Shown piece by piece: positions 1 to 33,408 of a stretch of DNA of 33,408 bases. Position numbers and translations under genes: made by a program. The stretch comes from Nanobdellota archaeon (lineage in GTDB: Archaea; Nanobdellota; Nanobdellia; Pacearchaeales; GW2011-AR1). Position 1 is the first letter of the stretch; each line of letters begins with the position of its first letter. The notes below the pieces were generated by a model. The model was not told the DNA's origin, searched no databases, and worked only from the letters and a program-made list of their open reading frames with translations. The stretch lies in the NCBI GenBank assembly GCA_018901675.1, contig JAHIEH010000067.1, positions 1 to 33,408 on the forward strand. The letters are read 5' to 3'.

Positions 1-208
1 AAGATAAGACTATTCCTTTTTGTCAAGATAATCATCGTTTAGTCAAGAGAGATAAAGTCAGAAAATATGAATTTGATCTCCTTCAATAGATTCTATAAAT
101 CTTGTTTCTTTTTAAGAGGTATGAAATGCTCTGATGGTTTGTTGCCCAGGCATAAAAAGCAGGTGTTATAGGCAAAGTTTAAAAACAAATTTTATGATGA
201 TATATTAA

Positions 209-280
209 GCTCGCATGGTCTAACGGCTATGACACTACCCTGTCACGGTGGCAATCCGAGTTCGACTCTCGGTGCGGGCG
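209..280 (+). tRNA. tRNA-Asp (anticodon GTC)
   Basis: Cloverleaf folded by hand. Acceptor GCTCGCA/TGCGGGC (one G-U). Anticodon arm CTACC-CTGTCAC-GGTGG gives anticodon GTC. T arm CCGAG-TTCGACT-CTCGG, discriminator G, 72 nt, no encoded CCA. TATA-like TTTAAAAA at 178-185 and a T-run at 281-284. Confidence 0.92.
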
Positions 281-362
281 TTTTGAATTTCACTATTCTA
301 AGCATACCAATTAAGAAATGCAGAACGCACGTAGGGCGTTGATTCTTATTGAATGGGGAGTT

Positions 363-863
363 TTAAGAAAAGTTTGAACAATTAAGGAAAAGAACGTTCC
401 AATCTGCTATTGGATTTGAATTATAGACATTTTTTAGTAAACTCATTAAGAGTATGGAACAAGAAACAATGAGTATTGAAATCAATAATTCTGTTAATAG
501 ATTAACCCCTTTTCTTTTGTAAGAGAAATATGTTAAAAATAATGAGATTATAATTAATGGTAGAAAAAATAAAAGCTCTGCTTTAATTCCTGCATAAGTT
601 ATTTTTTTCTTATTTTCTAAAGATAAAGAATTGAATGCCTCACAATCTTTTTTAGAAGCAGGGTTTGCTTTTCCTAATTGATTGAACATATCTTCAAAAT
701 TTCTTGGGATGTTTAGAGAATAAGTTATATTAACCCCATATTTCTCCGCTGTTTCTACATGGCCAAGTTTTTCATGAACATAAGATGAAAAAGGGATAAG
801 AATTAAACAAAAGAGAATACCAAATAGGATTAACATAGCAATTAATTTAAGATGTTCTCTCAT
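363..863 (-). CDS. Small polytopic membrane protein with HExxH motif (putative membrane zinc metalloprotease)
   Basis: ATG-initiated 166-aa ORF. Several hydrophobic segments, and HEKLGH directly after the first hydrophobic helix, as in M50/zincin-like membrane peptidases. Motif-level call only. Confidence 0.45.
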   Translation of the reverse strand: MREHLKLIAMLILFGILFCLILIPFSSYVHEKLGHVETAEKYGVNITYSLNIPRNFEDMFNQLGKANPASKKDCEAFNSLSLENKKKITYAGIKAELLFFLPLIIISLFLTYFSYKRKGVNLLTELLISILIVSCSILLMSLLKNVYNSNPIADWNVLFLNCSNFS

Positions 864-928
864 TTTTTCTTTAGTTTTATCTCCCCACGCTAATAAACTT
901 TATAATATGCCCCCTCTTTATATTACTT

Positions 929-1594
929 ATGAAAATCAAAGATCTACCGGACTCTTCTAAACCTAGAGAAAGGTTTCTGAAATATGGGCCAGAAGTATTA
1001 AGTGATGCGGAGTTATTCGCGATAATATTGAGAACAGGAAGCAAAGGGGAGAATGTAGTAGATATGTCTAATCGACTTATTGCTGAATATGGCTTAGATA
1101 AGTTGTTTGAATGTTCATTAAAAGAACTGCAGGAAATAAAAGGAATTGGTCCAAGTAAGGCGATGCAAATACTAACCATTGCAGAGCTTCAAAAAAGGAC
1201 GAATCAGGCAAAAAAGCCTGTTAAGAAAATAACATGTGCAAAAGATGTTTTTGATTATTTTCATGAAAGGCTGAAAGATGAAAAGCAAGAGCATTTTTAT
1301 GTATTAATGCTGAATAATCAAAACAATATAATTGGGGAGCATCTAGTAAGCAAAGGAATTCTTGATGCTTCAATCTTGCATCCCAGAGAAGTTTTTAAGC
1401 CTGCGATAAAAAACTCTGCATCAAAGATAATTTTAATACATAACCATCCAAGTGGGGATCCTGAGCCAAGTGGGGAGGATTTAGATATAACAGAAAAATT
1501 GGTGAAAGCGGGAGAGGAATTGGGGATAAAGGTTTTGGATAGTGTGATTATTGGGGGAGAGAGGTGGTGGAGTTGGAAAGAAAGCTCAAATTAA
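929..1594 (+). CDS. radC: RadC-like JAMM/MPN domain protein (UPF0758)
   Basis: N-terminal helix-hairpin-helix region (LSDAELFAIILRTGSKGENV, IKGIGPSKA). C-terminal JAMM motif HNHPSGDPEPSGEDLDIT. Typical length of 221 aa. Confidence 0.9.
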   Translation: MKIKDLPDSSKPRERFLKYGPEVLSDAELFAIILRTGSKGENVVDMSNRLIAEYGLDKLFECSLKELQEIKGIGPSKAMQILTIAELQKRTNQAKKPVKKITCAKDVFDYFHERLKDEKQEHFYVLMLNNQNNIIGEHLVSKGILDASILHPREVFKPAIKNSASKIILIHNHPSGDPEPSGEDLDITEKLVKAGEELGIKVLDSVIIGGERWWSWKESSN

Positions 1595-1812
1595 TCAACA
1601 GAAGAACAAGGCAATTTTCCCCTTAATCTTTTTAGTTCCTGTTTAAAATGTTTTCTACATAAATAACTCCAACCCCTGTCTTCATGTTTCTTTTCAAGTA
1701 AGAAGGGATAAACTTCCTTATATGCAAGATTTTTACATTTTCCCTCATAATCGCATAATGGTCTTCTTTTTCTATTAACAATTTTATGCCTTATTGTACT
1801 TTTTAATCCCAT
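1591..1812 (-). CDS. Small basic Cys/His-containing protein, unknown function
   Basis: 73-aa ATG ORF. Its 3' end overlaps the radC stop by 4 nt (convergent). Cys pairs CDYEGKC and LCRKH suggest a small metal-binding fold. No family recognised. Confidence 0.3.
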   Translation of the reverse strand: MGLKSTIRHKIVNRKRRPLCDYEGKCKNLAYKEVYPFLLEKKHEDRGWSYLCRKHFKQELKRLRGKLPCSSVD

Positions 1813-1842
1813 TCTATTTTGCTCCCCCCCTTTGTGATGATA

Positions 1843-1989
1843 TTATAAGCGCTCTCTAAGTCTCTTGAAGGAATATCTATTTCCCCCTTTTTTATTTAAG
1901 CAAACAGTTATTCCATTCAATTCTCCACTTCTTTGCATTTTATTAAACATTTTTCTTCCGTATTTTATTTTGGCTTCTTTTGGTGTCAT
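1843..1989 (-). CDS. Possible 48-aa basic small protein (below ORF-track cutoff)
   Basis: Hand translation gives MTPKEAKIKYGRKMFNKMQRSGELNGITVCLNKKGGNRYSFKRLRERL. Same strand and just upstream of 1591..1812. No homology recognised. Confidence 0.15.
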   Translation of the reverse strand: MTPKEAKIKYGRKMFNKMQRSGELNGITVCLNKKGGNRYSFKRLRERL

Positions 1990-2296
1990 TTTAATATCAA
2001 AAAGTCCTTAAGTATTACCCCCCACTAAAGTGTGTGGTTTGTTTGGACTTTTGGATGCTCAAGAATGCTTGCGAAAACCGCATCCTTTAGGATGCAGATG
2101 AGCATTCTTGACATAAAAGGTCAATAGGAAAAGGATTAGATAATGATCTTTAATCTGTAATCCTTGAGGGATTATCTTTAATCTTAATCATTAAATCTTC
2201 ACAGCACAACACAAAATTTTATTTTGTAATTTCCAATAAAGGAAGTTATTCTAATTCACTCTTACCTACTGACCCCACATAGCTATGTGAATATGA

Positions 2297-2761
2297 TTAT
2301 TCCAAGAGTTTAGTATTCCAATTAGCTAATTGTATCCTATTATCTAAATTTGATTTTTCATTCTCAAGTTTTTCAATGTCGTCTTCTATTTCAGATTCAT
2401 CTAATTGACTAATAAGTGTCTTTGTTTCTTTTTCAGAATACCAAGAACTTCTTTTTCTTTCAAATAGAGTATTTAATTGAGCAATTTTACTCCTAATATC
2501 CCCTACTTTGATTATGGCTTCTGCCAAATTAATCTTTTCTCCTGAAATTCCAGAATCAAGATTCGTTTTTGCAATCTTTATTTTTAATTTTCTTATCTCA
2601 TCAATTTTAAAATTTATTTCTTCTGTAAGTTTTTTGGGATCAAATTCTGATTTCTTTCCTTCTTCGATATAAACATTTTCTTTTCTTAGGTTAATTAATC
2701 TGACTAACCTATTTTTTTCTTTTTTTAATAAACTTAATGCTTCGCCTATATTCATTTTCAT
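2297..2761 (-). CDS. Coiled-coil protein resembling the DIP1984 (septicolysin-like) family
   Basis: 154 aa. N-terminal LxEALxLLKxxKNRL, an internal AEAIxxxxDIRSKIxxL segment, and the characteristic C-terminal ending RIQLANWNTKLLE. GGAG lies just 5' of the ATG. Family assignment is from memory of the consensus. Confidence 0.45.
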   Translation of the reverse strand: MKMNIGEALSLLKKEKNRLVRLINLRKENVYIEEGKKSEFDPKKLTEEINFKIDEIRKLKIKIAKTNLDSGISGEKINLAEAIIKVGDIRSKIAQLNTLFERKRSSWYSEKETKTLISQLDESEIEDDIEKLENEKSNLDNRIQLANWNTKLLE

Positions 2762-2829
2762 CTCCTTAAAAACTTAAAATTAATTAAACTTAAATAATCA
2801 ATGTGTAAGTTTTTGCACCCACAAAAACT

Positions 2830-3027
2830 TCAGCTCTTCTTTTTTCTGTCAAGATAGGTAACTATAATCTGTCTTCCTTTCTCATCTTCAGCAAGGTAAG
2901 AGAAAAGTTCCTGACCCTTTTCAAGGCAACATCCATCAACTATCAGCTTATTAATTGAAATATATGCTGTTGCTCTTTTGAAAATAATTTTGCTTTTCCA
3001 ACCCACTCCAACAAATTTATTTTTCAT
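2830..3027 (-). CDS. Small hypothetical protein (possibly swapped-hairpin/AbrB-like)
   Basis: 65-aa ATG ORF with a TATA box (3049-3058) 22-31 nt upstream. Divergent from the AbrB-like small ORF at 3136. Confidence 0.35.
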   Translation of the reverse strand: MKNKFVGVGWKSKIIFKRATAYISINKLIVDGCCLEKGQELFSYLAEDEKGRQIIVTYLDRKKKS

Positions 3028-3047
3028 TAGTTAGATAAGAAAACTAG

Positions 3048-3112
3048 ATTTATAAATATGTAGGTACCGACATAGTAACTTTAAAGTAGTAGGTTCCGAC
3101 AAGTATAAAAAA
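3048..3112. promoter_or_regulatory. Divergent promoter region with two TATA boxes and a direct repeat GTAGGTWCCGACA
   Basis: ATTTATAAATAT at 3048-3059 serves the minus gene that starts at 3027. TATAAAAAA at 3104-3112 serves the plus ORF that starts at 3136. Between them lie GTAGGTACCGACA (3060-3072) and GTAGGTTCCGACA (3089-3101). Confidence 0.4.
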
Positions 3113-3135
3113 GCTGTTCCTCTAGCATTAACTGT

Positions 3136-3303
3136 ATGAAAATTCAGAAACAACTTTCAAATAAGAGAAAAAATAAGAAATATTACAAGTACGCAGTTAT
3201 TATTCCCCCCATGTATGTTAAAGAATCGGGTTTAGAAGGATATGAACTTGAAGCAGAAGTAAACAAGGGAGAAATAAAAATAAAGAAGAAAAAAGAGCAT
3301 TAA
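3136..3303 (+). CDS. 55-aa SpoVT/AbrB-like small DNA-binding protein (antitoxin-like), below ORF-track cutoff
   Basis: Hand translation gives MKIQKQLSNKRKNKKYYKYAVIIPPMYVKESGLEGYELEAEVNKGEIKIKKKKEH. The xxIPxxxxxxxGLxxGxxL...V pattern is typical of AbrB/MazE swapped-hairpin domains. Confidence 0.35.
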   Translation: MKIQKQLSNKRKNKKYYKYAVIIPPMYVKESGLEGYELEAEVNKGEIKIKKKKEH

Positions 3304-3929
3304 TTTTCAAATAATAAATTCTTTAATTTTGGCTTCTTATGGTTCTTTAATCTTAAATCATTCTCTACAAAGTCGTAGCTTCCAGAGTCTATATGTTTAT
3401 CAGCAGTTACAAAGAAGAAAATATCTCTATTCTGTTGCATTTGCATTGCGCTGGTTAAGACTCTACAATCTGCAAAATCCACAATAAATTCATGAACAAT
3501 TGAAAGAATAAAGTGATCTAAATCTGATTTTTTTATACTTATTTCATTTACTTTATTTTTTAAAAATAAAGCTACCGAGACATTTAAAAAATCAATTTCA
3601 GAATCAAATTCTTTTTTTAGCTTAATAATATTTTTCTCTTTAAGCTTTGAATATATATTTTGGGCGAAAATAGCGTCTCCTTTATTTAAGAAATTAGTTT
3701 TTGTATAGTCTATTTCATAAGTAGGGTTTTTTATTTTTCTTAAAACACATTCATACATCTTTTTTCTTTGAAGAATAACTCTGCGTAACTCTTCCTTAAC
3801 TATAAAAGAAATCAATATTTTAGTGTTTGAAGATTTTATGTACTCAAAGCACTTTTTCCGAAGTTGCTCTTCTATATAATTATACTCTATATATTTTACA
3901 ATAATCATGCTGTCTAAAAAAGAATCCAT
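3300..3929 (-). CDS. PIN-like nuclease with a large insertion (putative toxin or effector)
   Basis: The track ORF starts at TTG 3944. The ATG at 3929 is preceded by GGAGAG 10 nt upstream. Candidate PIN acidic residues lie in FLDSMIIV, VKEELRRV, DCRVLTSAMQ and FVTADKH, with about 100 aa inserted between the second and third. Confidence 0.4.
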   Translation of the reverse strand: MDSFLDSMIIVKYIEYNYIEEQLRKKCFEYIKSSNTKILISFIVKEELRRVILQRKKMYECVLRKIKNPTYEIDYTKTNFLNKGDAIFAQNIYSKLKEKNIIKLKKEFDSEIDFLNVSVALFLKNKVNEISIKKSDLDHFILSIVHEFIVDFADCRVLTSAMQMQQNRDIFFFVTADKHIDSGSYDFVENDLRLKNHKKPKLKNLLFEN

Positions 3930-3931
3930 CT

Positions 3932-4978
3932 TTATTCTCTCCAAACCTCGCTATCCAGCCATTGATCTACTACTTTTCTTGCTTCTTTATCAATTTCAGT
4001 GATGTTTGGAGGAGAAATCTTCTCCGGCAGATGTTCTAAATAAAATTCTCTTAATTCGCTTATATTTTCACTCGCTAAATGGCTTTTTGTCTCAATTACC
4101 TGGCCAAGCAAAATTCCTATTTCATCTTTTGGATAACCCAATTTTATTAATGAGTCTATTAACATCTTTGAAGCAATGTATTTCCATAAAGAATCAAAAG
4201 ACAGTAGAAATTTATTCTGAAACTGAGGATTATCAAAAAGTTTAAGATAATTCGCCCCGGATATTATCCCATAAAACTCGCTTATTATCTCTTCAAAATT
4301 TTTATCATAAGAAAGTGTTGCAGTGAGAAACTCAAAAAAAAGATCTGGAATCAAATCATATTTCTGGGTCTCTAACCCGGTATAAATCTTTTCTTTTAGA
4401 ATATATAACTCATTCTTGCTATTTTGGTAGCATTCAACCCTTAATTCTCTAACCTTCTCTCTTCTTCTTTCTTTTATCCAGTTCATTATATGCTCTTTGA
4501 TTTTCTCAGAGTTTTTAGGCATATACCCCGGGGAATAATCTTTTTGCAGATCAATAATCATCAAAGGCATTGGTCCATGAATATACCAAACAATTGGAAG
4601 ATTTAGTTTTAATTCAGAATTAATATGATAAGTTAGTTTAGCCAAATCAGTTCTTCTGATAGGTTTTCCGAGTATTTCTTTATGAATCTTAATTGCATTA
4701 TAAAAAATAAATTTAAGCATTTGTCTTTGATCTTCTTCAATAGGGAGATTATAATAGGTATCTCCAGTTATCTTTTGATAGATTATGTTTTTCTCTCCGA
4801 AAACAATCTCTTTTATCTTTTTTTCTCCAATAAGTTCATCTATATAATTCTTAACAGTAGACCAATTAGAATTTATTGCTTTGCTTATCTCTTGAGCATT
4901 AAGCGGTTTATTGTTTAAAGCTTCAAGTATCCTTTGCTTAATCTCTTCCGGGGTTTTTCTTTCATTTAAATCTGCCAT
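3932..4978 (-). CDS. wHTH DNA-binding protein with a large uncharacterised C-terminal domain
   Basis: 348 aa. The N-terminal winged-helix signature is RILEALNNKPLNAQEISKAINSNWSTVKNYIDELIGEKKIKE. Its stop lies 2 nt from the PIN-like gene start, so they look like an operon. Confidence 0.6.
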   Translation of the reverse strand: MADLNERKTPEEIKQRILEALNNKPLNAQEISKAINSNWSTVKNYIDELIGEKKIKEIVFGEKNIIYQKITGDTYYNLPIEEDQRQMLKFIFYNAIKIHKEILGKPIRRTDLAKLTYHINSELKLNLPIVWYIHGPMPLMIIDLQKDYSPGYMPKNSEKIKEHIMNWIKERRREKVRELRVECYQNSKNELYILKEKIYTGLETQKYDLIPDLFFEFLTATLSYDKNFEEIISEFYGIISGANYLKLFDNPQFQNKFLLSFDSLWKYIASKMLIDSLIKLGYPKDEIGILLGQVIETKSHLASENISELREFYLEHLPEKISPPNITEIDKEARKVVDQWLDSEVWRE

Positions 4979-5306
4979 TAGGATTCACACTCTTTTTCAT
5001 ACTCTATGGACAAAAGAGATGTATTTAAATATTACTATAGTAAATATGCAATAATCTATACAGATAGTATAGAACAATGGTCTTTAAAAAAGTGTTTGCA
5101 ATGTGAACTTCGTGATAAGGGGGATTTCAGAAAGAGTAAGACGGTAATCAGAAAAACAGTTAAGTGAGTCTTGTAAAGGTTCAGAATCGGGACAAATTAA
5201 TGCCCCCGAAGCTTAAGCAAGGTCCTATCGCTTTCGCTCGGACCAGACCTTAAGTATCCCTATACTCTTGAGGGCTGGAAAGTATTTATAATTTTTGGGG
5301 GGTTGT

Positions 5307-5331
5307 AGGCAGTATAGTTCTGGGGGGAGAG
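5307..5331 (+). repeat. 25-bp perfect direct repeat, copy 1 (AGGCAGTATAGTTCTGGGGGGAGAG), followed by a G/A-rich tract to about 5370
   Basis: Identical 25-mer at 6167-6191. The following tract GGGGGGAGAGAGGGAGAGGGGGAGAAGGGGAGGAGG has four or more G-runs of at least 3. Confidence 0.9.
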
Positions 5332-5372
5332 AGGGAGAGGGGGAGAAGGGGAGGAGGAAGAGAGGGAGAATT

Positions 5373-5723
5373 TTAATAATGCCCTTTTTTCTCGTAATCG
5401 CTATGGTCTTCTTCAACTTCCAAGATAATTTGAAGGACTTTAAATTCTCCTCCAGAAACAACAGTGTAAAATCCTCTTGATCCTCTTGTTAATTTAATCA
5501 TAAATAGATTTGTTACACCATACTTCTTTTCATAGTAATTGTAAATAGGAAGTTTTTTTGAAATTGGTAGTCCTGTTCTTTTTTCTTTTAAGAATTGGAT
5601 TGCTTTTAAAATAAGAAAGTAGAATTTTTCATTTGTTTTGTTTCCTTTTAATAATTCTGATTCTATATCTGTTTTAGATTTAAATAATTCAGAAGATAAC
5701 TGAACTATAAATTCCTTTTCCAT
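5373..5723 (-). CDS. RelE/ParE-superfamily toxin-like protein
   Basis: 116 aa. C-terminal pattern NLFMIKLTRGSRGFYTVV...FKVLQIILEVEEDHSDYEK matches the RelE/ParE core (xxRxxYxx...vxixxvxxHxxYe). Its start overlaps the upstream gene stop (TAATG). Confidence 0.5.
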   Translation of the reverse strand: MEKEFIVQLSSELFKSKTDIESELLKGNKTNEKFYFLILKAIQFLKEKRTGLPISKKLPIYNYYEKKYGVTNLFMIKLTRGSRGFYTVVSGGEFKVLQIILEVEEDHSDYEKKGHY

Positions 5724-5980
5724 TAAATGCTTACCGCTCCCTGGATTAATTCATTTAATTTTTTATTGTTAGGGAAAATCCAGACAATTTTATCTTCATC
5801 AAAAATTATTTTATTGGACTTTTCCAAGTAGTTTAAAATTAGCTTAAATGTTTGATATTGCATTTTTTTTGGAAGAGATTTCCATAATTCCATTCTTGTG
5901 GGGTAATCTTTTGTCTCTTGAATTATCTTTTCTACCATTAAAATTGAGTCTAATTGGGGGTAATGTAATACATTTTCCAT
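5723..5980 (-). CDS. Small wHTH-like protein, putative cognate antitoxin
   Basis: 85-aa ORF translationally coupled to the RelE-like gene, with helix-rich winged-helix-like spacing. Assigned by position. Confidence 0.45.
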   Translation of the reverse strand: MENVLHYPQLDSILMVEKIIQETKDYPTRMELWKSLPKKMQYQTFKLILNYLEKSNKIIFDEDKIVWIFPNNKKLNELIQGAVSI

Positions 5981-6037
5981 TGTATAAGTGTATACAATAG
6001 AGTTTTTAAACTTTTCTGTGAATTCGTGTGATTGATG

Positions 6038-6232
6038 AGTCTGGAAATGGAAAGGGAGAGAAGGAGGAGTTGGAGAGGGAGTTGCAGGTGTAAGAAGGTT
6101 TAGGGAAGGGGGTTTGAGGGTGGGAAGAGGGGAAAGGGGGATAAATTTTTATAGGAGAGGAGTAAAAGGCAGTATAGTTCTGGGGGGAGAGCGAGTTGCA
6201 GGTGTAAGAAGGGGTGAGGGAATTAATTTTAT
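6038..6232 (+). repeat. G/A-rich low-complexity element with an internal 20-bp direct repeat and copy 2 of the 25-bp repeat
   Basis: GAGTTGCAGGTGTAAGAAGG occurs at 6079-6098 and 6193-6212. The 25-mer is at 6167-6191. A G-quadruplex-type run GGGAAGGGGGTTTGAGGGTGGGAAGAGGGGAAAGGGGG lies at 6103-6140. Confidence 0.9.
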
Positions 6233-6295
6233 CGGGAAAGGTGCTAAATAATAAAAACATCACCTTAAAAAATAACAACTTTAATCCATCAATAC

Positions 6296-6487
6296 CTAAA
6301 ATACCCTTTTAGATAGAGTTACTAAAATACCGATAACTCCTAATCCTCCGAAAATTATTCCAAGAGTTATACCCGACTTAATAGCTAATTGAGATGCGTC
6401 TTGGTTTATGCCTGTATTAGCTAAAATTATTCCTGCTAATATCAAAACCCCCACAATACCTGTTGCCCCGAGTAATTTTTGTGTCAT
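6296..6487 (-). CDS. Small two-helix membrane protein
   Basis: The track ORF starts at GTG 6535. The ATG at 6487 is preceded by GGAGGTAAAA. The 63-aa product MTQKLLGATGIVGVLILAGIIL...GITLGIIFGGLGVIGILVTL has two hydrophobic Gly-rich helices. Confidence 0.5.
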   Translation of the reverse strand: MTQKLLGATGIVGVLILAGIILANTGINQDASQLAIKSGITLGIIFGGLGVIGILVTLSKRVF

Positions 6488-6715
6488 TTTTACCTCCTCT
6501 AAGCTTTTAACAAAAGATATATAAACTGTTACCACGTTCTTTTTTTATTGGTAAAAAGAGGGGCTTAGTTTCATTTCTTTTATTTTTAGTTTTTAGTATA
6601 AACTTAACCTTACATACTTTAGAAGTAATCAGAGAGATGAATCTCCGATCACCTCTCTTTTATAATCTATTTGGAATTAAACTATTTAAAAATATACGTT
6701 GTAGAGTGATATTTT

Positions 6716-9418
6716 TTATTTAATACTTTCTTCAACAATTTCTATTTCTTCGGGGGTTAAGCCATATAATTTATAGACTTCTTGATTTATCTCGTAGTTA
6801 ACATTATCAATTTGCTGTTTTAACCTTTCTTTTTCATTCCCTGATATTTTTTCATCATGATACTTTTTCTGGAGGTCTAACATTTGGTTTACTGAAGAGG
6901 TTATCTTTTGTTGTTGTTTTTCAGAGAGTTCTTTAGGAATAGGGATTTGCTTTGCATATGCTTCATAAAAATCCATAGATCTTATAGCATTTTGATAAAT
7001 AAATTTGTAAGTGTAATACTGAATCAAACTAGAGTTAAGTAAAGCTACAATAAATTCTTCTGAATATTTTTTATCTGAGACCAATATATTCGTCACAGTA
7101 TTAAATGAGAATAAACCTTCTCTATCAAATGCTACGGTTAATTTTATATGATCTTTAATATGCGCGACTATTCTTTGAGCAACAATGTGTGGTTGATAAA
7201 ACTTCTGCATCTCTTTTTTATACTTCTGCATCTCTTTATCTTGAGGATTATAATACTTACAACCACGTATAAACCATCTTTGGATATCATTTCCCCTCAA
7301 AACCTTAAGATAATCCTTCTTTTTTTCCTCAATAAAATTATCCATTCCTTGAATTCCTAAACCTAAAAAGATATGTGTAACATCCCCTAAACGTTTACCC
7401 TGAGTTTCTAATTTACGTTTAATTCCATAAGCTTTTTCATTAGACTCAAGATAAATCTTGTTATCTTTAATGCATATTTCTTGTTCTATTTGGGCAGTTT
7501 CTAAAATCTCTCGCATATCTTTGATTTCACCAATGATTATCTTATTTTTGGGTTTAAATTCGTTTTTGGTACAAAATATCACTTGTTCCAGTAATACCTC
7601 CTCAAATGCTTTACCAGCATCTACGACAGTTTTAAAACTGGTTTTTTCCAAGATTTCTTTTCTAACCTTACTCCAAGATTCAGTAAATGCTAACATTTTA
7701 GGGACGATCATTCCCATAAAACCATCCCTTTTAATTAATTTCAGTCCTTTATGAATAAAGACTGCAGATATATTCATCATACCGTCTTTAATCTCCTTAA
7801 AATCTGAGGTATTTTTTATCGGATCTCCTTCAAGAATCTTAAAATAGGGCGGATTACCAATCACAATGTCAAAACCACCTTGTTTGAAAACCTCTGGAAA
7901 TTGGGCATTCCAATTAAAAGCATGATCAGAAACTTTTATGTCATCAATCAACGAGTTTCCACATTTTACATTTGTTAAATTAGGAAGCTTGGAAATTTTC
8001 GTATCTTGGTCTTCCTCTTCTAAAACTTTTAAAAGTAAATTCAATCGTGCAAGCTCTACTGCTTTTTCATCTAAATCCACCCCATAAATACAATTTGTTA
8101 ATATGGTTATTTTTTGAGACAGATTCAATCTTTGATTATAACCCTTAAAAGTACTCCATTTTTCAGATTTATTACCATTCTTCAAAAGTTCTTCAATTTT
8201 GTTGATAACTTCTTGAAAGGCTCTTATTAAAAAACTTCCACTCCCACAAGTAGGATCAACGATTTTAACTTGAAGTATTTCATCTAAGGACTTATTCTTT
8301 AAATATTCTCCAACAGTATTCTTGATAATATAATCCACAATATAAGAAGGAGTATAATAAATCCCCATTTTTTTTCTTTTTCCAGTCTTATCATCAAGTT
8401 TTACTCTTTTTTCTGTCCCCTCCAAGATTGTCCCAAGATATTGTTCATAAATACTTCCAAATAAATCTCCAGGAATTATATCAAACATATATTTGTCCTG
8501 ATTTCCTTCTACACCAAAATACAAAGCCAATATAACTTTTCTTAGAACATCATCAGAGAACGTTCCTTCTTTCTCTAACAATCCCTGCTCAAATAACTTA
8601 GAATCGTACTTTTGATTAAAGTAAACGAATTTTTCTAGTAAATATGGAAAAAGCTGTAATTTAGTTATTTGTTGTCTGACATCCGCTTCAAGACTTTTTA
8701 GATAATATAGTGCTTCTAATCCTCTGTCTTCAACAGACCTTATAAAAATTAATCTATCAATAAATATCTGGACTATCTCATCAATTTTTTCTTTCTCTAA
8801 ATAATTCTTCTTCTGTTTTATTTCTTTAGAGAGCCATTCTCTTATTTTTAATAAATCCTGTAAAAGTGATTCATCGATTGGTTTACTTAACTTTTCATCT
8901 TTTGTCGAAAGAAGATTGTTTATCTCTTTTTTTTCAAAACTTTCTCTAGAAAGAAGCCAAAGAGTATCGAATTTATCAATAAATTCCTTAAAATTTATTC
9001 TGAAGTAATCATTATTGTGGCGTAAAAGATTCTTATCTATATTCTTTATATTTGAAAGAGCATGATAAACCCTAATATCTTTAAAATTTGTCAAGACAGC
9101 AAATTTTATTTTTCTATGATATGCATAAGAAACTGCTTGTTTACCTGCATCTTCGTCTAAGAGCACATTAGTCTTTTTAGCTTCAATAACTAAAACTTCT
9201 TGATTAGCAATTTTTAAAATATAATCTGCCCTACCTTTCAAAACTCTTGGTTCTTTTTGAACCTCTTTTCTATCCCAACCTAATATCTCTTCAAATAATG
9301 GTTCTATAAATTGATGTTTAATATCTTCTTCTGGTTTAGACTCCCAATATTTCTGTCCTTCTGAAAATTGTTTGACTAATTCCCTAAGTTTTTCTTTAGC
9401 TTCTTCTTTATTTATCAT
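6716..9418 (-). CDS. Single-chain type IIG restriction-modification enzyme (Eco57I/MmeI-like: nuclease + N6-adenine methyltransferase + specificity region)
   Basis: 900 aa. N-terminal PD-(D/E)XK-like motif GRADYILK...VLVIEAKK. Methyltransferase motif I is DPTCGSGSFL, preceded by GIYYTPSYIV. Motif IV is GNPPYF. A long C-terminal region follows, as in TaqI-like target-recognition domains. Confidence 0.87.
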   Translation of the reverse strand: MINKEEAKEKLRELVKQFSEGQKYWESKPEEDIKHQFIEPLFEEILGWDRKEVQKEPRVLKGRADYILKIANQEVLVIEAKKTNVLLDEDAGKQAVSYAYHRKIKFAVLTNFKDIRVYHALSNIKNIDKNLLRHNNDYFRINFKEFIDKFDTLWLLSRESFEKKEINNLLSTKDEKLSKPIDESLLQDLLKIREWLSKEIKQKKNYLEKEKIDEIVQIFIDRLIFIRSVEDRGLEALYYLKSLEADVRQQITKLQLFPYLLEKFVYFNQKYDSKLFEQGLLEKEGTFSDDVLRKVILALYFGVEGNQDKYMFDIIPGDLFGSIYEQYLGTILEGTEKRVKLDDKTGKRKKMGIYYTPSYIVDYIIKNTVGEYLKNKSLDEILQVKIVDPTCGSGSFLIRAFQEVINKIEELLKNGNKSEKWSTFKGYNQRLNLSQKITILTNCIYGVDLDEKAVELARLNLLLKVLEEEDQDTKISKLPNLTNVKCGNSLIDDIKVSDHAFNWNAQFPEVFKQGGFDIVIGNPPYFKILEGDPIKNTSDFKEIKDGMMNISAVFIHKGLKLIKRDGFMGMIVPKMLAFTESWSKVRKEILEKTSFKTVVDAGKAFEEVLLEQVIFCTKNEFKPKNKIIIGEIKDMREILETAQIEQEICIKDNKIYLESNEKAYGIKRKLETQGKRLGDVTHIFLGLGIQGMDNFIEEKKKDYLKVLRGNDIQRWFIRGCKYYNPQDKEMQKYKKEMQKFYQPHIVAQRIVAHIKDHIKLTVAFDREGLFSFNTVTNILVSDKKYSEEFIVALLNSSLIQYYTYKFIYQNAIRSMDFYEAYAKQIPIPKELSEKQQQKITSSVNQMLDLQKKYHDEKISGNEKERLKQQIDNVNYEINQEVYKLYGLTPEEIEIVEESIK

Positions 9419-9489
9419 TTATTTTTATTAGAAGTCTCTTATATAAAAACCTATTCTTCCTTCTCATCTCCATTCACTTTTCCAAATCT

Positions 9490-10125
9490 TCACCCCAGTA
9501 ATTTCTCAAATTTAGCTTTATTATCCATGTAAAATGAATAGATTTCCTTATTTATATCTTTTTTTCCAGAATTTAACGTTATTAACAAGCCATAAAGCCA
9601 TAAAAATTTATCTAAATCTTCAAAAGATACACCAATAAGAGAATTTTCCTTTCTAAACCTTTCAATTCCATCCAAGAAGTTTTGATAAGTTCTGGTGTCT
9701 TTCCATCCAATTAGTTTACTTAGTGCAATGCAGACATACTTATCATATAATGGATACCTTATTTTATTATGAAAATGACAGAATTTACTTGCAAAAGACA
9801 GCAGATTTTTGCCTATACATTTAGATATTTTATCTACTGCATGAGGAGAACCTTGTTTTAACATTTCATCAAGTTTTTCGATCTTTGTAATATGTTCTGC
9901 CACTGCAATCTGATCCTTGAGATTAGTTTTGTATAAAGAGTCTATAAGAATTACTTTCATCAATATTACTTCTTTGTTATTATTTAGAGGATTCTTATTA
10001 AAATAATTAGTCAAAGTAGAATTTGCAAGATTCCATTTGGGAAGTTTTGAGTATATTTCTTTTGCAATTTCTATTTTTTTATCTTCTAGCATTTGACAAA
10101 ATTTTATAATAGTTTTCCCCTCCAA
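9490..10125 (-). CDS. Uncharacterised protein, family X (paralog of 13979..14641)
   Basis: Shares the block LSFASKFCHFHNKIRYPLYDKY with SLASKYLHFHVPIFPIYDSR in 13979..14641. It overlaps the 3' end of the nucleotidyltransferase gene. The start is uncertain (TTG 10125 or ATG 10092). Confidence 0.55.
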   Translation of the reverse strand: MEGKTIIKFCQMLEDKKIEIAKEIYSKLPKWNLANSTLTNYFNKNPLNNNKEVILMKVILIDSLYKTNLKDQIAVAEHITKIEKLDEMLKQGSPHAVDKISKCIGKNLLSFASKFCHFHNKIRYPLYDKYVCIALSKLIGWKDTRTYQNFLDGIERFRKENSLIGVSFEDLDKFLWLYGLLITLNSGKKDINKEIYSFYMDNKAKFEKLLG

Positions 10126-10675
10126 AAACTATCAAATGTTTATTTAAGGATTCATTTAAAATGTTTATTTGTTCTCTTTTTGAAAACATTTCGTAGGCAC
10201 TTTCTTTTCCTAAAACATTTAAGTCTAATTTAAAAGAAAAATTGGAGGCAATATTTTTGATTATTCCTTCAATTTGTTCAACTTTATTTTGTTTGTCTAA
10301 GATTATTATCATATCTAAATCATTAAATTTCTTTTTTTCTGCAAAAGAGCCAAAAATTAAAAATATAAAAAAATCTTCATTTATTTCTTTTAAGCAGTCT
10401 TTGATGAATAAAGAAACAGATTTTTCTTTTGCTATAGAATTTTTAGTTCTTAATGATTCTGCATATGAGAGTTCTGCGATATTTTCTTTATAGTTAAGAG
10501 AGAGGAGTTTTTTCTCATCTGACAGAATAAACCTGTCTTTTATTAGCTCCTGCATTGACCTATGAATTAGTGCATAAGGTTTTTTCAAAACTCCAGCAAC
10601 TTCATTTATACTAAATTTTTTATCTATTCTTGAAACAAAGATTTTCATTATTTCGATTTGTGTTTTTGTTAGCAT
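10079..10675 (-). CDS. wHTH-fused minimal nucleotidyltransferase (MNT/Pol-beta fold)
   Basis: 198 aa. N-terminal winged helix (FSINEVAGVLKKPYALIHRSMQELIKDRFI). Nucleotidyltransferase signature LIFGSFAEKKKFNDLDMIIILD (GS...DxD). Confidence 0.7.
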   Translation of the reverse strand: MLTKTQIEIMKIFVSRIDKKFSINEVAGVLKKPYALIHRSMQELIKDRFILSDEKKLLSLNYKENIAELSYAESLRTKNSIAKEKSVSLFIKDCLKEINEDFFIFLIFGSFAEKKKFNDLDMIIILDKQNKVEQIEGIIKNIASNFSFKLDLNVLGKESAYEMFSKREQINILNESLNKHLIVFGGENYYKILSNARR

Positions 10676-10713
10676 TTTTATTTATATCTTTTTAGATATA
10701 ATAATATATCTTT

Positions 10714-11040
10714 TTAGTCATATTTAAATTTTGTGGTTTTTACGAATGTTTTCATCTTACAACTTCCCTCTCCTTCCTCTCTTTCTTCCCCCCTCCCCCT
10801 CACCTCACCCATAAACTTACCGCAAACTTCGCAAACAATGCATCTCTTGCCATTAATGATTTTTCCTTCAAAATGAGCGCAGCAGCAACCGCTATGGAAA
10901 AATGTTGCTTCTTTATTGCAAAGCTTGCATTTTTTAGCTGGTTTAATTGCTTTAGCTGTTTTTGTCGTTTTGGTTGTTTTTTGTTTCTTATTTCTTTTTG
11001 TCATCTTCAATTTCTCCCTTTTGCTCAAGCTTACACTCAT
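10714..11040 (-). CDS. Basic N-terminus plus Cys-rich zinc-ribbon-like small protein
   Basis: The ATG at 11040 overlaps the AAA+ gene stop as ATGA. An alternative ATG at 11004 sits in the conserved TTGAAGATGA context. Lys/Thr-rich basic tract, then CKLCNKEATFFHSGCCCAHFEGKIINGKRCIVCEVCGKF. The C-terminus reads into a purine-rich repeat. Confidence 0.4.
   Translation of the reverse strand: MSVSLSKREKLKMTKRNKKQKTTKTTKTAKAIKPAKKCKLCNKEATFFHSGCCCAHFEGKIINGKRCIVCEVCGKFMGEVRGRGEEREEGEGSCKMKTFVKTTKFKYD
10998..11040 (-). repeat. Junction element copy L3
   Basis: Minus strand reads ATGAGTGTAAGCTTGAGCAAAAGGGAGAAATTGAAGATGACA. It aligns by eye with copies at 12406 and 15581 (about 32 of 38 nt, with one indel). 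Confidence 0.75.
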
Positions 11041-12311
11041 TTTATACTCCTTGCGGAATTCATCGCTAAAAGCCATTTCCAAACAGGCTTTATAATTATC
11101 TTCTTGCCATTTATATTTTCTTCGCCTTCTTTATCTAATGTAAGAATAATCCCTTCTTTAAGAGTATATTTCTGCATAGCTTCCAAAAGACCTTCGATTT
11201 CTCTCTTTTTTGTCATAGGGCTCTCTAAATTTAGACAAACCTGAATTGCCTGAGTTATTTTTAGCCCTTTTTTAACAATAAAATCACATTCTTTTTTGCC
11301 TAAATGATAATAAACTTCGAAACCTTCTTTTAACAATTCTATAAAAACTAAATTTTCTAGTCTTTGCCCCCTATTTTCTATAAAGTTAAATGCGACTGTT
11401 TTAAGAAAGCTATTGTCTAAAACATAAAATTTAGATGAAGAAACCTGTTGTTTTTTTAATGAATAATCAAATCTATTGATAGTTGAAGCGAGAAAAACCC
11501 CCTTCATATATTCAATGTAATTTTTTATCATGCTTAAACTCTTTATTCCAGAAATTATCTTTAAAGTAGAATAAGAATAAACTTTGCCCACATTTGAAAA
11601 AAGATATAAGATAAGATCTTTAATCTCCTTTGTTTTTTTAATGTGATATCTTTGAATTATATCCTTATTAAGTATGTCTTCAAAATATTGTTTGGACAAT
11701 TCCAAATCATTGTTCTTTATTACTAAAGGGAAGCCCCCCTTTTCAAAATACTCTTCAAAGGCGCCCATCAAAATTATTCTTTCATTAGAAGTTTTTGGAT
11801 TTTCTTGAATGTTTTTAAACCTTAAAAATTCTTTAAATGAAAAAGGGTATAGTCTTAGAACTTTATTTCTTCCTGTTAAAAATGTTGAGATTTCTGAACT
11901 TAATAAACTTGAATTTGAGCCGGTTACAAAAACTTTTATTTTTTTGGCAAAGAGGTTATTAACCCATCTTTCCCAAGAAGGAATGTTTTGAATTTCATCA
12001 AAAAAAAACACAACCTCAGACCCAATGCTATGCAATTCTTTAGCAAAGTCTTCTATATCCTGAAAATTTTCAATCTTAAAGTCTGTAAATCTGACATCAT
12101 CAAAGTTTATGTAAATCTTTTTTTTATTGATTTTATTGGAAATAATCTTTAAGAGGGTGCTTTTTCCGCATCTTCTTATGCCACTTATGATTACAATTTC
12201 ATTTCCTCTTAAATAAGGCTCTAAGGATATTTCTCTTTCTATTAACTCTTCTTCCTTATTGAATAGTTCTTGTTGTTCATTCAAAAGTTCATATAATTTT
12301 GTTTTTTCCAT
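11037..12311 (-). CDS. AAA+ superfamily ATPase of the COG1373 / DUF4143 type
   Basis: 424 aa. Walker A is SGIRRCGKSTLL and Walker B is VVFFFDEIQ. The C-terminal restriction-endonuclease-like module (KECDFIVKKG...AIQVC) is typical of DUF4143 ATPases. Confidence 0.8.
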   Translation of the reverse strand: MEKTKLYELLNEQQELFNKEEELIEREISLEPYLRGNEIVIISGIRRCGKSTLLKIISNKINKKKIYINFDDVRFTDFKIENFQDIEDFAKELHSIGSEVVFFFDEIQNIPSWERWVNNLFAKKIKVFVTGSNSSLLSSEISTFLTGRNKVLRLYPFSFKEFLRFKNIQENPKTSNERIILMGAFEEYFEKGGFPLVIKNNDLELSKQYFEDILNKDIIQRYHIKKTKEIKDLILYLFSNVGKVYSYSTLKIISGIKSLSMIKNYIEYMKGVFLASTINRFDYSLKKQQVSSSKFYVLDNSFLKTVAFNFIENRGQRLENLVFIELLKEGFEVYYHLGKKECDFIVKKGLKITQAIQVCLNLESPMTKKREIEGLLEAMQKYTLKEGIILTLDKEGEENINGKKIIIKPVWKWLLAMNSARSIK

Positions 12312-12405
12312 GATTTCTATTGTCTTTGAGAGTTTATAAACCTTTCTTTGTAATTTAATAACTCTTTATAAACATATGTTAAATGGAAATTAACTATATG
12401 GTTTC

Positions 12406-12445
12406 TTATTCATCTTCAATATCTCCCCTATTGCTCAAACTAACA
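12406..12445 (-). repeat. Junction element copy L1
   Basis: The plus-strand 18-mer TTATTCATCTTCAATATC is identical to 15581-15598. About 33 of 38 nt match overall. It encodes the last 12 codons plus the stop of the Nudix gene. Confidence 0.85.
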
Positions 12446-12861
12446 TCCCCTAAAATACTGACCAATTTTTCCTTGCTATCTATACTTTCATCCCAATCAA
12501 TTTGCTCTATAAACTTTTCCTTGGAAAGCCACCTAAACTCTGTATGCTCTCCGCTTAGCTTAGGTATCGCTTCTTTAACTTTGATAAGAAATGCTCTTTC
12601 TTTGTGCATCTTGCCAGAATTCTTTGGCCATTCATATTCCCCAAGATAATCTGTTTTTTTAATTTCTAATATCTCTAATCCTGTTTCTTCTTTTACTTCT
12701 CTTCTTATTGCTTTCTCTTCACTTTCATTCTTCTCAACACTTCCAGTAACAACAAACCAAATATCTACTTTAAGCCATTTAGGGTTTGTTCTTAGAATTA
12801 AAAAATTTCTTTTATCAGAATAAATTATTGCCATAATCTTTGGATTGGTTTTGTTATTCAT
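12406..12861 (-). CDS. Nudix hydrolase
   Basis: Nudix box GSVEKNESEEKAIRREVKEETGLE. I place the start at ATG 12861 (MNNKTNPK), preceded by GGAGG. The track extension to 12972 is read-through of a purine-rich repeat. The C-terminal tail VSLSNRGDIEDE is encoded by the junction element. Confidence 0.8.
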   Translation of the reverse strand: MNNKTNPKIMAIIYSDKRNFLILRTNPKWLKVDIWFVVTGSVEKNESEEKAIRREVKEETGLEILEIKKTDYLGEYEWPKNSGKMHKERAFLIKVKEAIPKLSGEHTEFRWLSKEKFIEQIDWDESIDSKEKLVSILGDVSLSNRGDIEDE

Positions 12862-12935
12862 CTTCAATACCTCCTCTCTTCCCCAAACCTCCTCTCTTTT
12901 AATAACCTTTTTGTAACCCCCTCCCTTAATCTTAG
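12854..12935 (-). repeat. Junction-core copy L4 fused to a purine-rich tract
   Basis: TTATTCATCTTCAATA lies at 12854-12869. Upstream on the minus strand is GGGAGGGGG...AGAGAGGAGGTTTGGGGAAGAGAGGAGG. It provides the Nudix gene start context. Confidence 0.7.
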
Positions 12936-13016
12936 ATATATAACATGCCCTGTAAATTATCACACTTAACAATCTCTTCCCAAAACTCTTTTAAACTTCT
13001 TTATCTTTGATAAACC

Positions 13017-13916
13017 ATGGGAGATGAAAAGAAAGAGAATCAAAAAGATGAACAAGAAGGCGAAAATACACATATAGCTATTTTTAATGGAAAAGCTATA
13101 AGAAGAAAACTTGTTGGTGATAAATGGTTCTTTTCAGTTGTTGATATTATCCGGGTTTTGACTGATAGTGTTGACCCAAAAGATTATTGGTATAGGTTAA
13201 AAGTAAGAGAGAAAGAATCTTCAGAAATTGAGCTATCGACATTTTGTCGACAACTGAAGCTCAAATCAGGAGACGGGAAAGAGTACGAAACAGATTGCGC
13301 AGACACAGAAGGTATATTCAGAATAATTCAATCAATTCCTTCAAAAAAGGCAGAGCCGTTTAAAAGATGGCTTGCAAAAGTTGGTTATGAAAGAGTGCAG
13401 GAAATTGAAAACCCAGAACTTGCACAAGAAAGAATGAAAAATCTTTATGAGCAAAAAGGATATTCTAAAGACTGGATTGAAAAAAGATTAAGAGGAATTG
13501 CTATAAGGCAGGAGCTGACAGACGAGTGGAAGAATAGAAAGATAAAAGAAGAGAAAGAGTTCGCAATCTTAACAAATGAAATAAGCAAAGCAACTTTTGG
13601 AAAAACAGTTGAAGAGTATAAGAATTTTAAGAAACTAAAAAGAGAAAATTTAAGAGATCATATGGATGATTTAGAATTAATTTTTAGTATGCTTGGAGAG
13701 GCAGCAACTACTAGAATTACTAAAACAAAAGATACTCAGGGTTTTGGAGAAAATAAAATTGCAGCCAGACAAGGTGGAGAAGTTGCTGGAAATGCAAGAA
13801 AAGAGCTTGAATTAAAAACAGGAGAGAGTGTTCTTAATGAGGATAATTTTTTAAATCTTCCAGAAAAACTAAAGAAAAAAAGGAAGAAACTCCTTGAACA
13901 AGTAGAGATTATTTAA
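13017..13916 (+). CDS. Bro-N domain protein (prophage antirepressor / DinD-like family)
   Basis: The N-terminal Bro-N pattern is IAIFNGKAIRRKLVGDKWFFSVVDIIRVLTDS. The downstream block PFKRWLAKVGYERVQEIENPELAQERMKNLYEQKGYSKDWIEKRLRGIAIRQELTDEW is typical of this family. Confidence 0.75.
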   Translation: MGDEKKENQKDEQEGENTHIAIFNGKAIRRKLVGDKWFFSVVDIIRVLTDSVDPKDYWYRLKVREKESSEIELSTFCRQLKLKSGDGKEYETDCADTEGIFRIIQSIPSKKAEPFKRWLAKVGYERVQEIENPELAQERMKNLYEQKGYSKDWIEKRLRGIAIRQELTDEWKNRKIKEEKEFAILTNEISKATFGKTVEEYKNFKKLKRENLRDHMDDLELIFSMLGEAATTRITKTKDTQGFGENKIAARQGGEVAGNARKELELKTGESVLNEDNFLNLPEKLKKKRKKLLEQVEII

Positions 13917-13978
13917 CATGTCCTATAGATTATCCCCCTCCATCTAGTAAATCGAGAAATGTTTATACGCTACCATTT

Positions 13979-14641
13979 TTATCTTTTGCCTACTTTCTTT
14001 TTATTTAACCTATCATTAGCATTTTTAATCAAAAATGTGTCAATCTCCCTTAAAGTCGGAGCTTTTCGAGAGTTATTTTTAATATAGTTGTAAAGAAAAA
14101 GGATTTTATTGCAGAATTTAAAATATTTTTCATCACATAAAAAATCAGCATCCTCTACTCTTCCAACCACTATCTTGTTTATAGAGCTGTTTGCTCTAGA
14201 GTCATATATTGGGAAAATTGGCACGTGAAAATGCAGGTATTTAGAAGCTAATGACCTCTTTTCTTTTCCTGTTAATTCTTTGAAAAATTTTGTGAGTTCT
14301 TTGTGGAGGATTAAGATGTCTTTTAATGTTTTTTCGTTAAATTCTTTATTTTTCAGCTTGCTTAATTTTTCATCAAATTTATTTTTACTATTGAATTTTA
14401 TAAACTCTTTAACAACATAATCATAAAAATCATCATTGATATGCTTTTTGTTTATTTTAGATCTCCTTTCAATTGATGCGGCATAAGACCTTCCAATAAG
14501 CAATATTTTTGCACGGATTTCTTCAGGATCTGTATGTGATGGATAATCTGAACACATTTTATATAAAATATTATTTCCAAGCATCCATTTTTTATCTTTC
14601 AAATTATTAAATTTCTTTACATCAAAATTTATTAGTTTCAT
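13979..14641 (-). CDS. Uncharacterised protein, family X (paralog of 9490..10125); last gene of the 4-gene operon
   Basis: 220 aa. Shared motif SLASKYLHFHVPIFPIYDSR. Its start overlaps the upstream stop as ATGA (14638-14641). Confidence 0.6.
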   Translation of the reverse strand: MKLINFDVKKFNNLKDKKWMLGNNILYKMCSDYPSHTDPEEIRAKILLIGRSYAASIERRSKINKKHINDDFYDYVVKEFIKFNSKNKFDEKLSKLKNKEFNEKTLKDILILHKELTKFFKELTGKEKRSLASKYLHFHVPIFPIYDSRANSSINKIVVGRVEDADFLCDEKYFKFCNKILFLYNYIKNNSRKAPTLREIDTFLIKNANDRLNKKKVGKR

Positions 14642-15147
14642 TTTACTTCCCCAAGATATAACATTCCCTTATGATTCTCTAAAAAATTTAGTCTAAAACT
14701 CTGTAATTGAGTTAAATTAGTAATTTTATTTAAATGATTTTCCCATAAATTTTTATTTGATTCTAAATCTAAAGGAAATACGATAAATAATACATATTTG
14801 GAGTCATAATCATTATTCTTTCTTAAATCATGAATATCTTTTATTATTCCATCTATATTCTTTGTAATTGGTCTAATTTTTCTAGTATAATCCTGTTGAT
14901 AATTTGTATTTATTGTCTTTAACTCAATCGCATAACTAAGAGATTTGTGTTTAAAGGTTATATCAATTCTTTCTTTTTCAGGAATTACTTCAGTACAACC
15001 CAACTTAATTGCAGAATCTACTATTTCTACTTTTAACCATCCCTCAAATTTAGAAATATTTTTTATAAACTCAGATATGCCTCTATGAGATTCTATTTTT
15101 CTTATTATATCTTTTATTATCTCGTTAAGTATCTCTTCTTCACTCAT
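14638..15147 (-). CDS. Restriction-endonuclease-like (PD-(D/E)XK) small protein
   Basis: 169 aa. Candidate catalytic signature EGWLKVE ... ERIDITFKHKSLSYAIELKT (E, D, ExK spacing). It lies 3 nt after the upstream gene. Confidence 0.45.
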   Translation of the reverse strand: MSEEEILNEIIKDIIRKIESHRGISEFIKNISKFEGWLKVEIVDSAIKLGCTEVIPEKERIDITFKHKSLSYAIELKTINTNYQQDYTRKIRPITKNIDGIIKDIHDLRKNNDYDSKYVLFIVFPLDLESNKNLWENHLNKITNLTQLQSFRLNFLENHKGMLYLGEVK

Positions 15148-15150
15148 CTT

Positions 15151-15588
15151 CTAAACCCCCCATTTCCTTACAACAACGCCTATAAAAGGCCGCTCATCAT
15201 TATATGGATCTTTTTTAGCATCAATTATCTCTACTTTCAGCTCTTTTATTTGATTTGAGTTATTGAAAGTTATTTTATCTAAAATAGAAATCACGCTTTC
15301 TGAAATATCCAAAATATTAGCAGATAAGTCTCCGAGATAGCAACTTAAAACTATCTTTATTTCATCATTAAAGAATCTTTTCATGCCAGGAAATTGTGTC
15401 TTTGTTATTACTTGTCTAATAAATGTCTTTTCCTTGGATGTTAATTTTTTAAAAGATTTGGGTAAAACTTCTATAGGAAAAGCAAGATAGTCTTTATTTT
15501 TATCACACTTTGGAATAACTTCCACTACTTTTTCTACAATTTCTTTATTCTCTATCAATTCTTCGATATTATTATCTTTTTTATTCAT
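15151..15588 (-). CDS. Hypothetical protein, no recognisable domain
   Basis: The track start is TTG 15594. The ATG at 15588 (MNKKDNN) sits inside the junction element and overlaps the 3' end of the nuclease gene by 8 nt. Confidence 0.5.
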   Translation of the reverse strand: MNKKDNNIEELIENKEIVEKVVEVIPKCDKNKDYLAFPIEVLPKSFKKLTSKEKTFIRQVITKTQFPGMKRFFNDEIKIVLSCYLGDLSANILDISESVISILDKITFNNSNQIKELKVEIIDAKKDPYNDERPFIGVVVRKWGV

Positions 15589-15620
15589 CTTCAATATCCC
15601 TTCTCTTGCTCAGACTAATT
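15581..15620 (-). repeat. Junction element copy L2
   Basis: Minus strand reads AATTAGTCTGAGCAAGAGAAGGGATATTGAAGATGAATAA. It encodes ISLSKRRDIEDE plus the stop of the nuclease, and in the +1 frame the ATG of the next gene. Confidence 0.85.
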
Positions 15621-16768
15621 CTCCAATCTTTCTCTATCTTAACCTTATCTTTAATTTCATCCTCAATTTCTCCCCTGAGAACTTTGCTGTTAAGCTTTGG
15701 ATAGCAAACCATTGAGCATTCCTCATAGATACCTTTGTCTTTCATCAGCTTTATGAAAGCTTCTTTGTCTTTTCCCTCAGGCATAACAATTTTGTCAAAC
15801 TCCTTAACAGATGCTTTTGCATTGCTCCCATAAATAACATCAATTCCTTTTTGCTTGGCAAACCCAATTAACTTGGTTCTTAATTCATCTTGTGTTTCTT
15901 CTAGTTCAGAAAGCTTAGCTTTAACCTCTGCAAACTCATCAACAAATTTCACTCCTTGATCTTCTTTAAATTCTTCAACTGGTTTTTCTTCTATTTCTGC
16001 AAGATGCTTGAAACTCGGGCACTCTGATTTATAACCACACCAATCGCATAATTTTGTAGTGTTTGTAGGAAAATCATTCTCTTTAGTTGCTTCTTCTATT
16101 TCCTGGATAGTTTCCATAACCTCTTGCTGCAATTCCTTAAGCTGTTCGTTTGTTCTCTCGCTGGTTATCTCTTTATCAAAAGCAAGCATATGCCATTTTA
16201 AGATAACTTTTTTAGCATCCTTGAATTTATCTTTAACCCATATAGAATACATTGCTAATTGCCTGTCTGAATCAGCTTCTTCTTGCAGCTTTATTCTTGC
16301 ATTTGTCTTATAATCACAGACAAAATAAGTATCTCCTTTGCATCCTAACTTGTCTATCCTTACATGCCAGGAATTTCCATCAGGCAAAGTCAACCTGTCT
16401 TGAGTTTCTAATCCAAGAATTGTCATGTCATCATCTTTATGAGAATCATAATAATCGGAAATATATTTCTCCCCCATTTTCCTGTAATTATCAGCTTTAA
16501 GCCCTTCATCTTCTTTAGCAATTAAAATGTCATCAGAATACTCTTTTTCCCATAAATCCCTGTAAAATTTTATTAGAATTTTCTTTTCAACCCTTTTCTT
16601 AAATTTCTTATCCTTGTATAGCTTTTCCAGGGTTTGATGCACTAAATCACCCATAAAAGCTTCAATTGTAGTCTCTATTTCAGGTTTAATTTTATCTATA
16701 TAATGAAGCTTATACTGATACGGGCATGTTTCAAAAGTGTTTATTCTTGAATTTGAGTATGTTGCCAT
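15581..16768 (-). CDS. Cas4/AddB-like PD-(D/E)XK nuclease with 4-Cys Fe-S cluster motif and about 130-aa C-terminal extension
   Basis: The N-terminus SRINTFETCPYQYKLHYI supplies the first Cys. Nuclease motifs are HVRIDKL...YFVCDYKT and QLAMYSIW. The C-terminal Cys triad is CDWCGYKSECP. No cas1, cas2 or CRISPR array lies nearby. Confidence 0.75.
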   Translation of the reverse strand: MATYSNSRINTFETCPYQYKLHYIDKIKPEIETTIEAFMGDLVHQTLEKLYKDKKFKKRVEKKILIKFYRDLWEKEYSDDILIAKEDEGLKADNYRKMGEKYISDYYDSHKDDDMTILGLETQDRLTLPDGNSWHVRIDKLGCKGDTYFVCDYKTNARIKLQEEADSDRQLAMYSIWVKDKFKDAKKVILKWHMLAFDKEITSERTNEQLKELQQEVMETIQEIEEATKENDFPTNTTKLCDWCGYKSECPSFKHLAEIEEKPVEEFKEDQGVKFVDEFAEVKAKLSELEETQDELRTKLIGFAKQKGIDVIYGSNAKASVKEFDKIVMPEGKDKEAFIKLMKDKGIYEECSMVCYPKLNSKVLRGEIEDEIKDKVKIEKDWRISLSKRRDIEDE

Positions 16769-16933
16769 GATCTTACATAAATAGAATAAACCCCAACCTT
16801 AAAAATTTATACTTCTGCTAAAACATGTTTTATTCCTTTCGGTGAGTGGTGTGAGAGAGTTTAAGGATATTTGTTTCTGTTTGATATAAATTAAAAGAAT
16901 AATGTTTTTATATGGACTTTATTAAAAATTAAC

Positions 16934-17440
16934 ATGGTTAAACAACTAGTCCATGCTTTTACTTTTGTTCAAGCAATACCTTACAAATGTAGAGCAGAAC
17001 TCATAGACGGAAATGGGGTGAGTACCAATATTCCCTATGCTAATTGCAGACAGAAAAGAGACTTATTAAAAAGATCCTTTGAGTCTTTAGGGTATAAGAC
17101 TAAGGAGCTTGACGCTATTTTTGATTGGACTGACTTACCTCTCCCTGGATATATCTTAAAAATATTAAAAAAATCTGGGACAAAACAAAAACATCATTTA
17201 TTAGAAGTTAAAGTAAATGACAAATGTATAAAAATAGACCCGACATGGAATTTAGAGCTGAGAGATAAAGGATTTCCTATAACTGTAAGCTGGAATGGTG
17301 AAACAGACACAAAACAAGTTTCATTTGGCAGAATAATTTATTATGATCCTAAAATTCAAAGAGTAACCTTGCTATATTTTCCAGAAGAAAGAGAGAATTT
17401 TACTAGAGAATTTAACAAATGGATTGGTTGGAAATATTAA
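16934..17440 (+). CDS. Transglutaminase-like (papain-fold Cys-His-Asp) protein
   Basis: 168 aa. Candidate triad: ANC38RQK, HHLLEVKV, and KIDPTWN (the H-x-W/L-x-E...DPT pattern of transglutaminase-core domains). Confidence 0.5.
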   Translation: MVKQLVHAFTFVQAIPYKCRAELIDGNGVSTNIPYANCRQKRDLLKRSFESLGYKTKELDAIFDWTDLPLPGYILKILKKSGTKQKHHLLEVKVNDKCIKIDPTWNLELRDKGFPITVSWNGETDTKQVSFGRIIYYDPKIQRVTLLYFPEERENFTREFNKWIGWKY

Positions 17441-17514
17441 TTATCTCTTGTTTGTTACCACTTAATAATTATTAAAAGAAAAGATTTAAAAGGTTATAGA
17501 CGTATTACTTTCAC

Positions 17515-18699
17515 ATGGGAGATATATGTAATTTTATGCAAGTAAATGCCGAAAATACTGAAAAATCTTATGCTTATTCTAATGATTTTCAGATTTCTAC
17601 ACAAATGAAAAGCTGGATGGCTATAAATCCGAGTTATGGATGTCCATGGGATTGTGTTTATTGCATACAACATAAAGATAAATTTTTTGATATGTCACAA
17701 TATAGGAAGGTGCATAAGGTAAAAATAGAAGGAGAACTATGCACTCCAGAAGATATAGTAACCGAGATAATGATCAATCCCAGAATTACTTCCAGAACCC
17801 CCATAGTTCTTTATAATTTTACAGACCCTTTTTTGCCTCAAAATACTCGTGACCTTGAAAATACCTTAAGTCTTCTAGATAAAAGAAAATTTACAAATAT
17901 TATCGGCTTAATTACAAGAACCTTTGCAGACACGGATACTTTGGATGTTATAGCAGATTTGAAGTATCTAAGACCTATTGTTATGGTCTCCTATGCAGGA
18001 TATGATAATGTGGAAATTGAGAGGGGCCCACTAAATAAAAGGATAGAACTTGTTAAAGAGCTAAAAGATAGAAAAATTAAAACCCTTCAGTATCTTAGGC
18101 CGATAGCTAAAGAATGGTTGGAAGAAGATCAGTTCAAAAAAGCTAGAGATGCAATAGGCCATTTAGTTGATGGAGTAGTAATGTCCGGAATAAGATTGAC
18201 TCCAGAGATAATTGCTAAGATAAATGCTAGAAGACTGCCTGTTCCAGAAGTAACTAATTTTACAAATAAATTTTTCCCAAAGGATTTACAAGAAAAGATT
18301 ATGGAGATCTATCAAGGATTTGCTCCAGTGTATCGATATACTAGTTGTGCGGTTTCATCTACTTTTGGAGTTCCAGATTATAATGCTCACCTGGGATTTT
18401 TTAAAGAAACGCAAAATAAAGAGTTTGTGGTATGCCCTCTACCATGCAATGGAGATCAAACCAAGATATGTAATAACATTTCTTTTGATGAATCGAGATT
18501 TAAATCTTTACTTAAAAGAATAGGGCATCCAGACTTAAAGTTCGCAAGAACAACTTCCGGTGCAATAATGTTAGATAAAGAATTATCCAAATATGACTTA
18601 AGTTTTCTTAGGCATAATACCTCTTGTCATATAGATTACATTGGTAATAAACATCATATTGATCAGGTTATAAACATGGAGGTTCAATCCCAAAAATGA
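17515..18699 (+). CDS. Radical SAM enzyme, spore-photoproduct-lyase/COG1533-like context
   Basis: CxxxCxxC at 17641-17664 (CPWDCVYC), within INPSYGCPWDCVYCIQ. This resembles the NPYxGCxHxCxYCYA signature of SplB-like DNA-acting radical SAM proteins. 394 aa. Confidence 0.75.
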   Translation: MGDICNFMQVNAENTEKSYAYSNDFQISTQMKSWMAINPSYGCPWDCVYCIQHKDKFFDMSQYRKVHKVKIEGELCTPEDIVTEIMINPRITSRTPIVLYNFTDPFLPQNTRDLENTLSLLDKRKFTNIIGLITRTFADTDTLDVIADLKYLRPIVMVSYAGYDNVEIERGPLNKRIELVKELKDRKIKTLQYLRPIAKEWLEEDQFKKARDAIGHLVDGVVMSGIRLTPEIIAKINARRLPVPEVTNFTNKFFPKDLQEKIMEIYQGFAPVYRYTSCAVSSTFGVPDYNAHLGFFKETQNKEFVVCPLPCNGDQTKICNNISFDESRFKSLLKRIGHPDLKFARTTSGAIMLDKELSKYDLSFLRHNTSCHIDYIGNKHHIDQVINMEVQSQK

Positions 18700-19952
18700 T
18701 ATTTGCAAGCCTGGATTTAAATAAAAAACATTTAGACAAATTTTTATTTTCTTTGGAGGGCATAAAAAGCTGTAGATTTGATGGGGTGGAAATATGTCTA
18801 TGGGAAGACATGAATAGATTTTCTGCCCAAATAGAAGAAGCGCTTTCAGGTGAAGGTTTGAAATCTAATATCCATGGAGATTTAATGAGAATAGAAGAGG
18901 GTATGGAGAATTGCGAACAAAAATTGCAATATAGTTTACAATTCAAGAAAAGCATTAATGCTCTTAACTTAATCAGCCATCCAATAAAACCCTATACTCT
19001 TAATCTAAATGCTTCCAAAAAATTGATGGGAAAATTTAGAGAAGAGATACTTCTTGAAAATGTTAGGGGGGTTAGAAAGGCAGAAATTGACTTTTTGGAT
19101 ATGCCTATTGTGTTAGATATTGGAAATCTTGCCCTTAATGGAGAGGAAGAGCAGATATCTTCGTATATTAAACGAGTACATTGGACCCATATTCACGATT
19201 ATAAAAATAAAATAGATCACCTTCCTTTGGGGGAAGGGGATTTAAATCTAAATGAGGCATTAAAATACCTTAGTAAAATCGGATTTACAATAGAGTTGGG
19301 TTCAGTATTTCGAGAATGGTCCCAACTAAAAGAAGGATATAAACATTCAATAGATTACCTCAATAATGCATTAATTTCTAATGAAAGCTATGGTAAAAAT
19401 GTGAGATTAATGCATTTACTTAATCATATAGGTAAAGAAAAATTTGGCAATGTAATTGATATTGGTTGTGGTGAGGGGTATTTATTGCATAATATTGATG
19501 CAAAAGTCAAAAAAGGTTACGACCTTTCTCCAAAACAAATTTTTAATGATGTTCTTTATATACAACAGGATATCTGTTCGCCTTTAGCAGAAAGTGCTGA
19601 TTTAGCAATATGTAGTGAAGTAGTAGAGCATTTATCCAATGATCTATCGTTATTTAGAAATATGTATAATAGTCTTATACCCTCTGGAAAAATATTTTTA
19701 ACTACTTTAAATCGTAACACTTCGCAGGATAAATCTGAGGTGGATGAAGAAAGAGGTCATTTGAGGAGGTATGGTAGTGAATTAGAAGGAATTCTTCAAA
19801 CATGTGGATTTAAAGCAATTTCTTTCTACCCCTTTAGAAGCGAGCATTATTATAACACTAATCGTAATTTTGGATTATATAACTTAGATGAGGATGTTTT
19901 GCAAGGAAGCAAAAATGCTTCTGGATGGGTTTATTTTGGAGTTAAAGAATAA
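18696..19952 (+). CDS. Fusion protein: xylose-isomerase-like / AP-endonuclease-2 TIM barrel + class I SAM-dependent methyltransferase
   Basis: Its start overlaps the radical SAM stop as ATGA. N-terminal half: FDGVEICLW, ISHP, LLENV, LDIGN, WTHIHDY...HLPLGEGDLNL, FTIELG (TIM-barrel metal-site pattern). C-terminal half: motif I VIDIGCGEGYLL and motif DLAICSEVVEHL. Confidence 0.65.
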   Translation: MIFASLDLNKKHLDKFLFSLEGIKSCRFDGVEICLWEDMNRFSAQIEEALSGEGLKSNIHGDLMRIEEGMENCEQKLQYSLQFKKSINALNLISHPIKPYTLNLNASKKLMGKFREEILLENVRGVRKAEIDFLDMPIVLDIGNLALNGEEEQISSYIKRVHWTHIHDYKNKIDHLPLGEGDLNLNEALKYLSKIGFTIELGSVFREWSQLKEGYKHSIDYLNNALISNESYGKNVRLMHLLNHIGKEKFGNVIDIGCGEGYLLHNIDAKVKKGYDLSPKQIFNDVLYIQQDICSPLAESADLAICSEVVEHLSNDLSLFRNMYNSLIPSGKIFLTTLNRNTSQDKSEVDEERGHLRRYGSELEGILQTCGFKAISFYPFRSEHYYNTNRNFGLYNLDEDVLQGSKNASGWVYFGVKE

Positions 19953-19954
19953 AA

Positions 19955-20458
19955 ATGAAAGATTTAATTTTTATTGGTGGAGCAAAAGGAGTAGGTAAAT
20001 CAACCGTATTAGAATATCTAAAAAAACATGTTCAAATAGAAGTGGTAAATACAGGGGACCTTTTTACAAAATCGAAACAGAATGGATTAAACCCTGAAGA
20101 GGCAATAAAAGCATATCTAATTGATGTCCACAATGGTATGGTAGATACACATTATGCAGGAGGATATTCTGTAGGAAAATTCTCTAGAGGTTTATCTAGA
20201 GAAAATCTTTTAAGGATTGCAAGTGTAAAATCTATAGATTTAATTTTATTTGATTTAGATAAAAAAACTCTTTTTAAGAGAAGGTGTGGGAACAAAGAAG
20301 AAAAGTACCAAGATGTAAACTTAATCGATCTAGAACTTAAAAAAAGTAGGGAATATTTTAGGCAATATTGCGAAGATTTATTAATATCAGGACTTGTAAT
20401 TGATAATATTGATTTAGACAGAACAATGGAACTTGTTCTGGGGAGAATATATGAGTGA
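19955..20458 (+). CDS. Small P-loop kinase-like protein (adenylate/nucleoside-kinase-like fold)
   Basis: 167 aa. The Walker A motif GGAKGVGKST sits at the extreme N-terminus, with size and layout like small nucleotide or metabolite kinases. It starts 2 nt after the upstream stop. Confidence 0.55.
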   Translation: MKDLIFIGGAKGVGKSTVLEYLKKHVQIEVVNTGDLFTKSKQNGLNPEEAIKAYLIDVHNGMVDTHYAGGYSVGKFSRGLSRENLLRIASVKSIDLILFDLDKKTLFKRRCGNKEEKYQDVNLIDLELKKSREYFRQYCEDLLISGLVIDNIDLDRTMELVLGRIYE

Positions 20459-20900
20459 AGAAAAAATTAGAAAGCAGTTTATAATTGTTAAAAGCTTAGT
20501 TATAAATGATAAGGGGGAAGTGCTTTTTGTTAGAAGGAAAAAAGAAGACTTGAAGCAAGCCCATAATAAATGGGAGTTTCCGGGAGGCAAGATAGATTTT
20601 GGAGAGTCTCCAGAACAAACTGCGATACGTGAGGCAAAGGAAGAGTCTAATTATGACGTTAAAATAGATTATCTCCTCACAAAAATTTTATCTTCAAAAT
20701 GGGAATCTCCTGAAAGAGAAGCTCAACAAATTTTAATTTGTTATGTTTGCACCCTTGTTGGTGGTGAAAGCGCTTTAGGGGATCATGGGGTTAGTGAGAT
20801 AAAATGGTTTAAGGTAAATAATGCCCCGAAAGATCAAGATTGTTTGCCTGGAACAATAGACTTTCTAAACCTTTATAAGAAAACTGTAGAGCAAAAATAG
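20451..20900 (+). CDS. Nudix hydrolase
   Basis: Nudix box GGKIDFGESPEQTAIREAKEESNY. The ATG at 20451, preceded by GGGGAG, overlaps the kinase gene by 8 nt. Confidence 0.8.
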   Translation: MSEEKIRKQFIIVKSLVINDKGEVLFVRRKKEDLKQAHNKWEFPGGKIDFGESPEQTAIREAKEESNYDVKIDYLLTKILSSKWESPEREAQQILICYVCTLVGGESALGDHGVSEIKWFKVNNAPKDQDCLPGTIDFLNLYKKTVEQK

Positions 20901-20916
20901 AATTTTATAATATTAA

Positions 20917-22152
20917 ATGATACTAGATAATTTACTTTCCTACAAACCAGAAGAAGCATTGATTTTTTTAGAGAGAAAAATGAATAATGAGAATTTTGGA
21001 TCAAATGTTCAGGAGACTTACAGGCCTGATGGACCATGTGGGGGATTTGATATTCCTTTTGTACTGCTGAAAAAAGAGGGGGTAATCCATTTCCAAAATG
21101 CTCCTGACACTAAACTCCTTACTCTATTAGAGACTGAAGATGAAATAAAATTTTTCTTGCATCCTGAAATGATTTTAGATTATAAAAGTAAAAATATGGC
21201 TCATTTGGAGAATATTGCTGGTTCGGTGCGCGTCTTTCCCACTTCGTCTACAAGAACAGTTATTGCACTTGGGGGAGGTTATCCATATATGATTAAGACA
21301 GATCTTGTGAGGAGGATTGGCGATGGTGTTAAAAGATTAAAAAGATCCCATTTAGATCATATAAAAGAAATTGGGAAGGATCTTGAAGAGGTATCTATAA
21401 ATAATTTTGGATATCTTCCAGAGTCGTTAGGACTACTTTTTTCTTCTTGCAATGAAGAGGTAGGAATGGTGATAAGGGAATTTTATGCAAGACCAAGAAT
21501 TTATGAAGGAACATATCTTATACCCTTTTTCTCTCTTTTTTCTAAAGACCCTGCTTCTAAAGATGATCCTATCCTACTAAAGCAACTATTAAACAAACAA
21601 AATGATGAACATAACGAGATAGACTCGTGTCTAGAGAGAATTATTATCCCTTATGTTGAATGCTGGATGCAATTGATTTCTCAAAGGGGTTTATGTGCTG
21701 AAATGCATGCTCAAAATACCCTTCTTGAAGTAGATAAATATGGGATGCCCCTTAGGGTAATTTATCGAGATTTGCAAGATACATTCGTAGATTTAGATAT
21801 AAGGGATCAAAGGGGCTTAAAAAAAGATTTTAATAAAGGGATTATTGGTGAAAATGAAAGGCTATACCTCGTTAAAAAGACTCCAATTAAGGATAGAGAG
21901 AGGTGCAAGCAAATTTCTTATAGTCTGACATATGATTATCGGATGGCCAGAGCACTTGATTATTTTGTAGAGGCATTTAAAACAGAATACTCTGATGCAG
22001 AAGATCGAATTGTATCTGGAATAAAAAATATCTGGAATAAAAATTTTAGAGGAATGGATATTTTACCTACAAAAGCTTATCTTTTAGAAAAAAAACAGCC
22101 TAACATTGGAAAAGAACTACATTTTATTGAAGCTGATCCAAAATACCGGTAA
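20917..22152 (+). CDS. Short IucA/IucC-like (NIS-synthetase-type) ATP-dependent ligase
   Basis: 411 aa. It has FFLHPEMI (compare the HPWQ motif), FPTSSTRTV (the SxRT motif), YMIKTDL, and CAEMHAQNTLLEV followed by VIYRDLQD (the H-x-Q-N motif of the family). It is shorter than canonical members of about 600 aa. Confidence 0.5.
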   Translation: MILDNLLSYKPEEALIFLERKMNNENFGSNVQETYRPDGPCGGFDIPFVLLKKEGVIHFQNAPDTKLLTLLETEDEIKFFLHPEMILDYKSKNMAHLENIAGSVRVFPTSSTRTVIALGGGYPYMIKTDLVRRIGDGVKRLKRSHLDHIKEIGKDLEEVSINNFGYLPESLGLLFSSCNEEVGMVIREFYARPRIYEGTYLIPFFSLFSKDPASKDDPILLKQLLNKQNDEHNEIDSCLERIIIPYVECWMQLISQRGLCAEMHAQNTLLEVDKYGMPLRVIYRDLQDTFVDLDIRDQRGLKKDFNKGIIGENERLYLVKKTPIKDRERCKQISYSLTYDYRMARALDYFVEAFKTEYSDAEDRIVSGIKNIWNKNFRGMDILPTKAYLLEKKQPNIGKELHFIEADPKYR

Positions 22153-22175
22153 TTTATAGGTTTTTCTGTATCAAG

Positions 22176-23066
22176 TTAGCTATTCTTCATCTTCAAATAT
22201 TGAATTTTCCAAATTCTATATTCTTCTGATGAATTTAGGATATATCTTCTATTGGATTCGAAACATTTTTCCTTTATTAACTGGCTTATTATTTTCTCAT
22301 TAGATATTATCTTTGAAGCAAATCCTGCTTCTGCTAAGAATTTTTTGGCTTCGTCAATTGACTCAAAATAATTAAATTCTCTTCCAGTTACTTTAGCTAT
22401 TTTGTCCCTTATATTCTCTTTGCCTTTAGCTTCCTTATTCTTTTTCTTTATTCTTGAAAAATCTGGCGTTAACCACATGCCGTCTTTAGCATAGGTTTCA
22501 AAGAGGTATTTTATATTATCTCTGAATAGACTTTTCTCCTGTTTGTTAAAATACATAAGTAATCCTTCGTGAATTAGGACTAATTGCTTGCCTTTCCCTA
22601 CTTGTAGATAAAATTTCCCTATCTTGTTCATATCCTCTTTAACTAGGGGGTTAATCTTCATAAAAAACAAATTTTTGCAGTTGAGATTTTTATTTCTGAT
22701 TATATCTTTTAAGATACCCTTTTTCAACTTTATTAAATTGTTTAATTCTGTTTCAATATAAATAACATCTTTTTTACCTAAAAACTCTAAGCTTCGTGGA
22801 GATAAACCAGAAGCAATTTCTGCAATAAAAACATTATCTATCCTGGATAGCATATCATTTAATGAGATGTACCTTCCTTCTATAAAACCAATAAAATTAG
22901 AGTTATCTTTTAGGCTGTCCCCATAATCTGGCAAATCAGTTATATTATCAGAATATTTTGTGTCTATTAGCTGAACAATTTCTCTTGCAAAGGGAAGGTT
23001 TTGCTTAGCCCTCATTCTTGCGCAAAATACCGCTGTTGGGCTGATTTTAGAGAATTTCTTAATCAT
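22176..23066 (-). CDS. Class I SAM-dependent methyltransferase of the LCM/TcmP-like O-methyltransferase type
   Basis: N-terminal ISPTAVFCARMRA, then AEIASGLSPRS, IYIETELNNLIKLKK and LIHEGLLMYF, matching the order of conserved blocks in this family. Convergent with the cluster. The 3' end carries the TTGAAGATGAAG junction-like core (22181-22200). Confidence 0.55.
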   Translation of the reverse strand: MIKKFSKISPTAVFCARMRAKQNLPFAREIVQLIDTKYSDNITDLPDYGDSLKDNSNFIGFIEGRYISLNDMLSRIDNVFIAEIASGLSPRSLEFLGKKDVIYIETELNNLIKLKKGILKDIIRNKNLNCKNLFFMKINPLVKEDMNKIGKFYLQVGKGKQLVLIHEGLLMYFNKQEKSLFRDNIKYLFETYAKDGMWLTPDFSRIKKKNKEAKGKENIRDKIAKVTGREFNYFESIDEAKKFLAEAGFASKIISNEKIISQLIKEKCFESNRRYILNSSEEYRIWKIQYLKMKNS

Positions 23067-23161
23067 AAAAATATAAAATTATCTATACTTTTATTCTTTT
23101 CCCTTCTTATCAATACAAAAGTATCAAAACATTTAAAAATAGGAAAATTTTACTTTCTTAC

Positions 23162-23368
23162 ATGGAAATAACAAAGATAAGTTCAAAAGGCCAAATTGTG
23201 ATCCCCCTTAAAATAAGAAATCAGCTTGGAATAAATGAAGGATCTGTTTTAGCAATAGATACTGCAAATGAGATGGTAATATTAAAAAAGATAGATATTG
23301 ACTTATTAAAACAATTTAACAACAGCCTATTAGACTTAAAAAAAAGCAAGATAAAAAGAGTAGCATAA
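23162..23368 (+). CDS. AbrB/SpoVT/MazE-type antitoxin-like protein
   Basis: The N-terminus MEITKISSKGQIVIPLKIRNQLGINEGSVLAID...MVILKK is the classic swapped-hairpin signature. Confidence 0.8.
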   Translation: MEITKISSKGQIVIPLKIRNQLGINEGSVLAIDTANEMVILKKIDIDLLKQFNNSLLDLKKSKIKRVA

Positions 23369-23374
23369 TCTATT

Positions 23375-23436
23375 AATAATTGATTAATACTTTCTTAATA
23401 GGTTTAATAATTGATTAATACTTTCTTAATAGGTTT
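23375..23436. repeat. Perfect 31-bp tandem duplication (2 units)
   Basis: AATAATTGATTAATACTTTCTTAATAGGTTT occurs at 23375-23405 and again at 23406-23436. Unit 2 contains the last 7 codons and stop of the RelE-like gene. Confidence 0.95.
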
Positions 23437-23732
23437 TCTAGATACTTTTTAAATTCTGGAAGATATTTTATAATTTCCTCGATTGTCTCCTGTTGGGCTT
23501 TCTTCCCCCCTAAAGCAACAATCAAAACAGCAGATAAATCATCGTAGACAAGATAGTAAATTCTTTTTTCTCGCATTCTCTTTTCGCGAAAAAAACGATA
23601 CCTCGTTTGATCTCCAACATATGGGTTTTCCTTAAGCTGAAGAAATATCTTTTTAATTATCTCCTTGTCTGAGCTAGAAAGTTTATTCATCTCTTTTTCA
23701 AAGCTTTCAGTAGCATAAACTGCATAAGCCAT
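23415..23732 (-). CDS. RelE/ParE-family toxin-like protein
   Basis: 105 aa. It has SFEKEMNKL, LKENPYVGD and KRIYYLVYDDLSAVLIVALGGKK, the family pattern. It is convergent with, not co-transcribed with, the AbrB gene. Confidence 0.65.
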   Translation of the reverse strand: MAYAVYATESFEKEMNKLSSSDKEIIKKIFLQLKENPYVGDQTRYRFFREKRMREKRIYYLVYDDLSAVLIVALGGKKAQQETIEEIIKYLPEFKKYLENLLRKY

Positions 23733-23829
23733 AAAATCGTTAATGTTTGATTATATTTATCCCTTTCCCTTCATGTCATAATTGTGCAAGACCCGGACAT
23801 ATGTCCTGAACCTATACAAGCCACACAGC

Positions 23830-23847
23830 AACCGAAATCCTTAAAAA
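23830..23847 (+). promoter_or_regulatory. Left arm of 18-bp inverted repeat AACCGAAATCCTTAAAAA (shared upstream element with TATA-like core)
   Basis: Exact reverse complement of 25211-25228. It lies 42 nt upstream of the small ORF start at 23890. Confidence 0.6.
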
Positions 23848-23889
23848 AGGATATTTCTTATGAGTTTGACTTAAATTAGGGGCGGAAAA

Positions 23890-24006
23890 ATGGAAAAATT
23901 CAAAAGGATTGAGGCGAGCTCTTCGGAAGAAAGTGAAGATACACCTTTCGAAGAAGAACCTGAAGAAGGTGCAGATAATTCCTCAGACGATTTTGGGGAT
24001 TATTAA
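23890..24006 (+). CDS. 38-aa highly acidic small protein (below ORF-track cutoff)
   Basis: Hand translation gives MEKFKRIEASSSEESEDTPFEEEPEEGADNSSDDFGDY. GGGGCGG lies 5' of the ATG, and the shared upstream element is at 23830. Confidence 0.3.
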   Translation: MEKFKRIEASSSEESEDTPFEEEPEEGADNSSDDFGDY

Positions 24007-24133
24007 ACCATTCAATTAAATCTTTTTCTTTTATTTTTTACTCTTGTCGTAAGCTTTAAACAAATTTGCAAAAAGTTTTTTTTGTCAAGAACCATACAAT
24101 AATTTTATAAAACTTAAAATACTTGATATATTT

Positions 24134-25045
24134 ATGGGGTGGAAAATATTTTTTAGTTTTTTATTTATATTGATTGTGATTGGGCTGTTAGGTATTTATT
24201 GGTTTGTTCCTTTTAGAGAAGTGGAGTTTCAACCAAGAGATGTTAATACCAATTTCAGCATTTCCGGCGGTGATAATCCTGAAATGCAGTTTTATCCCAA
24301 TATGAGATATCCAGAGTCAATGATTTCTTATAAAATTTATAATTGCCCTTTGAAAAAGAAAAATGATATGGAGCAGGCTTTTTACACACTATCCAATACA
24401 ACTATGCTAAAGTTTTATCCGGTTAATTTTAATGAAGAAATTGCTGTAACATGCGAGAGCAAGGAAAGGATTGAAGGGGGGCTGTTTATTGCAGGGGAAG
24501 GAGGGCCTACAAATATAACGCAGACAAGTTTGTTCAACATTATCACCCATGGGAAAATTCTTTTAATAAAGGAGTCTGACTGCCCAAGGCCGAATATCGC
24601 TATACATGAGTTATTGCATGCTCTGGGATTTGACCATTCTGACAATCCAAACAATGTTCTTCATAATATCACTAATTGTGATCAGACTATTGGCCAAGAT
24701 ACTATTAATGTGATAAAAAAGATTTATTCCACCTCCAGTTATTCTGATTTAGCGATAATTAATGCATCTGCAAGTATAGATGGAAGATATTTGAATATTG
24801 AAGCAAATCTGAGAAATAATGGACTTGCCAGGTCATCCCAATCAGAGATGATGATATACGCGGATGATAATCTGGCAAAAAACCTAACTTTAGACGAGAT
24901 GCAATTTGGATATGGATTAAAAATCACTTTAAAAAATATTTGGGTGTCTAATGCCAAAATTCAAACAGTAAAAATTCAAATAAACTCCCATTCTGAAGAG
25001 TTGAACAAAGAAAATAACCAAATCACACTAAGAATTAAAGATTAA
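24134..25045 (+). CDS. Membrane-anchored metzincin-type zinc metalloprotease
   Basis: N-terminal hydrophobic helix WKIFFSFLFILIVIGLLGIYWF. Extended zinc motif HELLHALGFDH at 24605-24637 (HExxHxxGxxH). Confidence 0.8.
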   Translation: MGWKIFFSFLFILIVIGLLGIYWFVPFREVEFQPRDVNTNFSISGGDNPEMQFYPNMRYPESMISYKIYNCPLKKKNDMEQAFYTLSNTTMLKFYPVNFNEEIAVTCESKERIEGGLFIAGEGGPTNITQTSLFNIITHGKILLIKESDCPRPNIAIHELLHALGFDHSDNPNNVLHNITNCDQTIGQDTINVIKKIYSTSSYSDLAIINASASIDGRYLNIEANLRNNGLARSSQSEMMIYADDNLAKNLTLDEMQFGYGLKITLKNIWVSNAKIQTVKIQINSHSEELNKENNQITLRIKD

Positions 25046-25075
25046 AAATCAAAAATAAAAAAATAAAAAAAAGAA

Positions 25076-25180
25076 TTATTCCTCTTCAAGAAAACCCAAA
25101 TCTAACTCATCGTCGCCGGATTCTTTATCCCTCTCATCTTCGATGAGCTCTAAATTATCGTTCACCTTTTGAGACCTCAT
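25076..25180 (-). CDS. 34-aa highly acidic small protein (below ORF-track cutoff)
   Basis: Hand translation gives MRSQKVNDNLELIEDERDKESGDDELDLGFLEEE. The shared upstream element is 30 nt 5' of the ATG. Confidence 0.25.
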   Translation of the reverse strand: MRSQKVNDNLELIEDERDKESGDDELDLGFLEEE

Positions 25181-25210
25181 TTTTTTATTAAATTTCTAAG
25201 ATGTAAGCAG

Positions 25211-25228
25211 TTTTTAAGGATTTCGGTT
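25211..25228 (-). promoter_or_regulatory. Right arm of the 18-bp inverted repeat
   Basis: TTTTTAAGGATTTCGGTT is the reverse complement of 23830-23847. Confidence 0.6.
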
Positions 25229-25358
25229 TTGTATTGGATATGAGATTTATGTATTTTTATCTTTGATAACCATCTTAAAAGAAGAAGAATTATGAGTTCT
25301 AGGAAATATAATCACAAATCTTGGGCGGTTTATATGCAACTAAAGAACAAAATTAAAC

Positions 25359-26117
25359 TTAACGGCCACCTTGAGTTACACCACCTAATCCAATAATAGG
25401 TGGAAGTTCTCCAACTGTTGAATGGTCAAAACCCCCAACAAAAAGTTCCTGAATTCCTCCAATAAATACACTGTTTCCACCGCCAGCACCACCTCCGGCT
25501 CGATTACCAACACCGCCAGCACCACCACCAAACCCTGCTCCTGCACCTCCTCCTTGATTACCTGCTCCTGCTTGACCATAACCACCTCCGCCTCCAGCAC
25601 TTTGTCCTGTTATCTGAGCATAACCACCTCCACCACCATATGTGCCTATTTGTCCTTGAGGAATGCCTAGAACTATTTTTGGAAGACTTTCCCCACTTGT
25701 ATTTTGCAATTGGTGATATTTAGTTTCTAAATCTTCAAAAACTTCATGTCTAAGTCTATAGGGAGTAGATATAAAAATAGTTCCGTCTGTTTGGACTTTG
25801 AAATCTAATCCTTTTTGACGCAATATTACCTTGAGTGCTGTCCTAGCGGATACATTTTTAAGTTTGATAGAAGGCACTTCTACATTTATTTTATTTTGGT
25901 TTATTCCATGATTATAATTTAGATTTTTTGCATTTTGCGGAGAATTTAAGTATCTTGCGTTTTGATTTATAGATTCTGGCGAAACTCTGACAACCTTGTT
26001 TTCTAAGGTTTTTTCATTAGCTTTCTCATTAATTTTTTCCGCAAGAGAATTGCATGTAGGAGTCCAAAATCCAAGAAGAAATGCCAAACCATAAATACAC
26101 AATTTTTTCTTCATCAT
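25359..26117 (-). CDS. Secreted or lipid-anchored protein with a secretin/STN-like N-terminal beta-alpha domain and a Gly-rich C-terminal tail
   Basis: Signal-like N-terminus MMKKKLCIYGLAFLLGFWTPTC. The block IKLKNVSARTALKVILRQKGLDFKVQTDGTIFISTP resembles bacterial secretin N-domain/STN modules. About 90 aa of GGGGGY/GAGxGGG repeats follow. Confidence 0.5.
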   Translation of the reverse strand: MMKKKLCIYGLAFLLGFWTPTCNSLAEKINEKANEKTLENKVVRVSPESINQNARYLNSPQNAKNLNYNHGINQNKINVEVPSIKLKNVSARTALKVILRQKGLDFKVQTDGTIFISTPYRLRHEVFEDLETKYHQLQNTSGESLPKIVLGIPQGQIGTYGGGGGYAQITGQSAGGGGGYGQAGAGNQGGGAGAGFGGGAGGVGNRAGGGAGGGNSVFIGGIQELFVGGFDHSTVGELPPIIGLGGVTQGGR

Positions 26118-26205
26118 TTTCCCTTTTTAGACCTTATAAATTAAGCTTTTGAAATATATAAGTTTTTTGTTTTTGATTACTATTTTTAAATAAGAAATAA
26201 AAATA

Positions 26206-26320
26206 TCCCCGTGCCCAGAGTCGAACTGGGGATCTTCCGGTTGCTGTTTTTGATTATAAACGGAACTTATCTTCAATTAAAATCTACAGCCAGACGCTTT
26301 AGCCACTAAGCTACACGGGG
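26206..26320 (-). tRNA. tRNA-Tyr (anticodon GTA) with a 42-nt canonical intron at 37/38
   Basis: Hand fold. Acceptor CCCCGTG/CACGGGG, D arm GCTT-AGTGGCTA-AAGC, anticodon stem TCTGG/CCGGA, loop CTGTAG|A. T arm CCCAG-TTCGACT-CTGGG, discriminator A. The intron (26242-26283) forms helix-bulge-helix-bulge-helix: central helix CUGU/ACAG, 3-nt bulges AG|A and CA|A, outer helix UUUU/AAAA. Exons are 37 + 36 nt. Confidence 0.9.
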
Positions 26321-26401
26321 CTCATTTATCCATGTAGCGACTTTGACATCAAAACTCTGATTCATCTTGTCTGAGGGTTGATAAGGGAAGTATCCCTTAT
26401 C

Positions 26402-26416
26402 AAGCTACACGGGGCT
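26402..26416 (-). repeat. 15-nt duplicate of the tRNA-Tyr 5' end (AGCCCCGTGTAGCTT), 79 nt upstream of the gene
   Basis: The plus-strand AAGCTACACGGGGCT at 26402-26416 is identical to 26308-26322. A perfect 9-bp hairpin GATAAGGGA-TACT-TCCCTTATC follows it on the minus strand. Confidence 0.9.
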
Positions 26417-26499
26417 AAGATTAAGATAAAAAAAGAATTAATAAAGGTTTTGATTGGTTTTATTCCTTTATCAAGGGCGTTTATCTCTTTGATGTTATT

Positions 26500-27882
26500 T
26501 TAATCTTCCACATCTTTTGTTCTCTGCTCAGCAACGAAGAAAGCACGGTTGGACTGGCTCTCTTTAACTTCTCCATTCCTCTCATAAACTGCTGCTGCAG
26601 ATGGTAAAGCGAATTTTCCAAAAACTCCAACTTTTGAATATATAATATACGAAATCACCCTTGTTTCTCCTGCTTCTAATTTTTCAAAGTGCCATTCTAC
26701 TCTCTTGTTTTTCTCATCAACTTTTTTTGGTGTTTCCCCACCAAATCTTTCATAAACTTTAACTAAATTTGGAAGCCTGTCAATAATATCCACTTTCTCT
26801 ATGTATTTCTTTGCATTTACTAATATAGAAACTTTCAAGGCGAATTCTCCGCCTTTAGCATTAACAAATGAAACTTTCTTATTCATTACCAAATCATTTT
26901 CTGAATATTTTTTTGCAAGTGCTACAATCATAACTATAAACAGGATTATCAATAAAGGAAAAAACCAGTTTGTTTTTATTATGATATTAAGCGATTCTCC
27001 TGGCTTTATCTTTTGATTCCAGGTGTAATCCACATTAAAGCCTCGCCTTTCTACATTAGATGGTTCTGGAGTGATAGTTGTAAACAGCCTTGAAATTATG
27101 TTTTTCTTTATGACTATGCCCGAATTAGTGAGGATATTCCCTTCATTTGTTTTTATTATTTTTCTTGTATGAATAAAAAACCCATATTCATTCTTTATTT
27201 CGGTGGATATGTCTTTCTCAATGAATTTTATAATCCCCTCTATCTTTTCTTTTTTTCCGTTAATATCCACTTCCACATTTAAAGTGTAGAACCCTGCCAT
27301 TAATTTTTTGAAATCTTCCTTATTCAATTTAACACTAAATTCCTTCTTTTCATTAGGGCCAAGAGTGAGGTCCTCTCCGAAATTAAAGAAAGGAGAGGAG
27401 AATTTAGCATTCATCTCGCCAAAATTAAAATTTTCTTTATTGTGGATATAGATTTTAATCATGTTCGATTCAGGGTCTACTTCTCCTGAGCCAACTTCGA
27501 ATGCATCTTTCAATTCAACAATTTTGATTGTTAATCTGTCTTTTACTTCAGAATAGTCACTTCCCTGCACACGATATTCAAAAGTGTAAAAGCCCCGGTA
27601 GTCAAAATTCTCCTGAGTGTAGATCATTAATTGAATATCTTTTGTTTCAGCAGAGTTTATTTGCACACTTCCAGAAGGAATCATGCGCAATCCAATAAGA
27701 TTGTAAAATTGAAAATAATCGCTAAATCCAAGGTTGGTTACTTTTAAATTAAATACTGCAGGTTTATCCAATCCCAATATAATTGCCTCATCATCATTCT
27801 GTTTTTCAATTTTAAGATTTATTGCAAGAATGGATGGCAGTATCAGCAAGATTAAAAGTGTAAGAATATATATCTTTTTCAT
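26500..27882 (-). CDS. Large surface/membrane protein (signal peptide, beta-rich ectodomain, one C-proximal TM helix, DUF11-like C-terminal domain)
   Basis: N-terminus MKKIYILTLLILLILPSILA. TM helix WFFPLLIILFIVMIVALA. The C-terminal block IDRLPNLVKVYERFGG...VEWHFEKLEAGETRVISYIIYS resembles conserved-repeat (DUF11-type) domains. Confidence 0.55.
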   Translation of the reverse strand: MKKIYILTLLILLILPSILAINLKIEKQNDDEAIILGLDKPAVFNLKVTNLGFSDYFQFYNLIGLRMIPSGSVQINSAETKDIQLMIYTQENFDYRGFYTFEYRVQGSDYSEVKDRLTIKIVELKDAFEVGSGEVDPESNMIKIYIHNKENFNFGEMNAKFSSPFFNFGEDLTLGPNEKKEFSVKLNKEDFKKLMAGFYTLNVEVDINGKKEKIEGIIKFIEKDISTEIKNEYGFFIHTRKIIKTNEGNILTNSGIVIKKNIISRLFTTITPEPSNVERRGFNVDYTWNQKIKPGESLNIIIKTNWFFPLLIILFIVMIVALAKKYSENDLVMNKKVSFVNAKGGEFALKVSILVNAKKYIEKVDIIDRLPNLVKVYERFGGETPKKVDEKNKRVEWHFEKLEAGETRVISYIIYSKVGVFGKFALPSAAAVYERNGEVKESQSNRAFFVAEQRTKDVED

Positions 27883-28040
27883 AAAAAAATTATGGCTAGT
27901 TCATATTTAAAGATTTCTATTTGCATATTTTTGTAACATCTTTAAAATGTTCCAAAATTTTGTGATATCTCAACATTCAGATAGGGTTTATCTGTTTGAA
28001 GAATGTTATCCAGCTTCGATAACTCCTTACAATTATATTT

Positions 28041-28544
28041 TTATTTTTTCCCCTCTAAATCCAAGAATGCCTTTGCCTGGGCTAAAAATTCATCTAAATC
28101 CTCCACGAGTTTATCCTCTAACTGCTTGACTCTCGCGCTTATAATCCATTTTTCATAAATACTTCTTAAAAATTTTTGAATTGAAGTCCTCTCAAATTTT
28201 CCTTTGTAATCTCTTACCAAGATGCCTTTAACTTCCACTTCCACACTTCCTTTATTTGTTTTTTCTTTAACGCCGTTCTGGCTGATTTCTACCTCGCTTA
28301 ATTTTAATATAACAAATTTAACATTCACTTTAAACCTGAAATAATCAGTAACGTCTCTCCTTCCTTCCCATTCAACTTCAACATCTTTTGTATCTCCGCT
28401 TAATTTTTCAGTGTATTTCCCCTCTGCTACATGCAAGTTTGTTTCTGATACAAGCCAGTCGTGGCAGAATTTATAGAAATCTTTAAATGAGAAAATTCCT
28501 GTTGATTTTATCTTGCTCTTAAAAATTGCTTCTTCTTCTGACAT
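28041..28544 (-). CDS. Hypothetical protein, 167 aa
   Basis: ATG ORF with ordinary composition and no overlapping alternative. No family recognised. Confidence 0.5.
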   Translation of the reverse strand: MSEEEAIFKSKIKSTGIFSFKDFYKFCHDWLVSETNLHVAEGKYTEKLSGDTKDVEVEWEGRRDVTDYFRFKVNVKFVILKLSEVEISQNGVKEKTNKGSVEVEVKGILVRDYKGKFERTSIQKFLRSIYEKWIISARVKQLEDKLVEDLDEFLAQAKAFLDLEGKK

Positions 28545-28601
28545 CTTTTTAGATTAAACTAATTTATAATTTAGTTATACAAAAGATGAGGGAATTTCCT
28601 T

Positions 28602-30224
28602 TTAAAAATTCTTCGGTGAAGGCCTGCTTAAACACGCTTTGACAAATCCAAGAAATAAGGGGCTGGGTTTTAATGGGCGTGATGTGAATTCTGGATGTGC
28701 TTGAGTGGCAACAAAAAAATAATTATTCGGCAATTCTAAAAATTCCATCAACTTCCCGTCAGGAGATTTTCCTGAAAATATAATACCATTCTCTTCCAGG
28801 AGAGATATATAATTGCTGTTTACTTCATATCTGTGCCTGTGGCGTTCAAAAGCCACATCTGTTCCGTATAGAGATTGGACAATTGAGTCAGGTTTTAGTT
28901 TTGCAACATATCTTCCAAGTCTCATTGTTCCGCCTTTGTTATATATCTCTTTTTGTTCTTGCAGAATGTCTATAACTGGATGATTAGTTTCAGGGTCTAT
29001 TTCTGTGCTGTTTGCCATATTTAAACTGCATAAACTTCTTGCATATTCTACGACTGCCAGCTGAAATCCGAAACATAATCCTAAGAAAGGCAGGTTATTT
29101 TCTCTGGCGTATTTTATGCATTCAATCTTTCCTTCTGCGCCACGGCTTCCAAATCCCCCTGGGACTAATATCCCATCTACATCTTTTAGTGCTTCTTCTG
29201 GTTTTATTTTTCCTTCTTCAATATCTGTTGTTTCAATCCACTTGATTTCTATACTGCACCCAAGATTCCCGCAACAATGATTAAACGCTTCTTGGATAGA
29301 AGCATAGGCATCTTTTAATGAGGTGTATTTTCCTGTAACTGCTATTTTAATCTTTTTATTGGTATCCCCCATTTTTTCAACAAACTCCTTCCAATATTCT
29401 AAGTTATCCATTTTGGGATACATACCTAATTTAGACAAAATCTTTTCTGCGACTTGCTGTTTTTCAAGGACAAGAGGTATCTCATAAATGTTCTTTAAAT
29501 CCGGACCGGATATTATGCATTCCTTATCCACCCCGCAGAATCTTGATATTTTCTCAGCTATTTTATCATCAAGATATCTTTCTGACCTGCAGAAAATCAT
29601 GTCTGGAACAATCCCCATTTCTCTGAGCATTTTTACTGATTGCTGCGCAGGCTTTGTTTTCTGCTCTCCGACTACGCCTATAACCGGGACTAAAGTGCAA
29701 TGAACAAAGAAAACATCTCTATCCAGAGAAAGTTCGCGGACAGATTCAAGAAATATCTGGTTTTCAATATCTCCTACAGTTCCCCCAATTTCTATTAAAA
29801 CAATTTCTGCATAATTTTTTTCTGCTATATCCTTGAATTGCTGCTGAAGCTCTTCGCTGATATGCGGGATTAACTGAACTGTCTTTCCAAGATAGTCCCC
29901 CCTTCTTTCTTTTTCTATAACTTTTCTGTATATTTTTCCGGTAGTTATGTTTGAATCACTTGTCAAAGTCAAGTCAAGAAATCTTTCATAATTCCCTAAA
30001 TCCATGTCTACTTCTGAGCCATCATCCAGAACAAATACTTCTCCATGCTCTGTGGGGTTCATAGTTCCTGCATCTATGTTAATATAAGGGTCTATTTTTA
30101 TAGGGATTGTTTTATATCCCTTTGACTGCAGAAGTTTGCCTAATGAGGAGATAAACAAGCCTTTTCCCAGCCCGGATAAAACTCCGCCTGTAACTACAAC
30201 AAATTTCGCCTCTTTTTTTTGCAT
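28602..30224 (-). CDS. pyrG: CTP synthase
   Basis: 540 aa. N-terminus FVVVTGGVLSGLGKG. Glutamine amidotransferase domain with LGLCFGFQ, GGTMRLG and HRHRYEVN. Confidence 0.95.
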   Translation of the reverse strand: MQKKEAKFVVVTGGVLSGLGKGLFISSLGKLLQSKGYKTIPIKIDPYINIDAGTMNPTEHGEVFVLDDGSEVDMDLGNYERFLDLTLTSDSNITTGKIYRKVIEKERRGDYLGKTVQLIPHISEELQQQFKDIAEKNYAEIVLIEIGGTVGDIENQIFLESVRELSLDRDVFFVHCTLVPVIGVVGEQKTKPAQQSVKMLREMGIVPDMIFCRSERYLDDKIAEKISRFCGVDKECIISGPDLKNIYEIPLVLEKQQVAEKILSKLGMYPKMDNLEYWKEFVEKMGDTNKKIKIAVTGKYTSLKDAYASIQEAFNHCCGNLGCSIEIKWIETTDIEEGKIKPEEALKDVDGILVPGGFGSRGAEGKIECIKYARENNLPFLGLCFGFQLAVVEYARSLCSLNMANSTEIDPETNHPVIDILQEQKEIYNKGGTMRLGRYVAKLKPDSIVQSLYGTDVAFERHRHRYEVNSNYISLLEENGIIFSGKSPDGKLMEFLELPNNYFFVATQAHPEFTSRPLKPSPLFLGFVKACLSRPSPKNF

Positions 30225-30348
30225 AAATCTAAAAAGTTAAGGCCTTAAAAAGTCTTTCTATTCTCTACACTATACTTTTTTGATTGAGGATTAAACAAAG
30301 AACTGAATACAAAATGTTACTTAATTCAGTTATCTATAACTGCAATCT

Positions 30349-30912
30349 TTACATAAGATTTTTACATTCCTCACAGAGAAGCTTTCCATCCACTCTGTAA
30401 AGAACTTCTTCATTTCCGCAATCTTCACAGACGCCTTCATGCATAAATATTCTTTCCTTTGCTTTTTTCACTCTTTTTAATTTCTCAATTTCTTCTCTTA
30501 TGCCTGCAAGTTCATATAATTCAGGATAAACTTCTGGGTGAAAATTTAAAATATCTTTGATGGTAATCATTCCTACAAGTTCATTGTTGTGAATTACCGG
30601 AAGCCTCTCAAATTTTAATTTTTTCATCTTTGTTATAGTTCCTTCTATAGTTTCTGTTGGTTTTATTGTAGCAATCTTTTTTGGGGAGATATCTACTGCC
30701 CGGATTTTAGATAAATCCTGCTTTGATTTTTTAACTAAAGCCCAAAGAATATCCTTTTCAGAAATAAATCCGATAAGCCTTTTTTGAGACACAAGCAGAA
30801 GGCTTCCAACTTTTTTCCTCACCATTGTTTTTGCGCATTCTAACAAATTTGCTTCTGGCTTGATTGTTACAGGATAGCGAGTCATTATGTCTGCCACAAT
30901 TATCCTTTTCAT
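30349..30912 (-). CDS. CBS-domain pair protein with C-terminal zinc ribbon
   Basis: Two CBS repeats (VADIMTRYPVTIKPE..., VGMITIKDIL). The C-terminal ribbon is CEDCGNEE...LLCEECK. Confidence 0.8.
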   Translation of the reverse strand: MKRIIVADIMTRYPVTIKPEANLLECAKTMVRKKVGSLLLVSQKRLIGFISEKDILWALVKKSKQDLSKIRAVDISPKKIATIKPTETIEGTITKMKKLKFERLPVIHNNELVGMITIKDILNFHPEVYPELYELAGIREEIEKLKRVKKAKERIFMHEGVCEDCGNEEVLYRVDGKLLCEECKNLM

Positions 30913-31022
30913 TGTATTCTACCTGTCTTTTTTAAGCGGCTTTTACTTATAAATTTTACCAAAAAAGGAGATATATCCTCAAGTGAGATAAAATTTATAA
31001 GCCATATTTTTTGATAGAGTAT

Positions 31023-32639
31023 ATGACTGATAAACCAATTGTTCTTTTTCCTGAAGATGTTCAAAGGCTTATGGGAAAAGATGCACAAAGGAATAATATT
31101 CTTGCTGCAAAAATGGTTGCAGATATTGTCAAAACAACTCTTGGACCTAAAGGGATGGATAAAATGCTTGTCTCACCTACTAATGATATTATCGTGACTA
31201 ATGACGGGGTTACAATCCTTGAGGAGATGCAGATAGAGCATCCTGCTGCAAAGATGATGGTGGATATTGCAAAAACTCAGGAAAGTGAAGTTGGTGATGG
31301 GACAACAACAGCAGTAATGATTGCAGGCAGATTGCTTGAAAATGCAGAGAAGCTTCTTGATAAAAAGATTCACCCAACAGTTATTACTAAAGGTTACCGG
31401 CTTGCTGCTGAGAAATCTCAGGAGATATTAAAGGAAATTGCAGTCAGGTTAAATACAGAAGATATAGATGTTTTAAGGCAGATTGCTATAACTGCAATGA
31501 CTGGAAAAGGCGCAGAAGACGCAAAAGAAAAATTTGCAGATATTGTTGTGAAAGCAATAAAACAAATCCAAACCAACGGAAAAATAGATTTAAATGACAT
31601 AAAAATAGAAAAATCAAAAGGGGATGGAATTGAAGACACTGAACTGATAGCAGGAATTGTTATTGACAAGGAAAAAGTTTCAGTGGATATGCCATGTATT
31701 ATTGAAAATGCGAAAATTGCATTGATAGACTTTCCATTAGAAATAAAAAATCCTGAGATAGACACAAAAATCTCCATTTCTACCCCGAGTCAGTTGCAGG
31801 GTTTTATTGACCAGGAAGAGAGGTCAATAAAAGAGCTTGTAGAAAAGGTGGCTATGTCAGGAGCAACAGTTATTTTTTGCCAGAAAGGAATTGATGATTT
31901 TGCGCAATATCTTCTTGCAAAGAAAAGAATTTATGCCTGCAGGAGAGTTGCTAAATCAGACATTGAAAAACTTGCAAAGGCGAGTGGCGGAAAAATTGTA
32001 AGCAATATTAATGAATTAAGTTCATTAGAGTTGGGGAATGCTATGACAGTAGAAGAAGTTAAGCACGGAGAAGACACAATGACTTATGTTAGGGGATGCA
32101 AAAATCCAAAAGCCCTGACAATTTTAATTCATGGTGGGACTGGGCATGTTATTGATGAAATTGAGAGGGCGATTAAAGACGGGCTTGGTGATGTGGCATC
32201 TGCTTTAAAATCAGGGGCAATAGTTCCTGGAGGCGGGGCAATAGAAATTGAATTAGCAAGAAGGCTTAGAGAGTATTCTCAGGGGCTTTCAGGCAGAGAA
32301 CAGCTTGCTGTGGAAGAATTTGCATCTGCTTTGGAGTATATTCCTGTAACTCTTGCAGAAAATGCAGGAATGGACCCTATAGATGTTCTTACTGAATTAA
32401 AAGCAAGGCATGATAGCGGAGAAAGAAATGCAGGGCTTAACTTATTCACAAATAGGATAGAAGATGTTCTGCTGGCGAAAATTATTGAGCCATTAAAGAT
32501 AAAGACTCAAGCAATAACTTCTGCGAGTGAGGTTGCTATAATGATTTTAAGGATTGATGATGTTATAGCTTCTTCTGGGGGAAAGAGCAGTAATCGAGGC
32601 GGAATGAGAGGAATGCCTTCGGGCATGGAAGAGTATTAA
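31023..32639 (+). CDS. ths: Thermosome subunit (group II chaperonin)
   Basis: Signature blocks [35 protein letters not shown] and IEPLKIK. The track start is TTG 31011 and the first ATG is at 31023. Confidence 0.95.
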
Positions 32640-32661
32640 ACCGCATATTTTTATAAAAAAC

Positions 32662-33408
32662 ATGGCAATAAAACTTAATGCAACACCAGAAGCATACAAA
32701 GAATTTTATGGCTCAAACGTAGAACAGATGCCAAAGCTTATAGCCGATGGTAGAGTTCCTATGAATGTTTCTCAATTAATGCAAAGAAGACTTGATGTTA
32801 GAAATTCTGATAAATCAATAAAGGGTTCTTATATGGATAATTATTTTGATACTGGCGATGCTGTTGTTTATCATCCTGATGGAAGAGTAAAGATTGTTTT
32901 TGACTCTCAAACTTTAAGAGAGATAACACCTGAAAGCCAGAGAAATAGTGGTGCTCTTGTCTTAACTGAAGACGCTTACAATGCTTTACAAGGAGAAGAA
33001 TTTAAGAAAGGAAAGCTTGGAAAGGTAAACGACGGTCTTTCAAGAGCAGATGTTAAAGCTCATCCTGTTTGGAAGGTTTTAGCAAGAGATCAAGCATTAC
33101 TTAATGATTATACAGATTTTATCTTTGGAGAATATCAACCAAGATTTGCTAAAGATTCAGCTTTTGATGATTTAAAACTTATGGGAATTTACCCAAGTTC
33201 TGCTCAAGGCAAAACACCAGAAATGAGGGCGTGGATTGTCGGCGGGCTCGTGGGCAGGTCGGGTGCTCGTGGCAGGTACGTCCTTGATGTTGACTATGGT
33301 CGTTTCGTCGGTATAGCGCCGGAGGCGCAGAGTTCTTTTGGTAATGGCACTTCAAATGTAAGAGCTTATACTATGGCAGATGTTCAAATAGCTAAGAAAC
33401 AAAGAGAT
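32662..33408 (+). CDS. Hypothetical protein, 5' partial (runs off the window end)
   Basis: Hand translation from ATG 32662 stays open for 249 codons to the window edge (MAIKLNATPEAYKEFYGSNVEQMPKLIADGRVP...). It is not in the ORF track, presumably because there is no stop. It contains a GC-rich codon-usage patch at 33227-33331. Confidence 0.55.
   Translation, partial: MAIKLNATPEAYKEFYGSNVEQMPKLIADGRVPMNVSQLMQRRLDVRNSDKSIKGSYMDNYFDTGDAVVYHPDGRVKIVFDSQTLREITPESQRNSGALVLTEDAYNALQGEEFKKGKLGKVNDGLSRADVKAHPVWKVLARDQALLNDYTDFIFGEYQPRFAKDSAFDDLKLMGIYPSSAQGKTPEMRAWIVGGLVGRSGARGRYVLDVDYGRFVGIAPEAQSSFGNGTSNVRAYTMADVQIAKKQRD

Follow-up and report, generated by a model that had tools for sequence, protein, structure and literature searches.

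The window analysed here, a 33,408-nt stretch of DNA from a Nanobdellota archaeon, contains a gene array anchored by a Cas4-family PD-(D/E)XK nuclease gene (395 aa, 15581–16768; PF12705, E 3.4e-28) and interspersed with copies of an ~40-nt element, L1 to L4 (three-digit L numbers below denote loci; features lie on the minus strand unless stated). The order is nuclease, L2, a segment running from a 145-aa gene to a Bro-N gene, L4, Nudix, L1, ATPase, L3, zinc ribbon/MNT/family X, and a restriction-modification (RM) gene, with cassettes matching the PADLOC candidate defence genes PDC-S01, S07, S13 and M05A. The nuclease gene's own 3' end is L2 (15577–15620), which encodes the terminal residues WRISLSKRRDIEDE and has the stop within ATGAATAA. 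The ATG within L2 opens the 145-aa gene (15151–15588), which thus overlaps the nuclease gene by 8 nt; the L161 gene call agrees with this start. The 145-aa gene is followed by a 169-aa gene without a family match (14638–15147) and a 220-aa 'family X' gene (13979–14641), a distant paralogue of the gene at 9490–10125 (BLASTP E 5.8e-4). The Bro-N gene (13017–13916, plus strand; PDC-S13) is inverted relative to the array and is 78% DNA-identical to the gene immediately upstream of the nuclease in L052.

L4 (12850–12893) is a degenerate copy in the 5' leader of the Nudix hydrolase cassette (12406–12861, PDC-S07-like), and direct inspection of the sequence found no ORF reading through it. The Nudix ORF runs into L1 (12402–12445), whose embedded ATG opens a seven-codon stub, MNKKPYS (12390–12413), and the cassette recurs between tails in L004 and L007. 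A 94-nt spacer containing TATA-like boxes separates L1 from an AAA_14/DUF4143 ATPase cassette (11037–12311, PDC-S01), the homologue of which in L052 has tail copies on its flanks. L3 (10995–11040), a copy with 1-nt indels, has a first ATG that overlaps the ATPase stop (ATGA); the zinc-ribbon gene (10714–11004) is 96 aa long if the L3-embedded ATG is its start (GGGAG, 9 nt, ATG), as independent gene calls also have it. Beyond this lie a nucleotidyltransferase (MNT, PDC-M05A-like) and family X pair (9490–10675), which recurs in L004 (MNT 70% amino acid identity), with MNT also recurring in L052 (83%), and at the distal end of the array a Type IIG restriction-modification enzyme (6716–9418), RM genes being the commonest downstream neighbours of the nuclease. 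A preliminary description of this DNA had given the sequences and positions of the element copies correctly, as it had the near-identical nuclease and Nudix tails (ISLSKRRDIEDE and VSLSNRGDIEDE, each before a stop), the beginning of the zinc-ribbon gene (MSVSLSKREKLKM), the stub and the position of the Nudix gene between L4 and L1. Its proposal that the embedded ATG initiates the next gene agrees with the called starts at L2, L4 and L3.

Alignment of L1 with L2 gives 33/38 identical nucleotides and a common 18-mer, GATATTGAAGATGAATAA, as first described, and that of L3 with L1 gives 31/38 with two 1-nt gaps (first estimated at about 32/38 with one indel). The core 10-mer TTGAAGATGA occurs five times in the window, always on the minus strand, against an expectation of 0.25 and with none of 100 shuffles reaching five, in line with the earlier impression that chance was an improbable cause. 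Genome-wide, background similarity to the 44-mer peaks at 28–29/44, compared with 36/44 for L1–L2 and 33–34/44 for L4, and an nhmmer profile run against the whole 824-kb genome matched L1, L2, L4 and L3 only (E 2e-9 to 1e-6). L4 is convincingly alike only over its 3' ~20–25 nt; L1 has a generic 5' half and a 3' 22 nt that match L2 at 21/22. The 3' 16–18 nt are identical among L2, L1 and L4. Two independent assemblies (99.35% and 100% identical) repeat the copies, one carrying all four and the shorter one L4, L1 and L3, indicating that they are not an assembly artefact. L1, L2, L3 and L4 are thus related by descent and absent elsewhere in the genome, where the element is found solely behind the Cas4-family nuclease. 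The fifth copy originally proposed, L5 (22187–22196), was rejected: it lacks extended similarity, is missed by the profile and is read in a different frame (YLKMKNS, then stop). With 11 further occurrences of the core 10-mer elsewhere in the genome (~0.46 per 33 kb), L5 is a chance match.

Rather than the independent portable unit first suggested, the element is the native 3'-terminal coding segment of the nuclease gene. More than 1,700 nuclease homologues end in (W/F)R(I/L/V)SLSKRKDxEEE, those at 65–92% identity end in R(I/L/V)SLSKRKDxEEE, and residues R383, L386, S387, K388 and R389 are invariant or nearly so. Residues 377–388 form a beta-strand in the AlphaFold model (pLDDT ~83). The nuclease matches Cas4 models below cut-off, its fold being nearest to the ACE1/AdnAB/AddB nuclease domains. 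The 395-aa type occurs in only ~28 of 151 genera yet is 58–90% identical, indicating that it is mobile, and no relatives were found on viral contigs. Native tails vary freely at synonymous sites across genomes (Ser AGY/TCN, Arg AGR/CGN) and yielded no universally conserved DNA core, arguing against a universal site, while copies within one genome have codon choices in common, including with the resident tail, pointing to DNA-level descent from resident or closely related tails. The alternative raised at the outset, that the shared tail belongs to a conserved protein domain, applies to the nuclease and fails for the Nudix protein: the tail is absent from 16 of the 19 Nudix homologues inspected and present in three, all cassette-borne, indicating that the Nudix gene gained its tail at the DNA level.

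The tail codons for KRKDxEEE (AAG AGG AAG GAT .. GAA GAA TGA/TAA) contain a Shine-Dalgarno (SD)-like purine run, an ATG and a stop. A downstream unrelated ORF begins within the nuclease stop region at 27 of 77 loci, and stops and starts overlap or abut behind an SD-like run at L2 (ATGAATAA), L4 (GGAGG, 8 nt, ATG) and L3, as they do at the L004 junctions (ATGA or ATGAATAA). These features are those of ordinary translational coupling, and copies often appear to supply the predicted ribosome site and start codon of the next gene. Because the tail codons happen to spell these signals, a gene behind a copy would often be coupled.

Similar arrangements occur in other DPANN archaea. Across 83 nuclease loci there are seven clear extra copies downstream on the same strand, compared with at most one in each of three control compartments, and their length ranges from ~20 to 129 nt. 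The 5.1-kb contig L004 carries five copies in one orientation, each at the end of or behind one of a series of unrelated genes (an 82-aa remnant, LMW-phosphatase-like, GNAT, Nudix and NTPase). Other orders are nuclease-Nudix-tail (L007), nuclease-Fic-remnant (L015), nuclease, ATPase, tail, a 200-aa gene bearing a tail, and HsdM (L052) and nuclease-NYN followed by a 129-nt copy ~90% identical over ~125 nt (L068); L126, L095 and L099 are organised similarly. At L2/L1, L068 (129 nt), L015 and L126 the nuclease 3' end is duplicated as direct repeats on either side of an insert. One class of copies has a common 5' boundary, comprising 12 codons from (I/V/M)SLSKRK on unrelated cassettes, and resembles a defined unit more than the random scars expected of displacement.

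Two findings uphold the earlier proposal that the copies mark cassette boundaries. The nuclease stop codon is the exact point at which DNA homology with the closest relative breaks off, and various genomes have Nudix, GNAT, HsdM, ATPase and HEPN-MNT modules placed between tail copies or behind them. GNAT (L079/L004/L140), HsdM (L095/L052) and HEPN-MNT (L126/L097) each sit behind a native tail in one genome, and elsewhere the tail before them is that of a cassette or a remnant. In the near-isogenic pair L097 and L126, 96% identity begins 57 nt before the stop, preceded in L097 by a diverged copy of residues 353–376; this chimeric tail indicates a crossover inside the tail. Duplications of the same kind lie behind metG (45 nt, near-perfect) and xerA in the source genome and speak for recombination as a general process.

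We posit, with a probability of about 60%, that new genes have been repeatedly inserted and displaced by recombination at the nuclease 3' end, leaving copies of its tail. A mobile, highly conserved nuclease gene would anchor a fast-changing island of candidate defence genes, with newcomers entering directly behind its stop codon and its 3' end serving as recombination homology. Each insertion would leave the nuclease intact and a displaced copy of its last ~20–130 nt beyond the insert, so that repeated insertions build a co-oriented array. Ordinary homologous recombination between tails could then carry a tail-flanked cassette from one nuclease-bearing genome to another. Genes landing behind a copy may often be coupled through the SD-like run, ATG and stop, and an inserted ORF without its own stop, as probably happened with the Nudix gene, would read into the copy and gain its tail. 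The identical 3' ends of L2, L1 and L4 would require same-variant donors or gene conversion, which does not favour simple displacement. The presence of extra copies at only ~8% of nuclease loci likewise counts against this explanation, in which coupling is predicted from sequence.

For L1–L4, the idea that strong ribosome-binding regions came to resemble each other by chance or convergence is effectively refuted: although the 3' part of the element is a purine-rich SD followed by ATG and L5 illustrates that the 10-mer can arise by chance, L1–L2 identity is 36/44 against a genome-wide maximum of 29/44, profile E-values are 1e-6 to 2e-9, the upstream AGTTTGAGCAA part is not a ribosome-binding site, and the element recurs at homologous junctions in other genomes. 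It is improbable that selection keeps the tail on several island proteins as a functional tag for docking or sorting. Such a tag would account for the strong protein-level conservation of the nuclease tail and for several cassette proteins that retain SLSKRK and the acidic end in frame, but the segment is modelled as a beta-strand of the C-terminal domain rather than a free motif, other copies are stand-alone mini-ORFs, frameshifted (L3) or untranslated (L4), most Nudix homologues do without it, and copies in one genome use the resident tail's synonymous codons.

Two further readings are each unlikely, though less so than a tag. In one, the nuclease stop-codon region is the specific site of a dedicated, integrase-less, integron-like capture of single-gene defence cassettes, with the nuclease itself or an unknown partner possibly acting and tail-bearing cassettes as the mobile units; cassettes would then be inserted, excised and expressed by coupling, with the nuclease perhaps processing DNA ends. 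The tight co-oriented cassettes of L004, each ending in the element, speak for it, together with the 12-codon unit, the use of the embedded ATG as the precise start of different genes in many genomes, and an anchor whose fold is that of a DNA-end-processing nuclease. It is at odds with the varying copy length, the lack of a DNA-level core conserved across genomes, and the similar duplications at metG and xerA, which involve no nuclease. The folds of the four copies are also no more stable than those of shuffles (z −0.73 to +0.91), giving no attC-like hairpin, and the genome's sole tyrosine recombinase, on another contig (C60), fails integron-integrase models and passes the XerA model (242 bits, cut-off 220), with no recombinase domain found among the window ORFs. 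In the other, the copies are attL/attR remnants of integrative elements, small plasmids or viruses that targeted the nuclease 3' end and brought a replacement, their integrases since lost. Direct repeats duplicating a target 3' end with the gene left intact are the signature of such elements, the metG repeat is near-perfect, and islands accrete similarly at tRNA genes in tycheposons. However, the window ORFs that were listed or scanned, and those of the few related loci looked at closely, included no integrase, the smallest inserts are a single 0.45-kb gene, nuclease relatives were not found on viral contigs, and the repeats are not identical fixed-length cores, native tails differing synonymously between genomes.

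The proposed recombinational displacement at the nuclease 3' end shares features with several known systems. As in integrons, including archaeal ones (PMC9668308), the window and L004 hold co-oriented, mostly single-gene cassettes split by a repeated junction; the mechanistic part of the integron analogy drawn in the preliminary description fails, given that there is no IntI (only XerA), attC hairpin or conserved cross-genome DNA core, that copy length varies, and that the platform consists of a nuclease gene whose transcription runs towards the cassettes. Tycheposons build flexible islands by repeated integration at tRNA-gene 3' ends (10.1101/2020.12.28.424599) and resemble the present case in leaving partial target copies from one conserved 3' end. 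They carry their own integrase or transposase, whereas here the target is the 3' end of a protein-coding gene and no site-specific recombinase is encoded in the inserts examined; the direct repeats of the target 3' end typical of integrative elements are present, without an identical fixed-length core. The PeSLs of T4-type phages are short conserved expression signals at gene boundaries in hyperplastic regions, copies of which recombine to shuffle single genes and can yield mini-circles (PMC2839356, PMC4122927). The element is likewise a short repeated expression signal at gene boundaries; unlike PeSLs, which are intergenic and combine a promoter with a terminator stem-loop, it is coding sequence of a resident gene, shows no stable fold and would supply translational (SD and ATG) rather than transcriptional signals. 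Also similar are the Vibrio cholerae T6SS effector-immunity arrays, for which homology-facilitated illegitimate recombination without an integrase has been proposed, and the Rhs C-terminal displacement cited with them (PMC5361080). There, too, modules enter beside a conserved upstream homology anchor, older ones are pushed downstream, and strings of orphan modules keep pieces of the anchor's 3' region (PMC5361080). In T6SS/Rhs systems the anchor's own C-terminal domain varies, whereas here the host is a DPANN archaeon, the nuclease stays constant with just its last 20–130 nt duplicated, and it is the downstream gene that varies; the remnants, moreover, seem to double as ribosome-binding site and start codon and in some cases form an in-frame fusion with the inserted ORF. 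Shared with those arrays are modules that carry pieces of the anchor's 3' end and the same module lying behind either the anchor or a remnant.

The junction repeat is real and recurrent, and its origin is ordinary: the copies are probably recombination scars of the 3' end of a conserved gene, here that of a 395-aa Cas4-family PD-(D/E)XK nuclease (15581-16768, minus strand). The organisation is unusual: co-oriented cassettes form an array anchored by the nuclease in DPANN defence islands, and the scars double as translation-initiation regions. A literature search found no paper describing a nuclease-anchored cassette array. DPANN archaea have tiny genomes in which few mobile elements are recognised, and their route of defence-gene gain is poorly understood.

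The window is one whole 33.4-kb contig (C85) of an 824-kb genome bin (33% G+C) and encodes a thermosome, CTP synthase and an intron-containing tRNA; the nearest named homologues belong to MAGs of Pacearchaeota, Woesearchaeota and Nanoarchaeota, which places the genome among the DPANN archaea. An island spanning 6.7-23 kb carries a type IIG restriction-modification enzyme, an MNT nucleotidyltransferase, an AAA_14/DUF4143 ATPase, a Nudix hydrolase, Bro-N, the nuclease and a radical-SAM operon. Four of the encoded proteins match PADLOC candidate defence families: the ATPase PDC-S01 (E 1e-111), Bro-N PDC-S13 (E 1e-118), the Nudix hydrolase PDC-S07 and MNT PDC-M05A. Rfam contains no family matching the element region, its sole matches being two tRNAs elsewhere. 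Other repeats in the window are a perfect 31-bp tandem duplication (23373-23434) between MazE/AbrB-like and ParE/RelE-like genes, and perfect 25-nt direct repeats in G/A-rich tracts (5307-5331 and 6167-6191) flanking a two-gene module (5373-5980).

All sequences quoted in the preliminary description, which proposed five minus-strand copies of the element, were found in place. L1 (12402-12445) and L2 (15577-15620) are identical at 33 of 38 positions with a common 18-mer, as described; L3 (10995-11040) matches L1 at 31/38 with small indels rather than at about 32/38 with one, and L4 (12850-12893) aligns at 30-31/38. L2, L1 and L4 have an identical 3' end in common. Over 44 nt, L1 and L2 agree at 36 positions and L4 at 33-34, against 28-29 for the best unrelated match genome-wide. 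The 10-mer core does occur five times on a single strand (0.25 expected). L1-L4 are, however, the sole profile matches in the 824 kb; the fifth proposed copy, L5 (22187-22196), was not recovered by the profile, is read in a different frame and agrees with the background frequency of the 10-mer, which is present at 11 further sites in the genome, so that four copies are real and L5, a chance occurrence, is rejected as a member. The copies are reproduced base for base in independent assemblies from two other samples (L161, all four; the shorter L162, L4, L1 and L3).

L2 is the native 3' end of the nuclease gene, conserved at the protein level, as evidenced by the endings of homologues and by a structure model. 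Of the more than 1,700 homologues of the nuclease, the best 120 are 65-92% identical, and nearly all of those inspected end in ...(W/F/Y)R(I/L/V)SLSKRKDxEEE. Residues 377-388 (IEKDWRISLSKR) form a beta-strand of the C-terminal domain in the AlphaFold model, and only the acidic end is disordered. The synonymous sites of native tails vary freely between genomes (Ser AGY/TCN, Leu TTR/CTN, Arg AGR/CGN), and comparison of native tails across the family revealed no conserved DNA site. The possibility that the shared tail is a conserved protein segment of orthologues holds for the nuclease but fails for the Nudix hydrolase. Most Nudix homologues end with ...KLKEILG instead; the tail is present in only three of those inspected, including that of the window, and the Nudix gene therefore acquired it at the DNA level. 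A peptide-tag reading of the tail is rejected in view of the structure model and of the untranslated or frameshifted copies. A protein-database search for stand-alone remnant ORFs returned the query itself only. By hand count, the 42-nt tail (15581-15622) differs from that of the closest relative, L003, at 14 positions, mostly synonymous, and the whole gene diverges by about 13%; the recombination history of the tail may differ from that of the gene body, a comparison that is suggestive only. A drop in identity in the last 60-nt bin of a sliding comparison of the nuclease with close relatives was partly an artefact, as downstream DNA was included.

The proposal that the copies mark cassette boundaries is borne out by comparisons between genomes. 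In the relative closest to the window (nuclease 92% identical at the amino acid level) DNA homology stops at the nuclease stop codon, and 27 of the 77 loci have an unrelated ORF downstream whose start lies inside the nuclease stop region, as ATGA or ATGAATAA. The same gene lies behind a native tail in one genome and behind a cassette or remnant tail in another, as observed for GNAT (L079, L004, L140), HsdM (L095, L052) and a HEPN-like/MNT pair (L126, L097). L097 and L126 are 96% identical from 57 nt before the nuclease stop to more than 800 nt downstream, and immediately upstream of this stretch in L097 nuclease residues 353-376 recur in diverged form, joined to another gene fragment; the tail of L097 is chimeric, which places a crossover inside the element. 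In the window, the 5' half of L1 matches its own genome's tail at 15/21 positions versus up to 17/21 for foreign tails, and its 3' half matches L2 at 21/22 versus at most 19/22, a sequence pattern compatible with recombination inside the tail or with conversion. Tail copies enclose the Nudix cassette in three different contexts, and an AAA_14 ATPase lies between tail copies both in the window and in L052. The last 87 nt of the ATPase gene are 79% identical in DNA between the two (window 11049-11135, L052 12455-12541), the proteins being only 28% identical overall, and this 3' end may travel with the adjoining tail copy as a module. Bro-N (13045-13920; 78% DNA identity) and MNT (10076-10728; 84%) are far closer to their L052 counterparts than the nuclease is (69%). 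In L052 both have a different position and orientation, Bro-N lying immediately upstream of the nuclease, and the two genes belong to a mobile gene pool that is shared.

The two other tailed Nudix genes were traced to L007 and L004. In L007 the gene comes after the nuclease, again with the ATGAATAA overlap, and its product ends in ...DKRISLSRRGKDE. The 5.1-kb contig L004 carries five co-oriented tail copies: four terminate a 41-aa nuclease remnant, an LMW-phosphatase-like gene, GNAT and Nudix, and the fifth is a mini-ORF (MISLSKRKGAGE) that follows an NTPase gene. At four of these five junctions the stop codon and the following ATG overlap. A survey of 80 genome loci and 47 metagenome loci revealed further same-strand copies downstream of the nuclease in L015 (nuclease-Fic-remnant-GmrSD), L068 (nuclease-NYN, followed by a copy of 129 nt with about 90% identity over ~125 nt), L052 (nuclease-ATPase-tail, a 200-aa gene with tail, then HsdM), L003, L126, L095 and L099. 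Clear tails number seven in the downstream same-strand compartment versus at most one upstream or antisense, and several unrelated cassettes have the same 12-codon boundary. In L003 the nuclease is followed by a 423-aa gene, and a guess that this is the same ATPase proved wrong, as its product matches no Pfam family and resembles no protein of the window.

The tail codons also supply a purine-rich, SD-like run, an ATG (from GAT-GAA or GAA-TGA) and a stop. The embedded ATG had been described as starting the next gene at L2 and L4; it does so at L3 as well, and at L1 yields only a stub. Independent gene callers use these starts at L2 and L3 (the zinc-ribbon gene is 96 aa). Sequence points to translational coupling at the junctions, and TATA-like boxes in the 94-nt spacer between L1 and the ATPase gene indicate that the latter probably has its own promoter.

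A site-specific insertion system has no support: the only tyrosine recombinase found in an integrase search of the genome is XerA, on another contig; RNA folds of the four copies were no better than shuffles; copy length varies from about 20 nt (L4) through 40, 60 and 70 to 129 nt; and copy DNA is genome-specific. A window-specific 36-nt pattern had no match in 100 relatives because its 3' half is genome-specific, and a degenerate 19-nt pattern gave a signal in 151 family genomes no better than its reversed control. A general recombination route is favoured instead, on these grounds and from the distribution of the nuclease. Only about 28 of the family's 151 genera have the 395-aa type, which is nevertheless 58-90% identical; both flanks are variable, the downstream side is rich in restriction-modification genes, and no relative was found on viral contigs. 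The widespread form is a shorter paralogue (about 255-290 aa), present in this genome at C40:5066-5854 in addition to the window gene with its C-terminal domain and tail; C-terminal-domain fragments stand alone in some relatives.

Two other genes of the same genome carry the same kind of scar, which also favours general recombination. At metG (C59, reverse-strand coordinates 1116-3925) the MetRS core ends ...KGEILFNKIK and is followed by a 424-aa permease gene, beyond which the metG 3' end, stop included, is repeated as a 43/45-nt copy; a separate 138-aa tRNA-binding-domain ORF lies further downstream. Behind xerA (C60, equivalent to L088:1201-3077; 275 aa, ending ...KKVKSPIDSL), the next co-oriented gene encodes a 337-aa HTH and DUF559/Vsr-like endonuclease ending ...KKIKSPIDSLMGKKEEK, which repeats 9 of 10 residues of the XerA tail with synonymous differences and suggests a homing-endonuclease-like insertion.

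These findings provide a concrete route for defence genes in DPANN archaea, in which a patchy, highly conserved nuclease gene serves as landing pad and its 3' end takes on the roles of cassette boundary, homology arm and translation-initiation region. Recently acquired genes in Pacearchaeota/Woesearchaeota-type metagenome bins can be found by a simple marker, namely tail copies behind the nuclease, and many of the genes so marked are candidate defence genes (PDC-S01, S07, S13, Fic, NYN, GmrSD, RM). For annotation there is also a warning: a short C-terminal tail common to unrelated proteins can arise as a by-product of recombination without being a functional motif. We posit that incoming DNA, anchored in the conserved gene, would integrate just behind it and displace the old 3' end, after which tail-flanked cassettes would spread by plain homologous recombination. 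Homology-anchored entry with displacement of the old 3' end has likewise been put forward for the immunity arrays of Vibrio T6SS and for Rhs loci (PMC5361080), and the subsequent spread resembles that of the PeSL-flanked genes of T4-type phages by homologous recombination (PMC2839356, PMC4122927).

Follow-up and report, generated by a model that had tools for sequence, protein, structure and literature searches.

Most DPANN archaea encode a solo-Cas4 without a CAS-Cas4 (Hudaiberdiev et al. 2017, PMC5704561). In work on integron cassettes and CALINs, Nanoarchaeota are among the phyla reported with attC clusters (Ghaly et al. 2022, PMC9668308). The DNA analysed here (the window, 33,408 nt) is a contig of a DPANN (Nanoarchaeota) metagenome-assembled genome, and it carries a four-gene locus that the earlier note had read as one multi-component anti-mobile-element system or as a captured viral or plasmid recombination module. 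The locus and its relatives resemble defence islands or hotspots in that restriction-modification genes (types I, II, IIG and III), GmrSD, a nucleotidyltransferase, an ATPase and orphan nucleases lie by a conserved gene, with a content that differs in each genome. Unlike known defence islands, the genes here appear to be joined in register to the end of the anchor gene, at its 3' side, and hence translationally coupled, with a copy of a junction of about 42 nt left at cassette borders. The locus is, at a probability of about 0.7, a piece of a DPANN defence or variable island and not a four-component system.

The four minus-strand ORFs are tightly packed: g1 (15581-16768, 395 aa), g2 (15151-15594 from a TTG, or 15151-15588 and 145 aa from the likelier start at ATG 15588), g3 (14638-15147, 169 aa) and g4 (13979-14641, 220 aa). 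Direct reading of the sequence gave ATGAATAA as the overlap of g1 and g2 (8 nt, or 14 nt counting from the TTG), TAG-aag-ATG with a 3-nt gap between g2 and g3, and an ATGA overlap between g3 and g4, so that the layout and coupled junctions proposed earlier agree exactly with the ORF calls and the junction sequence. A TATA-like box lies about 40 nt upstream of g1. From this box and the absence of intergenic space, the four genes are most likely co-transcribed; because promoters of their own have no room, g2-g4 would probably depend on the g1 promoter for transcription and, for translation, on coupling through the overlaps and an embedded purine-rich Shine-Dalgarno (SD) sequence. The GC content of g1 (0.338) is close to that of the genes for CTP synthase, thermosome and RadC, and that of g2-g4 (0.24-0.28) is close to that of other island genes.

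Judged by its sequence, g1 is a CRISPR-independent solo-Cas4-like nuclease (PF12705) typical of the DPANN lineage and the putative resident 'anchor' gene of the locus. It gave a full-length match to PF12705 (PDDEXK_1) above the gathering score (99.7 bits, cut-off 22; residues 4-251 on profile positions 2-247 of 247), with PF01930 absent from its Pfam matches, and it also matched an exonuclease family, phrog_69 (1.6e-28), and the phage exonuclease family phrog_1218. The PD-(D/E)XK motifs D…D/ExK and QxxxY correspond to D139, D152-Y153-K154, Q170 and Y174, and the predicted four-Cys Fe-S module (an N-terminal Cys plus CX2CX5C) to C15, C241, C244 and C250. Across 40 aligned, divergent members of the family none of these residues varies, which bears out the Cas4/AddB hallmarks noted previously. 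The charged tail of 130 aa that had been taken for an extra is a family trait: among the best 150 of 3619 representatives, most have a length of 380-415 aa and align with g1 over nearly all of it, and the 316 representative clusters at E<=1e-30 are mostly full length. The C-terminal region of about 140 aa is conserved and ends in a family-wide peptide, R-[LIV]-S-[LIV]-S-K-R-K-D-x-E-E; PDB sequence searches with g1 and with its tail alone gave nothing meaningful, and g1 had no exact match in a contig index.

Like the solo-Cas4/PF12705 nucleases of DPANN archaea and CPR bacteria (PMC5704561), g1 combines RecB-type PD-(D/E)XK motifs with the four-Cys module and lies outside any CRISPR-cas locus in a DPANN genome; as had been stated, no cas1 or cas2 was found among the scanned window ORFs and no CRISPR-like array in the window sequence. 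Unlike curated Cas4, it scored 44.5 bits against TIGR00372, under the cut-off of 65, and its best fit is PF12705, a family treated only briefly in PMC5704561, whose solo-Cas4 set also differs from g1 in the C-terminal region described above. By analogy with characterised Cas4/AddB-type enzymes, g1 would be expected to process DNA ends or ssDNA in repair, recombination or foreign-DNA degradation.

On present sequence comparisons g2 is a young, lineage-restricted ORFan that appears translationally coupled to g1. Only 11 homologs were found, all at least 65% identical and all on Nanoarchaeota-type contigs, and the protein had no family assignment in four profile libraries, in agreement with the earlier view that it has no nameable domain, and no significant PADLOC match. 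It follows g1 in locus L006 and a small P-loop ATPase in L008.

The third gene has 144 homologs in archaea and bacteria. Thirty aligned homologs from both groups all carry E35, E41, E57, D62, E75 and K77, and the AF2 model (pLDDT 92.9) has an alpha-beta-beta-beta-alpha-beta core (H35-48, E52-58, E61-67, E70-80, H94-110, E116-124) that fits the PD-(D/E)XK core, with D62 opening beta2 and the ExK residues E75 and K77 on beta3. The independent E…D…ExK signature (E57/D62/E75/K77) that had been read from the letters stood up in both the alignment and the model. Foldseek matches were weak, none reaching E<=0.001 (Cas4 SSO0001, E=0.022; Hjc, E=0.038, probability 0.82; MGME1, E=0.041), Pfam and PDB sequence searches with g3 gave no match, and PDB profile searches with g3 and g4 gave spurious weak matches only (acyl carrier protein, KaiA). 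The one PADLOC match of g3, PDC-M14B at E=0.0094 (13.5 bits), was below significance. Distant homologs in Nitratiruptor and Thermococcus stand alone among housekeeping genes. From the conserved residues and the model, g3 is a putative nuclease of the PD-(D/E)XK type that stands alone and belongs to a family of archaea and bacteria without a name, and would most likely act alone as a Mg2+-dependent DNA endonuclease of an orphan restriction-like or repair type.

The family of g4 is large and uncharacterised (1080 homologs, with PF27257 precomputed on some members), and its predicted fold appears to be without a solved or viral counterpart. The AF2 model is all-helical and single-domain (pLDDT 92, pTM 0.90) and matched nothing in PDB and BFVD at E<=0.001; g4 itself had no match in PADLOC or Pfam, so the claim that it has no nameable domain holds, and 29 family members searched with PADLOC gave only scattered single matches at E>=8e-4. 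K45, R51, E58, R59, R60, D90, K128, R129, S130, K134, H137, H139, D147, R149 and D201 are the invariant polar residues; they point to an enzyme or a nucleic-acid-binding protein, which most likely acts alone. The motif K128-R…D147 of g4 has the 18-residue spacing of K120…D138 in EndoIII. A HhH-GPD glycosylase assignment was rejected, as hhalign against EndoIII (2abk sequence) gave a probability of 0.16% and the best Foldseek match was MagIII (E=5.6, TM 0.33); a search of the related loci for HhH-GPD genes for a template profile found none.

A paralog of g4 lies on the minus strand at 9490-10125 (BLASTP E=1e-5, 24% identity, all 14 invariant family-alignment columns shared) and overlaps the ORF of a wHTH-Pol-beta nucleotidyltransferase (10079-10675, minus strand), so the coupled paralog reported before was recovered by both comparisons. 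The nucleotidyltransferase matched Polbeta at 1.4e-4 (22.4 bits, cut-off 26.9), MntA at 13.4 bits (cut-off 60) and PDC-M05A at 1.7e-8, and its partner is the g4 paralog, with no HEPN match. Members of the g4 family occur on 25 IMG/VR viral contigs among tail, portal and capsid genes, and a search with g4 in cultured phages or plasmids found no match. The family behaves like a mobile 'moron'-type accessory gene of bacteria, archaea and phages: as with phage morons, its genes stand singly among the structural genes of viral contigs, with no conserved partner anywhere. The likeness stops at phenotype, as toxicity or exclusion is not on record for the g4 family.

Several features speak for a single system made up of two nucleases and two accessory subunits that cooperate: the tight translational coupling, the conserved catalytic residues of g1 and g3 (a check that the alignments passed), the defence-island setting with a type IIG restriction-modification enzyme, a PDC-S01 ATPase and a PDC-M05A-like nucleotidyltransferase, and the recurrence of g1, g3 and g4 in this order in L004. 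The partner survey argues strongly in the other direction. Around 80 g4-family genome loci, g3 was found in 0/80, g2 in 0/80 and a g1-like gene in 1/80, by tblastn at E<=1e-3, a threshold at which analogous partners, or highly diverged ones of PD-(D/E)XK type, may escape notice. Around 80 g3-family metagenome loci, g1 was found in three and g4 fragments in two, mostly in close relatives; the contigs of this second set are often short (17/74 without an upstream and 21/74 without a downstream neighbour), which makes absence weaker evidence there. The largest neighbour cluster held 3/133 for the g4 family and 5/110 for the g3 family, and in a Pfam scan of same-strand neighbours within 60 bp (g3 and g4 families) at most 2/45 and 3/37 shared any family, so neither clusters nor scans gave a recurrent partner of g3 or g4. 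In these surveys the four genes did not co-occur.

Even in close relatives the gene set after g1 is reshuffled, always beside restriction-modification genes. The order is g1-g2-110aa-HTH in L006, ATPase-g2-g4 in L008, g1-g3-175aa-type III restriction-modification in L009 and g1-173aa-168aa-g3-GmrSD-MazG-g4 fragment-type I restriction-modification in L004, and g4 occurs without g1-g3 in L005 and L012. Identities are discordant within loci (42% for g1 and 80% for g2 in L006; 66% for g1 and 85% for g3 in L009). The four-part system is unsupported because the families do not co-occur outside a handful of close relatives, the first of the outcomes that the earlier note had named as refuting it, and each related locus examined has a different combination; in addition, g2 is an ORFan with 11 homologs, and none of g2, g3 and g4 had a significant match to a known system in PADLOC. 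In this lineage, overlapping stop and start codons with an SD inside them are found between mutually unrelated genes too, so coupling alone is no evidence of shared function. We therefore consider one four-gene system highly improbable. The order g1, g3, g4 is seen in both the window and L004, and g2 and g4 are adjacent in L008. Some lineage-specific cooperation is possible, because shared ancestry and shared function are confounded at 65-85% identity.

A related reading makes g1 a common 'chassis' with a swappable, coupled 3' gene (g2, g3 or a 173-aa gene, for example) as its sensor or specificity partner. It would account for the next gene overlapping the g1 stop in the four distinct loci of close relatives in which the g1 3' end is seen (window, L004, L006/L007 and L009-L011), and also in L096, and for the C-terminal peptide of g1 being conserved family-wide and kept in frame on the Nudix protein, L004_168 and L006_110. 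The partners are, on the other side, mutually unrelated and each is also found without g1, and in L216 a g1 homolog of 44% identity stands alone: no gene is coupled to it, and a convergent PemK/MazE pair comes next. This reading is unlikely. In the island reading that we prefer, g3 and g4 would each act alone.

The surroundings of the locus are those of a defence island, as the earlier note had described, with Bro-N, Nudix and restriction-modification neighbours, including the type IIG enzyme (6716-9418, minus strand; REase_MTase_IIG 8e-108), and with an AAA_14/DUF4143 ATPase (11037-12311, minus strand; PADLOC PDC-S01 1.2e-111). The Bro-N gene (13017-13916, plus strand) is convergent with g4 and belongs to a virus-associated family (PF02498 1e-8, phrog_15286 6e-91); a Bro-N homolog also lies beside a g3 homolog in L128. 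This gene, the phrog_69 and phrog_1218 matches of g1, the 25 IMG/VR contigs with g4-family members and the direct repeats of the g1 and RadC 3' ends described below, which resemble att-site duplications left by integrating elements, would fit a recombination module of viral or plasmid origin, belonging to an integrated provirus or plasmid with a Cas4-like exonuclease. No capsid, portal, terminase, replication-initiator or integrase gene was found among the scanned window ORFs, no recombinase in the unannotated ORFs 3300-3944 and 3932-4978, and no recombinase of RecT, Erf or SSAP type beside g1; housekeeping genes lie on both sides. Searches of IMG/VR yielded neither a close relative of g1 nor a member of the g3 family, g4 was absent from the cultured phages and plasmids searched, and the composition of g1 is like that of core genes. 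The captured viral module is accordingly given very little credence.

A junction of about 42 nt from the 3' end of g1 is present in four direct-orientation copies in the window (J1-J4, all minus strand), and the direct-repeat family D1, which includes J1, is the top family of the whole window. J1 (15577-15618) encodes the native C-terminus of the g1 family and holds the last 12 or so g1 codons (ending in ISLSKRRDIEDE and the stop), the embedded RBS and the g2 ATG. J2 (12850-12891), a degenerate copy, supplies the RBS and ATG (12861) of a Nudix hydrolase gene (12406-12861, minus strand; PF00293 2.9e-14), and J3 (12402-12443) forms the 3' end of the Nudix ORF (ending in VSLSNRGDIEDE and the stop), followed by a 7-codon remnant, MNKKPYS, and its stop. 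J4 (10990-11038) lies just past the ATPase stop and provides the RBS and ATG for a Zn-ribbon ORF (MTKRNKK…). J3 and J1 have 86% identity over 42 nt and do not differ in the last 18; J2 is 79% identical to J3 over 42 nt and matches J1 at 29/36 positions, a level reached in 0/100 shuffles, and the nhmmer E-values of J2 and J4 were 1e-10 and 1.3e-8 with a profile built from the four copies. The Nudix gene is thus bracketed by J2 and J3 as a single-gene cassette of 448 bp (repeat spacing 448). Junction repeats of a similar kind flank single genes in two related genomes, a pattern suggestive of cassettes having been inserted at the g1 3' junction. A search with the four window copies by nhmmer against 198 loci gave no significant further copy; the junction DNA is genome-specific and only a peptide-level remnant is shared, as on the three unrelated downstream proteins named above. 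Independent direct repeats of the RadC 3' end were seen at 1531-1580, 5301-5334, 6097-6130 and 6167-6212.

Repeats of a resident gene's 3' end inside an island, here those of g1 (J1-J4) and RadC, are a likeness to islands that accrete at att sites in the 3' end of a tRNA or protein gene, from which the locus differs in that no integrase was found, the bracketed units are single small genes and the repeats serve as RBS and start. Unlike in integrons, the junction repeat is g1-derived coding sequence without an attC-like hairpin, and no integrase-family (IntI) match was obtained in the window. An attC/integron reading was rejected, with junction copies folding no better than shuffles (DNA folding z-scores of about -0.9 to +0.5). 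The junction 18-mer had 17 matches in IMG/VR, all by chance, the upstream 21 nt being identical to J1 at no more than 7/21 positions with no g1 homolog nearby.

It is rather doubtful, though conceivable, that a so far undescribed archaeal mechanism of cassette capture, integron-like in outcome yet without attC hairpins or IntI, uses the junction of about 42 nt for recombination. Promoterless ORFs (Nudix, the LDcluster4-like gene, the 110-aa gene and perhaps g2-g4) would then enter the junction singly and in register; every insert would gain an RBS and a start codon and become coupled to a constitutively expressed resident gene, perhaps with the g1 nuclease as a participant. In the preferred island reading, g2, g3 and g4 are three unrelated accessory genes, each with an evolutionary distribution of its own, that were probably inserted one after another just downstream of g1.

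As a new four-component defence system the locus did not stand up to analysis, and knowing this spares work on a false lead. It illustrates clearly that genes of a compact DPANN genome may be tightly coupled in translation without necessarily forming a functional system. Each of the well-populated, unannotated g3 and g4 families is a candidate for a defence or accessory function carried by a single gene. If general, splicing onto the g1 3' end via a repeated coding junction would explain the recruitment and expression of promoterless genes in reduced archaeal genomes.

The four minus-strand genes were taken from the ORF list as g1 (15581-16768, 395 aa), which encodes a Cas4-like nuclease, g2 (15151-15594), g3 (14638-15147, 169 aa), which encodes a PD-(D/E)XK-type protein, and g4 (13979-14641, 220 aa), a member of a family referred to here as family X. 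The g1/g2 junction reads …GAAGATGAATAA with the g2 ATG (15588) inside the last g1 codons, the g2/g3 junction is TAG-aag-ATG, and the g3/g4 junction is ATGA, so that the overlap, 3-nt gap, and ATGA junctions between four consecutive ORFs described in an earlier note were borne out by both the ORF list and the sequence. As read from the sequence, no junction in the block leaves space for an internal promoter and a TATA-like box (TATAAAT) is found ~40 nt upstream of the g1 start, which makes co-transcription of the four genes likely. The G+C content of the window is ~32%. Exact records for the g2, g3, and g4 proteins are the hypothetical proteins KKA64_03795, KKA64_03790, and KKA64_03785 of a Nanoarchaeota archaeon MAG.

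The g1 protein matched PF12705 (PDDEXK_1) over the whole profile at 99.7 bits and also matched the phage exonuclease families phrog_69 and phrog_1218; its matches to Cas4 models were below the curated cut-off (TIGR00372, 44.5 vs 65 bits). An exhaustive search gave 3619 representative clusters for the family, 316 of them at E ≤ 1e-30, and where homologs were named by their sources, they were called 'PD-(D/E)XK nuclease family protein [Candidatus Nanoarchaeia]' or 'putative RecB family exonuclease'. Among the best 150 of the 3619 representatives, relatives were mostly 380-415 aa and aligned nearly end to end; the C-terminal ~140 residues are therefore part of the family, and the 130-aa charged tail previously regarded as extra is a family trait. 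In an alignment of 40 members (31-47% identity), C15, H44, D139, D152, Y153, K154, Q170, Y174, C241, C244, and C250 were invariant, and this invariance shows that the nuclease hallmarks recognized earlier are all real and conserved. g1 belongs to an already known kind of nuclease.

For g3, 144 homologs were detectable in archaea (Thermococcus, Bathyarchaeota) and bacteria (Nitratiruptor, Zixibacteria, Cloacimonetes, Chloracidobacterium, Roizmanbacteria), with E35, E41, E57, D62, E75, K77, and the block ELKTxNT…RPITxN invariant in the family. The AlphaFold model (pLDDT 92.9) has the order alpha-beta-beta-beta-alpha-beta, in which D62 opens the second strand and E75-x-K77 is on the third, and the predicted core is a canonical PD-(D/E)XK core. 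The proposal of an independent PD-(D/E)XK signature in g3 is upheld by the invariant residues together with the predicted core. Foldseek matches of the model were all sub-threshold (among them Cas4 SSO0001, Hjc resolvase, and MGME1), and no sequence match was obtained in Pfam, NCBIfam, PADLOC, or PDB.

Homologs of g4 number at least 1080, spread over many bacterial phyla and Woese/Nanoarchaeota; the family has the strongly conserved motifs IGRSYAAAIERR and KRSLASKYLHFH-P-FPIYDSRA and ~15 invariant polar residues (alignment A2); PF27257 is present on some homologs. The AlphaFold model (pLDDT 92, pTM 0.90) consists of ten helices and had no PDB or BFVD structure match at E ≤ 1, and it may represent an undescribed all-helical fold. 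A motif resemblance to HhH-GPD was tested and was unsupported. ORF 9490-10125 matched g4 at E=1e-5, with all 14 invariant family columns common to both, and by sequence comparison is a true distant paralog of g4; it overlaps a wHTH-Pol-beta nucleotidyltransferase (NTase) ORF, as had been noted from the sequence, and the pair spans 9490-10675 on the minus strand. This NTase matched PADLOC PDC-M05A (1.7e-8). The partner of MNT-type NTases is usually HEPN, and the g4 paralog occupies that place in the window; the analogy hints that family X may serve as an alternative effector partner of the NTase. A classical NTase+HEPN pair is present in a collected locus, L216 (19287-20511). For g2, just 11 homologs were found, each at least 65% identical, and no family match was obtained in profile-library searches.

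Co-occurrence was surveyed in 80 loci of g4 relatives from one-per-species reference genomes and in 80 metagenome loci of g3 relatives, each with flanks of up to 8 kb. Neither g3 nor g2 was found in any of the 80 g4 loci, and a g1-like fragment was found in one, on the opposite strand. At the g3 loci, g1 was found in 3/80 and a g4 fragment in 2/80; the three best-matching loci (L094-L096, g3 at 65-67% identity) appear to be close kin of the window. There was no recurrent immediate neighbour, the biggest cluster being 3/133 for g4 and 5/110 for g3, and no family recurred in a Pfam scan of same-strand neighbours within 60 bp of g3 and g4 relatives. The neighbours included defence-type families (Mrr, RE_endonuc, RhuM, WYL, DUF4145, prokaryotic STING, CAP12-TIR, SduA_C, HerA, ParD, and integrase) as well as housekeeping genes (ArgJ, AhpC, GreA, and MotB). 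In Nitratiruptor and Thermococcus aggregans, distant homologs of g3 are solitary amid metabolic genes, and on a 247-kb Nanoarchaeia contig the genes after a 44%-identical g1 are a convergent PemK/MazE pair and hydrogenase genes.

Gene order differed even among close relatives of the window, and identities of neighbouring genes were discordant. In L006/L007 the order is g1 (42%), g2 (80%), a 110-aa gene, and HTH; in L008, P-loop ATPase, g2 (80%), g4 (79%), and NgoPII restriction-modification (R-M); in L009-L011, g1 (66%), g3 (85%), a 175-aa gene, and type III R-M; and in L004, g1 (77%), a 173-aa gene, a 168-aa gene, g3 (67%), GmrSD, MazG, a g4 fragment, and type I R-M. L005 and L012 carry g4 (80-83%) without g1-g3. 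When L006 1-1606 was compared with window 15151-16768, the g1 orthologs were 42% identical and the adjacent g2 orthologs 80%; this discordance implies that lineages have recombined at the g1/g2 junction or close to it. The composition of g1 is similar to that of core genes, and that of g2-g4 to other island genes. The locus is a solo-Cas4-like resident gene followed by independently mobile accessory genes, g2, g3, and g4, in a DPANN defence island whose gene content turns over rapidly. The earlier note was accurate in its observations and right in its domain calls, and the four-component system that it proposed is unsupported, as the four families did not co-occur in the loci surveyed, an outcome that the note itself had named as refuting the idea.

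Separately, L009 (2676-6708) carries a tandem pair of type III R-M methyltransferase genes (692 and 656 aa) with identical 3' ends (…EDQELTSKFYGGKD, then stop), so the 48 nt upstream of both following gene starts are identical too; the sequences indicate that mod genes were recently duplicated or swapped.

The note had alternatively suggested a captured viral recombination module. No capsid, portal, terminase, replication, or integrase families were detected in the window. At one border lie tRNA-Asp and RadC, and at the opposite border CTP synthase, a thermosome subunit, and a presumably intron-containing tRNA. The sole clearly virus-associated gene is Bro-N (13017-13916; phage family phrog_15286, 6e-91). 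In IMG/VR, g4 relatives are single genes amid tape-measure, portal, and capsid genes, and the contigs held no close g1 relative and no g3-family member. A 52%-identical Bro-N homolog (L128, 161-886) is located immediately upstream of a g3 homolog on an unrelated metagenome contig. The tRNA at 26206-26320 (minus, 115 nt) was found by Rfam, was absent from the ARAGORN output, and is presumably an intron-containing archaeal tRNA. Divergent from g1 is a compact plus-strand cluster (17515-22152). Its products are a radical SAM enzyme, a fusion of a methyltransferase with a xylose-isomerase-like TIM barrel, an AAA_17 kinase-like protein, a Nudix hydrolase, and an FhuF-like protein, and together they could form a pathway that modifies nucleotides or small molecules. 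At 23373-23434, a 31-nt AT-rich unit (TTAATAATTGATTAATACTTTCTTAATAGGT) is perfectly duplicated in tandem, and the duplication overlaps the start of ORF 23415-23732.

A common C-terminal peptide is carried by unrelated proteins, each running to its stop codon: g1 (…ISLSKRRDIEDE), a Nudix protein of the window (…VSLSNRGDIEDE), the 168-aa protein of L004 (…VSLSKRKETGEE), and the 110-aa protein of L006 (…VSLSKRKSEE). The g1 family natively ends in this peptide, R-[LIV]-S-[LIV]-S-K-R-K-D-x-E-E, which is seen in many divergent members. The corresponding ~42-nt junction element, encoding …SLSKRRDIEDE and a stop, has four same-orientation copies in the window, all on the minus strand: J1 (15577-15618) starts g2 (MNKK…), J2 (12850-12891) starts the Nudix gene (MNNK…), J3 (12402-12443) starts a 7-codon remnant (MNKKPYS, then stop), and J4 (~10990-11038) starts a Zn-ribbon ORF (MTKRNKK…). 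A purine-rich Shine-Dalgarno (SD) sequence and the ATG of the next gene are present within every copy, and J2 and J3 on either side make the Nudix gene a bracketed 448-bp unit. J1 and J3 are 86% identical across 42 nt and exact over the last 18 nt; among all direct-repeat families of the window these repeats rank first, and a match of at least 29/36 occurred in 0/100 shuffles. In L004, a 42-nt pair (5464-5505 and 5967-6008; 79% identity, 503-bp spacing) flanks the 168-aa gene; more weakly, a 21-nt pair in L006 (1590-1610 and 1915-1935; 325-bp spacing) flanks the 110-aa gene, and at ~576 in L015 a g1-tail remnant directly precedes a g4 homolog. The K-R-K-D-x-E-E-E part of the similarity is the SD read in frame, common in coupled genes of this lineage, which does not explain the S-L-S codons or the DNA identity. 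An attC site was ruled out because the element has no hairpin potential, and viral contigs yielded no copy of it.

At the opposite end of the island, the RadC 3' end (…DSVIIGGER…) has partial copies ('GSIVLGGER') at ~5.3 and ~6.17 kb, beside G/A-rich tracts. The repeats are on the plus strand (1531-1580, 5301-5334, 6072-6130, and 6167-6212) and resemble target duplications of the att type on either side of inserted DNA; a recombinase was not identified between them. The most parsimonious interpretation is that accessory DNA would have entered repeatedly at the 3' ends of two residents, g1 and RadC, duplicating the target. Such insertion at the 3' end of a resident gene resembles genomic islands at att sites, but here no recombinase was detectable. 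Capture of cassettes at the g1 junction by a dedicated mechanism is possible. The remaining interest of the locus is in two unannotated families, g3 and g4, the latter with a model that has no solved or viral fold match, and in the junction-repeat cassettes.

Follow-up and report, generated by a model that had tools for sequence, protein, structure and literature searches.

What is made by the closely packed genes at positions 16,934 to 23,066 of this DNA, and do they belong together at all? The window, the whole stretch of 33,408 nt that was analysed, comes from a Nanobdellota archaeon, and an initial annotation made from its sequence had proposed that six co-directional genes form one operon for modifying a nucleotide or a DNA base.

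A conserved DPANN operon of five genes

Genes O2 to O6 (17515–22152) constitute a previously undescribed five-gene operon that is conserved in DPANN archaea (Woesearchaeota/Nanoarchaeota). Its features are as follows.

17486..17492, + strand: TATA-like box TTTAAAA, putative operon promoter, about 25 nt 5' of the O2 start (direct sequence reading)
17515..18699, + strand: O2, radical-SAM enzyme, 394 aa (Pfam Radical_SAM, AF2 model, Foldseek, invariant Cys)
18696..19952, + strand: O3, xylose-isomerase-like TIM barrel (residues ~1–230) fused to a class I SAM methyltransferase (~235–418) (Pfam, PDB, AF2/Foldseek)
19955..20458, + strand: O4, P-loop kinase of adenylate-kinase/NMP-kinase fold, 167 aa (AAA_17, profile against adenylate kinases)
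20451..20900, + strand: O5, MutT-like Nudix hydrolase, 149 aa from ATG 20451 (NUDIX 75.7 bits, MutT)
20917..22152, + strand: O6, short NIS-synthetase-type (IucA/IucC + FhuF-domain) ATP-dependent ligase, 411 aa (FhuF, AsbB profile)

The seven ORFs of the initial annotation (O1–O7) were recovered with its coordinates and, re-read base by base, the overlaps and gaps claimed for O2–O6 all matched: O2 and O3 share an ATGA overlap (18696–18699), 2 nt separate the O3 stop (TAA, 19950–19952) from the O4 ATG (19955), the O5 ATG (20451) lies within O4, giving an overlap of 8 nt up to the end of the O4 stop (20456–20458), and 16 nt separate the O5 stop (TAG, 20898–20900) from the O6 ATG (20917). On identical contigs the O5 start is also called at ATG 20451, yielding 149 aa, with the upstream TTG (20433) unused. 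The motifs CPWDCVYC, VIDIGCGEGYLL, GGAKGVGKST, the Nudix box, HAQN and STRT were likewise all found in the sequence.

The unit comprises five genes and not six or seven: O1 and O7 are specific to this contig. O1 (16934–17440) is separated from O2 by a 74 nt spacer containing TTTAAAA, the candidate archaeal promoter of the operon. It had been called transglutaminase-like, which is unsupported, as no match was obtained in Pfam, NCBIfam, PADLOC, PHROG or PDB; nor does the convergent O7 have family support as an LCM/TcmP-like methyltransferase, its best match, TIGR00027 (20 bits), being sub-threshold. Both are singletons in a collection of 15 billion proteins and neither was found in any related locus; they are unrelated, contig-specific neighbours outside the operon.

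Radical-SAM, methyltransferase, adenylate-kinase-fold kinase and Nudix genes occur together in all of the about 14 independent DPANN loci whose downstream sequence could be used. They keep this order and overlap or nearly abut in every locus except L076, where the same four core genes are shuffled. Across the about 14 contigs that share four or five genes, the proteins are 34–72% identical, and the genes flanking the operon are different in each genome. By its own account the initial annotation would have been refuted by homologues never co-localised elsewhere; these contigs clearly show that the synteny recurs. The invariant core is the radical-SAM enzyme, the class I methyltransferase, the adenylate-kinase-fold kinase, kept in every related locus, and the Nudix hydrolase, present in all of them at 49–72% identity to O5.

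Beyond this core there is an optional module of TIM barrel plus IucA/IucC-like ligase; with both present, the window has the long version. The TIM fusion and the O6-type ligase always co-occur, the ligase being found solely where the methyltransferase carries a TIM domain, and both are missing from four or five of the about 14 loci, which marks them as tailoring steps rather than the purpose of the operon. The TIM–methyltransferase fusion is confined to 21 clusters, and every traced one lies in an operon of the O2–O6 type. Three DPANN relatives have a U32 'peptidase' after the ligase, absent from this window; the U32 members characterised so far hydroxylate RNA pyrimidines or ubiquinone precursors. 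One variant has a sulfotransferase-like protein in place of the ligase, and an extra histidine phosphatase, recognised by its RHG motif, is present in one variant. No transporter, receptor or iron-regulation gene was found beside the operon in any DPANN locus.

Occurrence is patchy, with 8 DPANN loci among 185,579 species representatives and 35 clusters of close O2 relatives (52–72% identical) among 5.8 billion. In the window, a phage-like block lies on one side of the operon and a MazE/ParE pair on the other; the block includes a PD-(D/E)XK exonuclease and a Bro-N protein (phrog_15286, 6e-91), and a type IIG restriction-modification gene is found 7.5 kb upstream. The description of the site as a defence island holds here, but not as a general trait, since elsewhere in DPANN the operon is flanked by housekeeping genes, among them those for tRNA synthetases, ribosomal proteins and Kae1.

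Enzymes encoded by the operon

HMM searches bore out the initial domain calls for O2–O6 at superfamily level, and the weak ones (radical SAM, TIM–methyltransferase, ligase) were upheld by structure or profile. O2 scores 27.4 bits against Pfam Radical_SAM, slightly below the cut-off of 29.5; its AF2 model (pLDDT 89.6) matches only radical-SAM folds in Foldseek, and these generically. The CxxxCxxC motif (C43/C47/C50) is near the N-terminus, and a second invariant set (C278, C307, C311 and C319) brings the invariant cysteines of the family to seven; the four additional ones may form one metal site. These seven and about 20 further residues are invariant across archaeal, bacterial and fused members, which are one family across domains. 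Neither Pfam nor NCBIfam nor PADLOC has a model specific to this family, no PADLOC model matches O2, no relatives were found in 50,697 phage records, and a viral structure library gave only generic folds. O2 belongs to a new, uncharacterised radical-SAM family. Source annotations name this family 'DNA repair photolyase' (COG1533-type), and an SPL/COG1533-like context had been proposed for O2 as well; this amounts to generic radical-SAM likeness, as the TM-score of 0.46 equals that of PFL activase and SPL lacks the four-Cys site. Membership of SplB, PA0069 or Rv2578c was rejected (NCBIfam E-values of 0.01–0.06, hundreds of bits under the cut-offs).

O3 matches Pfam Methyltransf_23 (57.5 bits), AP_endonuc_2 (29.2 bits, under the cut-off of 31.1) and, through its TIM domain, the NCBIfam model of the cobamide-remodelling enzyme CbiR (4e-7), and its PDB matches are MJ1311 and UbiG. 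In the AF2 model (pLDDT 93.6), the methyltransferase domain resembles phosphoethanolamine methyltransferase, BioC, RebM and UbiG by Foldseek, with CmoM and CmoB-type tRNA methyltransferases among its weak matches. The TIM domain, initially taken to be of the Endo IV/UVDE type, is closer to sugar isomerases/epimerases (L-ribulose 3-epimerase by Foldseek, MJ1311 and CbiR). Given these likenesses of the two domains, a small-molecule substrate is favoured over a DNA base.

O4 matches Pfam AAA_17 (39.4 bits) and, weakly and generically, PADLOC VakA (2e-6). The profile of the operon kinases matches adenylate kinases, over the full length for the archaeal enzymes 6pjw and 1ki9. O5 scores 75.7 bits against Pfam NUDIX and 6.5e-15 against NCBIfam MutT, under the equivalog cut-off; its PADLOC match, PDC-S07, is generic. 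The Nudix box that had been called full is present (G-x5-E-x7-REAKEESN), with Asn in place of the last Gly.

O6 exceeds the cut-off of Pfam FhuF, the C-terminal domain of IucA/IucC enzymes (28.7 against 25.2 bits), and members of its family also match PF04183 IucA_IucC. Against PDB, the O6 profile matches AsbB (2.4e-12), AcsD (1.6e-7) and IucA (5e-6), and no PADLOC model matches O6. A ligase subfamily distant from O6 is found in DPANN near lipid head-group genes. From these assignments, all partners of O2 with an assignable fold would act on nucleotides or small molecules.

Other settings of the radical-SAM family

A bacterial sister operon, present in about 43 loci and found on 30 plasmids, encodes a radical-SAM enzyme of the O2 family, a DEDDh 3'–5' exonuclease (in every case), an AAA_28 P-loop NTPase and then an aldo-keto reductase or an HD protein. 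On Streptomyces plasmids, thymidylate synthase and NDP kinase genes precede it. Its neighbours include defence genes (SIR2-HerA, PDC-S65, Gabija GajA/B and a CBASS cyclase plus IetA), QatC-like/RmrA-like genes, DUF3800, type IIG methylases and TA modules. Three members of the family are fused to TIR (P0154, P0212 and P0213) and one to TCAD9 and an APH kinase (P0221). The link to nucleotides and conflict drawn initially is strengthened by these exonuclease, NDP kinase, thymidylate synthase and HD partners, by plasmids and defence islands, and by the TIR and TCAD9 fusions.

A metagenomic variant near an O2 relative resembles a nucleoside-natural-product cluster, with a dNK-like kinase, a stand-alone PurH/ForH-type IMP cyclohydrolase (4ehi, 1.6e-23; ForH, 3.6e-12), an AMP-ligase, a carrier protein, a methyltransferase and an ABC exporter. 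To judge by the exporter, the product of that variant may be a metabolite for secretion and not part of immunity within the cell.

The radical-SAM enzyme is the sole gene common to the archaeal and bacterial operons, and their P-loop proteins are of different subfamilies (hhalign probability 33%, over the P-loop only); a role in defence is therefore carried from bacteria to DPANN indirectly. Because members of the O2 family occur in anti-phage defence islands of bacteria, the probable product of the operon is a modified nucleotide for conflict with viruses or competitors.

A proposed pathway and its alternatives

We propose, with about even confidence, that the operon starts from a common nucleotide of the cell and yields a modified nucleotide or a nucleoside conjugate, probably for use in conflict; substrate, product and defence role are all inferred. 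O4 would provide the substrate in phosphorylated form or keep it so, the part that CMPK2 and other kinases play for viperin. O2 would subject the nucleotide to the committed radical step, with a putative second metal site of four Cys possibly serving substrate binding or electron transfer. The methyltransferase of O3 would methylate the intermediate. In the long version, the TIM domain may isomerise or epimerise the sugar part, and the NIS-type ligase O6 may spend ATP to link an amine or hydroxyl group of the intermediate with a carboxylate. O5 would cleave a pyrophosphate, either to free the final product or to guard the cell's own nucleotide pool. The product would be an antiviral or antagonistic nucleotide analogue, serving biological conflict rather than housekeeping.

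A system acting on nucleic acids is a less likely reading, in which O2 repairs or modifies a DNA or RNA base or lesion in the manner of SPL and its partners process nucleic acid or sanitise the pool, as a MutT-like Nudix hydrolase, a polynucleotide/nucleotide kinase and a base or ribose methylase, with U32, where present, hydroxylating C5 of a pyrimidine in the way known for TrhP and RlhA on RNA. The photolyase annotation, the place of SPL among the best structural matches of O2 (TMq 0.46), the constant DEDDh exonuclease and occasional adjoining DNA methylases of the bacterial operon, the closeness of O5 to MutT, U32 behind the ligase in three DPANN loci and the weak CmoM/CmoB matches all fit it. 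However, O2 is no more like SPL than like PFL activase or SuiB, belongs to none of the NCBIfam families SplB, PA0069 and Rv2578c, and has a four-Cys site missing from SPL. The O3 methyltransferase is nearest to small-molecule enzymes and its TIM domain to sugar epimerases rather than Endo IV. It is hard to see what NIS ligases, NMP kinases, carrier proteins, IMP cyclohydrolase and an ABC exporter would do on a nucleic-acid polymer, and the patchy distribution speaks against housekeeping RNA modification.

Also doubtful is a small-molecule cluster serving the archaeon's own physiology or host interaction, with no role in conflict and no need for a nucleotide substrate: a siderophore-like NIS metabolite, cofactor salvage or remodelling, or modification of surface glycans or lipid head groups. 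O6 is a true IucA/IucC–FhuF relative whose pairing with a TIM barrel recalls the petrobactin asb operon, and further points in its favour are the CbiR match of O3, the likeness of its methyltransferase to phosphoethanolamine, BioC and UbiG-type enzymes, the sulfotransferase-like replacement of the ligase, the distant ligase subfamily near lipid head-group genes and the housekeeping flanks in other DPANN genomes. Against this, ligase and TIM barrel are dispensable in four or five loci, transport and iron-regulation genes do not accompany the operon, which is too rare for a cofactor pathway, and the core of NMP kinase, Nudix and radical SAM, together with the other contexts of the O2 family, points to nucleotides and conflict.

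Packing of unrelated genes merely through genome compactness is very improbable: DPANN genomes are gene-dense with common short overlaps, and O1 and O7 are truly unrelated neighbours, but chance packing of O2–O6 is refuted by the synteny table, with the same four or five genes on about 14 independent, divergent contigs between ever-different flanks and the TIM–methyltransferase fusion inside the operon in each traceable locus.

Comparison with known systems

As the initial annotation had held, the cluster maps to no known pathway: NCBIfam and PADLOC searches assigned it to none, nor to any defence system. O6 has the catalytic core of the NIS synthetases AsbB, AcsD and IucA (H-x-Q-N and S-x-R-T) and an FhuF-type C-terminal domain, but is about 410 aa long against about 600 aa; its residues 92–294 align with AsbB 261–461, so the N-terminal third is absent. 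In the petrobactin asb operon, the xylose-isomerase-fold enzyme AsbF stands beside AsbA/B, and both operons thus pair an NIS ligase with a TIM barrel of this fold. Unlike NIS siderophore systems, O6 has no second synthetase, transporter or receptor around it, and it lies in a radical SAM/kinase/Nudix operon in whose family it is optional. SPL/COG1533 enzymes share with O2 the CxxxCxxC near the N-terminus, at 14% identity and a TM-score of 0.46, but O2 has four additional invariant cysteines and its operon partners are small-molecule enzymes.

Phage thymidine hypermodification also brings together a P-loop kinase and a radical-SAM enzyme, and thymidylate-synthase homologues appear in the Streptomyces sister operons; however, the 50,697 phage records gave no O2 relative, partners of the aGPT-Pplase or DNA glycosylase type are absent, and O4 differs in having an adenylate-kinase fold. 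Viperin and pVips share with O2 and O4 the combination of a radical-SAM enzyme with an NMP-kinase-type P-loop kinase, with the wider O2 family the link to defence islands, and with our proposal the order of nucleotide phosphorylation, radical chemistry and antiviral analogue. O2 was nevertheless rejected as a viperin, since PADLOC gave no match and the likeness is that of a generic fold (TMq 0.40, under SPL and PFL activase). Further differences of O2 are its additional site of four invariant Cys and a C-terminal domain of about 120 aa, and methyltransferase, Nudix, TIM and NIS-ligase partners are not obligatory in viperin systems.

The enzyme logic proposed here is that of nucleoside antibiotic clusters: a nucleotide precursor, a pyrophosphohydrolase, one or more methyltransferases and an ATP-dependent ligase adding an acid or amino acid. 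The puromycin cluster has the Nudix enzyme Pur7, methyltransferases and the ligase Pur6, and the formycin cluster has ForH, whose PurH-type counterpart also stands beside one O2-family relative, with a carrier protein and an exporter. Apart from that ForH-like protein, the puromycin and formycin enzymes have no orthologues here, and their hosts are actinomycetes, whereas O2–O6 belong to a reduced DPANN archaeon and have no exporter or resistance gene. While a member of neither group, the operon may well work in the way of viperin plus its kinase or of a nucleoside-antibiotic pathway.

Operon structure and setting

The seven open reading frames claimed in the initial annotation were all found where it had placed them, the motifs that it quoted are present, and its domain assignments for O2 to O6 hold at superfamily level. 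Base-by-base reading of the junctions bore out the ATGA overlap of O2 and O3 (18696-18699), the 2-nt gap between O3 and O4 (19953-19954) and the 16-nt gap between O5 and O6 ahead of 20917. The 8-nt overlap of O4 and O5 (20451-20458) also stands, provided that ATG 20451, which gene callers chose on identical contigs, is the start of the Nudix gene. The unit itself is smaller than the six or seven genes proposed, and consists of five:

17515-18699, + strand: radical-SAM enzyme (O2)
18696-19952, + strand: fusion of a TIM barrel and a methyltransferase (O3)
19955-20458, + strand: P-loop kinase (O4)
20451-20900, + strand: Nudix protein (O5)
20917-22152, + strand: IucA/IucC-type (NIS) ligase (O6)

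The genes on either side were left out because they have no family support and neither is conserved. O1 (16934-17440), previously called transglutaminase-like, belongs to no family in Pfam, NCBIfam, PADLOC, PHROGs or PDB, and for O7, the convergent gene 3' of O6 that had been read as an LCM/TcmP methyltransferase, the sole match was a sub-threshold one to TIGR00027 (20 bits). Each is a singleton in a collection of 15 billion proteins, and neither was found in any related locus. The O1-O2 spacer of 74 nt contains a TATA-like TTTAAAA ~25 nt 5' of the O2 start, which points to a separate, putative promoter for O2-O6. A scan of the window for sigma-70 promoters and terminators fell below the shuffled expectation, with models that are uninformative for an archaeon. 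We found no att-like direct repeats bordering the region, and its composition is flat (GC ~31%), thus giving no compositional sign of recent transfer. The window is one entire contig of 33,408 nt; its GC content, a thermosome gene and an intron-containing tRNA are all compatible with Nanoarchaeota (DPANN). This tRNA (26206-26320, - strand, 115 nt) is detected by Rfam and missed by ARAGORN; nearby, a secreted-looking protein (25359-26117, - strand) has a long Gly-rich low-complexity tail and an STN (secretin/TonB N-terminal) domain, which is unusual for an archaeon.

Upstream, the operon is preceded by a phage-like block with a Bro-N protein (phrog_15286, E 6e-91) and a PD-(D/E)XK exonuclease and, further away, by a type IIG restriction-modification gene and an ATPase; on the downstream side is a MazE/ParE pair. 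Genes in the upstream half of the island include:

6716-9418, - strand: type IIG (Eco57I/MmeI-like) restriction-modification fusion
11037-12311, - strand: AAA_14/DUF4143 ATPase
12406-12972, - strand: second Nudix gene, unrelated to O5

A homologue of the AAA_14 protein (28% identical) lies near the operon in another DPANN locus, L018. The Bro-N protein (13017-13916) has 61-69% identical homologues in the DPANN contigs L012 (4819-5658) and L015 (2224-2701), where they directly adjoin the radical-SAM gene; the operon therefore tends toward the same mobile-element-type gene. Two repeats were also noted in the window. A 42-nt repeat, 79-86% identical, occurs at three junctions of minus-strand genes (12402-12443, 12850-12891 and 15577-15618). 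The C-termini of the second Nudix protein and of the PD-(D/E)XK nuclease (15581-16768) both read ...SLS[NK]R[GR]DIEDE*, with stops that overlap the MN[NK]K start of the next gene; the repeat may be a cassette junction that recurs, or else a C-terminal tail that the proteins share. At 23373-23434 there is a perfect 31-nt tandem duplication (TTAATAATTGATTAATACTTTCTTAATAGGT x2), which starts in the spacer that follows the MazE-like gene (23162-23368) and extends into the ParE-like gene (23415-23732) at its 3' end.

The radical-SAM enzyme and its partners

O2 belongs to the radical SAM superfamily, as judged from its motif and a predicted partial TIM-barrel fold. The cysteines of the CxxxCxxC motif (C43/C47/C50) are invariant in 32 sequences, and the protein has another four invariant cysteines within a C-terminal region of ~120 residues: C278 (in a T-S-C motif), C307, C311 and C319. 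The Pfam Radical_SAM score is slightly below the cut-off (27.4 vs 29.5 bits), and radical-SAM enzymes make up the whole top 15 of the Foldseek matches of the AF2 model (pLDDT 89.6), each at probability 1.0. These structural neighbours are generic, including SuiB, PFL activase, SPL (TMq 0.46) and viperin (TMq 0.40). Membership of a characterised family was rejected: Pfam, NCBIfam and PADLOC gave generic radical-SAM matches only, as did single-sequence and profile searches of the PDB and Foldseek against the PDB and viral structures; O2 reached none of the curated family cut-offs, and the operon radical-SAM profile matched nothing at E<=1 among PDB sequences. A phage origin was likewise set aside, as tblastn of 50,697 phage records returned no match. 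A full-text literature search turned up no paper on the radical-SAM family, nor on the archaeal or the bacterial operon; the eLife 2020 paper on conflict systems (PMC7159879) mentions a different radical-SAM effector.

Two domains are predicted in O3. The first (residues 1-230; eight beta/alpha units in the AF2 model, pLDDT 93.6) is modelled as a xylose-isomerase-like barrel, with membership at fold level only. Its best structural match is L-ribulose 3-epimerase 8yec (TMt 0.63, Foldseek), its sequence links are to MJ1311 (profile, 5.4e-5) and the cobamide-remodelling phosphodiesterase CbiR, and the Pfam AP_endonuc_2 match covers the C-terminal third only (29.2 bits vs cut-off 31.1). Endo IV and UVDE are absent from the top 50 structural matches and from the sequence matches of this domain, a comparison made at the level of fold and overall sequence. 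The second domain is a class I SAM-dependent methyltransferase (Methyltransf_23, 57.5 bits vs cut-off 27; methyltransferase matches at Foldseek probability 1.0), with motif I (GxGxG) present as VIDIGCGEGYLL. Its structural neighbours are small-molecule methyltransferases: phosphoethanolamine N-methyltransferase, BioC, RebM, Plu489x and UbiG.

O4 (AAA_17, 39.4 bits vs cut-off 27) has a predicted adenylate/NMP kinase fold. The operon kinase profile matches adenylate kinases, over the full length for archaeal ones; as no equivalog cut-off was reached, O4 is not considered the housekeeping Adk. O5 is a probable MutT-like Nudix hydrolase (PF00293, 75.7 bits vs cut-off 21.1), with a Nudix box in which the last G is replaced by N; it too reached no equivalog cut-off (MutT, 55 vs 97.9 bits).

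From profile evidence, O6 is predicted to be a true NIS synthetase, with IucA/IucC and FhuF-type C-terminal domains, that is N-terminally truncated. It scores above the Pfam FhuF cut-off (28.7 vs 25.2 bits), PF04183 (IucA_IucC) and PF06276 are precomputed on most of its relatives, and the family profile matches AsbB (2.4e-12), AcsD (1.6e-7) and IucA (5e-6) in the PDB. O6 has 411 aa, and its family ranges from 380 to 450 aa, short of the ~600-aa three-domain NIS architecture; the N-terminal domain is absent family-wide, since the alignment begins at AsbB residue 261. Short NIS-type ligases of a distant DPANN subfamily (~33% identical) occur in a different conserved context (L005, 6944-9275; L006, 4228-9179). 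The ligase of L006 comes after genes for a double-HTH AsnC-type regulator, a metallo-beta-lactamase-fold protein and a radical-SAM enzyme of 555 aa (Radical_SAM_N2), and the set lies near genes for lipid head groups (PS decarboxylase, CDP-alcohol transferase and CarS). L005 contains the AsnC-type regulator and the metallo-beta-lactamase-fold protein, without the radical-SAM gene.

Conservation in DPANN archaea

The homologues are co-localised elsewhere, the same gene order recurring in other DPANN loci, and chance juxtaposition of the genes is excluded. With the ligase and the radical-SAM enzyme as anchors, we retrieved L003, L004 and L007, in which the order radical SAM, TIM-methyltransferase fusion, kinase, Nudix, ligase is identical, at 42-72% protein identity and with different flanks in each. 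We then have ~14 non-redundant DPANN loci from a synteny survey of species-representative genomes and metagenomes (1,554 ORFs of 112 loci, clustered all against all). Radical SAM, methyltransferase, kinase and Nudix genes are all present wherever the contig reaches far enough downstream, in an order kept in all loci except L076, where it is shuffled and a histidine phosphatase with an RHG motif is added. The long form, with TIM barrel and ligase, was found in ~10 loci and is absent from L008, L009, L018 and L076; the barrel is fused to the methyltransferase in every ligase-bearing locus and in no complete ligase-less one. One short version carries a weakly sulfotransferase-like gene in the place of the ligase. 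Given this survey, the real unit is an invariant four-gene core plus an optional module of TIM barrel and NIS ligase, with or without a U32 gene, and the window contains core and module.

In L003, L004 and L007, the ligase gene is followed by a U32 'peptidase' gene, which the window lacks, and the first two loci have a second copy some kb downstream:

L003, 9239-10345 and 13672-14889: U32 genes
L004, 9240-10346 and 13046-14245: U32 genes
L007, 13621-14733: U32 gene

Characterised U32 members are oxygen-independent hydroxylases, RNA pyrimidine hydroxylases among them, and by analogy this hints that the long pathway may include a hydroxylation step. None of the accessory genes (U32, sulfotransferase-like, AsnC-type regulator, His-phosphatase) occurs elsewhere in the window.

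The system is rare. There are just 21 sequence clusters with the TIM-methyltransferase fusion and 35 in the close radical-SAM clade, and eight DPANN loci were found among 185,579 species representatives. In the other DPANN genomes, the operon is flanked by housekeeping genes; at a genome size of 0.5-0.7 Mb, this tells little in either direction. A ThyA-like gene near L074 was set aside as evidence; it lies on the opposite strand and is probably a housekeeping thymidylate synthase.

Other genomic contexts of the radical-SAM family

With a profile search of 1.84 billion representatives, the family grew to 127 clusters (E<1e-30) or 464 (E<1e-10). All seven cysteines and ~20 further invariant positions are common to its archaeal, bacterial and fused members, which look like one family with one catalytic design. 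In ~43 proteobacterial and actinobacterial loci, the radical-SAM gene heads an operon in which it is followed by a DEDDh 3'-5' exonuclease and an AAA_28 P-loop NTPase; the next gene is usually that of an aldo-keto reductase, replaced in rhizobia and Labrenzia by one for an HD-domain protein.

L019-L059, L061-L065 and L080-L111 (example L022, 7920-11027): bacterial sister operon

Thirty plasmids bear this operon, and in Streptomyces plasmids a thymidylate synthase and an NDP kinase are encoded upstream of it. Known defence genes recur beside it, among them SIR2-HerA, PDC-S65, Gabija GajA/GajB, a CBASS cyclase with IetA, a QatC-like protein with an RmrA/CapP-like regulator, DUF3800 (PDC-S51-like), a SLOG protein, an N6 methylase of type IIG size, toxin-antitoxin modules and HNH. 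PADLOC has no model for it, and it appears to be a candidate defence system, so far uncatalogued, in hosts that can be cultured. Archaeal and bacterial operons have only the radical-SAM enzyme in common. Homology of the archaeal AAA_17 kinase with the bacterial AAA_28 protein was rejected, their similarity being confined to the P-loop (hhalign probability 33%), and we therefore claim no shared module of radical SAM and kinase.

Further members are fused to other domains. Three representatives (P0154, P0212 and P0213) have an N-terminal TIR domain, and P0221 is fused to TCAD9 and an APH-type kinase. Both kinds of fusion are joined to the radical-SAM domain through a shared domain of ~200 aa on the N-terminal side, present in 14 of the 145 newly returned representatives examined, which has no assignment. 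A third context is a low-GC metagenomic cluster (L099 and L102; 1579-9518 in the latter) with the order AMP-forming ligase, carrier protein, dNK-like kinase, IMP cyclohydrolase, radical SAM, a protein of 249 aa without known family, class I methyltransferase and ABC exporter. The cyclohydrolase is a stand-alone protein of PurH/ForH type (PurH, 1.6e-23; ForH of formycin biosynthesis, 3.6e-12), and the cluster looks like one for a nucleoside natural product. Nucleotide metabolism is the common denominator of the family contexts, two of the three being conflict-related.

Proposed function

The affinities of the methyltransferase, TIM domain, kinase, Nudix protein and ligase together favour a free nucleotide or nucleoside over DNA as the substrate. 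Of the nucleotide- or DNA-modifying defence system originally proposed, the conserved O2-O6 unit and the link to conflict systems stand, in a smaller unit and with DNA now a less likely substrate than a small molecule. We give an even chance to the reading that O2-O6 encodes a pathway that modifies a nucleotide or nucleoside and has a role in conflict. The kinase would provide or keep up the phosphorylated substrate, O2 would carry out the committed radical transformation and the methyltransferase would methylate the intermediate. In the long form, the TIM domain might rearrange the sugar, and the NIS ligase, through an acyl-adenylate, might add a carboxylate or form a bond to an amine; the Nudix protein would trim pyrophosphate, for product release or self-protection. 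The role in conflict is inferred from the occurrence of the family in defence islands, its TIR and TCAD9 fusions, its carriage on plasmids, the patchy distribution (eight DPANN loci among 185,579 species representatives) and the local setting of the window copy.

Action on a nucleic acid would agree with the exonuclease of the bacterial operons, with the SPL-like similarity of O2 and with the RNA pyrimidine hydroxylases among U32 relatives; we consider it rather unlikely. Similarly improbable is a small-molecule pathway that serves the cell itself, to which the NIS ligase, the CbiR-like TIM domain, the phosphobase-methyltransferase-like features and the sulfotransferase-like gene of one variant would point; even so, biosynthesis of this kind would be out of the ordinary in a DPANN genome. 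We regard a classical siderophore cluster as unlikely: the ligase is optional, being missing from several versions of the operon, and no transporter, receptor or precursor genes accompany it in any DPANN locus.

If the nucleotide pathway with a role in conflict is the right reading, the operon would bring a new enzyme family and chemistry to nucleotide-based immunity and antagonism, which to our knowledge have so far rested on viperin-type radical-SAM enzymes. Even very reduced DPANN archaea would then invest in such chemistry, and nucleotide tailoring would be a role for IucA/IucC-type ligases and xylose-isomerase-fold domains. More tentatively, the O2 family might be a second radical-SAM immune family, unrelated to viperin and present in DPANN archaea and bacteria, that makes a new class of modified nucleotides with lineage-specific tailoring: by methyltransferase, Nudix, TIM domain and NIS ligase in DPANN, by exonuclease and aldo-keto reductase or HD protein in bacteria, and through direct TIR fusion in others. 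The DPANN operon would in that case be the first described pathway of nucleotide-analogue defence or antagonism in reduced symbiotic archaea, and would show an IucA/IucC-type ligase put to use for the first time in something other than siderophore synthesis. The bacterial sister operon, found in defence islands of Pseudomonas, rhizobia and Streptomyces and on plasmids, can be tested in culturable hosts and could reveal the chemistry of the family; modified nucleotides of this origin are candidate antivirals.

Comparison with known systems

The earlier impression that the cluster maps to no known pathway or defence system was confirmed, and no system in PADLOC-DB v2.0.0 matched. PADLOC had no match to the radical-SAM enzyme and none to the ligase, whether archaeal or bacterial, and its matches to the operon are generic only: mad2 (methyltransferase), VakA (kinase) and PDC-S07 (Nudix). 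O2 is far from the SPL/COG1533-type enzymes with which it had been compared (PA0069, 14.8 bits vs cut-off 360; Rv2578c, 12.3 vs 430). It also differs from viperin and pVip, with no PADLOC match at E<=0.1 and viperin structures ranking 30th or lower (TMq 0.40). O6, by contrast with NIS siderophore systems, is a truncated family member outside any siderophore context. The chemistry of the operon could be categorically new; in its way of working, it would most resemble viperin with its kinase, or a nucleoside-antibiotic pathway, while being a member of neither.
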